Virus record (IMG/VR): IMGVR_UViG_3300042197_000731
Location: 32,001 to 96,000 of that record
From: a virus
Length of the DNA: 64,000 bases
Direction: 5' to 3' (one strand)
The notes beneath the pieces were generated by a model. It worked only from the letters and a program-made list of their open reading frames with translations, did no database searches and had not been told where the DNA came from. Below, in pieces: positions 1 through 64,000 of this stretch. A program made the translations under genes and the position numbers. The number at the start of each line of letters is the position of its first letter. Position 1 is the stretch's first letter.

Positions 1-3000
1 GATTTACAAATAGAAAATCAATCCGGTATAATGTTACAACATAGTGCTCCTGTAACATTTGCTAATATGTTTCTCAATAGTGATAAATTCAATGCGATAA
101 ATGGCATTCAATATGCTCAAAGTGAATATAATAAATTCAAAAGTAAATTTTTAAATCTGGCTGGATTAATACCTATAACTGAGGCTGGAAACGTAGAAAG
201 TGCCGTAAACTATATTCTAAAAAATATAAATCAAGTTAAAAATTCTACGTTTCCATGGTTTTATAGTGATATGGTAGCATATCAAGGAACAAGAAATGTA
301 ATTAATTATAACATTTTTAATCCACTACAAAGATCATATGAAATAACAAATATTTTTACACTAACAGAAATAACAAATAAATCAATTCTGATTTATCTGA
401 ATAAAGTACAATTAGTATATGGTAGAGATTATCTATTTTTGGCAGATTCAACTGGTGTACAGATAACTGATAGCGTAACATTGCAGATAGGTGATAAATT
501 AACCATTATTGAATATGATAGCACTGATGGTTCTTATATACCAGAAACACCTACAAAATTAGGTCTATATCCTAAGTTTATACCAGAAATTTATGTTGAT
601 CGTACATATACAACACCGCAGACTTTACTACGTGGTCACGACGGTAGTGTAATGCCAATATTTGGTGATCTACGTGATAATCTATTGCTGGAACTAGAAA
701 AGAGAATATACAATAATCTGAAGGTAGAATACAGCGACAAGTTAGTTAATATATTTGAAACTATACCAGGTAAGTTTAGAAATACAGGATACAGATTAAC
801 AGAATTTAATGCCGCCCTAGCAGCATCATATCTCCGCTGGACTTCTCAAAATAACCTGGACTATGTAAACAACGATACATTCCAGAATGATAACGCATTC
901 TCGTATAATTATGCCCTGGCATACGATAAAATCAATAATGAATTGTTACCCGGTTCATGGAGAGCGTGTTATCAGTATTTTTATGATTGTCAAGATCCTA
1001 ATGTAAGTCCATGGAAAATGTTAGGTTTTACTATCAAGCCTGATTGGTGGGAAGAGGTTTATGGCCCAGCGCCGTACACTTCTGGAAACAGTATTCTTTG
1101 GACTGATTTAGAGAATGGATATATTGCTCGTGGTGATCGTGCTGGCTTTGATCCACTGTTTAAGCGTCCTGGTCTATCAGCAATAATCCCAGTTAACGAG
1201 AACGGTAAACTTATTCCGCCACTGCCGCTGTTAACTAACAAATTTGATGCTAACACATTCAATCGCTCCTGGAATATAGGTCAATTTAGCCCAACTGAAA
1301 CCGCATGGAGAAACAGTAGTGATTATCCATTTGCTCTACAGATAATAATGGCTATATTTAAACCGGCAAAGTATTTTGCTTACGGTATTAATACAAACAA
1401 ATATAGATACAATGTAGAATTGGATCAGTATTTAATTGCTGGAACCAACAATAGAATAACGCAAGATGATATTGATATTAATGGTTACGTAGAAAATGGC
1501 ATTGTTGTTCGCGCAACTGGTTATTTAAACTATATTACTGATTACTTGACTGGTTTAGGTATTTTAGATAAATCTGGATTATATAATTTTATCAGAGATT
1601 ATAGCGTTCAATTGAGTTATAGATTAGCGGGCTATAGCGATAAGAGTTTCTTAAAAATATTAGCAGAACAATATAGTCCTACCAGCACCAATGATAGTAT
1701 TCTAATACCAGATGGTGATTATGATTTAGTTATTAACAAATCTACACCAATATTAAATGTTAGATATAGCGGTGTTATAATTGAAAAAGTTGCTGCTGGA
1801 TTCAAAATATCTGGTTACGATAAAAATAGACCATATTTTAGTGTAATACCTCCAGATAGTAATGGCAAGTACATCACTATAAAAATACTAGATGCTACTT
1901 TAAACTATTACACTGAGTATACAAATATAAAAATTAATATACCATATGATACTGTTTTTACAAATACACAGCAGGTATCTAATTTCCTATCTGGCTATGG
2001 TAGATATTTACAATTACAGGGATTGTTATTTAACGATTATGATGGTAGTTTAAAACAAATAAAAAATTGGGAGTTAAGTACTAGAGAATTTTTAACATGG
2101 GTACAACAAGGTTGGAAAGTTAATAATTTGATAGCATTAAGTCCAGTAGGCAATGCCATTAAGTTTTTTAATCCATCCGCTATAGCAGATAAAATCCAAA
2201 ACTCTGTTTTCGGCAGCAAAGTTGTAAACAAAGATGGAAAAATTCTTAATTCTGATAGATATTCAGTTCTGCGTGACGGTAATAATTTTGAATTACGTAT
2301 TTTAAATCAAAAAGATTTGATAGGCTATCTTGAAATAGACTTAGTACAGAATGAACATAGTTTGATATTCAATAATAATACTGTTTTCAACGATGTGATT
2401 TATAACCCTATAATGGGTCAAAGACAGTACAGGTTAAAAGTTGTTGGAAAACGAACCGCTGAGTGGAATGGTTCAGTATATGCGCCAGGCTTTGTTTATA
2501 ATTCAAATATAGTTCAGCAGTGGTTACCTGGTGTTGATTACATGAAGGGCGATTTAGTTGATTTCAAAGGTTTCTATTACAGTTCCATACAGAATTTACC
2601 AGCAACATCTGAATTCAAGTTTAGTGATTGGTCACCCGTAGATAAGAACAAAATAAAAACTGGTCTATTAAGTAATTTCGCAAGAAATGCCGAAATAATA
2701 GAAACATTTTATGATGTGAATCAAGTTAATTTAGAAAGTGATTTTGATCTATATGCTCTATCATTAATAGGTTATAAAAATAGAGATTACTTAAACAACA
2801 TAGGCCTTGATGATGTTTCTCAAGTTAAATTCTATCAGGGATTTATCAAAGAGAAAGGAACAATTAATTCTATAAATGCTCTTGCGAATGTTGTTGTAAA
2901 TCAGCAACAATCCCAGGTTTCAATGTATGAAGATTGGGCATTTAGGGTTGGCACTTATGGTAGCACTGATATTAATAGATATGTTGAATTAGTATTAGAT

Positions 3001-6000
3001 GAGCGTTATGTTGTAAGTAATCCAGCAAGTCTTGAAGTTCTATCAAATAATCGTATATCATATGAATCTCAATTTGTTTCCGATGGTCTATACAAAACCT
3101 CAACTACAAATTGGACGTCTCCGTTTTTACTAACACGTAATAGTGATAGTGATTACGATACCGATATCAAAACAGCAGGCTTCGTAAGCATTGAAGATGT
3201 AGATTACACTGTGTTTGATATAAATGATATTAGAACACTAAACAACAATATAGAAAATATTGGCACTAATAGTATAATATGGGTAGCAAAAGATTTCAAT
3301 TTAGATTGGAATGTATATACACTTGAAGATATTAAGTGTGTAGTAACAAAAATATCAAACTCATTGAACAGTCGTGTTACTGTAACAACGGATAATTTTC
3401 ATAGATTGACAGTTAATGACGTGGTGATGTTATTCGGTGTAGATCAGTTTAATGGTTTTTACCGTGTGTTGACTGTAAGTTCATTGAATACCTTTGTTGT
3501 AGAATATGTAGGTAGATTGAGTGGATTTAACAATCAAATATACACCGGTGGTATATACAAATTAAAGAGCTTGAAAGTTGATACACCTAGTGATATTGTA
3601 ACGCTGAAAAATTCCACACAATGGAAGAACAATAATAAAGTTTGGGTAGAAAACACCACTACGACAAATATGTGGGAAGTCTACAATAAATCTGAACCAT
3701 GGGAATATACGAAAAATATTCGCATAGGTAGTATTACAGCGAACAGTAGATTTGGTAGTTCTGTTTCAGTAACAGCAGATAATAATTTTGCCGTAGTAGG
3801 TCAACCTACATCTAATAATGGTGAAGGATCTTTTACAAACTTTGTATTGAATTTTAACAACGATTTAGTAGAAGATGTAACATTAAGTTCTTTAGTAAAA
3901 AATTCTGTGGGTTTTGGATCAACTTTAGTAACAACAAACAATTATGTAGCAGTTGGGGCTCCAGAAAGTTATGGAAATATAGGTTATGTGTACATATATA
4001 AGAGAAATCTTGGAGGTGGTACTCTTACCGATACTCAAATATTGACGGCAAATGTAGTCTCATCCGCGCTATTTGGAAGTAGCATTGCGATGAGTTCAGA
4101 TAGTAGATGGCTATATGTTGGCGCACCTGATGTTGGTAATGTTTATGTATATGCGCTAAACACTACTATAGATTCTTTTGCGAATGTAGTTATTGCTGAT
4201 GGCATAGTAGATACATACACTCTGAATTTTACACCAGTAAGTGAAGAAAATATATTTGTTCGTTTTGTTTCTAACTCTGAAATATTAATGCCACATCAAG
4301 ATTACACATTAGTTGGAGATCAAATAACATTTACTTCTATGCCAGCGGCTGGAAACATAGTAGTTCAACAAATACCAGGTTATAAATTATTTGATGTCAT
4401 ACAAGGAAATGTAGAAGGAAAATTTGGTTACAGTGTAACCTGTACCACAGATGGCGAACAAATATTAATCTCATCACCATATGCTAATGTCACGTTAAAT
4501 TCAAATACATACACAACATCTGGTAATATATCAATATATAATAGATCAATTGATTCTTATATTTCTCAAAGTGATACGGTATTGTTTACTTCAACTGGAA
4601 TTGTTGATGAATATACAAGAGTATACATTGAAACTGTAGAACAAATTAGGGGAGTAGATTGGTTTAAATTTGGTCCTAATGGTGTACAATTCTTAGTACC
4701 GCCTGGAAAAGGTAAAATAGTAAGAATAGAATCAAATCAGATTCAAAAATTACAGGATCTTACACCTATATTGCCATATGAAGATCAGTTATTTGGTTAT
4801 AGTGTAGATATCTGTAGATACAATTGTAGTGTTTTTGCTGGTGCGCCATTCCAAAGCGTAACCAATACTTATAGTGGAGCAGTGTATAGATATCTAAATC
4901 AAGGTAGAGTTTATGGTGAAATAACAGGAACAGTTTTGAATCCTGTGGTAAATTCCGGAGATCAGTTAAGAATAAATAATTTCTTAGTAACTTTCTCTGA
5001 CACATCATTAAACACTGTGGTATCTACTATCAACAGTGCTAATATACCTGGAGTACGAGCCTATAATGTAAACAACTATCTAAGAATTGTTAGTGATTCT
5101 GCTGTAAATTCTGATAAACTTAGAATATTGCCAGGTCAAGGATCGGCAATTGCTGATCTTGGATTAGAAGTATTTAAACAAGTAGAAATAATTAATAATG
5201 CTTATGAAAAAGCGTATGATTATTTTGGAAAAATAGTTAAAGTAAATAACACAAGTGACAGTTTAATCGTCGGCAGTGATATTGCTGCTACGCTTGAAAA
5301 AACTATTTTTGATAGTGATACTACAACGTTTGATTCACTATCTACCACCTTTGTTGAGGCAATAGATAATAGCGGTGCCGTTTGGATTTATGGGTATCTT
5401 CCAAGTAACATAGATAATATTAACAATCCAGGTAATTTCTTATATATTCAACAGTTAAATTCTGTACTAGTTGGGTCATCATTAAGAACAAATGATGGAT
5501 TTGGTAGTAGTATAGCAATAAATGATTTTGAATTATACGTTGGTGCTAAAAATAATAAATCGTTGAATAATAATGCTGGAGCAGTCTATCGATTTGTAAA
5601 TGAAGACAACTTAATTGGCTGGGACTCATATAGAACGGAAGCAGCTAAAGTTGACATTGATGGTATTATAAACTGCTATACCTATAACACAGAAACTCAG
5701 AATGTTTTAGATTATCTGGACTTTATTGATCCAGTGAAGGGAAAAATTTTAGGTGTAGCAGAACAAAATATATCTTACAAGATTGATTATGATCCTGCTG
5801 TGTACAATGTCACTACAATACCAGAAGTAGCAAATGATAGTGATCTTTGCTGGGGTAGAAATAATGTAGGCAAAGTATGGTGGGATTTGAGTACTGTACG
5901 CTATGTAGAATACGAACAAGGTACTACCAGTTACAGAACAGCAAACTGGGGTAGAGTTTTCCCAGGAAGTTCTATAGACGTATACGAATGGGTTCAGAGT

Positions 6001-9000
6001 GACTATCCGCCAAGTCAATACGTTTCATCTGGTGGAGATGGAATTCCAAAGTATGGAAACAATCAAGCATATGTAACTGAAAGTTATATTGATCCTAATA
6101 CTAATTTTGCTGTAGTAAAGTATTACTATTGGGTTAAAGATAGATCAACTGTTAACTTAAATTATGCTAACAGAACCATGCCCACTGTATCTATAGCAAA
6201 TTACATAAGAGATCCAAAATCAAGTGGAATTAAGTACTTTGCTGCTGTAAGTCCATCCGCTATAGCAGTTTATAACGTTATAAATGATGTTATTGCTAGA
6301 CAAATAGTATTACATTTGAACTATAAAAAGATAGTCAACAGTAATGTCATTCATAATGAATACGCTCTGCTTTCAGAAGGTGGCAGTAAATCTAGAGAAA
6401 TACCAAACAACATATTTTCTAAGTTTGTAGATAGTTTGAGTGGTGTTGATCTTTTTGGAAATCAAGTGCCAGATCCTGTGTTGCCTGTACAAGATAGATA
6501 TGGCATAGATATTCGTCCTAGACAAACAATGGTTGTTGATCGTACTCAGGCATTAAAAGAAGTTATTTTATACGTAAATGATGTTCTTTCAAAATTTGTT
6601 GTTTCCAGAGGGTTTAATCTAGAAACTCTATTAGGTGGAGAACCAATACCAGTTGATGATTCTGAGACATACAATTTAATTGTAAACAACTTAGAAGAAT
6701 TGTCTTTTATTAACATTGAAATACTACCTGTAGGATACAAAATTTTAGTTAGAAATGATTCAACTGTTAATAATTTATGGACTATATATGTTAAAGATGC
6801 TGAAGTAGTTTTGTGGCAACCTAATACTACTTACAATCGCGGTCAATATATCACACGCAATGATGTAGTTTTTATAGTTACTAGCACTTTTACTAGTGGT
6901 AGTGAATTTAATTACGATAACGTAAATATATATGTAGCAACAAATACTTGGCAACTAATTAGAGTTCAAAGTTTCAGTGTTCCTGAATACTGGCAGTTTA
7001 AAGACTGGTATGCACCTGGATACAACAATACATTAACACCTAATTATATTATTGAAAACAATAGTCAGATAACTAACTTAACATTAAGATCTGGTGATAT
7101 TGTTGAAATTTTAAATAACGGACAAGGAAAATGGTATATTATACAGGTATTTCCAAATACGGTGAATACTATTGCTATACAAGATGGCACGATAGAATTC
7201 AGTGATAGTTTATATAATTTATCAGCGTATGGAATGGGATTTGATAATGATAACTTTGATAGTTTAAGATATGATCAAAATCCAAGTATAGAGATTAGAC
7301 AAATTATCAATTCATTGAAAAATGATATATTTATAAATGAATTAGACAATGAATTCTTAAAATTATACTTTGTTTTCATAAATTATATTCTCACTGAGCA
7401 AAAAAGTGTTGACTGGTTATTCAAAACAAGTTTTATTGATGTGCTTCAAAAATTCAGTGGATCAATTAAACCTCAAATATACTACAAAGAAAATCAAGAT
7501 TTTTACTTACAGTATATTCAAGAAGTTAAGCCATATAAAACTACTCTACGTGATTACATAGTTGGATACGATTATGTGGATAATTACACGGGATATGTAA
7601 CTGATTTTGATGTTCCTCCATATTATGATGAAGTATTAAAATTATCTCGCAGTCCAAGCGGTGAATTTTTAAATGATGCGATTGCTCTTCGTAGACCGGA
7701 ATATGTAGATTGGTTAACTAACTATAGTTATAGTATTGGTTCAGTTTCAATTCTTTCTGGTGGATCAGGATATACATTACCGCCAGTTGTTACTATCACA
7801 GGCAGTACTACTGGAAATAATGCTATAGTTAGAGTATTAGTTACTGGTGGTGTAGTTACCAGAGCAGTACTACTTTATGGTGGTACTAATTACATCACAG
7901 ATCCTATAATAACAATAACGGGTGGTAATGGATCTGGTCTAAAATTAAAAGTAACATTAACAAACAATTTGATCAGAAGTTTTGATACAACCATTGTATA
8001 TGATCGTATAACTTACGGCACTACCGTATTGGAATGGCAACCAAATACGGATTTTTTACAAGGATCTGTAGTAGCACACAATGGAATTGCTTATGTTGTA
8101 AACAGTACATTTACCACTGGTACAGTGTTCAATGAAACTAATTTAACACTATATTCAGTAAGTAATTTCCGCAATGCCAACGATAGAATTCAAGCATATT
8201 ATTCACCAGATGAACAAATGCCTAGTAAAAATTTCTCTTTATTACAAGACGGAATTGATTATCCAGGTGTTAAAGTAGTTGGCGCAAGTTTCGGTGAAAG
8301 CACTGGATTCGACGGCGTTGGATTTGATATGACTGTATTTGATCCTACAGAAATTGATAGTGATGGCACTTTCTTATTGAGTGAAAGTTTACTTGATACA
8401 AAAATTTCAAGCACTTATACTGATAGTACATTAGGTATAAAGCCAGAGGATATCATTATTGACGGCGGTCCTTATGTATACGATAGATACACCGATTGGA
8501 CAGCAAATACATCGTATGACCGTGGTGATTTAGTATATTACAACAATCGTGTGTGGTACACTGTTACGCCATTTGTATCTGGCAATGTGTTCTCGTCAAA
8601 TAACTTTACGATATATAACATTGGACCGTATGCAAGCCATGCTCCGGAAGAATTAGTGCCTGGTAGAGTCTACGATACTCTAGACATAACTGTATCCACT
8701 TTTGCTATAAATGCTACAAGTGCTGAATACAGCACCTGGGTATCAACCAACGCATTTAAACTTTCTGATGTTGTTATAGTTTCAAATGGTTTAGGATATA
8801 GTTCTGGTAGTATTTCAGTGTTAATAGATGGAGCGACTACTGGTGTACAGGCTAATGCTCAAGTAGTATTGAATGCTAATGGTTCTGCTATATCCTTTGA
8901 CGTAGTTGATGAAGGATATGGCTATACAACTACTCCTAATGTTATTATAACAGGAGCAAATATAGAGCCTATCGTAGCATCAGCGGTAATGGCACCTACA

Positions 9001-9753
9001 AATCCTTATGCACTAATGTCGTATAGAATATTCAAGGATATGAATGATAATTACACATTCTTGAGATTAGATACTAGCGCAACAACTACTCTTGCCGCCA
9101 ATTTAGGACTGACAGACACAGTTATAAGAGTTAGCGATGCGTATAAATTGCCAGAACCTGCCGCAGTTGGAGCAGTTCCTGGAGTTGTCTTTATAAATGG
9201 CGAAAGAATAGTGTACTATGCTAAAGATAATACCGCTAATACATTATCTCAATTACGTAGAGGAACTTCTGGAACTGGAGCAAGAACACATAGTGCTGGA
9301 GATACTGTAATTGATGGTAGTCAATCTCAGTTAATAATAGATAGTTCAGTTCGTGAGTGGTATGCTGGAAACGTAGGCACAGGCACGATAAATGTAGCAG
9401 CAAATTCTACTACGATTAACGGCACAGGAACACTATTTACCACTGAATTGACGACGGGGGGAAATATATTCTTATCTGATGGACGTTATGTAGGTATGAT
9501 AAGTAGCATTACCAGTGATACTGTAGCAATTGTTTCCGAGACACCAGTAATTAATGCGATTGATAGTACATTTGAATACTCTGCCAACGTAGTTGCGACA
9601 ACAACGTCTGGTAATTCTTACACATTCTATTCAAATACTGGTTATCTACGTAGTAATTTGTGGTACGCAAGTGGATCTGGTACAGCAACAAACGGCGGCG
9701 GACTGTTTACCAGTAATACAATTCAAGTTCAGTTCTTGAAAGAGGGTATTTGA
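1..9753 (+). CDS. Giant virion structural protein (baseplate/tail-associated), 5'-truncated by the window edge
   Basis: The frame is open from base 1 (DLQIENQSGIM...). It has about seven FG-GAP-like blades (FGSSVSV..VVGQP, FGSSIAMS..LYVGAP, FGYSVDI..FAGAP) and four CBM5/12-like repeats (WQPNTTYNRGQYI, WTANTSYDRGDLVYYN). It is followed by structural genes. Confidence 0.75.
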   Translation, partial: DLQIENQSGIMLQHSAPVTFANMFLNSDKFNAINGIQYAQSEYNKFKSKFLNLAGLIPITEAGNVESAVNYILKNINQVKNSTFPWFYSDMVAYQGTRNVINYNIFNPLQRSYEITNIFTLTEITNKSILIYLNKVQLVYGRDYLFLADSTGVQITDSVTLQIGDKLTIIEYDSTDGSYIPETPTKLGLYPKFIPEIYVDRTYTTPQTLLRGHDGSVMPIFGDLRDNLLLELEKRIYNNLKVEYSDKLVNIFETIPGKFRNTGYRLTEFNAALAASYLRWTSQNNLDYVNNDTFQNDNAFSYNYALAYDKINNELLPGSWRACYQYFYDCQDPNVSPWKMLGFTIKPDWWEEVYGPAPYTSGNSILWTDLENGYIARGDRAGFDPLFKRPGLSAIIPVNENGKLIPPLPLLTNKFDANTFNRSWNIGQFSPTETAWRNSSDYPFALQIIMAIFKPAKYFAYGINTNKYRYNVELDQYLIAGTNNRITQDDIDINGYVENGIVVRATGYLNYITDYLTGLGILDKSGLYNFIRDYSVQLSYRLAGYSDKSFLKILAEQYSPTSTNDSILIPDGDYDLVINKSTPILNVRYSGVIIEKVAAGFKISGYDKNRPYFSVIPPDSNGKYITIKILDATLNYYTEYTNIKINIPYDTVFTNTQQVSNFLSGYGRYLQLQGLLFNDYDGSLKQIKNWELSTREFLTWVQQGWKVNNLIALSPVGNAIKFFNPSAIADKIQNSVFGSKVVNKDGKILNSDRYSVLRDGNNFELRILNQKDLIGYLEIDLVQNEHSLIFNNNTVFNDVIYNPIMGQRQYRLKVVGKRTAEWNGSVYAPGFVYNSNIVQQWLPGVDYMKGDLVDFKGFYYSSIQNLPATSEFKFSDWSPVDKNKIKTGLLSNFARNAEIIETFYDVNQVNLESDFDLYALSLIGYKNRDYLNNIGLDDVSQVKFYQGFIKEKGTINSINALANVVVNQQQSQVSMYEDWAFRVGTYGSTDINRYVELVLDERYVVSNPASLEVLSNNRISYESQFVSDGLYKTSTTNWTSPFLLTRNSDSDYDTDIKTAGFVSIEDVDYTVFDINDIRTLNNNIENIGTNSIIWVAKDFNLDWNVYTLEDIKCVVTKISNSLNSRVTVTTDNFHRLTVNDVVMLFGVDQFNGFYRVLTVSSLNTFVVEYVGRLSGFNNQIYTGGIYKLKSLKVDTPSDIVTLKNSTQWKNNNKVWVENTTTTNMWEVYNKSEPWEYTKNIRIGSITANSRFGSSVSVTADNNFAVVGQPTSNNGEGSFTNFVLNFNNDLVEDVTLSSLVKNSVGFGSTLVTTNNYVAVGAPESYGNIGYVYIYKRNLGGGTLTDTQILTANVVSSALFGSSIAMSSDSRWLYVGAPDVGNVYVYALNTTIDSFANVVIADGIVDTYTLNFTPVSEENIFVRFVSNSEILMPHQDYTLVGDQITFTSMPAAGNIVVQQIPGYKLFDVIQGNVEGKFGYSVTCTTDGEQILISSPYANVTLNSNTYTTSGNISIYNRSIDSYISQSDTVLFTSTGIVDEYTRVYIETVEQIRGVDWFKFGPNGVQFLVPPGKGKIVRIESNQIQKLQDLTPILPYEDQLFGYSVDICRYNCSVFAGAPFQSVTNTYSGAVYRYLNQGRVYGEITGTVLNPVVNSGDQLRINNFLVTFSDTSLNTVVSTINSANIPGVRAYNVNNYLRIVSDSAVNSDKLRILPGQGSAIADLGLEVFKQVEIINNAYEKAYDYFGKIVKVNNTSDSLIVGSDIAATLEKTIFDSDTTTFDSLSTTFVEAIDNSGAVWIYGYLPSNIDNINNPGNFLYIQQLNSVLVGSSLRTNDGFGSSIAINDFELYVGAKNNKSLNNNAGAVYRFVNEDNLIGWDSYRTEAAKVDIDGIINCYTYNTETQNVLDYLDFIDPVKGKILGVAEQNISYKIDYDPAVYNVTTIPEVANDSDLCWGRNNVGKVWWDLSTVRYVEYEQGTTSYRTANWGRVFPGSSIDVYEWVQSDYPPSQYVSSGGDGIPKYGNNQAYVTESYIDPNTNFAVVKYYYWVKDRSTVNLNYANRTMPTVSIANYIRDPKSSGIKYFAAVSPSAIAVYNVINDVIARQIVLHLNYKKIVNSNVIHNEYALLSEGGSKSREIPNNIFSKFVDSLSGVDLFGNQVPDPVLPVQDRYGIDIRPRQTMVVDRTQALKEVILYVNDVLSKFVVSRGFNLETLLGGEPIPVDDSETYNLIVNNLEELSFINIEILPVGYKILVRNDSTVNNLWTIYVKDAEVVLWQPNTTYNRGQYITRNDVVFIVTSTFTSGSEFNYDNVNIYVATNTWQLIRVQSFSVPEYWQFKDWYAPGYNNTLTPNYIIENNSQITNLTLRSGDIVEILNNGQGKWYIIQVFPNTVNTIAIQDGTIEFSDSLYNLSAYGMGFDNDNFDSLRYDQNPSIEIRQIINSLKNDIFINELDNEFLKLYFVFINYILTEQKSVDWLFKTSFIDVLQKFSGSIKPQIYYKENQDFYLQYIQEVKPYKTTLRDYIVGYDYVDNYTGYVTDFDVPPYYDEVLKLSRSPSGEFLNDAIALRRPEYVDWLTNYSYSIGSVSILSGGSGYTLPPVVTITGSTTGNNAIVRVLVTGGVVTRAVLLYGGTNYITDPIITITGGNGSGLKLKVTLTNNLIRSFDTTIVYDRITYGTTVLEWQPNTDFLQGSVVAHNGIAYVVNSTFTTGTVFNETNLTLYSVSNFRNANDRIQAYYSPDEQMPSKNFSLLQDGIDYPGVKVVGASFGESTGFDGVGFDMTVFDPTEIDSDGTFLLSESLLDTKISSTYTDSTLGIKPEDIIIDGGPYVYDRYTDWTANTSYDRGDLVYYNNRVWYTVTPFVSGNVFSSNNFTIYNIGPYASHAPEELVPGRVYDTLDITVSTFAINATSAEYSTWVSTNAFKLSDVVIVSNGLGYSSGSISVLIDGATTGVQANAQVVLNANGSAISFDVVDEGYGYTTTPNVIITGANIEPIVASAVMAPTNPYALMSYRIFKDMNDNYTFLRLDTSATTTLAANLGLTDTVIRVSDAYKLPEPAAVGAVPGVVFINGERIVYYAKDNTANTLSQLRRGTSGTGARTHSAGDTVIDGSQSQLIIDSSVREWYAGNVGTGTINVAANSTTINGTGTLFTTELTTGGNIFLSDGRYVGMISSITSDTVAIVSETPVINAIDSTFEYSANVVATTTSGNSYTFYSNTGYLRSNLWYASGSGTATNGGGLFTSNTIQVQFLKEGI

Positions 9754-9768
9754 AAAAGGTAGCATTTT

Positions 9769-9930
9769 ATGAACATGATAAATAATAAAGATGATCAGGA
9801 AAAAGAATTAGAGGAAGCGATTCGCAATTCACCTAAGCCAACAAATGAATCCTCTGGTATATACGTCAGAGGATTTGTAAAAATTAGTGATCCTGAATCG
9901 GGAGAAATTCTAGTTCATACTGCTGATTGA
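9769..9930 (+). CDS. Small 53-aa protein, paralogous to the N-terminus of the next gene
   Basis: Read by hand: MNMINNKDDQEKELEEAIRNSPKPTNESSGIYVRGFVKISDPESGEILVHTAD. The segment VRGFVKISDPESGEILV resembles IKGYVKIYDVGTGEILL in the next ORF. Confidence 0.65.
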   Translation: MNMINNKDDQEKELEEAIRNSPKPTNESSGIYVRGFVKISDPESGEILVHTAD

Positions 9931-9940
9931 TAGGTAAAAT

Positions 9941-10534
9941 ATGATAGATAAAAACAATACTTTTATTAAGGGATACGTCAAAATATATGATGTAGGTACT
10001 GGCGAAATCCTTCTTGATAAAACCAATGCTATTCACTATGAAAATATGAGTGAAGCATTGTCCTTAAGTTTAGCAAACAAGGGAACTGGATATATTGAAA
10101 AGATGGCATTTGGTAATGGTGCTACTGCGGTAGACAGTACTGGAGTAATTACATATTTGCCAACAAATACTTTTGGTCAAAATGCCAGTCTATATAATCA
10201 AACATATGAAAAAATCGTAGATAATACCAGCGCACTAAATTCAGATCCTTCAAAGAATTTTATTGAAGTTCGTCACACTCCTGGAGTAATTTTTACAGAT
10301 ATCTATGTTAGTTGTTTGTTGAATTATACAGAACCATCTGGTCAACAAGCATTTGATAATAGTGCAACAATGTCTGGTACATATGTATTTGATGAACTTG
10401 GTTTATTGAGTGAGTCTGGTAGATTGTTGACTCACGTAATCTTTCATCCAATTCAAAAATCACTGAATAGATTGATTCAGATTGATTATACAGTGAGAAT
10501 TCAAACGCTTACCAATTTAAGTACTAACTTGTAA
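9941..10534 (+). CDS. Virion structural protein (baseplate/tail-fibre attachment-like)
   Basis: 197 aa with MAFGNG, FDELGL and LLTHVIFHPIQKSLNRLIQIDYTVRI motifs, in a structural gene context. Confidence 0.6.
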   Translation: MIDKNNTFIKGYVKIYDVGTGEILLDKTNAIHYENMSEALSLSLANKGTGYIEKMAFGNGATAVDSTGVITYLPTNTFGQNASLYNQTYEKIVDNTSALNSDPSKNFIEVRHTPGVIFTDIYVSCLLNYTEPSGQQAFDNSATMSGTYVFDELGLLSESGRLLTHVIFHPIQKSLNRLIQIDYTVRIQTLTNLSTNL

Positions 10535-10563
10535 GATAAATAGTTAAAACGGATTATTAACAA

Positions 10564-12363
10564 ATGGCTTATACAATTAACCTAACAAACGGCACGATTC
10601 TAACAACAGTTGCGGACGGTACTGTAAACAGTACTTCATCCAGTTTAACGTTGATTGGTAAAAATTACGCTGGATATGGCGACTTCTTGAACGAGAATTT
10701 CGTACATATTGTAGAAAACTTTGCTGATAGCAATGCTCCTACCACACCATTAATTGGTCAACTCTGGTGGGATAGTGCGGGAAATCTGAAAGTTTATACT
10801 GGTTCAGTATTTCGTACGATAGGCACGATGACTTCAAGTAATACTGCTCCGACATCTTCGGTAACTGGTAGTTCTTGGTGGGATACTTTTAATCAACAAT
10901 TGAATGTATATAACGGATCAGCGTGGGTTCTTGTGGGTCCAGCGTTTACTAGTAGTACTGGTCAGAGTGGAACAATCGTTGGCACAATTACTGATAGTTC
11001 TGCCGCCAGTCACGTTGCGGTAAACGTTTATGTTGAAAATACACTAGTTGGAATTATTAGTAAAGATTCAGAATATACTCCGCAATCTGTAATTTCAGGA
11101 TTCACTTCCGTTAAGCCAGGTTTTAACTTATCCACTGCTGTAACAAATAACAAGTTCGTAGGTAGTGCTACTAACGCAGATGCTCTTGGCTCAGTTGCGG
11201 CAGCAAATTATGCAAGAACTGACACAGGAACAACTTTTAACAGTACAGTAAATGTAGCAAGTGGTAGTGGTTTAACCGTAGGCTCAAGTAATAACTTTAC
11301 TATATCTCATACAGGTGCATTAACTAAGTTAACAAACAATATCAACAATGCTAATATTGCTATTGAAGCAAATGTTGCTGGTGTAAAAACGGCTGCTATT
11401 ACCATTGATGGAACTTACGGTAGTACCATTATTGCTAATCTGAGCACATCTGGAGCGTTTGAAACCAGCGGTTATATTAGAACAACTCAAGGCGATGCTG
11501 CTACAAGTACTACAACTGGTGCTTTGCGAGTAGTTGGCGGCATAGGTTTGTCTGGAAATGTATTCACAAGTGCGAATGTTTACTCTGGTAATGTAATAAC
11601 TACTTCTAATGTAACGACTGCGAATGTAAACGCTTCTAATAAAATTAGAGCAACCGGAGGTGTAAATTCAACAAATGCTACAACTGGTGATATTATAGTT
11701 TCTGGCGGTATAGGTGTTGGTGGTAAAGTTTATGCTACAGGCGGATTTCAATCTGACACTTTTCTCTATGCGAACGGCGCTTCAATCATATCGACATTGA
11801 ATTTTAGTAATGCAAACGTAGCAAGTTACTTGCCAACATATACGGGAACATTTGGTGACGGTTCATCTGGTGTAATATTTAATGGTAGAACACTAACAAC
11901 GGGAGCTTCGGGAACTGCTGGTACTATTACTGGTACTTGGACTTTAAGTGGTGGATCAACTTTACAAGCAACATATGCTGACTTGGCAGAAAGATTTGAA
12001 GCTGATCAAGCATATGACTATGGTACAGTGGTTCAGTTCGGTGGAGATAAAGAAATAACTGCGGTGCGTGATGAACTTAGTACAGATGTTTTCGGAGTGG
12101 TGTCGCAATCTGCTGCGTATTTAATGAATGCTGGTGCTGGATCCAGTTCAACTCACCCTGCCGTTGCTTTAAGCGGTAGAGTGCCAGTCAAAGTACGTGG
12201 CAGAGTAAAAAAACATGATCGTTTAGTGAGCGCAGGAAATGGTACTGCTAGATCCGCTAAGCCAGAGGAAACCAATCCGTTCACTGTTATAGGCAGAGCA
12301 TTGGAAGATAAAAATAACGAAGATGTTGGCTTATTAACTGCCATGGTGTTAGTAAATAAATGA
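10564..12363 (+). CDS. Tail fibre protein with C-terminal intramolecular chaperone-like domain
   Basis: N-terminal LTLIGKNYAGYG..LNENF..PLIGQLWWD anchor, G/S/T-rich shaft with GALRVVGGIG repeats, and C-terminal YADLAERF...VALSGRVPVKV...IGRALE. Confidence 0.75.
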   Translation: MAYTINLTNGTILTTVADGTVNSTSSSLTLIGKNYAGYGDFLNENFVHIVENFADSNAPTTPLIGQLWWDSAGNLKVYTGSVFRTIGTMTSSNTAPTSSVTGSSWWDTFNQQLNVYNGSAWVLVGPAFTSSTGQSGTIVGTITDSSAASHVAVNVYVENTLVGIISKDSEYTPQSVISGFTSVKPGFNLSTAVTNNKFVGSATNADALGSVAAANYARTDTGTTFNSTVNVASGSGLTVGSSNNFTISHTGALTKLTNNINNANIAIEANVAGVKTAAITIDGTYGSTIIANLSTSGAFETSGYIRTTQGDAATSTTTGALRVVGGIGLSGNVFTSANVYSGNVITTSNVTTANVNASNKIRATGGVNSTNATTGDIIVSGGIGVGGKVYATGGFQSDTFLYANGASIISTLNFSNANVASYLPTYTGTFGDGSSGVIFNGRTLTTGASGTAGTITGTWTLSGGSTLQATYADLAERFEADQAYDYGTVVQFGGDKEITAVRDELSTDVFGVVSQSAAYLMNAGAGSSSTHPAVALSGRVPVKVRGRVKKHDRLVSAGNGTARSAKPEETNPFTVIGRALEDKNNEDVGLLTAMVLVNK

Positions 12364-12371
12364 GGTAACGT

Positions 12372-13310
12372 ATGACTTACGCATCTGGTGGATTAATACA
12401 AGCAAGTGATTTTAACACTTTTAACGGTGGTAGCGTCGCAAATGTTAGTGGACAGATAAACACGGTCTGGTCAACAGGAACTGGCAATGCCGGATATGGC
12501 CAGACCGCAGGATCAAATGTTAGTGTGAGTGGCACTATAAATGCCAGCGACTGGACAACATTATTTAATAACTTAAACGCGGCTAGAAAACATCAACTTG
12601 CTGGTAGTTATTCAAATCTGACTGTTCCAGCATCTGGCGGAACAATAACTTATGACGGTTCTTTATCCACCCAGTTAACCAATGCGTATACTGATAGATT
12701 AACAGCAGCAACAACTGGCTCAACCAGCACAGGAACTAATGACACTTGGAATCCATCGGCAGGAGCAACTACTGCTCTAGATACATTTAGAGATTGTAAT
12801 ATTGTTTTTGGCAGTTCAGATCAAGCACGATATTTTTTCAATGCTGGCGGAAGAATCGCTATGATATATAGTGCAGTGGATAATTCAGGGGCAAATGCCA
12901 GAAGTGTAAACATGCGTGATATGGTAAATCAAGTAGGTGGATTTAATACCTATAGAGGTTACAGTAATTCAGGCAGAACTGGCGCAGGTGGCAGTTTTAG
13001 CGTCAATAACACAGGTGTAGGTTATTATAATACTACATCAAGTGTAGTAACTTTCATTCAAAACGATGATACCGTTGCTCCATATAATTTATCTTATGTA
13101 CGAGTTCAACATTTTTATATTGGATTAACTACTAATGGAGCAAATGGTAATCAAGTAACTTTTAGATTATATCTTTATTCTCCTGCCGATGATGTTTACG
13201 GTGGATCTATCAATATAACTGTAACATCACGCTGTGATATAACTTTTCCATCTACCACCTATTTGTCTAATTCTTGGGGAACACCTACAATAAGTTATGA
13301 TAGTGCATAA
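12372..13310 (+). CDS. Virion structural protein (tail/fibre-associated)
   Basis: 312 aa, G/S/T/N-rich, with GYGQ and ARYFFNAGGRI motifs, directly after the tail fibre gene. Confidence 0.6.
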   Translation: MTYASGGLIQASDFNTFNGGSVANVSGQINTVWSTGTGNAGYGQTAGSNVSVSGTINASDWTTLFNNLNAARKHQLAGSYSNLTVPASGGTITYDGSLSTQLTNAYTDRLTAATTGSTSTGTNDTWNPSAGATTALDTFRDCNIVFGSSDQARYFFNAGGRIAMIYSAVDNSGANARSVNMRDMVNQVGGFNTYRGYSNSGRTGAGGSFSVNNTGVGYYNTTSSVVTFIQNDDTVAPYNLSYVRVQHFYIGLTTNGANGNQVTFRLYLYSPADDVYGGSINITVTSRCDITFPSTTYLSNSWGTPTISYDSA

Positions 13311-13602
13311 TTTAATTGAACAAATTAAAAAATCAAATGATATTACTGTAAGCAAATTAGCAGTAAAAGAAAAAAAAGATATTGAATTACAAATATTGTA
13401 TAATGATGGGTTATTTAAAATAACGCCACAATTAATATCTTTTATTTCAGTATGGCCCAAAGATACAGTATATATTGAAGATTGTTGCGAAAAACCAATC
13501 ATAATTAATAAACAAGAATTTTTAGAAATTATTGTATCTACATATGATAATGCTATGAATAAATTTCATGAAGAATATAATAAAATTATAAATGAAATCT
13601 AA
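13297..13602 (+). CDS. Hypothetical protein (possible fibre assembly accessory)
   Basis: 101-aa ORF overlapping both neighbours; LYNDGLFKITPQLISF. Confidence 0.55.
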   Translation: MIVHNLIEQIKKSNDITVSKLAVKEKKDIELQILYNDGLFKITPQLISFISVWPKDTVYIEDCCEKPIIINKQEFLEIIVSTYDNAMNKFHEEYNKIINEI

Positions 13603-14386
13603 AGGTGTTTTGCTATTTGCTTTTTCAACACAAGAAATAGATTATCTAAAAATAGCAGAAAAAAACAGTAGGTTAATTAAAAAATTTTTGAATTTGCCTG
13701 TATCGGTAGTAACCGACGTTGACTATAATTCTGATTTTTTTAATGTTATCAAAGTAGAAAAACAAGAAAAAAATAATGTTCGTATTGGCTTTAATCCATC
13801 AAAATCGTGGAAAAATTTTGACAGATGTGCCGCTTATGATTTGAGTCCATACGATACTACTTTATTATTAGATGTAGACTGTATAATTTTAGATAACTTT
13901 TTATTAAAATACTTTGATTTATGTGAAGATTATTTTATATTGAATAATCAATATTTTTTAAATGGCAAAGATGTTCATACAATGGGAATTTACGGAATTC
14001 CACATAAATGGGCTACGATAGTTATTTTTAATAAAACTAAAAAATCTCAACTAATGTTTGAATTAGTAAAAAAAATTCAAAATAATTATGAATATTACAG
14101 AAATTTATATCAAATAAGAGTAACTAATTTTAGAAACGATTTCGCATTTACGATAGCAGATTTGATAATAAATGGATATAATATACAATCAAAAAATGTA
14201 TTACAACATAAGATATTTGCCATTGATGAAAATGTGAAAGAATTAATTTTAAATGATGATATGATATATATGTTGACAGATAAATCTGGATATGTTATCC
14301 CTAAAATTACACTACATTTTATTGATAAGTATTTTTTATTTGATGAAAAATTTGATATTTTTTGTGATAGAATACTAAATGAGTGA
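13592..14386 (+). CDS. Putative GT-A fold glycosyltransferase-like protein
   Basis: AYDLSPYDTTLLLDVD (DxD motif), WATIVIF and FRNDFAF. Confidence 0.6.
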   Translation: MKSKGVLLFAFSTQEIDYLKIAEKNSRLIKKFLNLPVSVVTDVDYNSDFFNVIKVEKQEKNNVRIGFNPSKSWKNFDRCAAYDLSPYDTTLLLDVDCIILDNFLLKYFDLCEDYFILNNQYFLNGKDVHTMGIYGIPHKWATIVIFNKTKKSQLMFELVKKIQNNYEYYRNLYQIRVTNFRNDFAFTIADLIINGYNIQSKNVLQHKIFAIDENVKELILNDDMIYMLTDKSGYVIPKITLHFIDKYFLFDEKFDIFCDRILNE

Positions 14387-15197
14387 TATCGGCTTTTTAT
14401 CTATAGCACAAAATTCTGATGTAGATTATTTTCGGTTATGCTATTTTCAATGTTTATTTTTGAAAAAATCAATGCCTCAGATTCCGTATTCTGTAATTGT
14501 TGATCGTCATACATTTAATGATATTCCAGAAAAATGTAAAAATTATTTCAATTCAATAATTTTATTAGAAAAAAATTACGCCGCCGAAGATAATTGGAAA
14601 TTAAGCAATGAACCGCAAATATATAACTTAACACCATATTATCACACTATTAAATTAGAAAGTGATTTACTTATAACTAGAGATATTACGCATTGGATTC
14701 CTGCGCTATCAACTAAAGACATAGTTTTTAGTCATGGTTGTAAAAACTTTCTACAAGAAAAATCAAATAGTAAATTTTATAGACACTTTTTAGTAGATAA
14801 TGATTTACCAGATATATACAATGGATTAATGTATTTTAAGCGATCAGAATTGTCCAGAAAGTTTTTTGATATATCTCAAACAATATTTTTGAATTGGAAA
14901 GACATTGCTCCTAACTTTAACAATTATATAAACGTACCAGCATCAACTGATTTTGTTTATGCTATTGCGGCAAAAATATTAGGTGTAGAAAATTTTATTT
15001 TACCAACACTAGAGTTTTTTAATTTTGTTCATATGAAAAGGTATATAAACAACTGGTTATTTAACAATTGGCCTGATGTTGCTATTCATGAATTTGATGA
15101 TAGTATTCTTAGAATAGCAAATATAAATCAATATTATCCAGTTCACTATTATGATAAAAATTTAATTACAGATGATTTAATAGCACGTTATGAATAA
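14379..15197 (+). CDS. Putative glycosyltransferase-like protein (paralog of previous)
   Basis: LTPYYHTIKLESD, YNGLMYF, STDFVYA, FVHMK and PVHYYDK. Confidence 0.55.
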   Translation: MSDIGFLSIAQNSDVDYFRLCYFQCLFLKKSMPQIPYSVIVDRHTFNDIPEKCKNYFNSIILLEKNYAAEDNWKLSNEPQIYNLTPYYHTIKLESDLLITRDITHWIPALSTKDIVFSHGCKNFLQEKSNSKFYRHFLVDNDLPDIYNGLMYFKRSELSRKFFDISQTIFLNWKDIAPNFNNYINVPASTDFVYAIAAKILGVENFILPTLEFFNFVHMKRYINNWLFNNWPDVAIHEFDDSILRIANINQYYPVHYYDKNLITDDLIARYE

Positions 15198-15492
15198 AGA
15201 ATATGAATATAGAATATACTATGAAAATGAAACTGGTAGAATAAAAGGCCTTGCTCACGATAATTATCCTGACTGGGGTGAATATATAGTTGTAAATAAA
15301 CACGAATATGAAAACTATTTTAGATATTATGTTAAAAATGGTAAATTAGAGCCAGTAGTTATTGAACAAAGTTACTCTAATTTATTAAAGAAAAGCAATT
15401 CTGGATATAAAGTAGTAAAAAATAATGCAAATATATTAGTTGAAGATAACGAAGAATATTCAGATATTGAATACTATGATTACATTAAATGA
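15190..15492 (+). CDS. Hypothetical protein
   Basis: 100-aa ORF coupled to both neighbours. Confidence 0.55.
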   Translation: MNKEYEYRIYYENETGRIKGLAHDNYPDWGEYIVVNKHEYENYFRYYVKNGKLEPVVIEQSYSNLLKKSNSGYKVVKNNANILVEDNEEYSDIEYYDYIK

Positions 15493-16261
15493 ATTAGATT
15501 TTGTTTTCATTTCATACGATGAACCACGTAAGGAAGAATTTTTTGAGAAAAATTCATTAATAATTCCTAAGTTAAAAAGAGTAGATGGAATTACAGGAAT
15601 AGATACAGCACACAAAGTAGCAGCAAAATTATCTAAAACTGATTGGTTTGTAGTTATTGATGGTGATAATATAGTAGAGCAATCAATATTGAATGTAAGT
15701 ATAGAAGAAAATGAAGAATATAAATGTTTTAGATACAGATCTAAAAATTCAGTTAACGGTGTGGTGTCTGGTAATGGCGGTGTAAGTTGTTGGTCAAAAA
15801 ATTTTGTGCTTGGAATGTCTACACATGAAAATAGTGATGGATCTGATTTAGTTGAATTTGGAAATAAATGTAAGCCAACACGTGGTATATACAGTACGAC
15901 TTATATAAATCAAACAGCACATCAAGCATGGCGAGCAGGATTCAGAGAAGGTATAAAATTGTGTTTGATTGATGGTGTTAAACAATCAATTAAGAATTTT
16001 AATATACCTGTATTTCAAAATAAGAAAAATTTAAGTCTTTGGCATAATGTAGGCAAAGATGTTGAAAATGGTTTCTGGAGCATTTATGGCTCCAGATTTG
16101 GAACATATACTTTAATGTTTACCGATTTTGATATAAAAAAATTAAATGATTACAAATATCTACAAAATTTGTACTATAAAAATATTGATTTTGCTGAAAA
16201 AAATTGTATTAATCTAGGTGCTATATTGAAAGATAAACTTAATTTGGATATAATAAATTGA
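15476..16261 (+). CDS. Putative glycosyltransferase
   Basis: FISYDEP, AHKVAAK, VIDGDN (DxD), GNGGV and AWRAGFREGIKL. Start moved to the ATG at 15476. Confidence 0.65.
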   Translation: MITLNELDFVFISYDEPRKEEFFEKNSLIIPKLKRVDGITGIDTAHKVAAKLSKTDWFVVIDGDNIVEQSILNVSIEENEEYKCFRYRSKNSVNGVVSGNGGVSCWSKNFVLGMSTHENSDGSDLVEFGNKCKPTRGIYSTTYINQTAHQAWRAGFREGIKLCLIDGVKQSIKNFNIPVFQNKKNLSLWHNVGKDVENGFWSIYGSRFGTYTLMFTDFDIKKLNDYKYLQNLYYKNIDFAEKNCINLGAILKDKLNLDIIN

Positions 16262-16950
16262 TGATCTACGACAGTTTTTTTATCAGCAACGGTGAGCCAC
16301 TAGAAAATATACATTACGAACTGGCAAAGAGTACGTTTTCGGACTTAAAATGGATTCAAGGAATTAATTCCAGGGATTTGGCAATAAAAAAAGCAGCGAA
16401 AAATAGTACCACTGATTACTTCTATTGTGTGCCTGCTAAATTAAATATGTCAGAAAAATATTTAATTAATGATCCAGTAAATTCCATAGATCATAAACAT
16501 TATGTTTTTTATTGTCGTAATGTGTTAAATGATTTAGTATATGGACATCAAGGGTTAATATGTTATAATAAAAAATTAGTTTTAGAAACACTGTCCTGGG
16601 ATTTAGATTTTACGATGGCTCAGCCATTTCAAAGTATATTCAGAGTTATTGGCACTGCCGTATTTAATCAAACAGAGTTTATTACATGGAGGACTGCTTT
16701 TCGTGAAGTAATTAAATTATTACACCAACAGTCACTCAATCAGGGTGATATTAGAAATGGCAATAGATTGAATACTTGGTTAACATATACTAATGGTGGC
16801 AAATTTAGTGAGTGGTGTATACGTGGAGCAAATGATGGTAAAGAATATTACACATCTGTAGATGGTGAAATGTCCATGCTAAAGAAATCATTTAGTTGGG
16901 ATTGGCTGTATGAACATAGTAAATTATTAGGATACAATTTTAATAGGTAA
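16258..16950 (+). CDS. Putative glycosyltransferase-like protein (paralog of previous)
   Basis: FFISNGEP, LVYGHQG and WRTAFREVIKL. Confidence 0.6.
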   Translation: MMIYDSFFISNGEPLENIHYELAKSTFSDLKWIQGINSRDLAIKKAAKNSTTDYFYCVPAKLNMSEKYLINDPVNSIDHKHYVFYCRNVLNDLVYGHQGLICYNKKLVLETLSWDLDFTMAQPFQSIFRVIGTAVFNQTEFITWRTAFREVIKLLHQQSLNQGDIRNGNRLNTWLTYTNGGKFSEWCIRGANDGKEYYTSVDGEMSMLKKSFSWDWLYEHSKLLGYNFNR

Positions 16951-16952
16951 TT

Positions 16953-17468
16953 ATGAAAGAAAAATTCGTCAAAGCATATATGAAAACTGCGAAAATATTC
17001 GCGGATTTAAGCACAGCGGAAAAACTAAAAGTAGGTGCTATTGTCGTCAAAGACAATAGAATTGTTTCTATTGGCTATAATGGCACACCCGCTGGATGGG
17101 ATAACACTTGTGAAAACAAAGAGTGGATGGGTAATGTAGGAGGTTGGCTCGCTCCTGAAGAGATGAGAGAAGGCTGGCCATACGAAGGTACATATACGGA
17201 TTCCTCTGGTAATGTTATGAGTGGACGTTATCGTCTTAAAACAAAACCCGAAGTTATTCATGCGGAGCGGAATGCTCTTGATAAATTAGCACGAGATAAT
17301 GAAGGTGGAAATGGCGCATATATGTTTATAACACATGCGCCATGTCTAGAATGCGCCAAAAGTATATTTGGCGCTGGAATAAAAGAAGTTTTCTATAGTG
17401 AAGAGTATCGTAGTGTTGATGGCATTGAATTTCTAAAAAAGTGTAACATCAACACTACGAAAGTTTAA
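16953..17468 (+). CDS. dCMP deaminase
   Basis: VGAIVVK..GYNG, plus HAERNAL and PCLEC zinc-binding motifs. Confidence 0.92.
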   Translation: MKEKFVKAYMKTAKIFADLSTAEKLKVGAIVVKDNRIVSIGYNGTPAGWDNTCENKEWMGNVGGWLAPEEMREGWPYEGTYTDSSGNVMSGRYRLKTKPEVIHAERNALDKLARDNEGGNGAYMFITHAPCLECAKSIFGAGIKEVFYSEEYRSVDGIEFLKKCNINTTKV

Positions 17469-18388
17469 ACTGCCATCTTAGCAGTTATTGCTGGATGACA
17501 CTTATAGTTAATCAACTCTATATCAGCCATTGTGAATTTATCAATATCTTTGATAGATGAATTTAGTTTCAGAGTTGGCAACTCAAAATGTTCACGAGAT
17601 AATTGTTCTTTAACTTGATCCACGTGATTAAGATAGATATGAGAATCACCCAATACATGAACGAACTTACCAACTCGCATATCGCATACTTGTGCTATCA
17701 TGTGAGTTAGTAGGCTATAACTGGCGATGTTAAATGGAACACCTAAAAACATATCTGCTGAACGTTGATACATTTGACAACTAAGTTGTAATTCATCACC
17801 AACAGGTTCAACATAAAACTGAGCAAAACAATGACACGGTGGCAATGCCATTTGATCCAGTTCACCTACATTCCACGCAGTTAGAATGTGTCTACGGCTG
17901 AATGGGTCAACTTTTAAATCATGAATTAAATTCTTGAGTTGATCAATTTCAACTAATTGAGTAGTGGTTGTTCTACGATACACATTGCCGAAATTATCAC
18001 GATATGTACCTAGATCTCGTGGTATATGTTTACGCCACCGACGCCATTGAACGCCATAAATTCTGCCTAGATCACCGCTAAATTTACTTTTAGACTTCCA
18101 ATATTCAGCATTGGCATTAGCGGTCCAGATGGTATTTTTATCACTGTTGCGATCACCATGAAGAATTTCTTTTAGACGATTATCGTCACTGCTGCCCTCT
18201 ATAAACCACAGTAATTCACTGACTACTGACTTCCATGCTAATCTTTTAGTAGTAATTGCTGGAAAGCCGTCATTTAGATCAAAGGACATCTGTAGTCCGA
18301 ATGAACGAATGGTACCTACACCAGTTCTATCAGTTACCAACGTACCATTATCAAGTACATTTTGTAATGCGTCGTGATATGTTTTCAT
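17465..18388 (-). CDS. thyA: Thymidylate synthase
   Basis: DRTGVGT, ELLWF, MALPPCH, QRSADMFLGVPFNIASY and HIYLNH. Start taken at MKTYH. Confidence 0.96.
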   Translation of the reverse strand: MKTYHDALQNVLDNGTLVTDRTGVGTIRSFGLQMSFDLNDGFPAITTKRLAWKSVVSELLWFIEGSSDDNRLKEILHGDRNSDKNTIWTANANAEYWKSKSKFSGDLGRIYGVQWRRWRKHIPRDLGTYRDNFGNVYRRTTTTQLVEIDQLKNLIHDLKVDPFSRRHILTAWNVGELDQMALPPCHCFAQFYVEPVGDELQLSCQMYQRSADMFLGVPFNIASYSLLTHMIAQVCDMRVGKFVHVLGDSHIYLNHVDQVKEQLSREHFELPTLKLNSSIKDIDKFTMADIELINYKCHPAITAKMAV

Positions 18389-18392
18389 ACTT

Positions 18393-18896
18393 TTATCTAA
18401 AAATATCAATATTCTTGTAAGTAGTCCAGTTACAACGTCTATCAGTGCTAGGACATGCGCTATATGCTCTAAACCATCGGAGATATTTTTTCATATCTAC
18501 AGATGTATCAGCACGATATTGTCCGTAGATATGTGTGACATGTGCTTCGTCCACTAAATCTTTAGTTTCTTCTATGATTTTAGCACCACCAATGATCCAT
18601 ATAGTTTTTGATGGGTACATGCTTTCAATTTTGCGAATTTCTTCTTTCAGATCTCCGCGTATTGTTTTTACGTCTTTATATCCAGTAAGTGGTTTGGTAG
18701 TTACCACATAATTGATCCTATCTGGCAATGGCTTAGGGAATTTAGGATCATCCCATGTTTTTCTGCCCATAACAACTACATGTCCTGTAGTCATTTCTTT
18801 AAAATACTTCATGTCCTCTTTTAGATGCGGCCATGGCAAAGATCCTTTATAGCCAAGATTACCCCAGTAATCTACAGCGAAAATAGATTTAATCAT
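18393..18896 (-). CDS. folA: Dihydrofolate reductase
   Basis: LPWP, DMKYF, VVMGRKTW, PLPDRIN and IIGGA; adjacent to thyA. Confidence 0.93.
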   Translation of the reverse strand: MIKSIFAVDYWGNLGYKGSLPWPHLKEDMKYFKEMTTGHVVVMGRKTWDDPKFPKPLPDRINYVVTTKPLTGYKDVKTIRGDLKEEIRKIESMYPSKTIWIIGGAKIIEETKDLVDEAHVTHIYGQYRADTSVDMKKYLRWFRAYSACPSTDRRCNWTTYKNIDIFR

Positions 18897-19225
18897 AATT
18901 TTGATAAAAGTTTATCTGTTTCGGGTTGAACTGTTTTTTCAACTAGTTTTACGTCTACAAAAAAGTCTACATTAAATACGTTTTCGGCTAAATTCTCTAA
19001 ATGTTCTGTTATCTGATCTTCTATTACTTCTGGATCAATACCATCTTCAATTAGACTTTTTATTTCAATAATAATAGAAGTTCCATCATGTAGATTTATA
19101 GCCAGTTTATCAAGTACATGAATAGGAACTTCTTGCTTATCAATTCCTTTTAGTATTTCTTGCCAACGTTTTTTGTTACTTGTATTAAGTTTCTTTGACT
19201 TTGGTCTTTTTGGATTTGCTGGCAT
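18893..19225 (-). CDS. Hypothetical protein
   Basis: 110-aa ORF coupled to DHFR. Confidence 0.6.
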   Translation of the reverse strand: MPANPKRPKSKKLNTSNKKRWQEILKGIDKQEVPIHVLDKLAINLHDGTSIIIEIKSLIEDGIDPEVIEDQITEHLENLAENVFNVDFFVDVKLVEKTVQPETDKLLSKL

Positions 19226-19871
19226 TTGTTGGAGTAGACCCGTCTAATTGTGTTGCTTCAGCCTGTAGTCTTTCAGCCTCTGCTAGTAATGCCTTTGCTT
19301 CTGCCTGCATACGTTGTGCTTGAGCAAGCCTTTGTTTAGCAAGATCGGCATCACTGAGTACCTCGTTAATGGCGATTTTTGTATCAACTTCCGCTGGCTG
19401 ACTTCTACTCGCTGGAGGTACTCTTACTTCTCCTAGATCTTTTTGCTCTCTAACACGTTTTTTGCCTGACATTCCAGAATTAGCATCCAACTCTGCTAAC
19501 TCCTTTACTGCGGCCTCGCCCTGTTCCATCTTGATTAGAATGTTGTTTAGTTCATCTAGGCGTACAGTGCTCTTGGCATTTGGCGTGATGATTACCTGAT
19601 TAGTAGGTACTTTTTTAATCATACCTTCTTTGTGTAGTGTGGCTAACGCATTATTACCATCACTTAGGGTATATCTGAATAGATAATCACTGAAATCTTT
19701 GGCTTGTTGTCCAGATTCACTTTCTAATGCCTTCATGATATCATCATGAATGTGTTTTGGTAGTGTTTCTGGATATATTACTAAACACATATGATCTTCG
19801 CCTGGCACTGTTTTAAACAACACTACCACACGTTTATTGTTGTGTTTTCCAACATGTTTTATAACGTTCAT
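19185..19871 (-). CDS. Hypothetical protein with C-terminal coiled coil
   Basis: 228 aa with an Ala/Gln-rich heptad tail. Confidence 0.65.
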   Translation of the reverse strand: MNVIKHVGKHNNKRVVVLFKTVPGEDHMCLVIYPETLPKHIHDDIMKALESESGQQAKDFSDYLFRYTLSDGNNALATLHKEGMIKKVPTNQVIITPNAKSTVRLDELNNILIKMEQGEAAVKELAELDANSGMSGKKRVREQKDLGEVRVPPASRSQPAEVDTKIAINEVLSDADLAKQRLAQAQRMQAEAKALLAEAERLQAEATQLDGSTPTNASKSKKTKVKET

Positions 19872-19894
19872 ATTTGAAATCGTCCTTGAAAATA

Positions 19895-20095
19895 TTATTG
19901 ATTACTGGTATTCTTCAGAACACCGATATCAGTTAAAAAAGAAAATAGTTTTTCATATGCTGAACCTACCATGGTAAATTCTTCTGGCCTAAACGCACCA
20001 CGGCTACTGGCTAATTGAATAGCACTTATTAATGACACTAACTCCTGTGCTGGAATTTGAATTTCAACATTTTTAGATTGTTCTTGCTCAGACAT
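19895..20095 (-). CDS. Small hypothetical protein
   Basis: 66 aa (ASSRGAF motif) with a GAGGG RBS and upstream GTAAATA. Confidence 0.6.
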   Translation of the reverse strand: MSEQEQSKNVEIQIPAQELVSLISAIQLASSRGAFRPEEFTMVGSAYEKLFSFLTDIGVLKNTSNQ

Positions 20096-20145
20096 TATAT
20101 TTTCCCTCTGCTTTATTTACTCTATTGTTATGTATGTAAATATTT

Positions 20146-20418
20146 TTATTCAACTGAATACTTATTAATCATATCTAACTGTAGAGCAAATAGGGCTTTT
20201 TCAGAATGAATTTCAAAAGCAACACACTTTCTAAAATGTTTTTCATCAGTAACATCACCAATGAAAAATCTACCTTGAAGATTTTCTAATATCCAAACAA
20301 CAATATTTTTTTCTGCGGTTTTAATATCAAAATACAATCGTTCAAAATGCGGTGGGCAAAAGTCTAATCGTCGTAGACCATGAACGTTTAGCGGATTAAT
20401 AATCCCATATTTTAACAT
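20146..20418 (-). CDS. Hypothetical protein
   Basis: 90-aa ORF in a tightly packed minus-strand run. Confidence 0.6.
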   Translation of the reverse strand: MLKYGIINPLNVHGLRRLDFCPPHFERLYFDIKTAEKNIVVWILENLQGRFFIGDVTDEKHFRKCVAFEIHSEKALFALQLDMINKYSVE

Positions 20419-20420
20419 AG

Positions 20421-20876
20421 TTATTTCTTTTCTTCAGACAAGGTAGCAATTAGCATAAATTGTTCATATGCTATTCTAGTGGACTCATTTTGAAGTAATT
20501 TATGTGCCTCGTGAATCATTACCTTAATGCCGGCATCTACACATTCCTGAATACTAGCGCCACGTAAAACACTTAGTTGGTCACCAGTTAATGTTCTAAA
20601 ATTTTCCCATGCTTTTATTTCTTCTTCGGTGTATGGTTTTACTGCAGGACGAAGTTCGCTGGCTTTTAGTATTGCTTTAACTATTACCTCTTCGGCAATT
20701 CTACTAGCAGCAATTAACGCGGCATAGTTAGGATCTATATTATACTTACGACTTTCTAAGCCTGGGCGACAGTATATTAAATGATGACCATGAGGTAATG
20801 CGTCAATAAAATCTGAATCATGTTCTTTTACAGGAACATATTTTTTCCCTATCTTTTCGTAAAATATCTTCTTCAT
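20421..20876 (-). CDS. Hypothetical protein
   Basis: 151-aa ORF with operon-like spacing. Confidence 0.65.
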   Translation of the reverse strand: MKKIFYEKIGKKYVPVKEHDSDFIDALPHGHHLIYCRPGLESRKYNIDPNYAALIAASRIAEEVIVKAILKASELRPAVKPYTEEEIKAWENFRTLTGDQLSVLRGASIQECVDAGIKVMIHEAHKLLQNESTRIAYEQFMLIATLSEEKK

Positions 20877-20880
20877 ACTA

Positions 20881-21420
20881 TCAATCGTCTTCTTGTAATT
20901 TCTTTGTTGAAGAAATTAGTTCAGTTAAAATATTTTCAACCAGTTGGTTTAAGGTAATATCCTGTTCATGGGCAATTGTGAAAAGTTTCATCAGAGTATC
21001 ATCATCCAAATCAACAGGAACCATGACACGAGTATCATATTCATTGCCGTTCATAATGGCATCGGCTTTAGCGATGAAATCCTCGTCAATTTCTAAAGTA
21101 ACGTACCTTACGCCATCCCATGCTTCCTCAACATCAAAGAATTCCGTGCTACGCTCACTGGATTCTTTACGATAAGCACTAGCATATTCTGGATCAATTA
21201 GGCGATATGCTCGATCATTAGTGTAATCACATACGTCAACTTCATAAACTTTTTGATTTTTGGTATCAAAAATAATGTTAGAACTGAAACCACCATCGCC
21301 ATGAATGCCGTTCCAGAAACTTAGTGAATAAGCATTATTCCCATAACAATTCCAGCCATAATCACTACCTTCTGTAATACGATAGTTTACAAGTTCCATC
21401 CAACGCTTTAGTGTAATCAT
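20881..21420 (-). CDS. Hypothetical protein with possible C-terminal ribbon-helix-helix element
   Basis: Start at MITLKRW with an AGGAG RBS; C-terminal AHEQDITLNQLVENIL. Confidence 0.65.
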   Translation of the reverse strand: MITLKRWMELVNYRITEGSDYGWNCYGNNAYSLSFWNGIHGDGGFSSNIIFDTKNQKVYEVDVCDYTNDRAYRLIDPEYASAYRKESSERSTEFFDVEEAWDGVRYVTLEIDEDFIAKADAIMNGNEYDTRVMVPVDLDDDTLMKLFTIAHEQDITLNQLVENILTELISSTKKLQEDD

Positions 21421-21437
21421 GTTTAAATCTCCTTGTA

Positions 21438-22727
21438 TTAGGCCGCTTCGGCCAAAGCACGTTCGTAAATTGCCCACACACCGAACGGTGGTTGAGCGTT
21501 TTCATTACCCTTGATGATGAATACGGTATCGCAGTAATCAGGATCTCCCCACGAAGAATAGGGCATACCGTCCGTAAACATAATGAACTTCTTGGGTTCA
21601 ATATCATTAGATTTCATATATTCCCAGTTTGCCATGAAATCAGTGCCACCGCCACCCATGGGTTGATAGGTTTCAATATCTTCAAGATTTTCACTGGAAA
21701 AAGTCTGATGATTGTAAATTTCAGTATCAAAACTCCATACTTGAATTTTGTATTCATCATATGCTTCCATGATGCCACGAATTTCACTCAAGAATGCTTT
21801 GATATCCGCTTCGCCGATACTACCAGACGTATCAATAGCAATACAAACATCAATTTGAGTTCCAGGCTTCATGCCAGGCATAACGGCGTCCATATGCCAA
21901 CTACGACGATTAGGCTTCATCCAACTAAAATCGTCCTTGATTGTGGACTGAATTTGTTGTTGAAGCAATTCACGCCAGTTTACAACAGGCTTGGTAAGAT
22001 CCTTGATCAGACGCTTTACGCCAAGAGGAATATTACCGGCGCCAGAACTTTGCGCCGCTTGAAGAACCGCCTGTCGAATTTCATCACGAAGTTCTGCCTT
22101 CTCCTGCTCAGACAACCTCAACTTACGCTTACCCTTACCACTCTCGCCATTGCCGTCTTTGTCGTCCTCGCCATCGCCTGACCCATTGGAATCATCCTCC
22201 ATATGTTCGTCAAGGAGTTTATCCATCAGGCTGCTAATGTCAATCTTCTCGGCATTCTCATACAGATCGTCATAAACTTCTTCGGCACTCCAGCCCGTAT
22301 ACTTCTTATCGTACAGGCATGGATTAATTTGCGTACCGATTCGCTGATCAATAAGATCAGCATTTACGCAATAGTCCGCAGCGCAATTAAACAGCATACG
22401 ATCACGGAAGTCGCCATTACGGCCGATGTGATCATAAACATTGTGGAGAACTTCGTGACCAAACAGGAATTGAAGTTCACCTGCTGACAGATTGTTTACG
22501 AATTCCGTATTGTAGTAGAAATTACGACCATCGGTGGCGGCGGTAGGCAGCCAATCATCGGCATTGATCAGTTTCAGCCTGGTTGCCAGATTGCCAAAGA
22601 ATGGAGCACTGATTAGTAGAGCAATACGCGCGGTAATCAGTTTTTCGCGGGCAGCGGCATCCGCCACAGGACAAACGGTGTCCTTGAGTTTGCCACCGGC
22701 ACGCTTTTTGGAAGATGTCGTTGCCAT
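21438..22727 (-). CDS. HEXXH metallopeptidase-like plus vWA domain protein (DUF2201-like)
   Basis: TAATDG, HEVLH, an acidic linker and a DTSGS MIDAS motif with GGGTDF and FTDG. Confidence 0.88.
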   Translation of the reverse strand: MATTSSKKRAGGKLKDTVCPVADAAAREKLITARIALLISAPFFGNLATRLKLINADDWLPTAATDGRNFYYNTEFVNNLSAGELQFLFGHEVLHNVYDHIGRNGDFRDRMLFNCAADYCVNADLIDQRIGTQINPCLYDKKYTGWSAEEVYDDLYENAEKIDISSLMDKLLDEHMEDDSNGSGDGEDDKDGNGESGKGKRKLRLSEQEKAELRDEIRQAVLQAAQSSGAGNIPLGVKRLIKDLTKPVVNWRELLQQQIQSTIKDDFSWMKPNRRSWHMDAVMPGMKPGTQIDVCIAIDTSGSIGEADIKAFLSEIRGIMEAYDEYKIQVWSFDTEIYNHQTFSSENLEDIETYQPMGGGGTDFMANWEYMKSNDIEPKKFIMFTDGMPYSSWGDPDYCDTVFIIKGNENAQPPFGVWAIYERALAEAA

Positions 22728-22737
22728 AGTTTACCTC

Positions 22738-23847
22738 TTAACGAGCATTAGCGTTGGTGATGTACTTACCGAATCGCTTATAGAATTCATCAAAATTCTT
22801 CAACTTACCAGGAACAATCGGCAGACCGTAAGTAGTCAGAGCAACACGAGCGCCCATGACTGCCAGTTCGGTCGTAAAATTGTCCATAGCGTAGCGGAAG
22901 AAATAATCGCACATTTGAAACCAGTCTGCGTTCGGCTTGCCATTGAGTTTCTTGAGTTCGTCCTGCAGAGTATAGCACAGGGAAATTGTCAAGGAGTACA
23001 TAGCACTAATTTCTTTACTGTTCAGGTTAGTAACCTTGCCAGTCAAGATATCTTCTGGACGAGGCAGTTGACCGGCAATCTTACGGTGAGCCATAAACTT
23101 GATCGCAACACCTTCGCCGACCGCGCCAGCGATCAGATCCGTAAGATCGGAATCACTGATGGTTTCATCATCCAACAGGCTGGAAACGAACGACCAACTA
23201 CGTGGTGTAGCGAAACTACGGCTGGAACTACGCGGATCAAAATCATACAGATCCTGTTTGGCGAAGCCAATGTAGCCTACCACGTCCTTGTGGACACGAT
23301 TGGTAGTTGCCCAGATTTCCCAACTTGAGTGATCAACCCGCATTTCCAGGTGAATAAAACGGTTTGCCAGAGGCGCAGGCATACGATAGGTAACACCCTT
23401 ATCGCTTTCACGATTACCCGCAGCAACCACAACTACATTGTTGGGCAACTTATACTTACCGATGCGACGGTTCAGAATCAGTTGATACGCACTGGCTTGA
23501 ATGCTAGGCGCAGCGGAATTCATCTCATCAAGAAACAGAACCACGATGGGATACTGGCTGGCGAATTCCTCATCAGGCAGATCGATAGGCGGTGCCCAGT
23601 CCATCTTGCCGTTGTCCTTATTAAAGAAGGGAATACCGCGAAGATCGGTAGGCTCCATCTGAGCCAGACGCAGGTCAATAAACGCACCGCCCATTTCCTG
23701 AGAGATATCAGCGACAACCTCGCTCTTGCCAATACCAGGAGGGCCCCACAGAAACACGGGACGCTGATGCTTGAAGCAGGTCATGATAGCCCTGCGAGCG
23801 GTTTGAGTGGTAACGGTACGACTTTCGCTGATGGTTTCTTTGGACAT
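22738..23847 (-). CDS. MoxR-like/dynein-related AAA+ ATPase
   Basis: Walker A GPPGIGKS, Walker B LFLDE, AAGNR, PLANRF and TPRSW; paired with the vWA gene. Confidence 0.9.
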   Translation of the reverse strand: MSKETISESRTVTTQTARRAIMTCFKHQRPVFLWGPPGIGKSEVVADISQEMGGAFIDLRLAQMEPTDLRGIPFFNKDNGKMDWAPPIDLPDEEFASQYPIVVLFLDEMNSAAPSIQASAYQLILNRRIGKYKLPNNVVVVAAGNRESDKGVTYRMPAPLANRFIHLEMRVDHSSWEIWATTNRVHKDVVGYIGFAKQDLYDFDPRSSSRSFATPRSWSFVSSLLDDETISDSDLTDLIAGAVGEGVAIKFMAHRKIAGQLPRPEDILTGKVTNLNSKEISAMYSLTISLCYTLQDELKKLNGKPNADWFQMCDYFFRYAMDNFTTELAVMGARVALTTYGLPIVPGKLKNFDEFYKRFGKYITNANAR

Positions 23848-23882
23848 TGTAAAACTCCTTGTGGTGTGAAAGAATGAACAGA

Positions 23883-23911
23883 TTATATACGCAAACTTAT
23901 TTACTGTCTGT
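23883..23911 (-). promoter_or_regulatory. Sigma70-like promoter for the AAA-vWA operon
   Basis: Minus strand CAGACA-N17-TATAAT upstream of an AGGAG RBS. Confidence 0.5.
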
Positions 23912-23916
23912 AGTTT

Positions 23917-24153
23917 TTATGCTACATCCCAACAAATTTCTTCAATAATGTCTTCTACAGGAAGAGACGGATTATCCCATGTCTGAGACACAAGCTCGCT
24001 GTGGAAACTCAGATAGGTTCCATCACTGGAACGCAGCGCATTCATCACTGGAATCCTGTGTTCTGGTTCAATACGATTGATAACATTGTTAATCCTGATA
24101 GATAGACTGTTCATGGGGTATCCTTTTTCGTTGACATGGGAGTAGTGTATCAC
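23917..24153 (-). CDS. Hypothetical protein
   Basis: 78-aa ORF; the true start is probably the internal MNSLS after AAGGA. Confidence 0.5.
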   Translation of the reverse strand: MIHYSHVNEKGYPMNSLSIRINNVINRIEPEHRIPVMNALRSSDGTYLSFHSELVSQTWDNPSLPVEDIIEEICWDVA

Positions 24154-24284
24154 GGATGGCTATTTACAGTCAAAACTACTACTTTAAATTTTGGAAAGTT
24201 GTGTAAATACAACAGACAAGGAGGAAATAACGCACCAAAAATAATGAATTTCAATCATTCTTCGTTGTAGAAAAAGGGGCAAGT

Positions 24285-24806
24285 ATGATTGATCCATTTA
24301 CCGCATTTTCCGTTGCTAGTGCCGCATTCAACGGAATAAAAAAGGCAGTTGAAATAGGCAGAGAGGTACAGGACGTATATTCTCAATTGAGTCAATGGGC
24401 TGGTGCGATATCTGATTTACAGGAATCTATATCACAAATTGAAAATAGAAAACCTGGACTATTTGAGAAGATAGGATTCAGTAAGAACGAAACAGCGGAG
24501 GCATTCGACACATTTATAGCCAAACAAAAAATAATAGAAATGGAAAAAGAAATACATCATATGTTTACGTATGGTGAACTACAGCATTTAGGATCAGATG
24601 GTTATAAAGAATTTATTCAAATGCGTAGAAGCATAAAGGCTAAACGAGAAAAAATGATATATGAACAAATGCGTAGAAGACAGGAATTTGCTAGAAAAGT
24701 AAAAGATTACACATTAGCATTATTGTTACTAATACCTTCTACTATTTTAATATATCATATCATCAGTATTATTTACACAGCAGGAGTAAGTGCAGGCAAA
24801 TGGTAA
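24285..24806 (+). CDS. Hypothetical membrane-anchored coiled-coil protein
   Basis: MIDPFTAF..AFNGIKKAVE N-terminus and a C-terminal hydrophobic helix. Confidence 0.7.
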   Translation: MIDPFTAFSVASAAFNGIKKAVEIGREVQDVYSQLSQWAGAISDLQESISQIENRKPGLFEKIGFSKNETAEAFDTFIAKQKIIEMEKEIHHMFTYGELQHLGSDGYKEFIQMRRSIKAKREKMIYEQMRRRQEFARKVKDYTLALLLLIPSTILIYHIISIIYTAGVSAGKW

Positions 24807-24824
24807 TTTAAGGAGTTTTGCGAT

Positions 24825-24989
24825 ATGATTAAAATTACTAAATATATAGTGTTATTTGTAGGTGTACTTGTTTTGTCTGGATGTCAGGAGCGTTATAGAT
24901 ATCCATGTCAGGATCCAGCAAGACATCATGAATACCAATGTAAACCAGAAATTTGTGAGGAAACTAGAACATGTCCGAAGATACCATAG
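24825..24989 (+). CDS. Small Cys-rich lipoprotein
   Basis: Read by hand: MIKITKYIVLFVGVLVLSGCQERYRYPCQDPARHHEYQCKPEICEETRTCPKIP, with an LSGC lipobox and AAGGAG RBS. Confidence 0.7.
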   Translation: MIKITKYIVLFVGVLVLSGCQERYRYPCQDPARHHEYQCKPEICEETRTCPKIP

Positions 24990-25282
24990 ATATTGTAGAA
25001 ACTGAAAAAACATCAAAAATACGATTAACCATCGAAGAGTTGAATGCTCGCGTGAAAGCGTCAATAGTTATATGTTTAGCATTAACATTAATGGGTATCG
25101 TATTTGTTGTACTGTACAGCATAATATTTGTAACTCAGCCATTAGATGCTATTAGTCCAATTGATGCTAAATTTTTTGAATTAATAATTCCAATTGCTAC
25201 CTTTTTAACTGGCACATTGTCTGGATATATTCTATCCGGGGGCAAAGACGATAAAAAGGATTGTAAGGGATCCAAAGATTAA
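24971..25282 (+). CDS. Two-TM membrane protein
   Basis: Two hydrophobic helices flanking FVTQPLDAISPID. Confidence 0.7.
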   Translation: MSEDTIDIVETEKTSKIRLTIEELNARVKASIVICLALTLMGIVFVVLYSIIFVTQPLDAISPIDAKFFELIIPIATFLTGTLSGYILSGGKDDKKDCKGSKD

Positions 25283-25638
25283 ATAGAATTTTCGTAGTTT
25301 CGCAGCAACGTTTTTATATCTCCATCCATTAATATAAGCGTTGCTGTGTACTCATCATCGAATGTATATAATTTGCCCTGGGCAGGCATCAAAAAATAGA
25401 AACTAGGATAATATCGTTCCAATTGAAGTAATAATTTATTTGTTACTAACCCATCTATATTAAAACAGAAAGATTTTAATTTACAGTCTTTTGTTAAAAA
25501 AGAAAAACCATTAAGAGTTAGCCGTAAACTATCATTATTGGAATTATTGAACCAAATAATATTTTTAAATTTTATCAGCGGCAGTCCAGATTGAGCCGCG
25601 AATATTTTATTCAATTCAGTTTGGGTATACTTTTTCAC
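25279..25638 (-). CDS. Hypothetical protein
   Basis: 119 aa with an SLRLTLNG motif. Confidence 0.6.
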   Translation of the reverse strand: MKKYTQTELNKIFAAQSGLPLIKFKNIIWFNNSNNDSLRLTLNGFSFLTKDCKLKSFCFNIDGLVTNKLLLQLERYYPSFYFLMPAQGKLYTFDDEYTATLILMDGDIKTLLRNYENSI

Positions 25639-25906
25639 CTTGCTTCAACAGTATAACTTCAAACTGATTTGTCTTAAATAAGACGTTTAATTTCTTTGCT
25701 AAATTAATAGCATGACCTTTATTTGAAAAGGCAACTTTTTTGTATTTTGGACCAGGATAATTTACCAGCATATTGCTGGATTTAAGATTGAATGGTTGTC
25801 CATTATAAAACACAGCCCAAATGCCATCACTACTTAGTATCTGTTCGGTTTTATAATTACTTTTGTTTACATATTCAGTTAATATGTTGGGCTTGGGTCT
25901 ACTCAT
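25616..25906 (-). CDS. Hypothetical protein
   Basis: 96 aa (MSRPKP...GPKYKKVAFSNKGHA) with a GAGGTG RBS and upstream GATAAATA. Confidence 0.7.
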   Translation of the reverse strand: MSRPKPNILTEYVNKSNYKTEQILSSDGIWAVFYNGQPFNLKSSNMLVNYPGPKYKKVAFSNKGHAINLAKKLNVLFKTNQFEVILLKQGEKVYPN

Positions 25907-25974
25907 TTACACACCTCTAACTTGATAAATTCAATAATATACTAATATATTTATCAAATACAGAGGTAATATCC

Positions 25975-26205
25975 CTATTTGAATCCGCCGCCCGACATTA
26001 CAACTTGAATTACTTTATTTGGATCTTCTTGATTAGTAGCAGGCTTAGACGATAATCGTGCTATCATTGATAGTAATTCAAAAATATCTGCCTGTAGACC
26101 ACGTGCTTCTTGTGCGGAAAGTGTTAAATCTCGTGAACCAGACTGGTTCATTATTTTAAGTTTATCATTAAACTTTTTGATATGTAGAGTTAAATTATGC
26201 TCCAC
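25975..26205 (-). CDS. Hypothetical protein
   Basis: 76 aa ending in MSGGGFK. Confidence 0.6.
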   Translation of the reverse strand: MEHNLTLHIKKFNDKLKIMNQSGSRDLTLSAQEARGLQADIFELLSMIARLSSKPATNQEDPNKVIQVVMSGGGFK

Positions 26206-26659
26206 TGGATAATACCGCTTCCGCTTCTACTTTTGATTTGAATGGACCTAATGATTGATAACGATTTACCATGATAAGTTTAGGACAAAACATTATCTGC
26301 CATTCATTTTGAAATTTGATTGCGAAATACCCAGCACAATAGTGGCATTTACTGTTTTTCTTTTTAGTATATGCAGCAAACTTTTTCCTTACATTCCATA
26401 TGATATTATATGGTTTGCCGGATACTGGGTAATCGGTGATTAGATTTGAAGTGTTAGACTTTTTGCTATTTTTACGATCAAAGATGATATTATTTTCATC
26501 TCCTAACGTTGTAATACTGGCATAACGCTTTCGTTCTTGGTCTTTAACCAAAGAAAATCCACCAGCATCAATTGCTTGAATTGTGCCAATTTTTTGTCCA
26601 TTGGATTCAAGAATCCAATATTTGTTTGATAATACTGATTTTGCTATAGTTTTACTCAT
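26195..26659 (-). CDS. Hypothetical protein
   Basis: Start taken at MSKTIAK; SKCHYCAGY and FCPKL..GPFKS motifs. Confidence 0.65.
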   Translation of the reverse strand: MSKTIAKSVLSNKYWILESNGQKIGTIQAIDAGGFSLVKDQERKRYASITTLGDENNIIFDRKNSKKSNTSNLITDYPVSGKPYNIIWNVRKKFAAYTKKKNSKCHYCAGYFAIKFQNEWQIMFCPKLIMVNRYQSLGPFKSKVEAEAVLSSGA

Positions 26660-27650
26660 TTGATGGATATGGGTTAGATAAAATATCGGCAATTGTATTA
26701 GACATCTCGCTTAGACGATTTAGTTCATACTTACCGCAAAACTTAAGAAACTCAATACCTACCATTGGTTTACTCTTGGGCACTGAGCCTGTGATAATAG
26801 TTTCTGTAATCCACTCTTTAACGTGGGCAGGTTGAGCCTTGAGATCAATTAGTGTTCGGTTGCGTTCGTAGTCATCTAGGACACGATGTTCGGTGCTATT
26901 GTGGTCAGTCCAACGCTGTAGCATTAGATTATTCCAGTTGAAGCCGCGAGTTTTACGATCTTCAAATGCTTCAATCAAACCTACTTTGTTCTTTGAGCCT
27001 TTAACACGAACGCCTGGGTAAGCACTGAATACATTATCAGAACTATCACCACGAATACACTTTTCAAAAAGTAGCCACTCTGGATCAGGAATAGTTTTTG
27101 GCTCTTTAGTCTTCTTGTCTATTACCTGCTTGTTCTTCTTATCAAAGATGCCATTAATGGTGTGTAGTTCTTCTGTAATACCATTGTACTGAGATACGTT
27201 TGACGCAAGTAGTTGATAGAAATCAGTATCACTACTAACGATGATATGTTCATCATTAGGATGATGTTGAATCCAACCACTGATTAGATCATCTGCCTCA
27301 AGATTATTGTGTTTAAGAACGGTACAATTGGTCTTTTCAATGAGAAAAGTCTTGAGTTTTTCAAAAGTTTCCCAGAAAAGTTTGTCTTCTTCTAGTTCAC
27401 TTTCTGTAAGTGCGGCTTTTGCTACGGTACGATTTTTCTTGTACGGTTCATAGAAGTCTTTACGCCAACTACGACCTTCAAGGCAAAATACAACATGTTT
27501 TGCGCCAAAATCACGGTATGCTTTATTGACGCTTGCTAGCGTTACGTGGATGGAAAATCCCAGCTTGTCCCATGTATCACTTTGCCGACTGGCGGTATGA
27601 CGAGCACGGAAAAAGGTGTTTGCGGTGTCTACGATTAGATATTTTGTCAT
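26652..27650 (-). CDS. rnh: T4 RNase H-like 5'-3' exonuclease / flap endonuclease
   Basis: LIVD, SWRK..YK.NR, EADD, SSDTDF and GDSSDNV motifs. Confidence 0.9.
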   Translation of the reverse strand: MTKYLIVDTANTFFRARHTASRQSDTWDKLGFSIHVTLASVNKAYRDFGAKHVVFCLEGRSWRKDFYEPYKKNRTVAKAALTESELEEDKLFWETFEKLKTFLIEKTNCTVLKHNNLEADDLISGWIQHHPNDEHIIVSSDTDFYQLLASNVSQYNGITEELHTINGIFDKKNKQVIDKKTKEPKTIPDPEWLLFEKCIRGDSSDNVFSAYPGVRVKGSKNKVGLIEAFEDRKTRGFNWNNLMLQRWTDHNSTEHRVLDDYERNRTLIDLKAQPAHVKEWITETIITGSVPKSKPMVGIEFLKFCGKYELNRLSEMSNTIADILSNPYPSNE

Positions 27651-27685
27651 TTTAAATGGATGTTTTATGTGATGGCATCAGGTAA

Positions 27686-28357
27686 TTAATTTACTAAGAT
27701 CGCCTTTTGATTTTTCGTTTTCATTTTTTTTCTTCCGGGCGTTGAATAGTCCTTAGACACATGAGTTTTGTAAGTATGGCAATTAGCACATAATGTTTGG
27801 CAATTTTCTTCTCTGTTATCGTATGGATCACCATTAATGTGATCAACCTGCAATTGAGCAGAAATTTTAATAGGATAGTTACAAATATACCCTAAGCGTC
27901 CATCAATATTTTCACAATAATTTTTTCTATGTTTTCTATATGAATGCTTTGAATTCATATAATCAATGTATGAGGCAAAGCCTGCCTCTTTCGCTCTTAA
28001 TTCATTCATTGAACTTACGCGATCAGCGTGTGAGGCAAAGCCTTCTCTTATCGCATTCGCATTCAACTGATCGGCGTATGAGGCAAAGCCTGCCTTTTTC
28101 GCCCTTACATTCAAATACTCATAGGGTGAGGCACAGCCCGCATTTTTGGCCACTACCTCTTCAATAGAATTTAGACCATGCTTTTCTGCGACTTTTTTGC
28201 CATGATGTTTAGCACATAGAGATCGAAAAAGAGGTGTACCATCTTTACGATATGTTCCCATATGTTGCCTAGCATTATTACACTCGGGGTTAACACATTT
28301 CGGACGATCACCGATGGGAATAAAAATTTTATATGTGCCTTCAGATGATTTTTTCAT
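27686..28357 (-). CDS. HNH homing endonuclease with internal tandem repeats
   Basis: C-terminal QVDHINGDPYDNREENCQTLCANCH, four AG(C/F)AS repeats and an N-terminal Cys motif. Confidence 0.8.
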   Translation of the reverse strand: MKKSSEGTYKIFIPIGDRPKCVNPECNNARQHMGTYRKDGTPLFRSLCAKHHGKKVAEKHGLNSIEEVVAKNAGCASPYEYLNVRAKKAGFASYADQLNANAIREGFASHADRVSSMNELRAKEAGFASYIDYMNSKHSYRKHRKNYCENIDGRLGYICNYPIKISAQLQVDHINGDPYDNREENCQTLCANCHTYKTHVSKDYSTPGRKKMKTKNQKAILVN

Positions 28358-28393
28358 GATGCTATTACACTGATTGCTTGTTAAACACCGTGA

Positions 28394-28422
28394 ACTGTAT
28401 CATGACTTCATTTTTTTGTCAA
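28394..28422 (-). promoter_or_regulatory. Sigma70-like promoter
   Basis: Minus strand TTGACA-N17-TACAGT upstream of the HNH gene. Confidence 0.5.
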
Positions 28423-28426
28423 GCGA

Positions 28427-28891
28427 TTACGAAATTTCTGTTCTGCCTGATCCTATGTCTTTTTTCTGAACACCTGACACTGGTCTAGGATTGTTGGCTT
28501 CGTATTGTTCAAATGTTTCTAGTACGACATTCCTACATACATCCTGAAACCATTGATCCACAATTTGTGAATCGTCATTGCCTTTATACCCAGCACGGAT
28601 CAATTTAGCAACAAAAAATTCGTTCCAATCTAATTCAAAAGCGCCATTACCGATATTATTAGGATCTAAATCCACATTTACAATACTAACATAAGGTTCG
28701 CCTTTTTCAGTGGCAATTTCTTTTGCGGTTTTCTTAACAATTGGTTTAGATTCCGTTGGCTTCTTAACACGTTTCTTTTTCTCTTTTACTGATTCAGAAA
28801 CAGGTTCTACAACAGTTTCAATATTAGATATCTGTTGAACACCTTGTTCTGGTTGTTTTTGAGAAAGTAAATTTTTGATTATATTGAGCAT
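28427..28891 (-). CDS. Hypothetical protein
   Basis: 154 aa with KEIATEKGEPYV and GAFELDWN motifs. Confidence 0.7.
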   Translation of the reverse strand: MLNIIKNLLSQKQPEQGVQQISNIETVVEPVSESVKEKKKRVKKPTESKPIVKKTAKEIATEKGEPYVSIVNVDLDPNNIGNGAFELDWNEFFVAKLIRAGYKGNDDSQIVDQWFQDVCRNVVLETFEQYEANNPRPVSGVQKKDIGSGRTEIS

Positions 28892-28900
28892 TTTAGTACT

Positions 28901-29146
28901 TTAATGTTTTAGTGACCATATGATAAATTCATGTTTATCAATATAAAATTTTTCAATAGTGAATGATCCAGGCGGGGAACCTGGACCAATCATTCTTGTA
29001 CCTTTGTAGCAATGTGTTAGCCACAGCCTCTTTTCTGTTAGAAAACATTTTCTTGGTAATATACAAAAATGTAAATGCCAATCTTTGACATATTTTAAAT
29101 ATGGAGTTATAAAATCAATATAATCCAAAGCGGCTGGACCTAACAT
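28901..29146 (-). CDS. Hypothetical protein
   Basis: 81-aa ORF. Confidence 0.55.
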   Translation of the reverse strand: MLGPAALDYIDFITPYLKYVKDWHLHFCILPRKCFLTEKRLWLTHCYKGTRMIGPGSPPGSFTIEKFYIDKHEFIIWSLKH

Positions 29147-29158
29147 AGACGGAAACTT

Positions 29159-29287
29159 TCATTGATTGCTTCTATTTATTTTTGAAACAATTTTGTATAA
29201 AAATTTCTGAAACCAAACTGTACTAATAATATATACAAAACTTAATATTGATAATGGAATAAATAGATATACTAAGTTATTGAACAT
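29159..29287 (-). CDS. Possible 42-aa membrane peptide
   Basis: Read by hand: MFNNLVYLFIPLSILSFVYIISTVWFQKFLYKIVSKINRSNQ; it fills the intergenic gap. Confidence 0.4.
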   Translation of the reverse strand: MFNNLVYLFIPLSILSFVYIISTVWFQKFLYKIVSKINRSNQ

Positions 29288-29288
29288 A

Positions 29289-29492
29289 CTAAATTGTTTT
29301 TCCCAAATCAATATAAATTAATCTGTCTAGCAAATCTTCGTAATTCTTGCCCAGTCTTCTTGCCTGCCAGATGTCTGTAAGCAATTGGATATGTTCAAAT
29401 GTTTTATCTAGGCCGCGATCTTTTACTGCTTCGATTAAAATATCATCGTCTATATCATCTACGTCAATATCTATAGTAATTTTTCTACTCAT
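29289..29492 (-). CDS. Hypothetical protein
   Basis: 67-aa acidic ORF. Confidence 0.6.
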   Translation of the reverse strand: MSRKITIDIDVDDIDDDILIEAVKDRGLDKTFEHIQLLTDIWQARRLGKNYEDLLDRLIYIDLGKTI

Positions 29493-29524
29493 AGTGTGCC
29501 TTAGTATTAATTATATTAAAACAT

Positions 29525-29815
29525 TTATCTACCGATATTATCAATAAATATGATTTTTTCTACAGTTTTAGATACTTCTTCCTCTTCGTGAACGATATAA
29601 AGCACATTGTCGAATTCATCTATCTTTTTATTGTATCGTCTTGATGATAGAACATAACCGCCATTGGCATTGTGAACTGTAATAGTTAGTGGATATCTGG
29701 TATGTAGTGAGTTGACATCTTCTGCTACCGAAACTTCTAAGTTTCCCTTTAAGGCTCTACCAGACAACTTATTTGCCCCACTCCTACTGAACAGATTTCT
29801 TATCTTACTTAACAT
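29525..29815 (-). CDS. Hypothetical protein
   Basis: 96 aa with TVHNANGGYVL. Confidence 0.6.
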   Translation of the reverse strand: MLSKIRNLFSRSGANKLSGRALKGNLEVSVAEDVNSLHTRYPLTITVHNANGGYVLSSRRYNKKIDEFDNVLYIVHEEEEVSKTVEKIIFIDNIGR

Positions 29816-29820
29816 TGATA

Positions 29821-30000
29821 TTATCCTAGAATTCGTTGCTTTTCGAACTTTTTATATTGATCTGACTTGTATAAATCACGCTCATCAAACTTAAGCATGT
29901 TTTCTTTACAGAATTCTCTATACGCATCAAGATCATTAAAGATTCTAGTTACTTCAGGCTTCATTGTTAGATGCTTTTCGATGTACTTTGGCACTGCCAT
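29821..30000 (-). CDS. Small hypothetical protein (59 aa)
   Basis: Read by hand: MAVPKYIEKHLTMKPEVTRIFNDLDAYREFCKENMLKFDERDLYKSDQYKKFEKQRILG, with an AAGGA RBS. Confidence 0.7.
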   Translation of the reverse strand: MAVPKYIEKHLTMKPEVTRIFNDLDAYREFCKENMLKFDERDLYKSDQYKKFEKQRILG

Positions 30001-30014
30001 GATAAATTTTCCTT

Positions 30015-30386
30015 TTAGATTTTAAGTAACATACTAGGTGTTCTCGTTTCATACTTTGCGAGAATACCCATATTTGAGTTGTTTAATTCTATCCAAATGT
30101 TTTTGTCTGGATAAAAAGTTGCTAATCTTTCATAGATATCATCCACTAATAGATGATAATTACTAGTATTTAACGACGAATCATCCTCTGGATATAAATT
30201 CATAATAGAAGGAATAACTTCATTCATATTTGTTGTTTGATTATTCCAAGTAGAACAATCAATCCACACTTTAAAAGATAGTTCTTCGCCATTGACATTT
30301 CGAACAAATTTTGCCCAGAATTTTTTGTCTGAATGTTTAATAATTCTCTGTCGTTGCTCAGAAAGCATTTGATCACGCTGTAACAT
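30015..30386 (-). CDS. Hypothetical protein, possibly a degenerate QueD/PTPS-like T-fold protein
   Basis: The pattern FKVWID...LVDDIYERLATFYPDKNIWIEL recalls phage QueD-like proteins, but no HxH metal motif is present. Confidence 0.45.
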   Translation of the reverse strand: MLQRDQMLSEQRQRIIKHSDKKFWAKFVRNVNGEELSFKVWIDCSTWNNQTTNMNEVIPSIMNLYPEDDSSLNTSNYHLLVDDIYERLATFYPDKNIWIELNNSNMGILAKYETRTPSMLLKI

Positions 30387-30687
30387 ATAGTCCCTTCACT
30401 TCTTCAAGTTCTTTCATATTGTGATTAACGATATTGTCTTTGAACAATAGCAAGAACAACAATGCTGAATTTTTTTGAGAAAAATCTAAATGTAATCTCA
30501 TACCACCATTTCTTTGTTGTACCGAAACCTTGCTATTTTGAAATTGTATCGTGGTTATTTTCTTCGTGGAATCATAATTTATCTCTGCCTCCTGCATACG
30601 TGCCCACTCTATGACTTCATCAGTGAGTTTATCTATATCTATTGTTATAGGAAATAGTCTCATGAGTTTGCTTTTATATCTTGCCAT
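30373..30687 (-). CDS. Hypothetical protein
   Basis: 104-aa ORF coupled to both neighbours. Confidence 0.6.
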   Translation of the reverse strand: MARYKSKLMRLFPITIDIDKLTDEVIEWARMQEAEINYDSTKKITTIQFQNSKVSVQQRNGGMRLHLDFSQKNSALLFLLLFKDNIVNHNMKELEEVKGLYVTA

Positions 30688-31583
30688 CCACTTTTCAGTG
30701 TTAATCCGTAGTCGTTAGTGCCCTGTATTGGCACATAATCGTCCTTGAAAAGCAATGGTATATTTTTGAAGGGATTATAATTTACTTCGTGATGAACTCT
30801 GCCAAATTTCCAGGTCAGTTTACTAACGTCTGGATGCATATCAACCTGCATTTGACTTTTAGCATTAGTGCCTTCTTTGGCGTAAAATTCAGCAGTATTA
30901 CCGCCACCTAATTTCTGAGTACGCATTTTATCTTGTAAGAAAGCATTAAACTGTACGGTTGCCCAACCTGCTTTAAGCATTCTTAAACTTATATCAGTGT
31001 CTTCATTATATCGACCACGCCATCTGAATGGAGTATCATTACGAATTAAGTTACAACTATAAATTCTGGTATTCGCAACAAAGGGTGGAATCTTGGAGTT
31101 TTGTGGAGCAAAAGCACGATATTGTGGACCCGCCATACCGATATTTTTATATCTGAGTACGAAGTCTTCCATGATCCTAAAACAAGTACCATCACCAAAT
31201 CTGATTTTCTTATTATCAGTCAATCGTAAAAATTCAGCAATGTTATCATCACTAATCCAATGCCAATCATGGCCAGTAGAAATACTATGATCCCACGCGA
31301 AGTTTCTGGCAGGGCCTGGCCCAGTTGATTTAGTCAATCCTAGATTATCAAAGCAATCATAATTGCGTTTATACGACATATCTAATTCTAATATCGTAGA
31401 AAATGACTTTTGTCCTGTATCTTTTTCCCAATTTCTTATTGACTTGTAATACAATTCACATTCTTGCGGCTCTACAACTAAGTAATGAGGTACTTTCATG
31501 AGATCCAATATTTTACTAGTCAATCTCATATTATTTTCAAATCTACCTTTTGTTGGAATATAGTATGGAAATTTTGGATTCAT
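30660..31583 (-). CDS. TET-associated (GREB1-like) glycosyltransferase, candidate DNA base-modifying enzyme
   Basis: YIPTKGR, VVEPQE, GPARNFAWDHS, WISDDNI, NTRIYSCNLI, RGRYNEDTD and GGNT motifs. Confidence 0.8.
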   Translation of the reverse strand: MNPKFPYYIPTKGRFENNMRLTSKILDLMKVPHYLVVEPQECELYYKSIRNWEKDTGQKSFSTILELDMSYKRNYDCFDNLGLTKSTGPGPARNFAWDHSISTGHDWHWISDDNIAEFLRLTDNKKIRFGDGTCFRIMEDFVLRYKNIGMAGPQYRAFAPQNSKIPPFVANTRIYSCNLIRNDTPFRWRGRYNEDTDISLRMLKAGWATVQFNAFLQDKMRTQKLGGGNTAEFYAKEGTNAKSQMQVDMHPDVSKLTWKFGRVHHEVNYNPFKNIPLLFKDDYVPIQGTNDYGLTLKSGWQDIKANS

Positions 31584-32029
31584 ATTACATCTTTGTATGT
31601 TCTGTATCTTTTTATTTCACGCACGACATTAAAACTGACATTATAATCATCTGCTATTTCTTTCATCAAGCGTGAGTCATTTCTTATTGACCTTACATCA
31701 TTCTCTGACAGCGTTCGTTCTTTATATTTGTGATTACGTTTTTTATTATACATATCACGCACATTGTCTAAATGAGTTCCTAAAAATAAATGTTCTGGAT
31801 TTACACACAGTCTGTTGTCGCATTTATGACACACATAAAAATTATCAAGGATCATTCCAGACATTTCAGCGGAAAGTCTATGTGCTTTTACAGATTTTCC
31901 ATTATATGAAAAAGCACCATATCCAGTAGCATATCTTCCAGCAGTCCATTCCCAGCAACCATTAGATGTGTTTTTGTTTACTTTTTCCCAAAATCTTTGT
32001 TCTAAGTTTATTGATTTACGGCCAGCCAT
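31580..32029 (-). CDS. HNH homing endonuclease
   Basis: RFWEKV, CWEW, GYG.F, AHR and VCHKCDNRLCVNPEHLFLGTHLDNVRD. Confidence 0.9.
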   Translation of the reverse strand: MAGRKSINLEQRFWEKVNKNTSNGCWEWTAGRYATGYGAFSYNGKSVKAHRLSAEMSGMILDNFYVCHKCDNRLCVNPEHLFLGTHLDNVRDMYNKKRNHKYKERTLSENDVRSIRNDSRLMKEIADDYNVSFNVVREIKRYRTYKDVI

Positions 32030-32055
32030 TTTGTTTTATAGTAATTGAGGATTAC

Positions 32056-32307
32056 TCATTCTTCAATCCAGAATAGATCACTTACGTTGTTTTGCTCTCG
32101 TTTAGGAAACCAAATACTTTTTGTTTTCTTAGTCAATGATTGACCAACTAGTTCCTCAAACCTTTTGACTGCGGCCTCATCTTCAAAGTTAATCAATAGT
32201 TGACGATATGCTCCATTGTCAGGCTGATTGTATGATGGCATATTTTGCCAGTGTTCGTCATAGAACTCTTGTGGCCACTCGATAACTTCTTCGTCAGTTG
32301 TATTCAT
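32056..32307 (-). CDS. Small protein of the type that accompanies TET-associated glycosyltransferases
   Basis: HWQNMPSYNQ...INFEDE...VGQSLTKKTKSIWFP. Confidence 0.6.
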   Translation of the reverse strand: MNTTDEEVIEWPQEFYDEHWQNMPSYNQPDNGAYRQLLINFEDEAAVKRFEELVGQSLTKKTKSIWFPKREQNNVSDLFWIEE

Positions 32308-33041
32308 TATTGCTTCTGTACTGGTAGTAGATATTCGTATTCGGTAAGTCCGCTATCAAGTGTAATACGCATAACACCCGCATCACTGATATACACATGT
32401 TTATCACCTGTTAGGTCCATAATTGCTAGAAATTGCTTTACAGGCCAGTGAAAAGATTTAGACAGTGAGCCAGATACACCTGCTTGAAAAACGAACTTGC
32501 CAGCATGTGTTGATGGATTACCAAACGACATTGCTATAGAGTTATTTTCATATAGTACGTTGAAATTTGGCTCATCACTATGTACGTTAGATTGCTTTTT
32601 GAGCCTGGTAATACCCGCAACAGTAGGCTTAAAATTCAAATGCCAGGTAGCACCCTTGAAAATAACGTTTTTGATTTTTTGCTCAACCAATGTCTTACTC
32701 ATTAGACGATAGTCATTGGCAAAATCGCCATCCTTATTTTCAAAGTGAATTACCGCTGGATGATCTTCGCCATCCTTGGTTTCTTTAAGTACATTGATCT
32801 TGGCATCAGAGTTATATTCATCGTCGAAACTAAGAATAGTTCGTAGTTTTTCAAGTGAAGGCATGCCAAAAACACCCTTAAAGGCTGGAATAGATGTCTT
32901 CATCCTAGCATTTAAGATGACTGTTTTGTTTTCGGTAACAGCAGAAATCGTAGTTTCTATGTCTGTGCCAGTTACTTTGATTAGTTCAATATTGCCGATA
33001 GGCAACGTATGATGGATGATGTCGTTTAGTATGTCCTTCAT
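32307..33041 (-). CDS. DNA polymerase sliding clamp (gp45-like)
   Basis: About 244 aa, adjacent to PolB, with FGMPSL, NDYRLM and ITLDSGLTEYEYLLP. Start at MKDIL. Confidence 0.7.
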   Translation of the reverse strand: MKDILNDIIHHTLPIGNIELIKVTGTDIETTISAVTENKTVILNARMKTSIPAFKGVFGMPSLEKLRTILSFDDEYNSDAKINVLKETKDGEDHPAVIHFENKDGDFANDYRLMSKTLVEQKIKNVIFKGATWHLNFKPTVAGITRLKKQSNVHSDEPNFNVLYENNSIAMSFGNPSTHAGKFVFQAGVSGSLSKSFHWPVKQFLAIMDLTGDKHVYISDAGVMRITLDSGLTEYEYLLPVQKQ

Positions 33042-33066
33042 TGATTTTCCTGTATTGTTTATGGAT

Positions 33067-33095
33067 AGTTTAATGTCTTGATGTTTCAAAGTCAA
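33067..33095 (-). promoter_or_regulatory. Sigma70-like promoter
   Basis: Minus strand TTGACT-N17-TAAACT upstream of the clamp RBS. Confidence 0.5.
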
Positions 33096-33113
33096 GATAA
33101 TTGTTTACAAAGT

Positions 33114-34145
33114 TTATTCAAAAACGAAAAGATCACTAAGAACTTCGTCAACTGCGGTAAGTTCACGTAAATTCCAGTTTAGTACGGATAGTAAGTTATC
33201 AATCTTTTCGTCAACCAGAGTTGTTTCCATGCTTGCGTCATCAAATGGCAAAGATAGGAACCATTCTGGCAATCGTAGTTCATCGGTTGGATATGCGATA
33301 CTAGTAAAGTTGTGTGGGTTTGATTTTAGTTTACAAATAACAACACGCATACCATCAACGATCTGCATACTGTAATTATCATTGTTTATCTGTCTTAGAT
33401 AATTCCAGTTCAGGCTAGCCCGGACATGTCCGGGCATATTGGTATCACCATCATCTTCGTCACTGACAAAGATTGACTTGTCCATTTTTTTGGCATTTGA
33501 TTTTGCTTTGTTAGCATATAGTGTTAGATTGTTGACGGATTTCGGACTGCCCTTCATCCAACTGCTCATTTCTGATAGTTCTTTTTTGAATGTTTTTATC
33601 TTTTCAATAATGAATTCTTTTTCTTTACCTGCTAGAACTTCCTCTAACACTTCCATGAGAAATACTTGAACAAATTTTGGAGTATCACTGCGTTTGAGAT
33701 CAAGTCCCATGGCCTTGATTTTACCACGTTTACCATTAACATCTAATCTTTTGCCTTCTTTATCATAGATGTTTACAGCATAGCGTTTCTTCGTGATGAA
33801 TAGAGCACGATCACCTACTAACTCTCGGCCTGCCTTAATAATTTCACCGTTCTTTGTTGGACAATGAAATGCTTGCTTCATAAATTGTGGGAAACTGGCG
33901 TTTGTGTCGTTGGCAAGATCATCGTAAATTTCAATGGCTCGTTCCTTTGACCAATCTAGGGCATCAATTGCGTTACGTTCTTTGATAATAGGCCAAATGC
34001 TGTAATAAATGGAGTCGGTATTATGAACCAATATATCATTGGCAAAAAAATAAGGATCAGCATCCTCTATGCTAAGATCGTATACGTAATCATCTACTTC
34101 TCCTAAACACTCTACTGAATTTACTTTTGTCCATTCTGCATCCAT
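33114..34145 (-). CDS. Family B DNA polymerase, C-terminal part, preceded by the split-intein C half
   Basis: The first 42 aa end in VYDLSI...FFANDILVHN and are followed by TDS, KKRYA and GLDLKRSDTP. Confidence 0.93.
   Translation of the reverse strand: MDAEWTKVNSVECLGEVDDYVYDLSIEDADPYFFANDILVHNTDSIYYSIWPIIKERNAIDALDWSKERAIEIYDDLANDTNASFPQFMKQAFHCPTKNGEIIKAGRELVGDRALFITKKRYAVNIYDKEGKRLDVNGKRGKIKAMGLDLKRSDTPKFVQVFLMEVLEEVLAGKEKEFIIEKIKTFKKELSEMSSWMKGSPKSVNNLTLYANKAKSNAKKMDKSIFVSDEDDGDTNMPGHVRASLNWNYLRQINNDNYSMQIVDGMRVVICKLKSNPHNFTSIAYPTDELRLPEWFLSLPFDDASMETTLVDEKIDNLLSVLNWNLRELTAVDEVLSDLFVFE
34020..34145 (-). mobile_element. Split intein, C-terminal fragment (42 aa)
   Basis: Blocks F/G: YVYDLSIE..PYFFANDILVHN, followed by Thr+1. 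Confidence 0.9.
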
Positions 34146-35083
34146 TGTACTACCCTTTCTATTGTTTCAATTTTGTTTTTTCTAAATTCATTTTCCCATA
34201 TAACCATTACTCTAAATCCGTGATTTATTGCCGTTTGTATTTTCTTTTTGTCTTTTTCCCACACATCTTTTGCCAACATATTGCCTATAATTTTTCTGTC
34301 TTCTTTGTATATAGAAGGATTACAGTGCCAATAATCTCCATTGAATTCTATTATACAGTTTTTGTGTTTTATATCAAATATAACGTATGAATTTAATTCG
34401 TGACACCATTTTCCATAAGGTTTATTAAATGTAGTATGCTCTAGACGACCAACTTTTTCTTCTAACATTGTTGTGAATTCTTTTTCTAAGTTTGAACCTA
34501 AATTTTCTTTTGATTCTTTTCTAGATAAAATCACTTCAACGGCTTCGTCTAGCGTAATTTGAAGTTTGTTAGCGATTGCTATTGCCGAATTAGAGGTTCC
34601 TTTTTGTTTGTTATACTCTAAATATTTTATTGATCCAAGATCTTGGCCATACTTTTCAATAAAATACTCTTTAGTATTACTGTATGCCTGTTTATCACAA
34701 TATTCATGCCATTTTCTCAAGCCTTCTTTTTCGCCGTATCTTTCAATACATTTTTTTAAAGTAATAGATCTGCTAGCATTATATTCTAAAAATTGTTTCT
34801 CAGACCATCCATATTTTTCTTTTTTATATTCATATGTATTAGAGTATGCTTGCTTTTCGCAATATGATTTCCAACGTGCTTCTCCCTCGATCTGTCCATA
34901 CTTTTTAACCATATTTTCGTATGTTAAAGTTGTTTTTTTTGCTAAACTAGGATCAACTAACATAGCATTTGGATATTTTTTTAGATATTCGTCACACGTC
35001 TTAATTTTGCCAGAACATTTATATCTTAGATGTGTCCATTGAATTCTGTTAACTTCTTTGCTACATTCTAAACATTTAATCAT
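34121..35083 (-). CDS. Free-standing Vsr/EDxHD-like homing endonuclease
   Basis: IIEFNGDYWHCNP...DKKK...VIWENE, an N-terminal CxxC..H motif and repeated KYG..EG..W..YC.KQAYSNT units. It sits between the intein halves. Confidence 0.82.
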   Translation of the reverse strand: MIKCLECSKEVNRIQWTHLRYKCSGKIKTCDEYLKKYPNAMLVDPSLAKKTTLTYENMVKKYGQIEGEARWKSYCEKQAYSNTYEYKKEKYGWSEKQFLEYNASRSITLKKCIERYGEKEGLRKWHEYCDKQAYSNTKEYFIEKYGQDLGSIKYLEYNKQKGTSNSAIAIANKLQITLDEAVEVILSRKESKENLGSNLEKEFTTMLEEKVGRLEHTTFNKPYGKWCHELNSYVIFDIKHKNCIIEFNGDYWHCNPSIYKEDRKIIGNMLAKDVWEKDKKKIQTAINHGFRVMVIWENEFRKNKIETIERVVQWMQNGQK

Positions 35084-35115
35084 ATGCTGATACTCCTATC
35101 AGCATATATTTATTA

Positions 35116-37503
35116 TTATTTTGGAGAAAACGTTATTATTAAATCATTTTCTTTGATTTCATTGGGTTTGACTTCGGTCAAAAACCCATCTCTGTCTACG
35201 ATTAAACTATGATCTTCTGTTACTGTTACTTGCTTTCCATTTTTGGTAGTTATACGATAAAGTTTCTTTTTTGTTTTATGCCGCATAACATAACTGATTG
35301 AATAAGCATTGGGTTCCATTTGTTCAGCACTAAATCCAAGAACTTTAGTTTCGTTCCAAACTCCGTATTCTTTCTCGCCTACTTTTGAATGTTCTAGGCA
35401 ATTCGCATATAAACTAGCAATAGTCATATCACCATCAGATGTTCTTATAATAGAATCTCCCGTAACACTGTCGCCATAAATTACTGCTTTGCCCGTTAAA
35501 TCATACTCGCCCGTTACAAGTTCGTTTAACTTAGAACCCATATGTTTTACGATTTGTCTACCGGATAGTGTAACGCTCTGGCCTATACGCAAATCATAGA
35601 ACCTACAATGCTTGTTAAGCAGGGCTCCGTATGCTGAATTAAGCAAAATTTTACGCACTAATTGACGTTTGTCCAGAAATTCTTGTTCTTCTTTGGTTTT
35701 TGCTTGCTTTAGTTTTGCTTGAACTTGTTTCCGTTCACTGTACCATCTGGTAAGTAGGCCCGGGATAACGCCTTCTTGTCCATAGGTGAATATAGTGCCA
35801 TTAGCACTTAGCATCCATGGCTGATTGCTATCGTAGATCATATGCCAAATTTCAGCAGCACTGTATGTATCACTGACGCCACGCTCCCAATCTATAGTGA
35901 TTAGAGTATCGCGTTCTTGGTTCATAACGGCGGTGTATTCAAGAGAGCCAAATAAGCCTTCCCATAGAATTGGACCTGTGATATCCTTAGCAGTTTTGTT
36001 TCTTTTTTCTCGTGCTAATCTGGTCTTCTTATCTTCAATATATTGTTCTGTTAAGGTTTGTCTGAGTTGTCCAACGATTGTTTCTGGTGCCATGTTAATA
36101 GCGCGGATAACTGACGGGTATAGACTGTTGATGTCGCACGCCGCGACCCACTCGTGCATACCCCTTTTGGGCGTAGCAACAAAGGCACCGGCGGCAGTGA
36201 TATCTTCTTCGTCATCATCTTCTTCATAAATTTCATCCTTAAGGTCAATTGTTTTGTTTTGAACGATTAGATTTCTATGATGGGCTTCATTAATAACAGC
36301 CTGCTCAATCATGGCCACGCTACCCATAACTGTTTTTAGCAGTACGGTATTTTCGTGAGCAAGTTGATTTGCCAGATCCAAGAATTTTAACTTGGCATGA
36401 ATTTTGTATACTAGTAGTGTGTCTTGGCGGTTATATTCAATGAATTTTCGCCAGTCACGATTGAACAATTGATCTAGTGTGCCTTCGTATTGAGTTTTGT
36501 TTTCTCCTACTTCCATTTCACCGATGTAGTCAAGTTTATAACTATGTCGTTGCTCGTAGTTATACTTCTTGTACAGTTGTAGATAGTCCATATGAACACG
36601 ACCAACTAGTTCATATGTAGTTTCTGTTTTGCCAAACTTGTTGATAATTTTTTGTCTGGGATGTTGATCAAATAAGCAAAATCTACGGGTATCGTTCTTG
36701 CTCATGACCCTGGTTACTCTATTAACCATATAAGGTATATCGTAACTCTCACTGTTCCAGCCAGTAAGCACATCAGCATCATCAATTAAGGCAAAGAAAG
36801 TCTCAAACATATCCACCTCATTGTCGAAGATGAATACATTATCAAAATCTTTTACCAATTCTTTTGCTGTATCAGCATCAATATGTGCGGGAGGAATACA
36901 CAATGTAACTAACTGTTCCAGCCAATCTAGATATAAGGTGATAGCCGTGACATCATTGAATGGATCTGTAGTAGGCGCAAATCCAGGGCCGAGTTTTAGA
37001 TACTTACATGTGTACACGCTATCCCAACGAAGATTGTCTGGATCGTATACTTCACAATCATCCTTATTAAGAAGATGACTGAGTTCATGTACCGTTATTT
37101 TTGATGTCGTGCGCTTACTCTTTGAACGAGTTTCTACGATATGCGAGTTTGGATACGCATATGGCTGCATATTGACTTCAATGTCGAAGAACACTGTATG
37201 TAGTTTAGGTGCTGGACGATCTAGATAATTATCTGCTAGACATCTGAAAACTGGATTAACATCACTCTCAAACAATCGCTTATTTGATAGAATACGTTTT
37301 TCTTTTTGAAATTCACTTAACTTTCTGGTGTTGAATTTACTCAGGGCATCACCGTAAACACTACGATACTTGCCCTTGGGATCTTCCCAATATAAAACAT
37401 AGTTCGTAGGATAATCCACATAGCGACGAACTCCACTATCGTCACGCTCAACTACGTGAATTATGTCCTTGTCTCGCTCAAGGACAGCATCTACATAACT
37501 CAT
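35116..37503 (-). CDS. Family B DNA polymerase, N-terminal part, ending in the split-intein N half
   Basis: ExoI FFDIEV, ExoII GWNSESYDIPY, ExoIII YNRQD, motif A DINSLYPS, motif B KILLNSAYG, then YGD followed by the intein. Confidence 0.94.
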   Translation of the reverse strand: MSYVDAVLERDKDIIHVVERDDSGVRRYVDYPTNYVLYWEDPKGKYRSVYGDALSKFNTRKLSEFQKEKRILSNKRLFESDVNPVFRCLADNYLDRPAPKLHTVFFDIEVNMQPYAYPNSHIVETRSKSKRTTSKITVHELSHLLNKDDCEVYDPDNLRWDSVYTCKYLKLGPGFAPTTDPFNDVTAITLYLDWLEQLVTLCIPPAHIDADTAKELVKDFDNVFIFDNEVDMFETFFALIDDADVLTGWNSESYDIPYMVNRVTRVMSKNDTRRFCLFDQHPRQKIINKFGKTETTYELVGRVHMDYLQLYKKYNYEQRHSYKLDYIGEMEVGENKTQYEGTLDQLFNRDWRKFIEYNRQDTLLVYKIHAKLKFLDLANQLAHENTVLLKTVMGSVAMIEQAVINEAHHRNLIVQNKTIDLKDEIYEEDDDEEDITAAGAFVATPKRGMHEWVAACDINSLYPSVIRAINMAPETIVGQLRQTLTEQYIEDKKTRLAREKRNKTAKDITGPILWEGLFGSLEYTAVMNQERDTLITIDWERGVSDTYSAAEIWHMIYDSNQPWMLSANGTIFTYGQEGVIPGLLTRWYSERKQVQAKLKQAKTKEEQEFLDKRQLVRKILLNSAYGALLNKHCRFYDLRIGQSVTLSGRQIVKHMGSKLNELVTGEYDLTGKAVIYGDSVTGDSIIRTSDGDMTIASLYANCLEHSKVGEKEYGVWNETKVLGFSAEQMEPNAYSISYVMRHKTKKKLYRITTKNGKQVTVTEDHSLIVDRDGFLTEVKPNEIKENDLIITFSPK
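35119..35469 (-). mobile_element. Split intein, N-terminal fragment (117 aa)
   Basis: Block A SVTGDSII and block B VTVTEDHSL, followed by a stop codon. Confidence 0.9.
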
Positions 37504-37769
37504 TACAGAGTTCGCCCTACTGTTTCTAGAATGGTATTTAGTTCTTCCATATCACGGTTTACTTCGGTCAACTTACTCTTATTTGCGACTTTGATAGCCT
37601 TCTTTAGAATAGATGGTTTGATCTCAAGTTCTTCTGCGATGGCTTTTACGGTCTCGTTAAGGCCAGCGTTTAGATCTTCTACTTCTTGAAGAACTTTGAT
37701 TCCCTCGTTGATTAATTGGCTAAGTTTGATTTTGGCTTCATGATTAAATGTTCGATTGTAGTCACTCAT
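37503..37769 (-). CDS. Putative dsDNA-binding protein (T4 DsbA-like)
   Basis: 88 aa with LNETVKAIAEELEIKPSILKKAIKVA and an AGGAG RBS. Confidence 0.65.
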   Translation of the reverse strand: MSDYNRTFNHEAKIKLSQLINEGIKVLQEVEDLNAGLNETVKAIAEELEIKPSILKKAIKVANKSKLTEVNRDMEELNTILETVGRTL

Positions 37770-37836
37770 GTGAACAGAACTCCTGATGTTAGATGGTTTG
37801 TGTATTGTACGCTGAAGTTGATCAATCAATCAACGA

Positions 37837-37928
37837 TTTTGGAAAAATGCCCCATTTTGAATAGAATGAGTAGCGAATTCATTGTACTATTGAGGTATGG
37901 GGCGACCTACTCGGTCCTAAGGCCAAGA
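37837..37928. ncRNA. Putative structured intergenic RNA element carrying 23S rRNA H69/H70-matching segments
   Basis: Nested stems TTTTGG/CCAAGA, GCCCCAT/ATGGGGC, AATAG/CTATT, AATGA/TCATT and GACC/GGTC, with loop GTAGCGAAT and segment CGGTCCTAAGG. Confidence 0.5.
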
Positions 37929-37931
37929 CTG

Positions 37932-38084
37932 TTAACCGATGATTAAGTATGTTAGATAATTAACATCGCTTTGATTTTCTAAATCATCAGTATATTCAAT
38001 TTTTTCTAAGACAAATTCTTTGCCTAGATTTTCTGTAGTATTTATAGTTTCTTCTGAGGTTGGAACAATATTAGATTCGTTCAT
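37932..38084 (-). CDS. Small acidic hypothetical protein (50 aa)
   Basis: Read by hand: MNESNIVPTSEETINTTENLGKEFVLEKIEYTDDLENQSDVNYLTYLIIG; it overlaps the dps stop. Confidence 0.45.
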   Translation of the reverse strand: MNESNIVPTSEETINTTENLGKEFVLEKIEYTDDLENQSDVNYLTYLIIG

Positions 38085-38514
38085 TCAGTGTAGCCTTTAA
38101 CATCCAACTATGTTTTTTATGGGCATCAATTCTATTCGCTAGGAAGTCACTTAATCCCACTTCGCCCTCACGTTCCGAAAGATCATATACCATTTTAAAG
38201 ATTTTAACGCACTTTTCACTATCTGAGAGTAGATCACTGATCATATCAAGGGCGGGTGGAACAATCAGTTCATCTTCTATTTGTGATAGCATACTAAGTC
38301 TTGTATAACTGCCAGGAGTATAACTTCCTAACTTTCTGATATTTTCAGCGAATGGATCTATGCTTTCAAAAACTTCTTCGTAAATTTTTCCGAATAGTTT
38401 GTGATACTGAGAAAAGTCATTTCCTTCAACATTCCAATGGTAAAAATGCGCTTTCAAATAGAAACTAAATTCAGTACTGAATGCTATTTTCATTGCTTTA
38501 ATTAACTCTTCCAT
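38071..38514 (-). CDS. dps: Dps/ferritin-like DNA protection protein
   Basis: HFYHWNVEG.DFSQYH.LF..IYEE, DPFAENIRKLG and HKKHSWML. Confidence 0.92.
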   Translation of the reverse strand: MEELIKAMKIAFSTEFSFYLKAHFYHWNVEGNDFSQYHKLFGKIYEEVFESIDPFAENIRKLGSYTPGSYTRLSMLSQIEDELIVPPALDMISDLLSDSEKCVKIFKMVYDLSEREGEVGLSDFLANRIDAHKKHSWMLKATLNERI

Positions 38515-41500
38515 TATTTACTCCGTGATTTTTTATTTATTCTTTGACTTTTAGATAGTGAGCCAACTGGACTTACGGGATTATCTACACCTATCGTTGC
38601 TGCTGATCCACTGTAACCTGCTTGATTTAACTCTTCTTCAGTGAGTGGTATACCAAATGCTCTAAATGCGTCTAATTTAGTGGAAGATGCGGAATCACCT
38701 GTAAGATACCAGCCACGAACATCACGGCGCATATTGAATTCGTTGATCAAGATTTTTTTATCTGTACCAACTACGTTGAAGTATAGATTTTCATTGGTCT
38801 TTGATTTACCCCAATTACTTGCGCCACGTTTACGGCATTTGACTAGAGCGCCACTGGCATACGCACTTGGCCATACCTTATAACGACTCTTGACTTTATA
38901 GTAGCAGGCATCCTTTTTCTCGGTCAACATATCAATATTGAACATAGGACCGCTACAGTGAGGACATGCTTCTTCTCTTAATGGAGAATTACTAACAAGT
39001 TTGTTTATTACTCGTAGTGTATTTGGACCTATTTTTCCATCTGGGTCTAGACCATTTTGACGCTGAAACTCTTTAATGGAATCAACATCAGTTAAGCCTA
39101 GTTTTTGTATATTTTGCCGTTGAGTAGTTTGTTTTCTAATATTGTAGTCGGTATTACTACGATCACCTCTTGTTGCGCCAGATAGATAATTGTAGTATTC
39201 TCCTACTTTCATATCACGAAAATGTGGGTTACCTGCAAGTAATTGCTTTCTTTTTGCTTCTACTTTCGCTGGATTTCTGGAATCGTTTGGATTACGACTT
39301 TTCCAAGCGTCCATAAGAGTATCAATAACTGCTTTGTTGGGATCATTGCGTACACCGTCATATATATCTACCGCACCACGACCTCCTACGGCGTGTGCCA
39401 TATATAAATTTACTTTGTCTGGCACGATGCCATTATTTTTTAGGACACTGGCATTTTCATTTGTTAATTCTTGTAGTAATCTATTTTGAGTTGCTTGATC
39501 AAATTTTGTAGTTTTTGGATCAATGCCTGCTTTTCTAGCAAGATTTGCTAGTGTGCTTCCGACAAACTGATATGCGCCTACTGCGTTAGCATTGCTGTGA
39601 TTATCAGATCTATACTTTTGAAAACGCATTACTTCATCAACGGACATGTCTGATAGTTTTTTAGCGCCGCCTAGATTTTCTTTACTCCATTGTTCGGCAG
39701 TGAGTAATGGTGCACCGACGTTTGGCCCCTTATTCGCTTTTACTATATTAACAATTTGGCCATTTTGTACAACATCGCCAAATGCTATATCTGGATTTTT
39801 TTGAGATTCCGCTTTACCGATAGCGTCTACTATTTCTTCAGGTGGCGGTAGGGGCATACGTTGAATAACTCCAGTACTGCCCGTATCGGGTCTGGATAAA
39901 TCAGCCTCACCAGCATATCTAAGTTGTTCGGGTGTTAAATTTGATCTTAATTCCTGTTGTTGAGCTGGCTCTTGTTGTACCCGAGCATTTTGTGAAGCCC
40001 TATTTGGCGCGGATTGTGATGGCGGTTTAATGGGTTCACTGATTGAAGGTTGTGATTGTGCTTGATCTTCAGCATCACGTTGAGCCTGGCTCATTTGTTG
40101 TCGTGGTTCAACTTTGATGGCGGATGCAGAGGTAGTACTTCCTGTAAATGGTGGAAGATTAAGAGTTGCTCCAGCAAATATTTTATTAGGATCTTTAATT
40201 TGCGGATTTAATCGCATTAACTCAGCAACAGTGACACCATTTTGTCTAGCAATTGTACTTAATGTATCACCACGTTCTATGGTCATTGAGTTTGGTATAG
40301 CAGGTTCACTGATTGAAAGTTGTGATTGAGATTGATCTTCAGCATCACGTTGAGCCTGACTCATTTGTTGATTTATTTTTGGTGTTTCTGGTCTTTGTGT
40401 AAAAGATGGTGTGGTGCCCATATCAACCGCTGATTGTGATGGTCTTGATTGTGCCGGAGTTGATGGCCCACCTGGCAATGATGGTAATGGTAAATCTCCC
40501 ATAGCAGGTGAAGAAGTACGATCATCATCAGCGCCGCCACCACTTAATGCGCTTGACGTGTCAGTTGATACACCAGTAGTTGGTGCTGATCTGACCGTTC
40601 CACTAGCAGTTGTTCCAGGTGGTCTGGCAATACTTGCTTCTGCTTTTTTAATTAATTCTTGATTTGTTACTTGTATACCGCCTGGATGATACCATTTGCC
40701 ATCACGCTTTGTTAAATTTCCACCCAAACGCGATAAGCCTTGATCAATGATTCCAAGATTTGCTTGTTGGCTCGGTGTTTCTGGCTGTCGGCCAAGATCT
40801 CTGGCAGTTGGCTCTGGTTGATAATATTGACCAGTTCCGGCACGAGGCATTGCGCCGCGCCTAGGTTCAGTTGCTTTTCTTTGAACTGAAGTTGATGCTG
40901 GTGTGACAGTAGTTGTAGGTGCTGCTGATTGTGTCCTACCGCCGGACTGTGCTGCTCTGTATTTTGCCCATTCCTCTGGTGGAGCATATATACTGGGTGT
41001 TCCAGGTTTTGGTTGATATGTAATAGTTGGTCCAGCGGCTAGTCTGTTTTTCGGAGCAGTAGTAGAACTGGGTTCTGGTTTAGGAGCAGCAGGTGAAGTG
41101 GCAACTCTTGTAGCAGCAGCCTGTCTAGCGGCAGCCCGAGCTGCAGCCGCAGGATCAACCTGTTGAACTGGAGATTGTACTCTAACTTCAGTTGATGAAG
41201 TTTGAGATCTGGCACCTGGACCAGGTCCGGCACCAACAGAGGCAGCACTTAATCTGTTTCTTTGTGCTTGTGCTGCGGAATCAGTGCCTGTCGCACGAGC
41301 TTTGTTTTCAAATACATTTTTTAATGTTATCTCTTGATCTTCTTTTACTTTGGTGCTAACATTTATTGCTGCTCCACGGCGTTCTGGATTAGGATCCTCA
41401 CGGCGTTTTTTACTAGCAGCACTGGCTCGACCTTTTTTACCTAGTGAGTGTGCTTTGCTGCGTGGCAAGCATTTTGGCTTACCTTCGCCCTCACTGCCAC

Positions 41501-41669
41501 GCGCACACTCTCCTCGAATTTTTCCATCAGGCCCAAATCTTACCCATTTTTCTTTGAACCATTTTCTGAGATTTTCGGTAATGACTTCACTTTCAACATC
41601 TTTGGCATGTATTAAATTTTCAGTGATGTTTACTTTTTTGTTACTGGAATAAAACTCATATAAATTCAT
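38514..41669 (-). CDS. Modular putative internal head/ejection polyprotein with LysM, lysozyme-like and peptidoglycan-binding domains
   Basis: LysM (IERGDTLSTIA...LNPQIKDPNKIFAGATLNLP), muramidase-like (GKAES...AVGAYQF...FDQATQ...YMAH) and PG-binding (EFQRQNGLDPDGKIGPNT) domains, plus short Cys modules bounded by xxE sites. Confidence 0.75.
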   Translation of the reverse strand: MNLYEFYSSNKKVNITENLIHAKDVESEVITENLRKWFKEKWVRFGPDGKIRGECARGSEGEGKPKCLPRSKAHSLGKKGRASAASKKRREDPNPERRGAAINVSTKVKEDQEITLKNVFENKARATGTDSAAQAQRNRLSAASVGAGPGPGARSQTSSTEVRVQSPVQQVDPAAAARAAARQAAATRVATSPAAPKPEPSSTTAPKNRLAAGPTITYQPKPGTPSIYAPPEEWAKYRAAQSGGRTQSAAPTTTVTPASTSVQRKATEPRRGAMPRAGTGQYYQPEPTARDLGRQPETPSQQANLGIIDQGLSRLGGNLTKRDGKWYHPGGIQVTNQELIKKAEASIARPPGTTASGTVRSAPTTGVSTDTSSALSGGGADDDRTSSPAMGDLPLPSLPGGPSTPAQSRPSQSAVDMGTTPSFTQRPETPKINQQMSQAQRDAEDQSQSQLSISEPAIPNSMTIERGDTLSTIARQNGVTVAELMRLNPQIKDPNKIFAGATLNLPPFTGSTTSASAIKVEPRQQMSQAQRDAEDQAQSQPSISEPIKPPSQSAPNRASQNARVQQEPAQQQELRSNLTPEQLRYAGEADLSRPDTGSTGVIQRMPLPPPEEIVDAIGKAESQKNPDIAFGDVVQNGQIVNIVKANKGPNVGAPLLTAEQWSKENLGGAKKLSDMSVDEVMRFQKYRSDNHSNANAVGAYQFVGSTLANLARKAGIDPKTTKFDQATQNRLLQELTNENASVLKNNGIVPDKVNLYMAHAVGGRGAVDIYDGVRNDPNKAVIDTLMDAWKSRNPNDSRNPAKVEAKRKQLLAGNPHFRDMKVGEYYNYLSGATRGDRSNTDYNIRKQTTQRQNIQKLGLTDVDSIKEFQRQNGLDPDGKIGPNTLRVINKLVSNSPLREEACPHCSGPMFNIDMLTEKKDACYYKVKSRYKVWPSAYASGALVKCRKRGASNWGKSKTNENLYFNVVGTDKKILINEFNMRRDVRGWYLTGDSASSTKLDAFRAFGIPLTEEELNQAGYSGSAATIGVDNPVSPVGSLSKSQRINKKSRSK
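40033..40370. repeat. 68-nt direct repeat pair flanking the LysM domain
   Basis: Copies at 40033-40100 and 40303-40370 with 4 mismatches, encoding QQMSQAQRDAEDQ(S/A)QSQ(L/P)SISEP. Confidence 0.9.
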
Positions 41670-41671
41670 GT

Positions 41672-41893
41672 TTATTTTCCTAATTTGGCTAGATACGCAG
41701 CATTTGATAGAGAGTTTTTCAAATTACTTGCTGTTTGTGGAGTTTCGGCTGCTTTGGCTATTAATGGAGTAAGAGCACTCATGGCTTGTTGTTCTGGACC
41801 TGTGAGTGGTTTTTGATCATTTATTTTTACAACGGCACTGGCTGCCTGATTGATGTCAAGATTTGGGCCCAACACATTTTTTAAACCACTCAT
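41672..41893 (-). CDS. Probable C-terminal part of the upstream gene, separated by a frameshift
   Basis: The frame is open without stops from 42043 (FKVEAAPPTPNAQ...) into this ORF. Confidence 0.55.
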   Translation of the reverse strand: MSGLKNVLGPNLDINQAASAVVKINDQKPLTGPEQQAMSALTPLIAKAAETPQTASNLKNSLSNAAYLAKLGK

Positions 41894-42033
41894 TGTATTT
41901 TTGGCAGTGGCTATATCTACTTGTTGAGCACGTTTTTCAGCCCTTACATCCTTGGGTCCGGCGGTTGTTTGTTGTTGTGGACTAGTAGTTTGTTTAGTAG
42001 GATCTTGTGCGTTTGGTGTAGGTGGTGCCGCTT

Positions 42034-43590
42034 CTACCTTAAATTTTTTTTTTTTTTAGGAATATAGTTGTTTTCTACGATATCAAATCTATTATCTAGA
42101 TAGTTTTCAAACTGCCTAGAAAGACGATTAACTATGTTATGTTTATTTTCTGCCATAGAACTTGTATTGCCTATATTTGATAGAGCAAAATTATTTCTGC
42201 TGCCAGTCGATGATATTTTATCTAATATCTTTACTGGAGGTACGCTACGCCCTGCTCCGGTACTACTCTGCGGCTGTGCTGGTAATCTTGATGGTTCAAC
42301 TTTTGGAGCACTTAACCCTGGCCCAGGGCCAGCACCAACGGAGGACCGTCCTAACTCAGTTCTATAATCTCGTGCTGAAGGAGCAACACCCATGGCGACA
42401 GCCTTACCAGTTCTTCTTTTCATGGTATCTTGACTAAAAGTTAATCCACTTGCGGGATCTACCGCGGCCGGTCTTACGCGAGTAGTTGCTCCTTGATACA
42501 CTGAATCTGCTTCAGCACCTGCACTGGCATTGCCGATGTCGTATGATGTTATTGTATTCGGAGGTTTAACTGGAGATGCAACTGCTGCTGGTGCTGCTGA
42601 ACTTACCGGTGCTACTGATGGAGTGGATATTGAAGAAGGAACAGAGGCATTGCCCGCAGCATCCGCCGCTGCGGCCATTCGATCCATGCGGGCTTCAAAA
42701 TCTGATGGTAAAGCACTGGTTGTTTTAGAAGGATCGTATAATGAAACAGATTGTTTTAAACCAGAACCGTCCACTATCGCACCACTTCCTCCTCTGGTAG
42801 TTGGGAATTTTTCAGGAGCAAGTTTTTCTTTCCCTAAAACGTCTCTAACAGTGTTTAGATTTTGTCTACCAAAATTAAGTTCTTGTGCTCTACGTTGAGC
42901 ATCCGCATTTTTGAAGTAACTTACAGGTGGTTTTGGACCAGGCATTCTTTTTAGAATATCTGGATCTTGACGATTCGCACCACCTAGCCATTTTTCTTGT
43001 TCAGGTGTGAATGTAAATCCCTGATCATCTGGTTCATATGTTTTATATGGATCACGGGCTTTTAATTTTTCTGTTGTTCGTTTTAACCAATCATATTCGG
43101 ATAACATTTCTTCTTCCATGCCTACCATTTTTCTTTCAACATCTTTGGCGGTATCAGTACCCTTTAGGTATCCAGGAAATTTATTCATCTCAAGAGTAGG
43201 CTCAATAGATTTAGATGCTGCTGGTAATGGTCCACCTGGATCTTTTCTTTTACCAACAAATGATTGTTGTTTAGAAATATCGCCCAATTTTGGCTCTAAT
43301 CTTCCATAAGGATCAACTGATGGCTTCGCTGCGGGAATTTCTTGTTTCAGCGTTGGAATTTTTTCTTGTGCTTGACTAATAGCCTGTCGTGTACTTTGGC
43401 CAGGTTGAACTTTAATTCTTGGTTTAACCGTGCCGCCTACTGCGCCCATTGGGGGAGCAATATCTTGTATTGGACTAAAATCAAATTTAGGCTCAATACG
43501 TTGACCGCTAAAATCTCTGGCACCAGGTCTGAAGCCAACTTGTTCAGAAAGAATATCTAATTTGGATAGGATATTTTTAATGTCGCTCAT
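42034..43590 (-). CDS. Low-complexity putative internal head polyprotein
   Basis: MSDIKNILSKLDILSE leader, P/A/S-rich, shares modules with 38514-41669 and ends in an A14 run. Confidence 0.65.
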   Translation of the reverse strand: MSDIKNILSKLDILSEQVGFRPGARDFSGQRIEPKFDFSPIQDIAPPMGAVGGTVKPRIKVQPGQSTRQAISQAQEKIPTLKQEIPAAKPSVDPYGRLEPKLGDISKQQSFVGKRKDPGGPLPAASKSIEPTLEMNKFPGYLKGTDTAKDVERKMVGMEEEMLSEYDWLKRTTEKLKARDPYKTYEPDDQGFTFTPEQEKWLGGANRQDPDILKRMPGPKPPVSYFKNADAQRRAQELNFGRQNLNTVRDVLGKEKLAPEKFPTTRGGSGAIVDGSGLKQSVSLYDPSKTTSALPSDFEARMDRMAAAADAAGNASVPSSISTPSVAPVSSAAPAAVASPVKPPNTITSYDIGNASAGAEADSVYQGATTRVRPAAVDPASGLTFSQDTMKRRTGKAVAMGVAPSARDYRTELGRSSVGAGPGPGLSAPKVEPSRLPAQPQSSTGAGRSVPPVKILDKISSTGSRNNFALSNIGNTSSMAENKHNIVNRLSRQFENYLDNRFDIVENNYIPKKKKNLR

Positions 43591-43594
43591 GATT

Positions 43595-46045
43595 TTATTT
43601 ATCTTTCTGCTGTCTATATGTTCCGCCAAACAAGGTGCCAACTTTGGACTTATTCTTTATCTTTGGATTTACAACTCCAGCAATACTACCTGCTGTAGTT
43701 TCATCTATTGTGGATTTTTTTGCTACATCTTTTAATTTCAAGATTGTGGCATTATTGCGATCCGCCCAACGATTTGCTTCATCTTCGCTACGAAAAACTT
43801 TTGTTTTTACTATTTTTTGATCACGATTGTTATACACTTGAATCAACGCTTCTACCGAATTATCTGTGCTTTCCGATACGCTTTCCTTCTTGGTATTTTT
43901 CACACAATTAGGGTATTTTTTACCAAACATAGTTTTCATACCCTCTTTACGATAGCCTTTCCAACATGCCTCGCCTACTTTGCTCTCATTGACGCCAAAA
44001 TCTTTGTTAGTAACTTGCCACGGCTGTTTTAAAGGAACAGGATCTGGACTTGGCTTAACACCAGCGGTAGTTGAAATATTTTTTGCTCTAGCAAGATTAG
44101 ATTTGACCATATTTAACGCATCTGGAGTAATGCTTCCACGAACGCCAGTTTGAGTAGCATCTGGAACGACATCGAAACCCTGACGTTTCATGCCACTGCT
44201 TTGTAAAACTGTATCAGTTTTTGAAACAATTTGATCTAACTGTTTTTGATCTGTACCTTCCGCCACACCTTGCTTTAGACGCTTGCCGTTGATTACTTCT
44301 ACACCGTTGATTTCTAAAGGATACCAATCATTGATTGCCAATCGTTCAAACACTTCATCCAACGAACTGGCTTTTACTTTCAACTTTACTTGCTTGGACA
44401 ATGCGTTGCTCTTGTCAAAGGCTAATACTCGGTAAACTTGATCCGAGCCTTCCGCCACACCTTGCTGTTTCACACCTTGCTGTTTTTGTTGACGTTTTAC
44501 TGCTTTCTGTTTAGCAAGTTTAGCAGGGCTTGTTGGTTGTTTTAATCCTTTTTTCCAGTTAGCAGGTGGAGTTTTAATCTCGCCTCCCCACTGGTCAAAT
44601 TCGCCTTCCGCCACACCTTGTTCGCTAATATGCTTTAGATGCGTAGTAGTTAATACGAAAGAATCCTTATACTTACCATCTTCGCCGGCTTTGCTAGGAT
44701 CGTCTAACTTAACTTTAACTCGCCCATCTACATTGATATTTTTAGATACAGCAACAATCGTACCTGTGCCCAACGGACCATCTACACGATCTCCTACATT
44801 GTAGGTATTCTTAAAGCCTTCCGCCACACCTTTCGCCTTTAGGTGCATGTCTCTTGTTTTTACATAACGCTTGGTTTCTTTATCTCCAGATTCAATATCA
44901 CCTTGATTATAATGCCCTATTGCTCGTCCTGCGTGTTTACTTGCAACCACATCGGGATGTTCTTTGCCTTTGATAGAACGCTTGATGCCTTTTACAACAT
45001 CACTAAAGCCTTTCGCCACACCTTGGCGGCCAAGTTTTTTCTTAATACTAGCGATTTCACGGGCAATAGCATTTTGTTTAGTCCAGAAACTGTAATCATC
45101 ACTGTATTGATATTCTGGATCAAATTCGCTTTCTAACTCACGCAATCTTGCTTCTAATTCCTCTCTACTTGGCTCAGGCGCATACTTTGCTTGTGATTTA
45201 GTTGGACCACCAGTTTTTAATTGACCGCTCTTTTTCATATCATCAATCATCGCAGCAAACTGACTATGAAAATCACTTTCATTAACAGTTGATTCAGACG
45301 CAGCACGTATTGATTTTAGATCTTTATCTGATGGCGCACCTTTGCTGCCAGGTTTACGCATACGTTCACCACTGCCACCTTTTATACGTTCACGTTTTGC
45401 TCTGATATTAGCCCATAAGCCCGGTTTTTCACTCTCACTTACTGGCTGTTCAGTTGATGTAGTGTTATCGGCGGGTAAATTTTTAGTGTAGTAAATTACA
45501 GATTTTTTATCTGATGCTTCATCGTATTCACGCTTAATCTTCTGTGCCATTTCTGGATTTTTATCCATCATGGATCTGAAGTATGTTTTGGCGCCATTCA
45601 ACCAATTGAATTTTTTAGGCATGCCATCTACGCTAACAGGATTGCCCTTAACGATAACATACCAAGGACCACGCTCAAAATCTTGAAATTTTTCTTCTTC
45701 GTCTTCCGCTACTGGAGCGGTTGACTCAACTACACTATTTTTTTTTACTGGTTTCAATCCTTCTGCTAGTGGAAGAAAATCATCTTCACCAGCGTCAACA
45801 TTCATCATTTGATATTCAAGATGTTCTCTGACCGATTTTAGATAGTCATTTGCTAGTGTTATCTTGGAAGCGACCCAACCTTCTAAGCCTTGTTCTTCAG
45901 AAATATTACGTAATAACTTGTGTAGAACAATAGCATGTTCAGCGGCATAGTAGCAATCTACTCTGGCCATTTGAACTTCGTGATCGCTATGGGCTTCATG
46001 TGCGTCCTCTAAGAAGCCTTCCTTTAGAAACTGTTTACTATTCAT
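43595..46045 (-). CDS. Modular putative internal head polyprotein with a QGVAEG-delimited cassette array
   Basis: 816 aa made of short unrelated modules separated by (L/V/I)xE sites, with five (Q/K)GVA(E/K)G linkers. Confidence 0.75.
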   Translation of the reverse strand: MNSKQFLKEGFLEDAHEAHSDHEVQMARVDCYYAAEHAIVLHKLLRNISEEQGLEGWVASKITLANDYLKSVREHLEYQMMNVDAGEDDFLPLAEGLKPVKKNSVVESTAPVAEDEEEKFQDFERGPWYVIVKGNPVSVDGMPKKFNWLNGAKTYFRSMMDKNPEMAQKIKREYDEASDKKSVIYYTKNLPADNTTSTEQPVSESEKPGLWANIRAKRERIKGGSGERMRKPGSKGAPSDKDLKSIRAASESTVNESDFHSQFAAMIDDMKKSGQLKTGGPTKSQAKYAPEPSREELEARLRELESEFDPEYQYSDDYSFWTKQNAIAREIASIKKKLGRQGVAKGFSDVVKGIKRSIKGKEHPDVVASKHAGRAIGHYNQGDIESGDKETKRYVKTRDMHLKAKGVAEGFKNTYNVGDRVDGPLGTGTIVAVSKNINVDGRVKVKLDDPSKAGEDGKYKDSFVLTTTHLKHISEQGVAEGEFDQWGGEIKTPPANWKKGLKQPTSPAKLAKQKAVKRQQKQQGVKQQGVAEGSDQVYRVLAFDKSNALSKQVKLKVKASSLDEVFERLAINDWYPLEINGVEVINGKRLKQGVAEGTDQKQLDQIVSKTDTVLQSSGMKRQGFDVVPDATQTGVRGSITPDALNMVKSNLARAKNISTTAGVKPSPDPVPLKQPWQVTNKDFGVNESKVGEACWKGYRKEGMKTMFGKKYPNCVKNTKKESVSESTDNSVEALIQVYNNRDQKIVKTKVFRSEDEANRWADRNNATILKLKDVAKKSTIDETTAGSIAGVVNPKIKNKSKVGTLFGGTYRQQKDK
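44256..45025 (-). repeat. Five dispersed in-frame 17-nt direct repeats CAAGGTGTGGCGGAAGG
   Basis: Copies at 44256-44272, 44448-44464, 44604-44620, 44817-44833 (1 mismatch) and 45009-45025 (1 mismatch), plus a partial copy near 44471. Confidence 0.93.
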
Positions 46046-46072
46046 TTCGGTTAATCCTATGATTTTATATAT

Positions 46073-47176
46073 TTATCTACTATTTGTAATTGCGTCTGGA
46101 TGTTTTCGGTTGTAAAGACGCATGATAACGCCTGCTTGGGCATTTGCGCCATTTTCTTCATCACTACCTGTTACGCCGGAGTTGTGGTCTAATTCATTGT
46201 TTAAGTGTTGTTTGTAATGTACTAATTCGTGTGCTAGAGTTCTTAACACATCAACAGGATGTCTGCCATGTACACCTACCAATATCATATTCTTTTCAGG
46301 CATGAATTGACCAAAACTGCTTTGAATGCCATCGCCGCCTATCGTCATCTTGAATGAAATCTTGGGTAAATTCTTTATCTCCAACACCTTCATTGCTATC
46401 GGTAAAAATTGTCTAATAGAGCCTTTTAGAGCATCTATAGTTGATATGTCTTCATTGATTTTACCACTTATTGGACTTGCTGTATCCGTGCTCACGCCTA
46501 CTATATCTTCGGTTGTTGCTGATTGAATCTTATCAAAAATTGTGCCCAGTTCTTGACGTGGATATTTGTACATCTTGGTCAAGAATTCTGTTCTCTCTTC
46601 TGGATTGTTACGAATTTTGTTCCATAAATTTCTAGCATCAGTGCCGTGACTTACGTCATATGTTTCGTTGCCGATGGTAATTTTTTTCTGTAGTTCCGGA
46701 ATCACTACGACATATCCATGTTTATCGGCAGTGACTGGTTGCTCACCATCTCGCAGTGTTTTGTAGTAACTAGGGCTACCTGCTGGTTTGGTAATATTTC
46801 CGTCTTTGTCTTTTTGATCTCTTTTGGTATATGTATCTGGGTTCAATCGATCAGCATCTGGGCCACCTACCACTGTTATGAATACAGTGTTTGCTGGGTC
46901 AAATTTTTGTGGTAGTACATACATCTTGTTGGTTTCAATAATTCTGTCACCAGGAACACCAGCAGCGGTCATTAGTTGATATTTGTCGTTGAAGTTGAAT
47001 GGGCTTTTAGGACCACTGGTATCATTGCTAGTGAGAATGTACACATTTTCACTGCCAAATCTACGTTGTAGTATTTCAAATACGCCAGCATGGCCTTGAT
47101 GAAATGGCTGAAATCTTCCAGGGTAAGTAACAATTACATCTGGCTTTTGTTGTTCGTAAAGTTCGTATGCGTACAT
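46073..47176 (-). CDS. HIGH-motif nucleotidyltransferase-like domain fused to an HEXXH zincin-like domain
   Basis: YPGRFQPFHQGH at the N-terminus; LRTLAHELVHYKQH...ENGANAQAG at the C-terminus. Confidence 0.72.
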   Translation of the reverse strand: MYAYELYEQQKPDVIVTYPGRFQPFHQGHAGVFEILQRRFGSENVYILTSNDTSGPKSPFNFNDKYQLMTAAGVPGDRIIETNKMYVLPQKFDPANTVFITVVGGPDADRLNPDTYTKRDQKDKDGNITKPAGSPSYYKTLRDGEQPVTADKHGYVVVIPELQKKITIGNETYDVSHGTDARNLWNKIRNNPEERTEFLTKMYKYPRQELGTIFDKIQSATTEDIVGVSTDTASPISGKINEDISTIDALKGSIRQFLPIAMKVLEIKNLPKISFKMTIGGDGIQSSFGQFMPEKNMILVGVHGRHPVDVLRTLAHELVHYKQHLNNELDHNSGVTGSDEENGANAQAGVIMRLYNRKHPDAITNSR

Positions 47177-47211
47177 AGTAATTATATGTTAATACTATAT
47201 TTATTACAGAA

Positions 47212-47239
47212 ATAGAAAACGGGACACTGTGGTCCCGTT
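47212..47239 (-). terminator. Intrinsic terminator
   Basis: AACGGGAC/GTCCCGTT stem followed on the minus strand by TTCTATTT. Confidence 0.65.
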
Positions 47240-47262
47240 ACGATGTTTTACGTGTTTAAGTA

Positions 47263-48207
47263 TCAACTAGCAGGTTCAACAACTGTTGATTTTTCAGCCA
47301 GTGCTGCCTCTGCTGCTTTCTTTTGTGCTTCTAGTGCTGCTTTACCTTCTGGGCTATTAGCATCAACACGCTTTAGACCACGACGTTCTAGCGCAGATAG
47401 ATCGCCCTTGAACTCATAATGTCCAATGTGATTTAGTAGCACTCTGCTATCTGCCCAGATATCACCACCTAGTGCCTGCCAACGACGACAGAATGTCCAG
47501 TCTTCACTTAGATAGTGTCCCTTAGCATCAATCACAGTATCGAAAATACTATACATGAATGGTTCGTATTGCTTACCTAGGCCGATATCGTCAACATATT
47601 TACATTCTGGATGTGCGACAGTAAGTTGTTCATAAACATGCTTCTTGAATAGTAGGAAACCTGTTCCTTGTGTATCTACTTGGAAGATAGGCCCTTCAAT
47701 TCTGCCACCATTCTTTAGATTGATAACATAGTCAATAGGCAAACTCTTCTTAGGATACAGACCACCGATAACGTCCTTATCTGCGGCAATCATGCCAAAA
47801 ATTGCTTCTGGTTCAAACCGAATATCAGCATCAATAAACATGAAGTGTGTTGCTGCTGCGTTGGTCATCATCTTGGCACATAGATTATTTCTAGCGCGAG
47901 TGACCAGACTCTCATTGACCATAGTATCTAGACTCCAGTTTAGACCTACTTTGCTCGCTAGCAAGGTAAATCGTAGAAAACTGGTCATAGTTGGCTCACT
48001 GACCATACCGCCATAACATGGAACAGCAAAGTGTACATGAACTTTCTTATAATCAAACGTGGGTTGTTGTGTGCCTGGTGTGGTTTTTGGTAGATTAGGC
48101 ACGGGCATAATAGGCTTAGTTAACTTAGGTACTGGTGTTCCAGAACTTTGTGGTGTAATAAGTTTTGCGTCTACAGTTTCTTTTTCGCTCATTGATTTTT
48201 CTTTCAT
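47263..48207 (-). CDS. GT-A fold glycosyltransferase-like protein
   Basis: PCYGG, ESLVTRARN, FIDADI (DxD), GTGFLL and YLSEDWTFCRRW. Confidence 0.78.
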   Translation of the reverse strand: MKEKSMSEKETVDAKLITPQSSGTPVPKLTKPIMPVPNLPKTTPGTQQPTFDYKKVHVHFAVPCYGGMVSEPTMTSFLRFTLLASKVGLNWSLDTMVNESLVTRARNNLCAKMMTNAAATHFMFIDADIRFEPEAIFGMIAADKDVIGGLYPKKSLPIDYVINLKNGGRIEGPIFQVDTQGTGFLLFKKHVYEQLTVAHPECKYVDDIGLGKQYEPFMYSIFDTVIDAKGHYLSEDWTFCRRWQALGGDIWADSRVLLNHIGHYEFKGDLSALERRGLKRVDANSPEGKAALEAQKKAAEAALAEKSTVVEPAS

Positions 48208-48371
48208 TCAGTTTCTATTTCTACAATGATATCATTGCCGACTAATTCTTGAACAATTTGTTCAAGTGATGCTAAAACTTCAGTACTAGCAAGTGATGTT
48301 TCTAGTGTATCTGAATTTTTAACTAGTTTATTAAGTTTTATAGTTATGATTTCTTCATGGATTTTTGCCAT
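48204..48371 (-). CDS. Small hypothetical protein (55 aa)
   Basis: Read by hand: MAKIHEEIITIKLNKLVKNSDTLETSLASTEVLASLEQIVQELVGNDIIVEIETE, with upstream ATAAATA. Confidence 0.65.
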   Translation of the reverse strand: MAKIHEEIITIKLNKLVKNSDTLETSLASTEVLASLEQIVQELVGNDIIVEIETE

Positions 48372-48404
48372 TTGTTGTTGATCCTAGTTGAATATGGATA
48401 TTTA

Positions 48405-49127
48405 TTATTCAGGATCAACCAGATTATAAATTTTATTAACGATTCCTGGATGAACAATATTCAGCAACATTACGATTTTTTCATCGTTAGTATAAAAATA
48501 CCCACCACCAAAATATCCTTTTCCACGTCTTAATTGACGAACAAGATATTCGCTTGCGCTGTTTTCTATTTCTGACTTTGATATAACATCAGCAAGAGCA
48601 TTGGCATTTTCAATATTAAACGCACGATTTAATGTTATTTTATATTTGAAAGAATTATGTTGACTGCGTATGATATTGCCATCTGTAATTAATTTATGTT
48701 GAGCATCTGAGCCTGGAATAGATACTTCTATCACTCTTTCGCCATATAAATTTGCTACCGTCTTTAGTAATTCAATATCATTACTGTAGAATATAGCATG
48801 TGGTTCTTCAACACGAAATCTTAGATCAGTGCTTTTGTCATGATTTTCAATAAAATTTGATAAATCATGTAGTTGAGTATCATCGGCATTTTCGAAATTA
48901 CTACGTTGTCTATTGTAGAAGTAACTACTACCATAAAACTTATTTGCTCTCTCAATCATTTCAATGATACGATCAGAAAAACTAGTTATATTTTTACTTC
49001 GCAGTAATTTACAACCAGGAGCATAAATTTTTACACTGTTAGCATATATTCCATAAAATGCTTTTTTTGTATTTTGAATATTAACAGTTGGATTTAATTG
49101 AGTCCAGAATGATGTATCCATTTTCAT
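48405..49127 (-). CDS. Hypothetical protein
   Basis: 240-aa ORF following clpA. Confidence 0.65.
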   Translation of the reverse strand: MKMDTSFWTQLNPTVNIQNTKKAFYGIYANSVKIYAPGCKLLRSKNITSFSDRIIEMIERANKFYGSSYFYNRQRSNFENADDTQLHDLSNFIENHDKSTDLRFRVEEPHAIFYSNDIELLKTVANLYGERVIEVSIPGSDAQHKLITDGNIIRSQHNSFKYKITLNRAFNIENANALADVISKSEIENSASEYLVRQLRRGKGYFGGGYFYTNDEKIVMLLNIVHPGIVNKIYNLVDPE

Positions 49128-51375
49128 CTATTAGAGTGTTAGTGTTGTATATTGTATATGCTTTTTGCTGAAAGTCAAACTCAATTTTACCATTATAAGT
49201 AACATTGACGTTACACTTAGATAACTTTTCAAATAATATCTTTTTGCTCAGTGGCACTTTGATCAATTCAGAAATAGTTCGGGCCAATGGCCTTGCGCCC
49301 AGTTTGCTATCATAGCCAACTTCAATGATACGATCCATAGCAGTGGTATCAAGATTAACGGTAATACCTTTATCTAGCAGCAGATCATTTAATTCCTTGA
49401 CGAACTTGCCAATAATTAACTTGATATGATCCTTGGATAACTTCTTGAACTTAACGATGCTATCAAGACGATTTCTGAACTCTGGCTTGAAGAAGTCTTT
49501 AACTGCCTTATCGTCTTCGTTTGATTTCTCTAATTTAGGAACAAATCCCATGGTGTTAGTTTCATTCTCTGCTGCGCCAAGATTGCTAGTTAGCATCAAT
49601 ACACATTGACGACAATTTGCCTTCTTGCCATTGCTGCTGGTAACTATACCTTCGTCCATCATGGTTAGTAGAATGTGAGCAACATCTGGATGTGCTTTTT
49701 CAATCTCGTCAAACAGAATTACTGAATTAGGATTCTTTTCAATATCACTGATCAACAGACCGCCACCCAAATTGCCGTCATCATAGCCAACATATCCCGG
49801 TGGCGCACCAATCAACTTTGCGATAGCATGTTTTTCTTGATACTCGCTCATGTCGTACCGTATCAACTTCATGCCTAGATTTTCTGCTAGTAATTTAGCC
49901 AATTCTGTTTTGCCTGTACCGGTTGGACCAGTTAATAGAAAACTGCCAACAGGTTTATTCAGTGCTTTCAGTCCAGCCTTGCTAACATATATTTTTTCTA
50001 AGATAGTATCTACTGCTCCATCTTGGCCAAATAGTTTAGACTTGATATTGCCCTCAATATTCTCTACTAGTGATACGTTCTGAGCATCCAATTGTTCTAT
50101 TGGAACTTTGATATATTGACTGAGAACACTGATAATATCGCTTTTCTTGATAGTTAAATTCTGACCTAGAACTTTTGCCTTAGCACAGGCAGTATCAAGT
50201 AGATCAATGGCTTTGTCTGGCAGTTTTTTATCTGTTTGATACTTGGCACTTAATTCAACGGCAGCAATTACTGCCTCATCAGTTATTTCTACGCCATGAA
50301 AATCTTCAAAAACATCAGTTAACTCGGTGATAATTTTCTTTGCTATATCAATGCTTGGTTCATCAACGGTCAATCTGTAAAAACGGCGCATCAATGCCCG
50401 ATCTTTTTCAAAACTCTGATTGTATTCTTCCCATGTTGTACTGGCGATTACTTTGATATTGCCCTTGGTTAGTGCTGGCTTGATCATGTTTGAAAAGTCT
50501 ACACTACTATTTGAACCACTGCCGGCACCACGCATCTGATGTGCTTCGTCAATGAAAAGAATAGTATCACCCTTAAGTTCAAGTGCCTTTAATACATGTT
50601 TCAATTTTTCTTCAAACTCGCCACGATACTTACTGCCTGCCAGTAGCGATGGAATATCAAGACTATATACAGTGTAATTCTTTAGATAGTCTGGAACTTC
50701 GCCTTCAACAATTTTTACTGCCAATCCCTCGGCAATAGCAGTTTTGCCAACGCCAGGATCGCCTACCATAAGCACATTACACTTGTTTCTCTTTGCTAGA
50801 ACATTGATCATTTCCTCTAGTTCTACTTCTCTGCCAATTACGGGATCCAATTTTTCTGATTTTGCCATTTCAGACAAGTTATCACAATAGTTTTCTAGCA
50901 GGGTATCCAACTGAGACTTGCCCTTTTTCTTTGGCTTTTGTTCAGCGAAAGTATTATTCCAGTAATTGATTACTTTATCTTTCTCGATGCCATACTTCAT
51001 TAAGAAGTACCGCGCATGACTTTTATCTTCAGCACATATACTCAGATAGATATCTACAATTTGTAAATTTGATCGTCCACTAAACAGTACTTGAGTAAAC
51101 GCACGATTAAATACTCGTTCTAGAGTGTGAGTCTTTTTTGGAACAATATCGTAACCGTTGCTGATTAAATAAGTTTGACTATCAATGTAATCTTCTAACT
51201 CAATCAGTAGATCATCAATTTTTACTTCTAATTTGGTAGTCAACTCACGAAATATATCGTGTGTGAGTAAGCCGTAAAGCAGATGCTCTAGCGTTACATA
51301 TTCGTGATTTTTCTTGATGGCTAGTTTAGTAGCCTCTTCAATAATCTTATCAATTTCTGGTTGTGTTTGTAGCAT
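49081..51375 (-). CDS. clpA: ClpA-like Hsp100 AAA+ chaperone
   Basis: Clp N-domain (HEYVTLEHLL), NBD1 (GDPGVGKT, LFIDEAH, KLPDKAIDLLD) and NBD2 (GPTGTGKT, LIGAPPGYVG, FKPEFRNRLD, GARPL). It has a MGF loop and no ClpB middle domain. Confidence 0.9.
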   Translation of the reverse strand: MLQTQPEIDKIIEEATKLAIKKNHEYVTLEHLLYGLLTHDIFRELTTKLEVKIDDLLIELEDYIDSQTYLISNGYDIVPKKTHTLERVFNRAFTQVLFSGRSNLQIVDIYLSICAEDKSHARYFLMKYGIEKDKVINYWNNTFAEQKPKKKGKSQLDTLLENYCDNLSEMAKSEKLDPVIGREVELEEMINVLAKRNKCNVLMVGDPGVGKTAIAEGLAVKIVEGEVPDYLKNYTVYSLDIPSLLAGSKYRGEFEEKLKHVLKALELKGDTILFIDEAHQMRGAGSGSNSSVDFSNMIKPALTKGNIKVIASTTWEEYNQSFEKDRALMRRFYRLTVDEPSIDIAKKIITELTDVFEDFHGVEITDEAVIAAVELSAKYQTDKKLPDKAIDLLDTACAKAKVLGQNLTIKKSDIISVLSQYIKVPIEQLDAQNVSLVENIEGNIKSKLFGQDGAVDTILEKIYVSKAGLKALNKPVGSFLLTGPTGTGKTELAKLLAENLGMKLIRYDMSEYQEKHAIAKLIGAPPGYVGYDDGNLGGGLLISDIEKNPNSVILFDEIEKAHPDVAHILLTMMDEGIVTSSNGKKANCRQCVLMLTSNLGAAENETNTMGFVPKLEKSNEDDKAVKDFFKPEFRNRLDSIVKFKKLSKDHIKLIIGKFVKELNDLLLDKGITVNLDTTAMDRIIEVGYDSKLGARPLARTISELIKVPLSKKILFEKLSKCNVNVTYNGKIEFDFQQKAYTIYNTNTLIDENGYIILDSIKSNC

Positions 51376-51383
51376 GTAGATAT

Positions 51384-52199
51384 TTAGGTAGATGTTTTGA
51401 TTTGTCGCACTAAATCTAGTTGTGAGACAGATAAGGTAGTTGGTATTATAATGTTAACTTTCACATAAAAATTTCCTCTGATATCCTTTTGAAATTCATA
51501 TAAACCCTCGCCTGGTATTTTAAATTTTGTACCTTGTTGAGTGTTTGGTGGTATTTTTATGATGAAAGTTTTTTCGGATAGTGTTTGTACTTCTAGTTCA
51601 CAGCCTAGTATAGCATCAAAGCAGTTCAGCGAAATTTCCGTTTCTAGATCCAAGCCTTTTTGTATAAATTTGTTAGACTCGTGAACGATGATGCTGATGT
51701 ACAAGTCGCCTGGGTGAGCGTTTGGGAAAATTCTCTCACCTCCACCACCAAACTTCATTACAGTGCCAGATTTTATACCTCTGGGTATCTTTATCTCTAG
51801 CGTTTTGCTATCGTTGTTCTTAGTGCGTATCGTTACAAATTTTGTAGTTTCGGACAACGTATCTGCTAGATTAATTTCTATTGAAGTTTTTATGTCTGGA
51901 TTTCTACGTTGTCCCCTCATAAAATGCGAAAATATATCACCGTCACCAAATGAAAATCCAAATGAGTTGAATACATCATCAATGTTTGGATTACCGCCAA
52001 AATTACCACTTCTCATGGCGTCGTATTCTGCTCGCTTACGATCATCCATGAGTGTATCATATGCTTGCTGTATTTCTTGAAACTTAGCAGTATCACCACC
52101 ACGATCTGGGTGATGTTTGCCCGCTAACTTTCTATACGAACTTTTGATTTCGTCCTTGGAAGCACCAGGAGATACATTTAAAATTTTATAATAATCCAT
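51384..52199 (-). CDS. dnaJ: DnaJ/CbpA-type co-chaperone
   Basis: J domain with HPD (HHPDRGG), G/F region and a C-terminal domain lacking the Zn finger. Confidence 0.9.
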   Translation of the reverse strand: MDYYKILNVSPGASKDEIKSSYRKLAGKHHPDRGGDTAKFQEIQQAYDTLMDDRKRAEYDAMRSGNFGGNPNIDDVFNSFGFSFGDGDIFSHFMRGQRRNPDIKTSIEINLADTLSETTKFVTIRTKNNDSKTLEIKIPRGIKSGTVMKFGGGGERIFPNAHPGDLYISIIVHESNKFIQKGLDLETEISLNCFDAILGCELEVQTLSEKTFIIKIPPNTQQGTKFKIPGEGLYEFQKDIRGNFYVKVNIIIPTTLSVSQLDLVRQIKTST

Positions 52200-52213
52200 A
52201 CTCACTATTCTAC

Positions 52214-52243
52214 AACAAAAATGGGCAGAAATCAACTGCCCAT
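52214..52243 (-). terminator. Intrinsic terminator overlapping a sigma70-like promoter of dnaJ
   Basis: ATGGGCAG/CTGCCCAT stem plus TTTTGTT. The same bases give TTGATT-N17-TAGAAT. Confidence 0.6.
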
Positions 52244-52266
52244 CTTGTGTTTTGATAATTTATATT

Positions 52267-52479
52267 TTACTTTTTGGTTCCGTCAGGTACTTCTTTACCC
52301 TCTACCTTTTTGCGAACCTTGATTTCCTTACATGTTTGTTTAACTGTGCCGTCCTTGTTCTTTACAACTTGGCCGTTTTTGTCTTTAACATCAGTACAAA
52401 CTTTTTTGATTTCTGGAGCAGCATTTAGGGATAGTGATGCTGCCATTAATGCTATAAATAAGAAATTTTGTATCTTCAT
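52267..52479 (-). CDS. Small secreted protein
   Basis: Signal peptide (..SLSLNA|AP), two Cys, Lys-rich. Confidence 0.65.
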   Translation of the reverse strand: MKIQNFLFIALMAASLSLNAAPEIKKVCTDVKDKNGQVVKNKDGTVKQTCKEIKVRKKVEGKEVPDGTKK

Positions 52480-52485
52480 ATCAAC

Positions 52486-52941
52486 TTACCTTTCTGGAAA
52501 TTCTGCGTCTGGAACTAACTTTCTGCCCTTATAATCAGATTGTGGCGCGACGTATGGTGCAGGCGCACTGGAAGGCATCATTGATGGTGTATAAGATTGT
52601 GGTGCTGGGCTCATAGACATACTAGGAGCAGGCAGTGCGGCTGGTGCTGCCGGTGCCGATTGGGTAGCGGCAACGCCTGCTATCTTTTCTTGGCCTCTAC
52701 TCCATGCGGTAATACCCAATATTGCGCCCATTGCCATGTGAAATAGACCTGCCCCAATTAGCGTAAGTGGTTGCCATTGACGGAAAGCGTCATTTGCTGC
52801 CTCAACTTCCCAAAATTGTACTATGGTAAACATTATTGGAAATAGAATGAAGTCAAATACACAAACGACCATATACATCATGGCCATCATAGGTCTCCAT
52901 TTTTTCTGCATCCAATCTTCTTTTTCTTTTGCTTTGCTCAT
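52486..52941 (-). CDS. Putative holin (GTA 3TM holin-like)
   Basis: KWRPMMAMMYM...FHMAMGAILGITAWSRGQEK, located in the lysis cassette. Confidence 0.7.
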   Translation of the reverse strand: MSKAKEKEDWMQKKWRPMMAMMYMVVCVFDFILFPIMFTIVQFWEVEAANDAFRQWQPLTLIGAGLFHMAMGAILGITAWSRGQEKIAGVAATQSAPAAPAALPAPSMSMSPAPQSYTPSMMPSSAPAPYVAPQSDYKGRKLVPDAEFPER

Positions 52942-53207
52942 TTTTTCTTCCCATTCATAATCTTTTGTGTTTCTTTGTACCACTCTTGCCAGCCATTAAC
53001 ACTTTCAGAACATTGATAGTAGGTGCCATAATTTTGTATAACAACTGCCATCAGATCCTTAATACTATTTTGGTCTTCTGGTACTTCTATTAACTGAGAG
53101 CACTTTTCTAATAATATTTCTGGCGCCTCAGGAAATTTTTGAGTGACAGGCACTGTAGTAAAACAGCCAGTCAAAAATAGAGGTAGAATTAGTAATGCTA
53201 GTTTCAT
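52938..53207 (-). CDS. o-spanin (Rz1-like lipoprotein)
   Basis: LTGC lipobox, Pro-rich start and NYGTYYQC..W. Confidence 0.75.
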   Translation of the reverse strand: MKLALLILPLFLTGCFTTVPVTQKFPEAPEILLEKCSQLIEVPEDQNSIKDLMAVVIQNYGTYYQCSESVNGWQEWYKETQKIMNGKKK

Positions 53208-53707
53208 TTTTTACCTCTGGTCAATTCGTTTATAGTTAAGTTTATTCTGGCCGCTTCATTGTGTAGTTTGATGATATCAACTGGTATAGGACATACTTCC
53301 ATAAACTTAACTACTTCTTCTTTTTTGACTACTTCACGATCTACATAACGTATAATTTCATCAGCCTTTTCTCGTACAATCTTATTCTTGTATACGACTT
53401 TTTCTTGAATTACAACCTTAACTTCTTCCGCCTTTGCTTCGGCTATCTTTAGTTTTTTTTCTACTTCTTCAACTTTATCGCGCCATATTTTTTCTGTGCT
53501 ATAACCACCTTTTACATAGATACCAGCACAAAGAATAATAATACTGACGATTTGAATTATCTTGTAGTATCCAGCAATCGCAGGAATCAATCTGACCATA
53601 GGCGATATGAATACAAAACTCAACACCGTTAAGGTAATACCAATGAACAGTATTGAGTTTACAATGTATTCAAGCATCGTTGTAGGTAACAGATGTAACA
53701 ACCACAT
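53204..53707 (-). CDS. i-spanin (Rz-like)
   Basis: N-terminal TM helices, coiled coil and C-terminal CPIP..HNEAA. Confidence 0.7.
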   Translation of the reverse strand: MWLLHLLPTTMLEYIVNSILFIGITLTVLSFVFISPMVRLIPAIAGYYKIIQIVSIIILCAGIYVKGGYSTEKIWRDKVEEVEKKLKIAEAKAEEVKVVIQEKVVYKNKIVREKADEIIRYVDREVVKKEEVVKFMEVCPIPVDIIKLHNEAARINLTINELTRGKK

Positions 53708-54351
53708 TAATGAACTCCTAGAACATGTAGGGCGTGATTGTAGTGTTTAATTCTATCTTCTAGTCCTATCGTACCGCCGTTAATTCTCTTACTTAAGGTA
53801 ATTATATCCTTCTTATCGGCGAACTGATTTAACTTATTCTCATCCCAGAACCAGGCAGCACTCTGAACACAGCCTTCAAATGTTTTTAGATGTTCAACTG
53901 CCTCTTCAACATCAATTTCCAAACTCATTGCGTAGTTCGTGTAGTTGTTCTTGCCAGTTAATTGAATTAATCCACGCCCACAGTAGCGGTATCCATCGCC
54001 ACTTTCTTCTGGACCATTGCCCATGCGATTAGCATAAATTCTGTTAGCAATTGCTTCTTGACGATTAGGCATTGCCGCATAGCGTTGTGCTATCTCGTCA
54101 TTCGGGAAATATTTGGGAAATACTTTTCGTAGTGATTGCCAACGATAGTTTAAGTTTTCTTTGATGAATCTAAAGTTACCAGATTCGTGAGCACATTGTG
54201 CTAAGAAAGCAGCAACCCGAAGTGGAGTTTCTATTTCGTATTCGGGAAGTATCGCTATCAGAGCATTGTACCAATCATCTATATATTGATTTTTTGGTAC
54301 GATTTCTTTAAGTTGGTCAAGTGTGAAGTCAAAACTGAATTGAGTAGCCAT
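53707..54351 (-). CDS. Endolysin, glycoside hydrolase family 19
   Basis: AAFLAQCAHESG, ENLNY, YCGRGLIQLTGKNNY, SAAWFW and INGG..GLEDR. Confidence 0.92.
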   Translation of the reverse strand: MATQFSFDFTLDQLKEIVPKNQYIDDWYNALIAILPEYEIETPLRVAAFLAQCAHESGNFRFIKENLNYRWQSLRKVFPKYFPNDEIAQRYAAMPNRQEAIANRIYANRMGNGPEESGDGYRYCGRGLIQLTGKNNYTNYAMSLEIDVEEAVEHLKTFEGCVQSAAWFWDENKLNQFADKKDIITLSKRINGGTIGLEDRIKHYNHALHVLGVH

Positions 54352-54402
54352 GTTATATCCTCTGTACTACTCACGTATTTATCCCAAAATACAAAAATAA
54401 TA

Positions 54403-55011
54403 TCAGCGTATTCTGGCCAGATCTCTAAGCAAATTAGTGTAATCGTTGACTACTGCTTTTTTGGTTATGTTGACTCTAGCTGATTCTTTCATTTGCTCTA
54501 GTTCTTTATTGAACATTTCATCACGATCATACTTGGCGATGTACTGATCTGGTGTCATAGGAATGACCTGCTTTAATTTCCTAGCATCAACTGGATACTC
54601 ATCTTTGCTTTTTTGATACTGAAAGCGCCACTCTGAAAACTTTTGATCGGTAAGATTGATAATATCTTCAATCAACTCAACAATATGTTTGGCTGCTGGT
54701 GGTGTTCGTTCTAATTCTACGAACACTAGATAATCGCCATCATCAAGTTCACCCGTGCTGATATCAGCATCCAGTACCCATTCATAGCCACGCTCTATGA
54801 AGTTCATAAGATCTTCGGCTGCTTTTTTCTCAAGTGCTTTGATGCTCAATACCATGATATCGGCATCTTCACCCATCTTGCTCTTGAACTCGTCTATATG
54901 AAGTTTGTTATGAACTAGTCTGGCTAAATCGCCATGTTCAAGACCTTCAGAGAGTTGGTGCTGGTGGGATTCCTGGTGGCTGCCCTGGTATTTGTCCTGG
55001 CTGTGCTGCAT
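54403..55011 (-). CDS. Hypothetical protein (start uncertain)
   Basis: EGLEHGDL..IDEFKSKMG..YLVFVELER; the only ATG overlaps the upstream gene. Confidence 0.65.
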   Translation of the reverse strand: MQHSQDKYQGSHQESHQHQLSEGLEHGDLARLVHNKLHIDEFKSKMGEDADIMVLSIKALEKKAAEDLMNFIERGYEWVLDADISTGELDDGDYLVFVELERTPPAAKHIVELIEDIINLTDQKFSEWRFQYQKSKDEYPVDARKLKQVIPMTPDQYIAKYDRDEMFNKELEQMKESARVNITKKAVVNDYTNLLRDLARIR

Positions 55012-55528
55012 TTCCTTCTACCTTATTATTCTCATTGCCTGTGTCATCATCTAGACCTTCCTCGTATGCGTCGTCAATTTCTTCCGCATTCAAGGTTTCA
55101 TTTTCTAATTCAATAGAACCACGTTCAATATCACTCATCAATCTTTTTGGCATAGTAATCGTAACAACCCATACCGGCTTACTAACCATACGTGGTGTTT
55201 TTGTGCCTGGCTTAAAATCGTCAGGACTTTTAACTTCAACTGGATATTCAAATGTGTCTTTTTCATATGAAATTTCACAACCGTAGTCCAGTAATCTTTT
55301 TCCACCCGATGGATCTGGCATCTTTCTGAAGGGATACATCCACTTACAAGTGACGAAATACTTTTCGTAGATTGGTCCTTCTACTAGTTCGCCTATCTTC
55401 CAGTTCTTAAAGGTGTAAAGATCAAACTCGTCTAGCACTCGCTCATAATCTAGTAATGAGTTCAAGTTACTATCAGACATGTATATTGTCTTGGTGTTAG
55501 TTAGTATACTTTTAAGATCAGTTGCCAT
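54947..55528 (-). CDS. Hypothetical protein
   Basis: LLDYERVLDEFDLY..NW..GELVEGP..MPDPSGG, with upstream GATAAATA. Confidence 0.7.
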   Translation of the reverse strand: MATDLKSILTNTKTIYMSDSNLNSLLDYERVLDEFDLYTFKNWKIGELVEGPIYEKYFVTCKWMYPFRKMPDPSGGKRLLDYGCEISYEKDTFEYPVEVKSPDDFKPGTKTPRMVSKPVWVVTITMPKRLMSDIERGSIELENETLNAEEIDDAYEEGLDDDTGNENNKVEGNAAQPGQIPGQPPGIPPAPTL

Positions 55529-55712
55529 TTTTCTAGTGTTTTAATTTATTTATCATGATTGATGAATACTAGCAAAACTGATAAATTGGGACACGAAACT
55601 AATATTTAGTGTAGAAAATAATTTCTAATATATGATTTTTCAGAGTATAGAAGATGTTTAAATAATGATGTGAGGCAATCCCCACATCAACTCTATAGAA
55701 TAGGAGAAAACT

Positions 55713-56447
55713 TTGTCAAAAAGAAATCGTAGAGAGTTTCAAGCACAAGCAATAGAAAACAATGTAGTCAGTCTAAGTTCATATTACACCAAAAAAAGAC
55801 AGGTACATTTGTTACCAAAGACCCTAAATCAAGAATCCTATATAAATTTACTAACAGATCCATCAAAGTTAATAGTTTTCGCAACTGGTCCAGCAGGAAC
55901 AGGCAAAACAATGCTAGCAATGTTGGCTGGAATTAAAGCACTCAAAGAAGGAGAAATTACAAAGATAGTATTAACACGACCAGCAGTTGGTGTTGATGAC
56001 GAACGTCATGGCTTTTTGCCAGGCGACTTAAATCAAAAAATGGAACCGTGGACACGACCACTCTTCGATGTACTTGCGGAATACTATGATAAAAAAGACA
56101 TCGTTAGAATGCTAGACGAACAAATAATAGAGATATCTCCACTAGCATTTATGAGAGGACGGACGTTTAAACACTCCTGGATCATTGCTGATGAAATGCA
56201 GAATGCCACGCCTAATCAAATGAAGATGTTACTTACTAGATTGGGAGAAGGCAGTAAAATGGTAGTAACTGGAGATACCAAACAAGCCGATAGAAAAGAT
56301 CCAGACAATGGACTACTTGACTTCAAAGGACTTGTTGAGAGTTACAAAAACTGTATGTATGTTAGCGGTATAGAGTTGACCGGTAAGGATATCCAACGAC
56401 ATCCTGCCGTAGTAGAGATATTGAAAATTTATAAGGAGATTGCGTAA
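55713..56447 (+). CDS. phoH: PhoH-like ATPase
   Basis: GPAGTGKT, LTRPAV, GFLPG, FMRGRTF, DEMQN, TRLGEGS and GDTKQ; TTG start with an AGGAG RBS. Confidence 0.94.
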   Translation: MSKRNRREFQAQAIENNVVSLSSYYTKKRQVHLLPKTLNQESYINLLTDPSKLIVFATGPAGTGKTMLAMLAGIKALKEGEITKIVLTRPAVGVDDERHGFLPGDLNQKMEPWTRPLFDVLAEYYDKKDIVRMLDEQIIEISPLAFMRGRTFKHSWIIADEMQNATPNQMKMLLTRLGEGSKMVVTGDTKQADRKDPDNGLLDFKGLVESYKNCMYVSGIELTGKDIQRHPAVVEILKIYKEIA

Positions 56448-56452
56448 CCGTA

Positions 56453-56686
56453 TTACTTACGTTTAGTATAAGAAACCAGAGCGTCAATTTGACCCTGCAT
56501 TCTGTTAATTTTTCTTTTTAAGAAAGCAAGTTCAATTGACTGCTCTGTGTTTGTAGATGCTAAATTTCTGAATTGCTCACGCCATATCTTCATTTCTTTT
56601 TCATGTCCGAGTAGTGTTGGACGAGGTGGCGCATTTGGATCGACCTCTTTTTTCTTCTTTGGCATACTGTACATACTCAGACTCAT
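56453..56686 (-). CDS. Hypothetical coiled-coil protein
   Basis: 77-aa ORF. Confidence 0.6.
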   Translation of the reverse strand: MSLSMYSMPKKKKEVDPNAPPRPTLLGHEKEMKIWREQFRNLASTNTEQSIELAFLKRKINRMQGQIDALVSYTKRK

Positions 56687-56696
56687 GGTAACATCC

Positions 56697-56996
56697 TTAC
56701 TTTATTTCGTTCATCACAGTATTTATGTACTCGCTATAACCTTCTTCAAAGTACTTAAATAGTTCATCCCACGTTTTTTCAGCGTGCCATGTGTTTTTCA
56801 CCACGCTTTTAGTAGATAGATTAAGAATAATTTTAGCATCACTTCGCAATTTATCTTTTAACCCACGAGTAATATTGACCATTTCGTCATAGTATACATT
56901 CTCTGGACTGCTCATATAACCACGGACCTTAGTCATTCCAGGATCACGTGGCTTTAGCGTATAAAACGCTACTAAATAAATATCTTTATTTTTCAA
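56697..56996 (-). CDS. Hypothetical protein
   Basis: 99-aa ORF. Confidence 0.65.
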   Translation of the reverse strand: MKNKDIYLVAFYTLKPRDPGMTKVRGYMSSPENVYYDEMVNITRGLKDKLRSDAKIILNLSTKSVVKNTWHAEKTWDELFKYFEEGYSEYINTVMNEIK

Positions 56997-57646
56997 TTTG
57001 ATTTTCTGTTACCTTTCCCGTCATATTTTTTTATATTTTCTTCCCATGATATTAATTGTAAATTTTCTTTTGAACTCATTTGTTCTATTGATATACCCTG
57101 TTCAAATCCCAATCTTACACTTATTATATGATCAATTTGATATGCCCCAATTACTCCACATTTGCCAATTGGCAAATTATTTGGATTTATTTCGGTTTTA
57201 TATTCTTTATAAGTTTTTCTTGTTCTCGTTGAGATTCTATTTCTGTATTTTTTAAAATTAGAATAAACTATGCTATCTCTAGCCATAATTTCTTCGGATT
57301 CTTTTTTTCTTTTTGTACCTCGTTGCGTGTTTGCGTATGCTGCTACTCTGGGATCATTTTTTGTTAATCCTTTATTCCAAGGTTCTCTCGGACGATTAGT
57401 CCAATACTCCTTGACTGATGTTTTGATCTTTTGCCTGGTATCGTCATTGACCGAATGTTCTTTTAAACCCTCACTAATATTAAATTTATGTTCTTCTGTT
57501 AATTTTTTACCAGTTAGAGCGACAGAATTTTTCTCGCCTATTTTCTTTTTAATAACTGGACATTTAGAAGCTTTTTTATCACAGCATAATAACCCATTGT
57601 AATTTGTATATGTCGATAGTAATCCACATCCTCTATAACAAAGCAT
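56993..57646 (-). CDS. Putative HNH homing endonuclease with NUMOD3-like repeats
   Basis: CYRGCG, GKKLTEEHKFNIS, PWNKGLT and YQIDHIIS..NLQLISWEEN. Confidence 0.75.
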   Translation of the reverse strand: MLCYRGCGLLSTYTNYNGLLCCDKKASKCPVIKKKIGEKNSVALTGKKLTEEHKFNISEGLKEHSVNDDTRQKIKTSVKEYWTNRPREPWNKGLTKNDPRVAAYANTQRGTKRKKESEEIMARDSIVYSNFKKYRNRISTRTRKTYKEYKTEINPNNLPIGKCGVIGAYQIDHIISVRLGFEQGISIEQMSSKENLQLISWEENIKKYDGKGNRKSN

Positions 57647-57695
57647 AAATTTTCTCCTTTAATCTATTTATGCTTAGTTCTACTAACGTCGCGGA

Positions 57696-58619
57696 TTATT
57701 TATTAATTTGTGCCAATTCACAAAACATGGCACTAATGTTTATCTCAGGATCTGCTACTAAACTGTGATTTACAAGTGCTTTACGAATTACAAGAATGGC
57801 TTCGTCTTGACCTTCATCCGACGCACTCCACAGTTGAAGATTATCATAACACCATCTGAACAGTTCTTCCATTTCCTCTGGCCTAGCCTGTGAACATAGC
57901 AATTTTCGTGCTTCACGCAATTTTCGTGCTTTGATTAGTTCAACAAGAGCAAACTTGTAGTCCGCTGAGCCACTATCACTATCACGAGGAGACAGCAATT
58001 TTCCAGTGTTTGAATTGCTCTGTAGCAGATTTAAACACTTACGTAGATCTGGATACGTTACCTTGATGTAGTTGTCTAGTGTTTCTAGATCAAAGTCAAC
58101 ACCCTCATTGACCAACACAGTTGCCGCACGGGCTGTAAATTCAGTCTGATCAGTCTTATCTATATGTAATTCGTAACAACGACTTTTCAATGGAGGAATG
58201 ATTTTATGAACTAGATTACAGGTAAAGATAAATCGTGCTTGAGATTGATACGTTTCCATTAGTCCACGAAGTAGACCTTGTGCGTTTGGACTCAGAAAAT
58301 CTGCCTCGTCTAGTAGTACAATTTTTAGATCACCGAATGGCATTGTACTGATAAAACCCTCAATCTTTGATTTGATGAAGTCAACCCCGTTATCACGACT
58401 GGCGTTTACCTGCATAAAATCATAGTCATGAATTTCAAGTTCATTAACTAAAATTTTTGCTAGAGTGGTTTTACCTGTTCCCGCTGGACCGTATAACAAT
58501 AGATGTGGCAAACTTTTTTCGGTAATCCACTGAGCAATTTGTTGCTTGGTAGTTTCATCAGTGAATACATAATTATCAACACTAGATGGACGATACTTTT
58601 CAGTCCAGAGTTCCTTCAT
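57696..58619 (-). CDS. Clamp loader ATPase subunit (RFC/gp44-like)
   Basis: WTEKYRP, GPAGTGKTT, NAS, LDEAD, SRC and DLRK.LN. Confidence 0.93.
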   Translation of the reverse strand: MKELWTEKYRPSSVDNYVFTDETTKQQIAQWITEKSLPHLLLYGPAGTGKTTLAKILVNELEIHDYDFMQVNASRDNGVDFIKSKIEGFISTMPFGDLKIVLLDEADFLSPNAQGLLRGLMETYQSQARFIFTCNLVHKIIPPLKSRCYELHIDKTDQTEFTARAATVLVNEGVDFDLETLDNYIKVTYPDLRKCLNLLQSNSNTGKLLSPRDSDSGSADYKFALVELIKARKLREARKLLCSQARPEEMEELFRWCYDNLQLWSASDEGQDEAILVIRKALVNHSLVADPEINISAMFCELAQINK

Positions 58620-58822
58620 TTGATATTCCAATCCTTTTTTGCTTGTTCAATGACTTTACATGGGTTCATAATTGCCCACGCGCCTATGATAGCAGGCGCA
58701 GCGAGTAAAAACAATATCTTTTTAACCGAAGATATTTCCATCACAGGAGGATGATGCGGGCATCTACCTTGATTGAAATCACACTTTGATGAATAATTTT
58801 CACCACATGTATCACATTTCAT
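58616..58822 (-). CDS. Hypothetical protein
   Basis: 68 aa, Cys-rich N-terminus and one TM helix. Confidence 0.5.
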   Translation of the reverse strand: MKCDTCGENYSSKCDFNQGRCPHHPPVMEISSVKKILFLLAAPAIIGAWAIMNPCKVIEQAKKDWNIK

Positions 58823-58833
58823 AATTTTTCCTA

Positions 58834-59313
58834 TTATTGAGATTTGTTATTTTTTGCGAACTCGGCATCCGCAACACGTTTACGAAGACTACTGGAACTA
58901 AAACTATGATCACGGCCATTAAAAATTAATTTAATGTTTCGCTTCTCGCATATTTCTTTGCCCGTAAAATTCTTATCAGCATACTCCACACCTAAAATTC
59001 TAACATCTATGGGCAAAGTTAGCAGAATGTCTTCAAGATCTTTTTCTGTTTCATACACTATGATTTCGTCTACATATCTTGTGGCGGCCAGTTGAATTTG
59101 TCGCTCAACAATACTTTGTACTGGACGATTTTTTGTGTCTGGGCGATCAATAGTTGGATTAGTTTGTAGCCCAGCAATCAGATAGTCGCAATGATTTTTC
59201 GCTTCTGCTAGCATAGCAATATGTCCCGCATGAGGACCTAAGTCAAATGTAGAAAAAGTAATTCCTATCTTGAGACCTTTTTCTTTTAACTCTTTAACTT
59301 TGTTGAATATCAT
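58834..59313 (-). CDS. Cytidylyltransferase (TagD-like)
   Basis: TFDLGPHAGH, LIAGLQ, RYVDEI and HSFSSS.LR. Confidence 0.85.
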   Translation of the reverse strand: MIFNKVKELKEKGLKIGITFSTFDLGPHAGHIAMLAEAKNHCDYLIAGLQTNPTIDRPDTKNRPVQSIVERQIQLAATRYVDEIIVYETEKDLEDILLTLPIDVRILGVEYADKNFTGKEICEKRNIKLIFNGRDHSFSSSSLRKRVADAEFAKNNKSQ

Positions 59314-59482
59314 CTGTCTTCTTTTTTAGAGTGATAGTACCGTCATCTTGAACATCCCATACCAGGGTATCTCCGATTTTCCAGTCCATTTTTTGAAGTA
59401 AATCATCTGGAAAAGTTAGCATCAAGTTTTCTGGATCTTCTGGATCTGATTCAACGTTTAGAATGTATGAGTTTGTATTCAT
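59294..59482 (-). CDS. AbrB/MazE/SpoVT-like small DNA-binding protein
   Basis: LMLTFPDDLLQKMDWKIGDTLVW..TITLKK pattern. Confidence 0.7.
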   Translation of the reverse strand: MNTNSYILNVESDPEDPENLMLTFPDDLLQKMDWKIGDTLVWDVQDDGTITLKKKTDDIQQS

Positions 59483-59886
59483 CGTGTTTTTTGATCTACA
59501 CCTAGTGCGGAAGAAAGAATATCATCACTGTTTGGAGTTTCATCAGAAACTGCCATAATAGCATCCGCGTCTACACGCCTGATGATAAACTCTTGACCAT
59601 CAATTTCAACTTTTATACCGCGCGTCCAACGACCATGCTCTACTAGGACCCATTGTTCTGGCACCACATCTTGCTGTTCTGGTCCAATAGCATATACTTT
59701 TGCCCATCGTGGTCTAATGCCAGACGCTTTAGCATCGTCACCTAGCAGAACAAGACCACTAGATAACTTCCGTTCACCGAAATTCATTTCGGAAACAATT
59801 ACATGATTTTTGATGGGAATAATGCCCTTAATTTTGTTTGTAAATTGATACTTGATAGTCGTATCAAACGGATTATTTAATTTCAT
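59479..59886 (-). CDS. groES: GroES-like co-chaperonin
   Basis: PIKNHVIV, SSGLVL mobile loop, VYAIGP and IMAV. Confidence 0.75.
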   Translation of the reverse strand: MKLNNPFDTTIKYQFTNKIKGIIPIKNHVIVSEMNFGERKLSSGLVLLGDDAKASGIRPRWAKVYAIGPEQQDVVPEQWVLVEHGRWTRGIKVEIDGQEFIIRRVDADAIMAVSDETPNSDDILSSALGVDQKTR

Positions 59887-60077
59887 TGTCGTCCTCGTTG
59901 ATTGTACTTGTCTTTGATTATATCATTCTTTTTCTTAACAATGTTACCATATTGGTCAACCACATCACCACGAGCATTGACGTTCATGTTTCCTACAGCA
60001 ACTTCGCGTTCATGTAACAGTCTTAAACGGTCCATATCTATTGATTTGCCCTGGGCTGTTTTATATACTTTTGGCAT
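59883..60077 (-). CDS. Hypothetical protein
   Basis: 64 aa with YKTAQGKSIDM..AVGNMNVNARGD. Confidence 0.65.
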   Translation of the reverse strand: MPKVYKTAQGKSIDMDRLRLLHEREVAVGNMNVNARGDVVDQYGNIVKKKNDIIKDKYNQRGRQ

Positions 60078-60086
60078 AAAATATCC

Positions 60087-60602
60087 TTACTTTAAAAATT
60101 CTCGTATATCAAGTTCGTACACAATACTGTTTACTTTATGAACACCTAGTAAATACAACACATAACTAGCAGTGCTGGATCCGCGTCCTATTCCATAAAC
60201 AACATCATGTTTTTTGAATACGTCTACCATATATTTAAGAAACCGTAGCAAATCAAACAGATTTCTTTCTTGAAATAGTAGTAATTCGTCGGCCACTCTA
60301 CACAATTCATCGTCTGATTTACAAAGTCCAACTATGTAATCAACGATATTTAGATCTTTGTATTCTTGTGGTATATGCCAATTTGATGTGTTTATGGTAT
60401 CAAACTCTGCCAATGATAAATCGTGAAATTCCTCGTACTTTGCCAGTGGAGAAATATCTAGATAAAAATGTGATACGGCAGCATTATAGGTATCAGGATC
60501 CCTTACTGAAACACCATCAAGGGATGCCTTTGGATTTTTATACAGTAAAGCATATAAATCATCTGATGATAGATATGCTCTACCGTAATCGTCAAATTTC
60601 AT
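60087..60602 (-). CDS. Stand-alone fragment homologous to DNA polymerase III alpha (DnaE) palm region
   Basis: RVADEL...YGIGRGSSTASYVLYLLGVHKVNSIVYEL...FL. Confidence 0.75.
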   Translation of the reverse strand: MKFDDYGRAYLSSDDLYALLYKNPKASLDGVSVRDPDTYNAAVSHFYLDISPLAKYEEFHDLSLAEFDTINTSNWHIPQEYKDLNIVDYIVGLCKSDDELCRVADELLLFQERNLFDLLRFLKYMVDVFKKHDVVYGIGRGSSTASYVLYLLGVHKVNSIVYELDIREFLK

Positions 60603-60835
60603 TTGGTTTGAACTAAATCTTTCAAGGATTCGTTTTTCTTATTTACTTCTTCAAGTGTCTTTTGATGCCTACGACTGGCCTCGGCATTATATTCATCAAG
60701 TAGCATATGAATTTGACCTACTACACTGTAATTTCCAAGACGATAACTTTGTGTTAGATAGTTAGTCAGTTCAGAAATCTTCTTGAATAGATCTTGATCA
60801 TTTATGGCTGATAAATCTTCAACTAGTGGATGCAT
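60599..60835 (-). CDS. Hypothetical protein
   Basis: 78-aa helical ORF. Confidence 0.6.
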   Translation of the reverse strand: MHPLVEDLSAINDQDLFKKISELTNYLTQSYRLGNYSVVGQIHMLLDEYNAEASRRHQKTLEEVNKKNESLKDLVQTK

Positions 60836-60836
60836 C

Positions 60837-60971
60837 TTAATTCTCCGTCTGTATTTTCAGTAATTCTTCTAGTTTTTCTCTGGCCAGATAAATTCTACCG
60901 TCACAAAGATATTCATAGATTGACGTAAGAATTTTGTGAGTAGTCACATCATATAGTGCTTCACTTCTCAT
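60837..60971 (-). CDS. Small hypothetical protein (44 aa)
   Basis: Read by hand; ATGA overlap with the mazG stop, and it fills the gap. Confidence 0.4.
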   Translation of the reverse strand: MRSEALYDVTTHKILTSIYEYLCDGRIYLAREKLEELLKIQTEN

Positions 60972-61390
60972 AGATCACCGTCCGCTCTATTTTCACTGCG
61001 ATAGACATCAAATTTACCACCTGGATATCGTGCTTCCAATTTCCTAACGTTTTCAGCAATAACCTCGTTTGGATCATACCCCAGTGCCCTACACGCATTT
61101 ACCCAGTACCAGGCGATATCACCAAGTTCACGCATCATATGAAAACGATTTTCTTCAGTAAATGGCTTACCTTGAAATAGCATCTTTTTGACGATTTCAC
61201 TAAACTCACCACCTTCGCTGGACAACCCAACACTAGCAGTCAACAGTAGTGGAACATTTAGTTGAATTCCTGCTAAAGCGGCCTGTTTTTCCAAATTATG
61301 AATGCTTTCAATCAATGATTGAACATTATTGGATTGTTTACTGGTAACTGTGCCTACAAATTCTTTGTAACGATTGAGATCAACTTCCAT
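60968..61390 (-). CDS. mazG: MazG-like nucleotide pyrophosphohydrolase
   Basis: GLSSEGGEFSEIVKK, RELGDIAWY and NVRKLEARYP. Confidence 0.88.
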   Translation of the reverse strand: MEVDLNRYKEFVGTVTSKQSNNVQSLIESIHNLEKQAALAGIQLNVPLLLTASVGLSSEGGEFSEIVKKMLFQGKPFTEENRFHMMRELGDIAWYWVNACRALGYDPNEVIAENVRKLEARYPGGKFDVYRSENRADGDL

Positions 61391-61458
61391 TTTTAATTCC
61401 TTAAAGTGTTAATGATTATAACACAATCTGGGATGATATCAATCGTTACGTGAACAAA

Positions 61459-62709
61459 TTAGCCAATTCTGTACCAAACACCATTTCCGCTGTTTATGGT
61501 TGAGTTGGCGTAATAGATCCAACTTCCGCCGACAGTGGTGTTTACTGTAGTACCATTTAATGAGCCGTATACCGTATCTGTACCGGAACCACCGTGAGTT
61601 AGTGTTGTAATTGTATTGGCAAATGATATACGAATTACTTGGCCCTGCATAGCGCCAGTAGGCATGATTACTGTATAGGTAGATATAGTTGACGATGTTG
61701 GATTTACAGCGGCGAATCCAGCAGCATTTGATAGTGTAGTAGATCCACCGTCCGTAGCAGTAACAAGTTCTACGCCATATGCATCGCCGCCACATAGATC
61801 GCTAATACCATTTACAGTCAGATTTCCTACGTTAGCATTGCCAGATACGGCCAGTGATGTTAGAGTTCCTAGTAGTGTAACATTTGGCTGAACGTTGGTA
61901 ATCAGATTGCCTTGAATGCCACTGTTTGCTATAAAATAATTAGCCGTAACGTTGCCTGTAAACGAAGCGTCAGTTCCCGTGCTAACCATATTACCAATGA
62001 AGTTGTTAGCAGTGATGTTGCCTATTGCTACTCCACCAACGTTTGTAACAGTCATGGTAATACCAGTAGTAGCAGCACCACCAACATCAGTTGTAATGAC
62101 CAGATTGCCACCCATAACCCGAGTTTTGTTATTTACCCAGTCCACGAGATAGAAACTGGTGCCACCGTCGATGGTGCCTACTTCATATGTGTAAGTACCT
62201 GGACCGTCAAACGTCAATACACGACTAGTAGTGTTATAGCCAGCAATATCGTATGCTTTGGTAACACTGGCTGGCATAGTAACCGTATGTGCTGAGTTTG
62301 CTACGATTATCTGAAGGACAATTCTAGCAAAACTTCCGTTCGTTGGAGCAAAACCGGTAAAGCCACTGATAGTAGTAGAACCCGCAAGGGTCATTGTTTG
62401 AAATGTGCCCGTATCAAAGTTAACGCTAACAGAACCAGATACCGCATTACCTACATTGAAGTATTTTTCTCTAATACCCTGCATTTGGGCATTGGTAATC
62501 AGATTGCCCTGTAAGTTATTGTTAAATGTGCCATTATTAAGTGGACTTGCCAAAATTACTTTGTTTTGTAAATCAGTTATTTCTTCATACGCTGATTCAA
62601 AGTTATTTTTAATATTAGTAAAATTGTCTCTAAATCCTTGACTACTATTATCCTGACCTGCGACAGGATAAGTGCCATCAATGATGTTATAATTTATTTG
62701 ACTTGCCAT
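61459..62709 (-). CDS. Virion structural protein (fibre-like)
   Basis: YPVAGQDNSSQGFRDNF N-terminus and GNVTAN repeats; G/T/N-rich. Confidence 0.7.
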   Translation of the reverse strand: MASQINYNIIDGTYPVAGQDNSSQGFRDNFTNIKNNFESAYEEITDLQNKVILASPLNNGTFNNNLQGNLITNAQMQGIREKYFNVGNAVSGSVSVNFDTGTFQTMTLAGSTTISGFTGFAPTNGSFARIVLQIIVANSAHTVTMPASVTKAYDIAGYNTTSRVLTFDGPGTYTYEVGTIDGGTSFYLVDWVNNKTRVMGGNLVITTDVGGAATTGITMTVTNVGGVAIGNITANNFIGNMVSTGTDASFTGNVTANYFIANSGIQGNLITNVQPNVTLLGTLTSLAVSGNANVGNLTVNGISDLCGGDAYGVELVTATDGGSTTLSNAAGFAAVNPTSSTISTYTVIMPTGAMQGQVIRISFANTITTLTHGGSGTDTVYGSLNGTTVNTTVGGSWIYYANSTINSGNGVWYRIG

Positions 62710-64000
62710 TATGTTATTACTCCAACTTGGGGATACTTCAGATATTTATCTCCGGATCCTGGCTCTTTATATTGTTCTCTGAAATTATGTATGAAACTAA
62801 CGTTTGATACCGTTACTAACGCATTTGTGTATAAGGTAATATTTGAATCACTGTTAATAGTTTTTACGGTTCCAACTTTTACATTGGTATTTACTATGAT
62901 AGTATCATTTACATAAATTTCACTGCCGAATATAGTAGAACTTGATATAGATGAATAGGATACGGATGATAGAGTATTTTCTACTGGAGAATCAATAACT
63001 AAAGTTTCGGCACTAATAATTCTGATAATATCACCTAATTCTTCGCCAGTATCTGATCTATATAGTGGACGACCAGCACGTAATTCAGTATTGAAACTAG
63101 TTCCGTTACCATTAATTATGGTACTACCAACAGTTGAACTAATAGTGCCAGCACCATTAACTGTTAGTGTTAACCCAACTATAATGTTACTATTTGTATT
63201 TGCGCTAATAGTTCCTGTACCAGCAACGAAATTATTTGCTATAAATGTATTTGCTGTTTTGTTGTAACTAGTACTCATACTGTTATCCCATAGATAACGA
63301 TCAATGGTAAAATCAACACGATTTAGTAAATTTATATTTTGACGAACACGATATGCTACTTCTTTACCTTTGCCGGGTATGGTATAGCATAAAATCAATG
63401 CTCTGGTAAAGCCGAGTACAGTGCCATTTTCTTGTCTACTGGTCATCCAGTCAGGTAATACTCCACGATTTGAATAACCAACGCCATTTACCATTCTAGT
63501 TTCCATATTTGGAAAACTATTTGGATAAATTGTGCTTATGTTTTGACTATTTGCCGGTAAACTAACCGCTAAATTAGGACCCAACCCCTCGTTATTAACC
63601 TGTTCATCAATTATATCTACATAAACTACTTCATATTTGGTATTAAAATTGCTATCTACTGCTATAGCAGTTTTCACTGGTCCAAATCTTAGAGTTTTCC
63701 AATAATGATTTAGAGTCATTGATTGTACATATATGCTTGCTTCTCTAGGCTTTAATCCTGCCAAGAATAAACTTCTACGTAGCGTATTTTTGCCAAACCA
63801 TGGATCATTTGATCTATACAAATATGATTGTGGGAAAATATCGGTATTATCTATCAGAGATTTATAACTATCTCGTTCACTGGAATCGGGTAATATTTGA
63901 ATGTATAAGTTCTCATACGGTTCTATAATAGGCGCCAATACTGTTAATGTGAAAGTTTTTGTACTATAAACAAAGTTGTTGGCATCGTATACTGCTACTG
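62709..64000 (-). CDS. Virion structural protein, 5'-truncated by the window edge
   Basis: The frame is open to the right edge; YEVVYVDIID, LPDWMTSRQ, FTIDRY and DKYLKYP motifs. Confidence 0.7.
   Translation of the reverse strand, partial: VAVYDANNFVYSTKTFTLTVLAPIIEPYENLYIQILPDSSERDSYKSLIDNTDIFPQSYLYRSNDPWFGKNTLRRSLFLAGLKPREASIYVQSMTLNHYWKTLRFGPVKTAIAVDSNFNTKYEVVYVDIIDEQVNNEGLGPNLAVSLPANSQNISTIYPNSFPNMETRMVNGVGYSNRGVLPDWMTSRQENGTVLGFTRALILCYTIPGKGKEVAYRVRQNINLLNRVDFTIDRYLWDNSMSTSYNKTANTFIANNFVAGTGTISANTNSNIIVGLTLTVNGAGTISSTVGSTIINGNGTSFNTELRAGRPLYRSDTGEELGDIIRIISAETLVIDSPVENTLSSVSYSSISSSTIFGSEIYVNDTIIVNTNVKVGTVKTINSDSNITLYTNALVTVSNVSFIHNFREQYKEPGSGDKYLKYPQVGVIT

Follow-up and report, generated by a model that had tools for sequence, protein, structure and literature searches.

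A pseudoknotted RNA family of jumbo phages with two nearly invariant loops antisense to 23S ribosomal RNA

A gap of 85 bases in the window, i.e., in the whole 64,000-nucleotide stretch of viral DNA that was analyzed, holds an atypical member of an undescribed family of structured RNAs of ~80-105 nt, which occurs in jumbo phages with genomes of ~300-355 kb. The window itself comes from an IMG/VR virus record of 123 kb with a CheckV completeness of 35%. Members of the family present two strongly conserved loops, and the antisense relation of these loops to positions 1920-1937 of bacterial 23S rRNA is almost certainly no accident. The overall explanation preferred here, which on sequence grounds is given about an even chance of being right, is that the RNA lies at the 3' end of the upstream transcript and would work by pairing with the 23S rRNA of the host. 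Even without an rRNA target, the family represents a widespread, single-copy and well-supported class of pseudoknotted RNAs outside Rfam.

In the window, the whole element occupies positions 37848-37932 of the minus strand, to which all coordinates below refer unless the plus strand is named. It adjoins the TAA stop codon (37932-37934) of an upstream ORF of 50 amino acids (37932-38084), which is located 9 nt ahead of the first loop motif, and all neighboring genes are encoded on the same strand; in both respects the preliminary description of this DNA is borne out. The first helix, P1, is formed by UCUU (37925-37928) and GAGU (37909-37912); in the window copy it is weak and contains one non-standard pair according to the model alignment, and family-wide it covaries. 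It closes the A loop CCUUAGGACC (37913-37922), which carries the exact motif and is the complement of 23S positions 1921-1930. The second helix, P2, consists of AGGU (37905-37908) and ACCU (37893-37896, again from the model alignment), with 99.2% of its pairs formed across the family and with clear covariation. Its loop CGCCCCAU (37897-37904) is the 5' strand of the pseudoknot helix, features GGCUGCU as the family norm and changes together with the tail. The two-part helix P3 comprises AAUAG (outer), UAC and AAUGA (inner) on its 5' side (37879-37891) as well as UCAUU (inner) and CUAUU (outer) on its 3' side (37860-37869, from the fold), both helices covarying family-wide. It presents the B loop AUUCGCUAC (37870-37878), likewise exact, the UUCGCUAC of which is the complement of 23S positions 1930-1937. 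The tail AUGGGGC (37849-37855; family norm AGUGAGC) supplies the 3' strand of the pseudoknot, in which the loop portion GCCCCAU forms 7 bp with AUGGGGC; relative to GGCUGCU/AGUGAGC, the whole helix has been exchanged in a compensated manner. Right behind this strand, an A, five U and CC follow (37841-37848), where the upstream transcript probably ends or undergoes intrinsic termination.

The window copy is recognized by the covariance model of the family (R1) over the full model length (positions 1-78 of 78) with 32.1 bits and an E value of 8.3e-8, a low score for a family with typical values of 45-95 bits. This is the sole match in the window (E<=10) and also the sole one in the 123-kb record. 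The copy shares with the family P1 with the A loop, P2 with the pseudoknot, P3 with the B loop, the single-copy occurrence, the gene-sense orientation and the position after a stop codon. On the plus strand, GTAGCGAA was located at 37870-37877 and CGGTCCTAAGG at 37912-37922, and the helices formerly assigned to this strand, i.e., GCCCCAT/ATGGGGC, AATAG/CTATT, AATGA/TCATT, GACC/GGTC and the outer TTTTGG/CCAAGA, were recovered in a fold with a minimum free energy of -32.8 kcal/mol (z -3.7), compared with -25.3 kcal/mol (z -2.0) for the minus strand.

Relatives of the element were collected by two routes. With the Dps-like protein as an anchor, 373 relatives were obtained, of which 80 were kept and their loci fetched. 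In the closest phages the element is 90-94% identical, and in distant ones, the downstream protein of which shows 47-80% identity, both rRNA-matching motifs are exact and the surrounding stems have changed. Scans of IMG/VR with motif patterns returned at least 119, at least 120 and at least 120 stretches and, in total, at least 197 distinct instances. The covariance model that had been proposed for this element was built from an alignment of 32 short-form members; it recovered the family and the fold, giving 100 matches over 100 loci and 70 over 88 further loci, with 166 distinct sequences. The family thus covers at least ~170 loci of uncultured jumbo phages plus the cultured Pseudomonas phage PA5oct.

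In the common fold, P1 carries the loop CCUUAGGACC, the P2 loop and the 3' tail pair to form an H-type pseudoknot, and the two-part P3 carries the loop AUUCGCUAC. In the first alignment, 90.6% of the paired cells held pairs compared with 65.9% in shuffles, and the covariation score reached 0.621 compared with at most 0.082 when the partners were slid. All six helices, including the pseudoknot, change on both sides. The loop and tail of the pseudoknot occur as GGCUGCU/AGUGAGCA, which is the norm, and as the co-variants GGGUGCU/AGUGACCA, GGCCACU/AGUGUGGC, GCCCACU/AGUGUGGG and GUUCCCCG/GGGGA, to which the window clade adds CGCCCCAU/AUGGGGC. Accordingly, the GCCCCAT/ATGGGGC helix, formerly seen as part of a long hairpin, is present but serves as the pseudoknot helix in the family, and relatives do not conserve the GACC/GGTC hairpin or the closing helix TTTTGG/CCAAGA, which were described as parts of the structure as well. 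The P2 loop is also a perfect 9-nt complement of the 16S 530 loop, an unexplained observation; a pairing of this kind was set aside since the loop covaries with its own tail and is wholly different in the window.

The proposed comparison of relatives, in which the motifs should stay constant and the stems covary, thus had a positive outcome, both motifs being the best-conserved loops of the RNA. In a sample collected without use of the A motif, 117 of the 133 distinct members carry this motif in exact form, and its conservation is judged from this sample. In the Dps-anchored loci each loop was present in 22 of 24 cases, a check covering 42 of the 80 loci, 21 of which had been picked for the A motif. 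The B loop AUUCGCUAC is found in 128 of the 166 distinct members, in a sampling which partly used the B motif itself.

Comparisons with known RNA classes and genomes gave little overlap. The Rfam search suggested earlier yielded no relevant family: Rfam 15 at gathering thresholds gave no match in the window, and at E<=1 the loci of five members (including canonical ones and PA5oct) gave a sole match, which is unrelated and located elsewhere in its locus (L252). Likewise, ARAGORN predicted no tRNA or tmRNA genes in the window, and blastn with 1.3 kb around the element and with a canonical member found no match in cultured phages. The literature searched contains no description of the family RNA.

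Regarding copy number, two complete genomes were compared by R1: one of 355 kb with terminal repeats contains a single copy, and one of 353 kb contains two copies, of which one is weak. Each of three partial records contains one copy. Among cultured phages, the model was run on nine genomes, ICP1 being represented by a stretch of 1.4 kb only. Pseudomonas phage PA5oct (MK797984.1) carries a member at 115,465-115,561, between EST35_0189 and EST35_0190, which scores 22.9 bits, is convincing by eye and features the exact CCUUAGGACC as well as GAUUCGCUACC. A separate canonical terminator follows directly after the element. Phage Phosso scored 15 bits, which is doubtful, and no match to R1 was obtained for Atu_ph07, XaC1, Turkey5, T4, KP13-7 and SCTP-2. 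In bacteria, a pattern of the A motif followed by the B motif occurred in 97 stretches among 185,579 species genomes, and 80 of these (L308-L387) were put to R1. Only two (L383 and L344) matched, a further one (L391) appears to be a member by eye, and the contigs of all three look like binned phage DNA. The other bacterial stretches are either 23S rDNA read on its antisense strand or matches by chance; thus, the family is not a cellular RNA. None of the four ncRNAs tabulated for PA5oct by Lood et al. (2020; PMC7318152) corresponds to the element locus.

The strand on which the RNA is made can be read from the non-canonical pairs. Over 15 nested pairs in 99 distinct members, G-U and U-G pairs on the gene-sense strand number 121 compared with 24 A-C and C-A combinations, which identifies the loops as antisense to 23S rRNA and not as copies of it; on the other strand, the G-U cells would become mismatches. 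Together with the co-oriented upstream ORFs, the T runs behind the element and the terminator of PA5oct, this excess assigns the RNA to the minus strand of the window. The suggestion of the preliminary description that a minus-strand RNA would be antisense to 23S rRNA is thereby supported as a sequence relationship.

In E. coli rrlH, positions 1920-1942 read CGGTCCTAAGGTAGCGAAATTCC, as the preliminary description had given for this region, and the two motifs are adjacent in 23S rRNA and swapped in order in the element. Presumably, the stretch 1920-1937 runs from the 3' strand of helix 69 through the junction into the 5' strand of helix 70. In its common form, ACCUUAGGACCG, the A loop complements E. 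coli 23S positions 1920-1931 perfectly over 12 nt; the B loop, when its closing C is included (UUCGCUACC), complements positions 1929-1937 over 9 nt. In a small clade, ACGCCAUUC replaces the B loop and is in turn a perfect 9-nt complement of positions 1968-1976, presumably the second strand of helix 70; within the 180-nt region, a complement of 9 nt is attained by shuffled loops in 0.3-0.5% of trials. Members of this and other clades extend the relation much further, to near-continuous antisense segments. Alignments with antisense 23S rRNA cover positions 1908-1941 in L238 (score 42), 1908-1930 in L232 (score 36) and 1909-1933 in L220 (score 36), i.e., 23-34 nt, and shuffles score 19 +/- 2 with a maximum of 27. 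In addition, a hairpin inserted into P1 of the long forms resembles the antisense of helix 69; AGTTAC, the complement of the loop side of helix 69, is contained in 15 of the 111 inserts (shuffles: 0.3%), and 49 of the inserts contain GTTAC. As the clades extend the complementarity in differing directions, selection for pairing fits better than the decay of a captured fragment. The 10-mer of the A motif has no further site outside the element on either strand of four phage genomes (4/4), and E. coli K-12 contains eight sites, with rrlH confirmed as one of them and seven of the eight presumably lying at the positions of the seven rrl genes. Thus, host 23S rRNA is the obvious partner.

For the window alone, the match to rRNA is at the level of chance and gains its meaning only across the family. 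The preliminary description had cautioned that a match of this length may be expected by chance in 64 kb, and indeed the expectation for CGGTCCTAAGG with at most one mismatch is 0.21 occurrences per window; at least one was present in 18 of 100 shuffles. Similarly, the best local score of the window element against antisense 23S rRNA is 22, and shuffles reach 19.2 +/- 2.2. The value of the motif match therefore lies in its coincidence with the invariant loops of the family and not in the single window. In a crude scan of duplex energies between the whole element and the 16S and 23S rRNAs, 23S positions 1896-1935 ranked first; this measure is uninformative because 2 of 60 shuffles equaled the top site.

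Several observations weigh against a pairing function. For the P3-loop classes AGUCGUGC (16 of 166 members) and CCGGGAAUCC, the 23S region offers no significant complement, neither in E. coli nor in 24 distinct bacterial 23S fragments, and a bulged match of these classes to a lineage-specific ACGACU is too weak to be claimed. The A-motif variants CCCUAGGACC (7 members) and CCUCGGGACC are mismatched to 23S rRNA and compensated within the RNA, CCCUA being accompanied by UAGGG/UUGGGG and CCUCG by GAGG. In the long forms, a UAAG(G) located downstream is the pairing partner of CCUUA. This internal compensation indicates that the 5' half of the A motif is also a strand of a stem, and GGACCG may be a possible toehold. 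In the short forms, including the window copy, the motifs are situated in closed loops of 12 nt and 9 nt; since these are closed by short stems, full duplexes of 10 nt and 9 nt would require the melting of P1 and of the inner P3 helix.

According to the proposed mechanism, the scaffold of P1, H-type pseudoknot and P3 would display the two nearly invariant loops CCUUAGGACC and AUUCGCUAC, by which the RNA would base-pair with host 23S positions 1920-1937. As an argument against pairing, the target stretch is buried in mature 70S ribosomes. Pairing would be directed at nascent 23S rRNA or free 50S subunits, in which helix 69 is not locked in a bridge, and large subunits would be held back or captured as a consequence. 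That the RNA pairs with these partners and retains or captures large subunits is held with a confidence at or slightly under the even mark. The more specific reading of a small jumbo-phage RNA hybridizing to the helix 69-helix 70 strand and blocking or capturing large subunits, e.g., via bridge B2a or late 50S maturation, is tentative and ranks somewhat below even. If true, this would be a new viral route onto the translation machinery, with an RNA acting against rRNA at the central inter-subunit bridge helix. It would make rRNA itself the direct target of a viral antisense RNA and offer a compact solution, evolved in nature, for reaching an rRNA site that is both buried and universally conserved. 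In the literature searched, no phage RNA antisense to rRNA and no precedent in bacteria or phages was encountered. The cultured carrier PA5oct, a phage of Pseudomonas aeruginosa, renders the question directly testable.

The genomic position suggests that the element forms the 3' end of the upstream transcription unit on the gene-sense strand. Of 164 distinct members, 118 have the stop of a co-oriented ORF of at least 40 amino acids at most 30 nt ahead of the A motif, the distance being 4-13 nt in most cases. Right behind the tail, 40 of the 164 members show a T run; in the window clade, the U run after the tail is retained in the close relatives, and PA5oct features its separate terminator. 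By eye, the minus strand of the window shows a 7-bp GC-rich helix enclosing P3, followed by A and U5; a simple terminator scan made no call here because its loop limit was 8 nt. Beyond the RNA, a sigma-70-like promoter for the downstream gene is located at 37804-37833 (TTGATT-18-TACAAT), matching the consensus in only 9 of 12 positions, and relatives carry stronger TTGACA-17-TATAAT promoters at the corresponding place. As the promoters of the next gene lie past the element, the latter ends a transcription unit.

These observations are also in line with a plain 3'-end module of the upstream mRNA, i.e., a pseudoknot-based terminator and exonuclease block with loops read by a phage or host protein, for which the likeness to 23S rRNA would be irrelevant or left over from host rDNA captured long ago. 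The stop codons ahead of the element, the U runs and terminators, the promoters past it, the internally paired and compensated part of the A motif as well as the two loop classes without rRNA match can all be accommodated in this way. Nevertheless, a generic terminator is not expected as a single copy per 350-kb genome, nor should it keep loops of 10 nt and 9 nt nearly invariant while its stems drift, and 124 of the 164 members lack a T run after the tail. A relic, in turn, would gain neither a second, different loop that can pair with the other strand of this rRNA helix nor extended complementarity in directions differing by clade. This explanation, the main rival, is rated as unlikely, albeit with a weight that has to be taken seriously.

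The gene neighborhood offers a further possibility, namely a cis-regulatory RNA, either a translational operator or a riboswitch-like sensor, for the DsbA-like/PolB replication operon or for the Dps-like gene. In the window, a ferritin/Dps-like gene (38071-38514) and the 50-amino-acid ORF lie upstream of the element. The downstream gene (37503-37772) is a small DNA-binding or regulator-like one of the T4 DsbA type (phrog_12534, phrog_639), which overlaps the start of, and is fused to, the family B DNA polymerase (PolB), a neighbor represented by its N-terminal part. The element adjoins Dps-like, DsbA-like and PolB genes in many genomes, and T4-type phages, which may serve as models, possess operators composed of a pseudoknot and a hairpin on the mRNAs of replication genes (gene 32 and gene 43). 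Still, in the window and many relatives a promoter with a very short leader lies between the element and the downstream gene, the downstream genes vary between genomes, and the element of PA5oct is ~100 kb away from PolB, all of which renders regulation in cis improbable.

An action at the DNA level, as an operator, as a recombination cassette resembling the PeSLs of T4 or as a homing-endonuclease site, would agree with the intergenic location beside promoters, with the promoter built into P3 in one clade and with the matched rDNA stretch, which we take to be a known homing site (the I-CeuI site of rDNA). However, the element is single-copy, and its strand-asymmetric G-U pairs, its pseudoknot covariation and its conserved loops on variable arms are those of a folded RNA and not of a dimeric protein site, which leaves this explanation very little probability. 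It is even harder to believe that the plus strand provides the functional RNA, imitating rRNA or acting as a decoy toward a factor or toxin that recognizes helix 69/70. This proposal of the preliminary description relied on three G-U pairs, and the window taken alone does fold better on the plus strand (-32.8 compared with -25.3 kcal/mol). Family-wide, however, the G-U excess of 121 to 24 is on the other strand, so that a mimic with the same sense as 23S rRNA was rejected; moreover, R1 matches the minus strand of the window only, the element is co-oriented with the flanking genes, and the U runs are on the minus strand. Least credible of all is a chance resemblance within a structured, otherwise ordinary spacer, since the 11-mer and 8-mer matches of the window are not beyond chance on their own but are accompanied by family conservation, covariation and repeated independent complementarities.

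Other modes of antisense action can be judged from the order of the blocks. The splint reading considered previously fails by reasoning, as permuted antisense blocks cannot form one continuous bridging strand, and the order is likewise wrong for an RNA-ligation splint, an RNase P external guide or a group I internal guide. By contrast, the EBS2/EBS1-IBS2/IBS1 interaction of group II introns also employs two loops for adjacent target blocks, with the loops in the same 5'-to-3' order as the blocks, which is the "permuted" order of the motifs in the element. Unlike a group II intron, the element has neither a ribozyme core nor a reverse transcriptase, measures only 80-105 nt and gives no match to an Rfam intron.

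The pairing with 23S rRNA preferred here also invites comparison with loop-presenting antisense RNAs and sRNAs derived from 3' UTRs, such as CopA/CopT, RNA I/RNA II and the CpxQ type. As in CopA/CopT, RNA I and CpxQ types, short conserved antisense segments sit in hairpin loops of a folded scaffold, and as in 3'-UTR-derived sRNAs, the element is placed at an mRNA 3' end and shares or abuts the terminator. Unlike these systems, the apparent target is rRNA and not an mRNA or a replication primer, and two loops for adjacent target blocks are combined with a pseudoknot scaffold and no known protein partner. Small RNAs complementary to conserved rRNA segments are likewise represented by the snoRNAs and U3-type rRNA chaperone or guide RNAs found in eukaryotes and archaea; the element differs in the order of its antisense blocks, and C/D or H/ACA boxes were not seen by eye. 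To our knowledge, no RNAs of the snoRNA type exist in bacteria or phages. The PeSL cassettes and stable RNAs C and D of T4 are similar insofar as they are intergenic structured elements near early promoters; PeSLs occur many times per genome, in contrast to one copy of the element in the 123-kb record and one or two in complete genomes.

A more distant counterpart appears to exist in phage ICP1 (NC_015157), where an ORF-less gap of 1,011 nt (80,097-81,107) starts right after a stop codon on the gene strand. The gap begins with the sequence AAAGAAUUCA-CCUUACGACC-GUUAUGUUAAGG, behind which a hairpin presents the loop ACUCGCUAC, so that CCUUACGACC-GUUAU..UAAGG precedes the ACUCGCUAC hairpin in the same order as in the family. 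The stretch is unlike the family in its R1 score of 10.9 bits, in its A motif with a central mismatch and in having no matching pseudoknot tail. It is a distant look-alike with seemingly high expression, as the most abundant ICP1 transcript, a non-coding RNA of ~800 nt, was reported from this ORF-less gap (Barth et al., 2020; PMC7567579).

In its usual form, the P2 loop of this RNA family plus the closing pair reads CGGCUGCUG and is complementary at all 9 nt to 16S rRNA 519-527, which belongs to the 530 loop, while its pairing with the RNA's own 3' tail is imperfect. In the clade of the window, the P2 loop (equivalent positions 37897-37904) is wholly different from CGGCUGCUG.

In one clade of the family, comprising the RNAs of the fetched loci L010-L014, L026, L029, and L032, the sigma-70-like promoter of the downstream gene (TTGACT-17-TATAAT) is located within both strands of P3, e.g., in the member at L011:4555-4633. 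Thus, a single DNA stretch specifies an RNA helix as well as a promoter.

Additional copies of the RNA were observed in two cases. Locus L026 features two identical copies in inverted orientation on the same contig, L026:1732-1811 (plus strand) and L026:2540-2619 (minus strand), with approximately 730 nt between them, an arrangement that may have come from duplication with inversion or from misassembly. One complete phage genome harbors a second, weaker copy (35.6 bits; G002:C1:76943-77016, corresponding to L257:1501-1574), which has a degenerate A motif (CCUUAAACU) and an intact P2 loop, B-like loop and tail.

A sequence that distantly resembles the module is present on the minus strand of the phage ICP1 genome (NC_015157.1, 80,999-81,092, corresponding to L416:6000-6093), at the start of an ORF-less gap. 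Here, CCUUACGACC is followed by a hairpin with ACUCGCUAC as its loop. According to a previous study, the most abundant transcript of ICP1 lies within the same gap (Barth et al., 2020, PMC7567579).

Two further loci of the window, both on the minus strand, are worth mentioning. The gene of a family B DNA polymerase is in pieces (33114-37503): the N part (35116-37503) ends, after YGDS, with an intein N-domain (Pfam Intein_splicing), a free-standing ORF of 320 aa occupies 34121-35083, and the third piece (33114-34145) opens with an intein-C-like stretch whose last residues are VHN, after which come TDS and the remaining polymerase. The locus resembles a split intein that has an endonuclease-like gene between its parts. 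Immediately upstream of the Dps-like gene, 38514-41669 encodes a protein of 1051 aa that carries LysM and peptidoglycan-binding domains and has a long middle part of low complexity, rich in Ala, Pro, Ser, Thr, and Gln.

Follow-up and report, generated by a model that had tools for sequence, protein, structure and literature searches.

An in-frame linker between exchangeable modules of a T4-related water phage protein and its probable use as a protease site

A short linker, the peptide QGVAEG with the DNA core GGTGTGGCGGAA, is a recombination junction in the coding sequence of an 816-aa modular protein, because the homology of its flanks nearly always ends there, the modules around it are reordered among homologues and a joint from another sample falls inside the repeat. 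The source is an uncultured giant T4-related water phage. A protein family scan, which covered 89 proteins of the 123-kb record (itself only 35% complete), found that a T4-type major capsid protein, prohead protease, portal and gp55-like sigma factor are all encoded, together with many homing-endonuclease genes. The prohead protease is of the gp21 type (G000 5388-6020, minus strand; phrog_207, E=2.2e-59).

On balance we favour the explanation that the linker is a dual-use junction, serving exchange as well as cleavage, in the cargo polyproteins of aquatic phages related to T4. As DNA, the linker is a short, nearly invariant homology block that recurs at hundreds of unrelated module boundaries across many phage genomes, and in-frame recombination or replication slippage at this block would insert, delete, reorder and exchange modules of 50-130 aa. 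At the protein level it would present an exposed [V/M/L]-x-E|[G/A/D] site to the gp21-type prohead protease. A T4-like N-terminal leader, MNSKQFLKE|G, may carry the polyprotein into the prohead core, and the polyprotein would be cut into separate small proteins that are kept with the DNA and ejected into the host like the T4 internal proteins.

Linker copies, modules and their exchange

With up to 3 mismatches allowed, a search of the window, that is, the whole stretch of 64,000 nt that was analysed, found CAAGGTGTGGCGGAAGG five times, each time on the minus strand, where 0.03 copies are expected by chance; none of 100 shuffles reached five copies. All five lie in frame inside one ORF, the 816-aa modular ORF (stop codon counted; 43595-46045, minus strand), which contains two short motifs of unassigned function in PHROGs and matched 0 Pfam families at E<=0.01. 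Copy 1 (CAAGGTGTGGCGAAAGG, QGVAKG) occupies the M0/M1 junction at 45009-45025 with one mismatch (..GCGAAAGG), and copy 2 (AAAGGTGTGGCGGAAGG, beginning AAAGG and encoding KGVAEG), also with one mismatch, the M1/M2 junction at 44817-44833. Copies 3, 4 and 5 are exact, encode QGVAEG and mark the M2/M3 (44604-44620), M3/M4 (44448-44464) and M4/M5 (44256-44272) junctions, all of them, like the first two, on the minus strand. The spacings along this coding strand are 192, 213, 156 and 192 nt, each divisible by 3, and the units between the copies measure 64, 71, 52 and 64 aa. DNA identity ends where the core ends, and the sequences on either side of the copies do not align. The first-pass annotation had described five identical 17-nt repeats separating unrelated units; the five in-frame copies and their periods stand, but only three of the five are exact.

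The linkers divide the protein into at least six modules, all on the minus strand, that are shuffled among homologues. The N-terminal part M0 (residues 1-345; 45011-46045) is itself composite and carries PVAE|D at 45701-45715 and the phrog_16028 motif at 45314-45430. It is followed by M1 (residues 346-409, 64 aa, pI 9.7; 44819-45010), by M2 (residues 410-480, 71 aa; 44606-44818), which a low-confidence model predicts to be a small all-beta domain, by the K- and Q-rich M3 (residues 481-532, 52 aa, pI 10.2; 44450-44605) and by M4 (residues 533-596, 64 aa; 44258-44449), a predicted beta-beta-alpha-beta-beta domain. The C-terminal part M5 (residues 597-816; 43598-44257) is again composite; besides the phrog_4359 motif (43820-43981) it contains additional V-x-E sites, e.g. 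GVNE|S at 43982-43996. Modules M1-M4 are mutually dissimilar: a lenient all-against-all blastp gave no inter-module match better than E=0.036, and the short cross-matches were mostly linker residues. Tandem domain duplication is thus ruled out, as the units cannot be aligned as diverged copies, and they are as unrelated as had been claimed.

The modules are found in other arrangements elsewhere. Four homologues with M0 at 94-98% identity (P0001, P0002, P0003 and P0005) have other module sets or orders, P0002 with M3 placed directly after M0, and two more with the same M0 identity (P0006 and P0007) have no M1-M4 at all. More distant homologues reorder the modules, M4-M2 in P0025 and M4-M4 in P0032. 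M1 is present whole in 18 of 120 homologues, in other contexts, and for every module a separate set of homologues exists in surroundings other than these. When the 298 linker contexts were compared in pairs, 3 pairs were homologous on both sides, 64 upstream only and 89 downstream only.

A joint at the linker was also seen in DNA assembled from another sample. A contig of run X4, which lacks M1, passes directly from 44821 to 45014, points that lie inside linker copies 2 and 1, and skips exactly 192 nt; 11 letters are shared at the joint and the shorter side measures 113 nt. A 439-nt contig of run X8 matches only 44255-44472, i.e. M4 alone, with unlike DNA on either side. No deletion joint was present in the contigs of run X1, possibly the sample of origin, and the four runs were compared as assembled contigs, not raw reads, in which rare variants are invisible. 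Joints with one side of only 20-23 nt are other organisms' contigs matching the repeat itself and were left out of the counts. Breakpoints, reordered homologues and the single X4 excision joint all agree with the proposal of the first-pass annotation that cassettes are gained, lost and shuffled at a DNA-constrained site. Exchange at the linker is observed, and we infer an enzymatic route behind it. For classical homologous recombination, 12-17 nt of homology is little, which counts against the explanation we favour.

The linker is widespread. At least 129 IMG/VR stretches contain its exact 17-mer, and 12-17 nt are shared over about 280-300 flank clusters. Among the matches listed, 162 of 166 copies have their longest open frame in the QGVAEG reading, all 37 distances between copies of the same locus are multiples of 3, and none of the 129 loci has copies on both strands. 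The control, 80 bacterial-genome matches, consists of single copies throughout (mean GC 0.63), with the QGVAEG frame longest in only 33. Cultured phages carrying M1-M4 were not found; their matches (cyanophages, pelagiphages and similar) are restricted to two mini-motifs, residues 206-244 and 692-738. A search of the literature found no publication that describes the linker.

Proposed cleavage and packaging

The linker is probably also a cut site for the phage's head protease, and the case for cleavage at VAE|G is circumstantial. According to the available part of PMC9026906, gp21 cuts after L/I-x-E, and gp21-type proteases are characterised by Glu at P1 behind a hydrophobic P3. Among the 40 distinct boundaries of M2 and M4 homologues, 35 fit [VLIM]-x-E; E is invariant at P1, and P2 varies freely (A, T, G, M, K). 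The 816-aa protein has 11 occurrences of V-x-E-[GASDNE] where 2.0 are expected (z=6.8), the top value of 133 genes.

The leader MNSKQFLKE|G (46019-46045, minus strand) ends in L-x-E and is similar to the capsid-targeting sequence of T4; T4 IPII and IPIII begin with MKTYQEFIAE|A. In the homologue N-termini compared, F-[LI]-K-E-[GDE] is kept in 18 of 18 and the start M-[NK]-[STP]-x-x-F in 17, the remaining one having 5 extra residues before M. By analogy with T4, the leader may target the protein to the head. A leader-like N-terminal regular expression matched 4 of 133 genes versus 0.9 expected, with a maximum over 200 shuffles that is also 4, a signal too weak to be counted. The linker itself can stand close to a start: in 9 of 168 contexts it follows a first ATG by no more than 30 aa, and examples of these leaders are MRATEFIIEGVAE|G and MKTLREYINLIE..QGVAE|G.

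The alternative that survives best, possible although on the unlikely side, is that the linker is a recombination adapter and an inter-domain spacer only, which is never cut and leaves one multidomain 'polyvalent' protein. Breakpoints at the linker require no protease. Also, P3 at the linker is V and thus differs from the L/I of the gp21 motif in the available text of PMC9026906, which counts against cleavage, and the N-terminus of the phage's own capsid protein has LLE and ILE, not VAE. However, V and E are kept where P2 varies, a pattern that follows a protease rule and is unlike a flexible spacer, and leaders of 9-16 aa that end straight in GVAE make sense mainly as removable propeptides. 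The excess of V-x-E at other junctions of the 816-aa protein likewise speaks against a mere spacer.

A protease of the gp21 type was matched in 4 of 7 other large motif-carrying contigs. The remaining three (G002, G004 and G005) gave no gp21 or capsid-protein match, but they are fragments or their head region may be missing, so that a lack of the protease does not follow; since G002 has many T4-type genes in common, its head module may lie off the contig. Profile searches with PF03420 and PF07068 gave no match anywhere, controls included, and therefore do not speak for absence. The modular gene lies about 70 kb away from the head-gene cluster, so the label 'head polyprotein' is unproven. The T4 late-promoter motif TATAAATA has 3 matches versus 10.6 expected in the window and 0 near the 816-aa gene, a result that carries no information on when the gene is expressed.

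Judging from the protease gene, the linker variants and the leader, it is plausible that the modules are virion-delivered cargo. If the dual-use reading is correct, these phages evolve their injected cargo by plugging modules together at a universal joint that also releases them inside the capsid. This would explain the fast diversification of host-takeover or anti-defence proteins in large phages, provide a sequence tag for harvesting several hundred candidate cargo modules from metagenomes and suggest a ready design rule by which T4-type capsids could be loaded with several proteins.

Codon spelling and neighbouring genes

The linker is conserved in its codons as well as in its peptide. We retrieved 79 loci by protein similarity, which gave 66 distinct GVAE contexts that are not phylogenetically independent; GGT is used in 63 of the 66, GTG in 52, GCG in 55 and GAA in 60, the respective backgrounds being 0.425, 0.188, 0.086 and 0.814. 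Genome-wide, GTG makes up 10.6% of the Val codons and GCG 13.4% of the Ala codons. VAE tripeptides in the three linker-bearing genes of the genome are spelled with GTG in 8 of 10 cases and with GCG in 9 of 10, versus 0 of 9 for each codon in all other genes (Fisher p=7e-4 and 1e-4). Inside the modules of the M4 family the invariant Ala is GCG in 0 of 24 cases and the invariant Val is GTG in 0 of 12, while the linkers of those 12 sequences have GCG in 10 and GTG in 11. Codon conservation in this family is 0.92 for the linker versus 0.81 for invariant module residues, a modest excess. The GGT-GTG-GCG-GAA spelling therefore persists against the bias of the genome, as had been noticed from this one locus, and linker codons that vary freely among orthologues, which would have spoken against a constraint on the DNA, were not seen. 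If the dual-use reading holds, the linker would be a clear example in nature of synonymous sites under selection, or under concerted evolution, for evolvability.

One could argue that the spelling serves the mRNA or its translation instead of recombination, as a rare-codon or Shine-Dalgarno-like pause between domains or as an RNase or RNA-binding site. GTG and GCG are indeed rare in this genome, and the motif, rich in G although the genome is AT-rich, contains AAGGTG and GGAAGG. However, GAA prevails although GAG would give a perfect GGAGG, and GTC (0/66) and GCC (1/66) are nearly absent at the linker despite being rare codons too. The same spelling is found in a genome of 47% GC (G002) and in one of 36% GC, and the homology stops exactly at the motif. 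We thus regard a function in the mRNA as improbable.

The neighbouring genes offer another candidate for the cut. The upstream neighbour (46073-47176, minus strand) encodes 367 aa with a nucleotidyltransferase-like N-terminal part and a HELVH (HExxH) motif, and its HExxH domain could be the protease that cuts the linker instead of gp21. Metallopeptidase processing of polyvalent proteins has been proposed in the available part of PMC5512222. A homologue of the 367-aa gene lies near the M0 gene in locus L139, and L085 has a short partial match of 71 aa. On the other hand, the 367-aa ORF matched no peptidase family in Pfam or PHROGs, P1 Glu with a hydrophobic P3 is the mark of the gp21 type in what is available of PMC9026906, and synteny is clear in L139 only (orf367, orf73, orf1051). 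Cleavage by this or any other protease outside the gp21 type is hardly to be expected. The downstream neighbour (1051 aa; 38514-41669, minus strand) has LysM, transglycosylase-like and PG_binding_1 regions and a weak DUF5872 match, and its N-terminus MNLYEFYSSNKKVNITE|N resembles the leader of T4 IPI.

Comparison with known systems

The closest counterparts are the T4 internal proteins IPI, IPII, IPIII and Alt, whose capsid-targeting sequence is removed by gp21 and which share with the 816-aa protein a short N-terminal leader ending in hydrophobic-x-E, a gp21-type protease in the same genome and unrelated mature parts behind a conserved leader. The DNA of T4 ipII and ipIII is identical from the ribosome-binding site through the targeting sequence and then diverges. 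The element described here differs in being internal and repeated and in joining modules in one frame, whereas the T4 leader heads separate genes; in addition, its P3 is V and the same 12-17 nt are common to the 129 or more contig stretches. The mature part of the 816-aa protein showed no similarity to the IPI, IPII, IPIII or Alt families in Pfam and PHROGs. Such similarity is a weak criterion because internal proteins are diverse: among T-even phages the targeting sequence alone is conserved, as stated in the available parts of PMC3012670 and PMC9026906.

Polyvalent proteins, in the available part of their description, are long, mosaic phage proteins of 2 to 15 unrelated domains (Iyer, Burroughs, Anand, de Souza, Aravind 2017, PMC5512222). 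They are probably packaged, and some of them may be split into separate units, for which an internal metallopeptidase domain is proposed. The many unrelated domains and the extensive mosaicism are common to both. In contrast, Pfam detected in the 816-aa protein no signature domain named in that part of PMC5512222, and HExxH is present only in the neighbour gene. A term search found 0 occurrences of 'linker' in the main text of PMC5512222.

Two further comparisons concern the boundary itself and its products. Botstein's modular theory is said to place short conserved boundary sequences between exchangeable phage modules, and short conserved DNA at the borders as the point of exchange is the likeness. 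His modules are genes or gene blocks with mostly intergenic boundaries; here the boundary lies in the coding frame, encodes a fixed peptide and separates domains. Viral polyproteins give several products from one ORF through repeated short protease sites. Their sites are not known to be bound to particular codons and their product set is fixed, unlike the codon-conserved linker and its shuffled repertoire.

A more ambitious version of our explanation is that an active mechanism dedicated to the 12-17-nt adapter uses it as its substrate (a phage nuclease, an annealing protein or sequence-recognising template switching). T4-related aquatic phages would then share an in-frame cassette system that trades injected anti-host proteins between genes and genomes, each cassette with its own protease release site, as a protein-level counterpart of the integron. 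We consider this doubtful.

Integrons have an adjoining tyrosine-recombinase integrase and attC-type imperfect inverted repeats that bound promoterless ORFs, and CRISPR arrays are non-coding, with 23-55-nt repeats and spacers of similar size beside cas genes. A dedicated site-specific system of either kind acting on the repeat, along the lines of the integron- or CRISPR-like array suggested by the first-pass annotation, would suit the cassette-like array with its conserved repeat and the many homing-endonuclease genes of the genome. However, the scan of 89 proteins of the 35% complete record detected no family of integrases, recombinases or cas proteins, the 17-mer has no dyad symmetry and is not self-complementary, the cassettes are in-frame pieces of one long ORF, and a 17-nt repeat with units of 139-196 nt between copies is unlike CRISPR. 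Such a system is therefore very unlikely, and as a mechanism this part of the suggestion is not supported. Chance, or diverged tandem duplication of one unit, is negligible, as nothing beyond the periodic layout favours it, whereas the shuffles never reached five copies, the modules do not align and each has its own homologue family elsewhere.

Fold predictions were made for two modules. M2 had been called SH3/KOW-like, for which the support is weak: its AF2 model has five strands (pLDDT 60.5), and the best Foldseek matches are UvrD Tudor domains (E=0.19-0.45) and the Spt4:Spt5 complex (E=1.1). M4 is modelled with higher confidence (pLDDT 80.2), and its best VIA Z of 4.9 is under the usual background; AcrIF9 (Z 4.4), RNA polymerase epsilon (Z 3.8) and T7 Gp2 (Z 3.2) are matches at noise level. 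Neither fold search gave a match at E<=0.001. The linker tails of both models have pLDDT <50. A 9-nt partial copy of the linker, CAAGGTGTG, which encodes the QGV of QQGVKQ, lies at 44471-44479 directly upstream of linker copy 4.

Linker copies and modules of the 816-aa ORF

The modular ORF of 816 aa (43595-46045, minus strand) harbors five copies of the 17-mer encoding the linker QGVAEG, all in frame, compared with 0.03 copies expected in the window by chance. The first-pass annotation had described five identical repeats; the number and the frame hold, but our mismatch search of the window found only the copies at 44256, 44448 and 44604 to be exact, while those at 44817 and 45009 (all on the minus strand) have one mismatch each. 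The copies are spaced by 192, 213, 156 and 192 nt along the coding strand, and alignment of their flanks fails beyond a core of about 15-17 nt. A cut after each GVA[E/K] would divide the protein into six pieces: M0 (residues 1-345), M1 (346-409), M2 (410-480), M3 (481-532), M4 (533-596) and M5 (597-816). A lenient all-against-all blastp of these pieces returned nothing better than E=0.036, and the short matches among M1-M4 cover mainly linker residues. The units are thus unrelated to each other, as had been proposed, and therefore are not diverged tandem duplicates of one unit, an origin which is ruled out. The repeat-and-module observation is real.

M4 is confidently predicted to form a beta-beta-alpha-beta-beta domain (pLDDT 80.2) and M2, at low confidence, a five-stranded beta domain (pLDDT 60.5); the linker tails of both models have pLDDT below 50. 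Fold searches gave no significant structural match for either model. The earlier description of M2 as SH3/KOW-like agrees loosely with its best matches, Tudor domains and the KOW-bearing Spt4:Spt5 complex, but none of these is significant and the model itself is poor. M1 and M3 are basic (pI 9.7 and 10.2). The only matches of the 816-aa protein in cultured phages are two mini-motifs, GLWANIRAKRERI...KGAP and CWKGY...PNCV (window 45314-45430 and 43820-43981, residues 206-244 and 689-742), which match 87 phage records; most are cyanophages, and the others include pelagiphages, roseophages and a Limnohabitans phage.

Module exchange at the linker

Modules are not fixed: both their content and their order differ among homologues sharing M0. 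In the protein homologues P0001, P0002, P0003 and P0005 M0 is 94-98% identical while the module content is different, and P0006 and P0007 share M0 too, without any of M1-M4. The 120 homologues listed contain whole modules, from the first to the last residue, in other combinations: M0-M1-M2-M5 (P0001), M0-M3...M2...M5 (P0002), M0-M2 (P0005), M4-M2 (P0025), M1 and then M4 (P0028, P0029) and M4-M4 (P0032). We compared the 25-aa flanks of 298 linker contexts, in pairs from different loci and at a threshold of at least 50% identity per side: 3 pairs were homologous on both sides, 64 on the upstream side only and 89 on the downstream side only, and many contexts pair identical 25-mers on one side with unrelated sequence on the other. 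With interior peptides and the last pre-linker residues as queries, M2 homologues were retrieved from 6 loci and M4 homologues from 16; their neighbourhoods differ, and each homologue is bounded on both sides by the canonical or a variant linker.

The evidence from public sequencing runs consists of assembled contigs, not reads. A contig of the marine run X4 jumps from 44821 to 45014, leaving out exactly 192 nt, with 11 letters in common at the joint and 113 nt on the shorter side; this variant lacks M1, and its junction lies within the repeat. A 439-nt contig of the lake run X8 aligns only over 44255-44472, that is M4 with its two linkers, and has unlike DNA on either side. Many loose contig ends fall at 44255/6, 44464-70, 44603-5, 44622, 44832 and 45004. 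One-sided flank homology, the reordered homologues and the X4 joint bear out the proposal that cassettes are gained, lost and shuffled at the linker, and its role as a cassette junction is well supported. The accompanying comparison to an integron- or CRISPR-like array fails mechanistically.

In addition, some ORFs stop 1-11 residues past a linker (loci L031, L062, L117, L135 and L053; examples end in QGVAEGKK, QGVAEGC and QGVAEGLK), which would fit the loss, or the possible addition, of a downstream module.

Linker spelling across genomes

The exact 17-mer occurs in at least 129 IMG/VR stretches. Among the matches listed there are 166 copies; in 162 of these, QGVAEG is read in the longest open frame. 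Multiple copies occur in 31 of the 129 loci, all 37 intra-locus distances are multiples of 3, and no locus carries copies on both strands. The flanking peptides are highly diverse. A 596-Gb bacterial collection, used as a control, gave at least 120 matches; all 80 examined were single copies, mostly in GC-rich genomes (mean GC 0.63), with the QGVAEG frame longest in only 33, which is the pattern expected of chance matches and a few mis-binned phage contigs.

Because a DNA search recovers identical DNA only, and a codon count based on it would be circular, we fetched 79 loci via protein similarity (one of the six peptide patterns overlaps the AEG of the linker). In their 66 distinct GVAE contexts, which are not phylogenetically independent, GGT is used 63 times (background share 0.425), GTG 52 times (0.188), GCG 55 times (0.086) and GAA 60 times (0.814). 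The spelling GGT-GTG-GCG-GAA is therefore kept, with rare codons favoured over background, and the claim that the constraint acts on the DNA stands. In the sampled loci the flanks form about 283-299 clusters at 50% identity, and the median distance from one linker to the next is 71 aa (interquartile range 61-126, n=219).

Codon use within the whole 123,284-nt record (G000), where 10.6% of Val codons are GTG and 13.4% of Ala codons are GCG, follows the same division. Its genes encode 19 VAE tripeptides: the 10 in three linker-bearing genes use GTG in 8 and GCG in 9 cases, and the 9 in all other genes use neither codon even once (Fisher's test, p=7e-4 for GTG and p=1e-4 for GCG). QGVAE is found twice in the gene at G000 117903-118478 and again at G000 121116-123284 (minus strand, outside the window). 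The latter ORF runs past the contig end; it shows a GNAT-like motif close to its start and contains four VA[E/K] sites (GVAKE, GVAEG, SVAED, DVAED). The sole GVAE of the record in common codons (GTA GCA) sits in a 4524-aa ORF matching the virion structural protein family phrog_10938 (window 1-9750; G000 28179-41750, plus strand).

The identical spelling joins unrelated modules in codons avoided within the modules: across 12 M4 sequences, GCG encodes 0/24 of the invariant in-module Ala residues and GTG 0/12 of the invariant Val residues, compared with 10/12 and 11/12 in the linkers. Codon conservation in the M4 family is 0.92 for the linker, only modestly above the 0.81 of invariant in-module residues, so the case rests on identity across unrelated contexts and not on slow change within a family. 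We read the conservation as the result of homology-dependent exchange, or gene conversion, repeatedly re-spreading one linker sequence. Variants such as GAT GTG ACA GAA, GGT ATG GCA GAA and GAT GTG ATG GAA resemble degraded forms of the canonical DNA. One could argue that the rare codons serve as a translational pause signal, but this fits poorly with the retention of GAA, although GAG would give a perfect GGAGG, and with the remaining rare codons being nearly unused (GTC 0/66, GCC 1/66).

Protease-site reading, precedents and genome context

It is plausible that the linker is a gp21-type protease site and that the modules are cargo. The T4 prohead protease gp21 is described as cleaving after L/I-x-E, and T4 internal proteins as losing N-terminal targeting sequences of 10-20 aa at such sites (PMC9026906, PMC5694885). 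The indications of putative cleavage are all indirect. A gp21-type protease gene is present in this genome and in four of seven other large linker-bearing contigs; a fifth of the seven, G002, shares many T4-type genes but shows no head genes, which may be located off the contig. Boundaries of M2 and M4 homologues have [VLIM]-x-E in 35 of 40 distinct cases (GVAE in 24), with variable P2 and invariant Glu. The 816-aa protein contains 11 V-x-E-[GASDNE] sites where 2.0 would be expected (z=6.8), which ranks it first among 133 genes. Non-canonical sites such as PVAE/D, TVNE/S, PVSE/S, GVNE/S and SVSE/S (slash, putative cut) are among them, and some are, judged by eye, close to partial-match boundaries in homologues. 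The protein starts with MNSKQFLKE/G, and the leader core F-[LI]-K-E-[GDE] is found in all 18 homologue N-termini printed. Elsewhere, 9 of 168 linkers come within 30 aa after a first ATG, for example behind the leaders MRATEFIIEGVAE/G, MRASEFVNKQQGVAE/D and MKTLREYINLIE..QGVAE/G; in T4, IPII and IPIII start with MKTYQEFIAE/A and IPI with MKTFKEFTSTTTPVSTITE/A. The low-pLDDT linker tails point the same way. The gp21 reading is weakened by V at P3, which is outside the published T4 rule, and by LLE and ILE sites in the N-terminus of this phage's capsid protein. That the modules may be effectors, as first suggested, is drawn from analogy to T4.

The T4 internal-protein system is the nearest precedent. 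Starting at the ribosome-binding site, the DNA of ipII and ipIII is identical up to the end of the targeting sequence, beyond which it diverges, and reviews describe T-even internal proteins as diverse behind a conserved targeting sequence (PMC3012670, PMC9026906). The layout nearest to T4 ip genes is that of loci L105 and L107, whose ORFs (about 121-122 aa) encode a T4-like leader followed by QGVAEG and a single module; these genes represent a one-cassette version of the polyprotein. Polyvalent proteins share the idea of a multidomain mosaic, with processing proposed via an internal metallopeptidase, and the main text of that paper uses the word "linker" 0 times (PMC5512222). Different from both systems is an internal, repeated, in-frame and codon-locked junction common to hundreds of module boundaries. 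In full-text literature that covers few subscription journals, QGVAEG returned one unrelated fungal proteomics paper, GVAEG with phage nothing, and papers on internal proteins, prohead protease and polyproteins no description of the linker.

The IMG/VR virus record, of which the window is positions 32001-96000, is 35% complete according to CheckV, implying a genome of about 350 kb. Searching 89 of its ORFs against PHROGs identified a T4-related myovirus with a major head protein (phrog_138), head maturation protease (phrog_207, E=2.2e-59), portal protein, gp55-like late sigma factor, gp46/47-like nuclease, split B-family DNA polymerase, clamp loader, baseplate proteins and many homing endonucleases. 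The head genes are about 70 kb away from the modular gene, which lies in a minus-strand run that also includes genes for two proteins, one LysM/transglycosylase-like (1051 aa) and the other nucleotidyltransferase-like with an HExxH motif (367 aa). The 1051-aa neighbour (38514-41669, minus strand) has LysM, a transglycosylase-like region, PG_binding_1, a weak DUF5872 match, long P/S/A/Q-rich tracts and an internal duplication (QQMSQAQRDAEDQ.QSQ.SISEP, twice), and its N-terminus resembles the T4 IPI leader. The polymerase is split over window 33117-34145, 34124-35083 and 35119-37503 (all minus strand): a 795-aa ORF matches the N-terminal and a 343-aa ORF the C-terminal part of the PHROG profile, with a 320-aa ORF of phrog_22677, function unknown, between the halves. 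A GC-rich island (window 22001-24000; 0.479 against about 0.35 in its surroundings) contains HNH-endonuclease-like (phrog_1314) and ATPase (phrog_1297) genes, a pair found also in G002. At least six HNH or GIY-YIG homing-endonuclease-type genes lie in the 123 kb (window 21441-22727, 27689-28357 and 31583-32029; G000 13061-13477, 17193-17834 and 105970-106671) and might favour gene conversion nearby. Across the window, the T4 late-promoter octamer TATAAATA has fewer matches than expected (3 against 10.6), and late promoters are probably unlike those of T4 despite the encoded gp55-like sigma factor.
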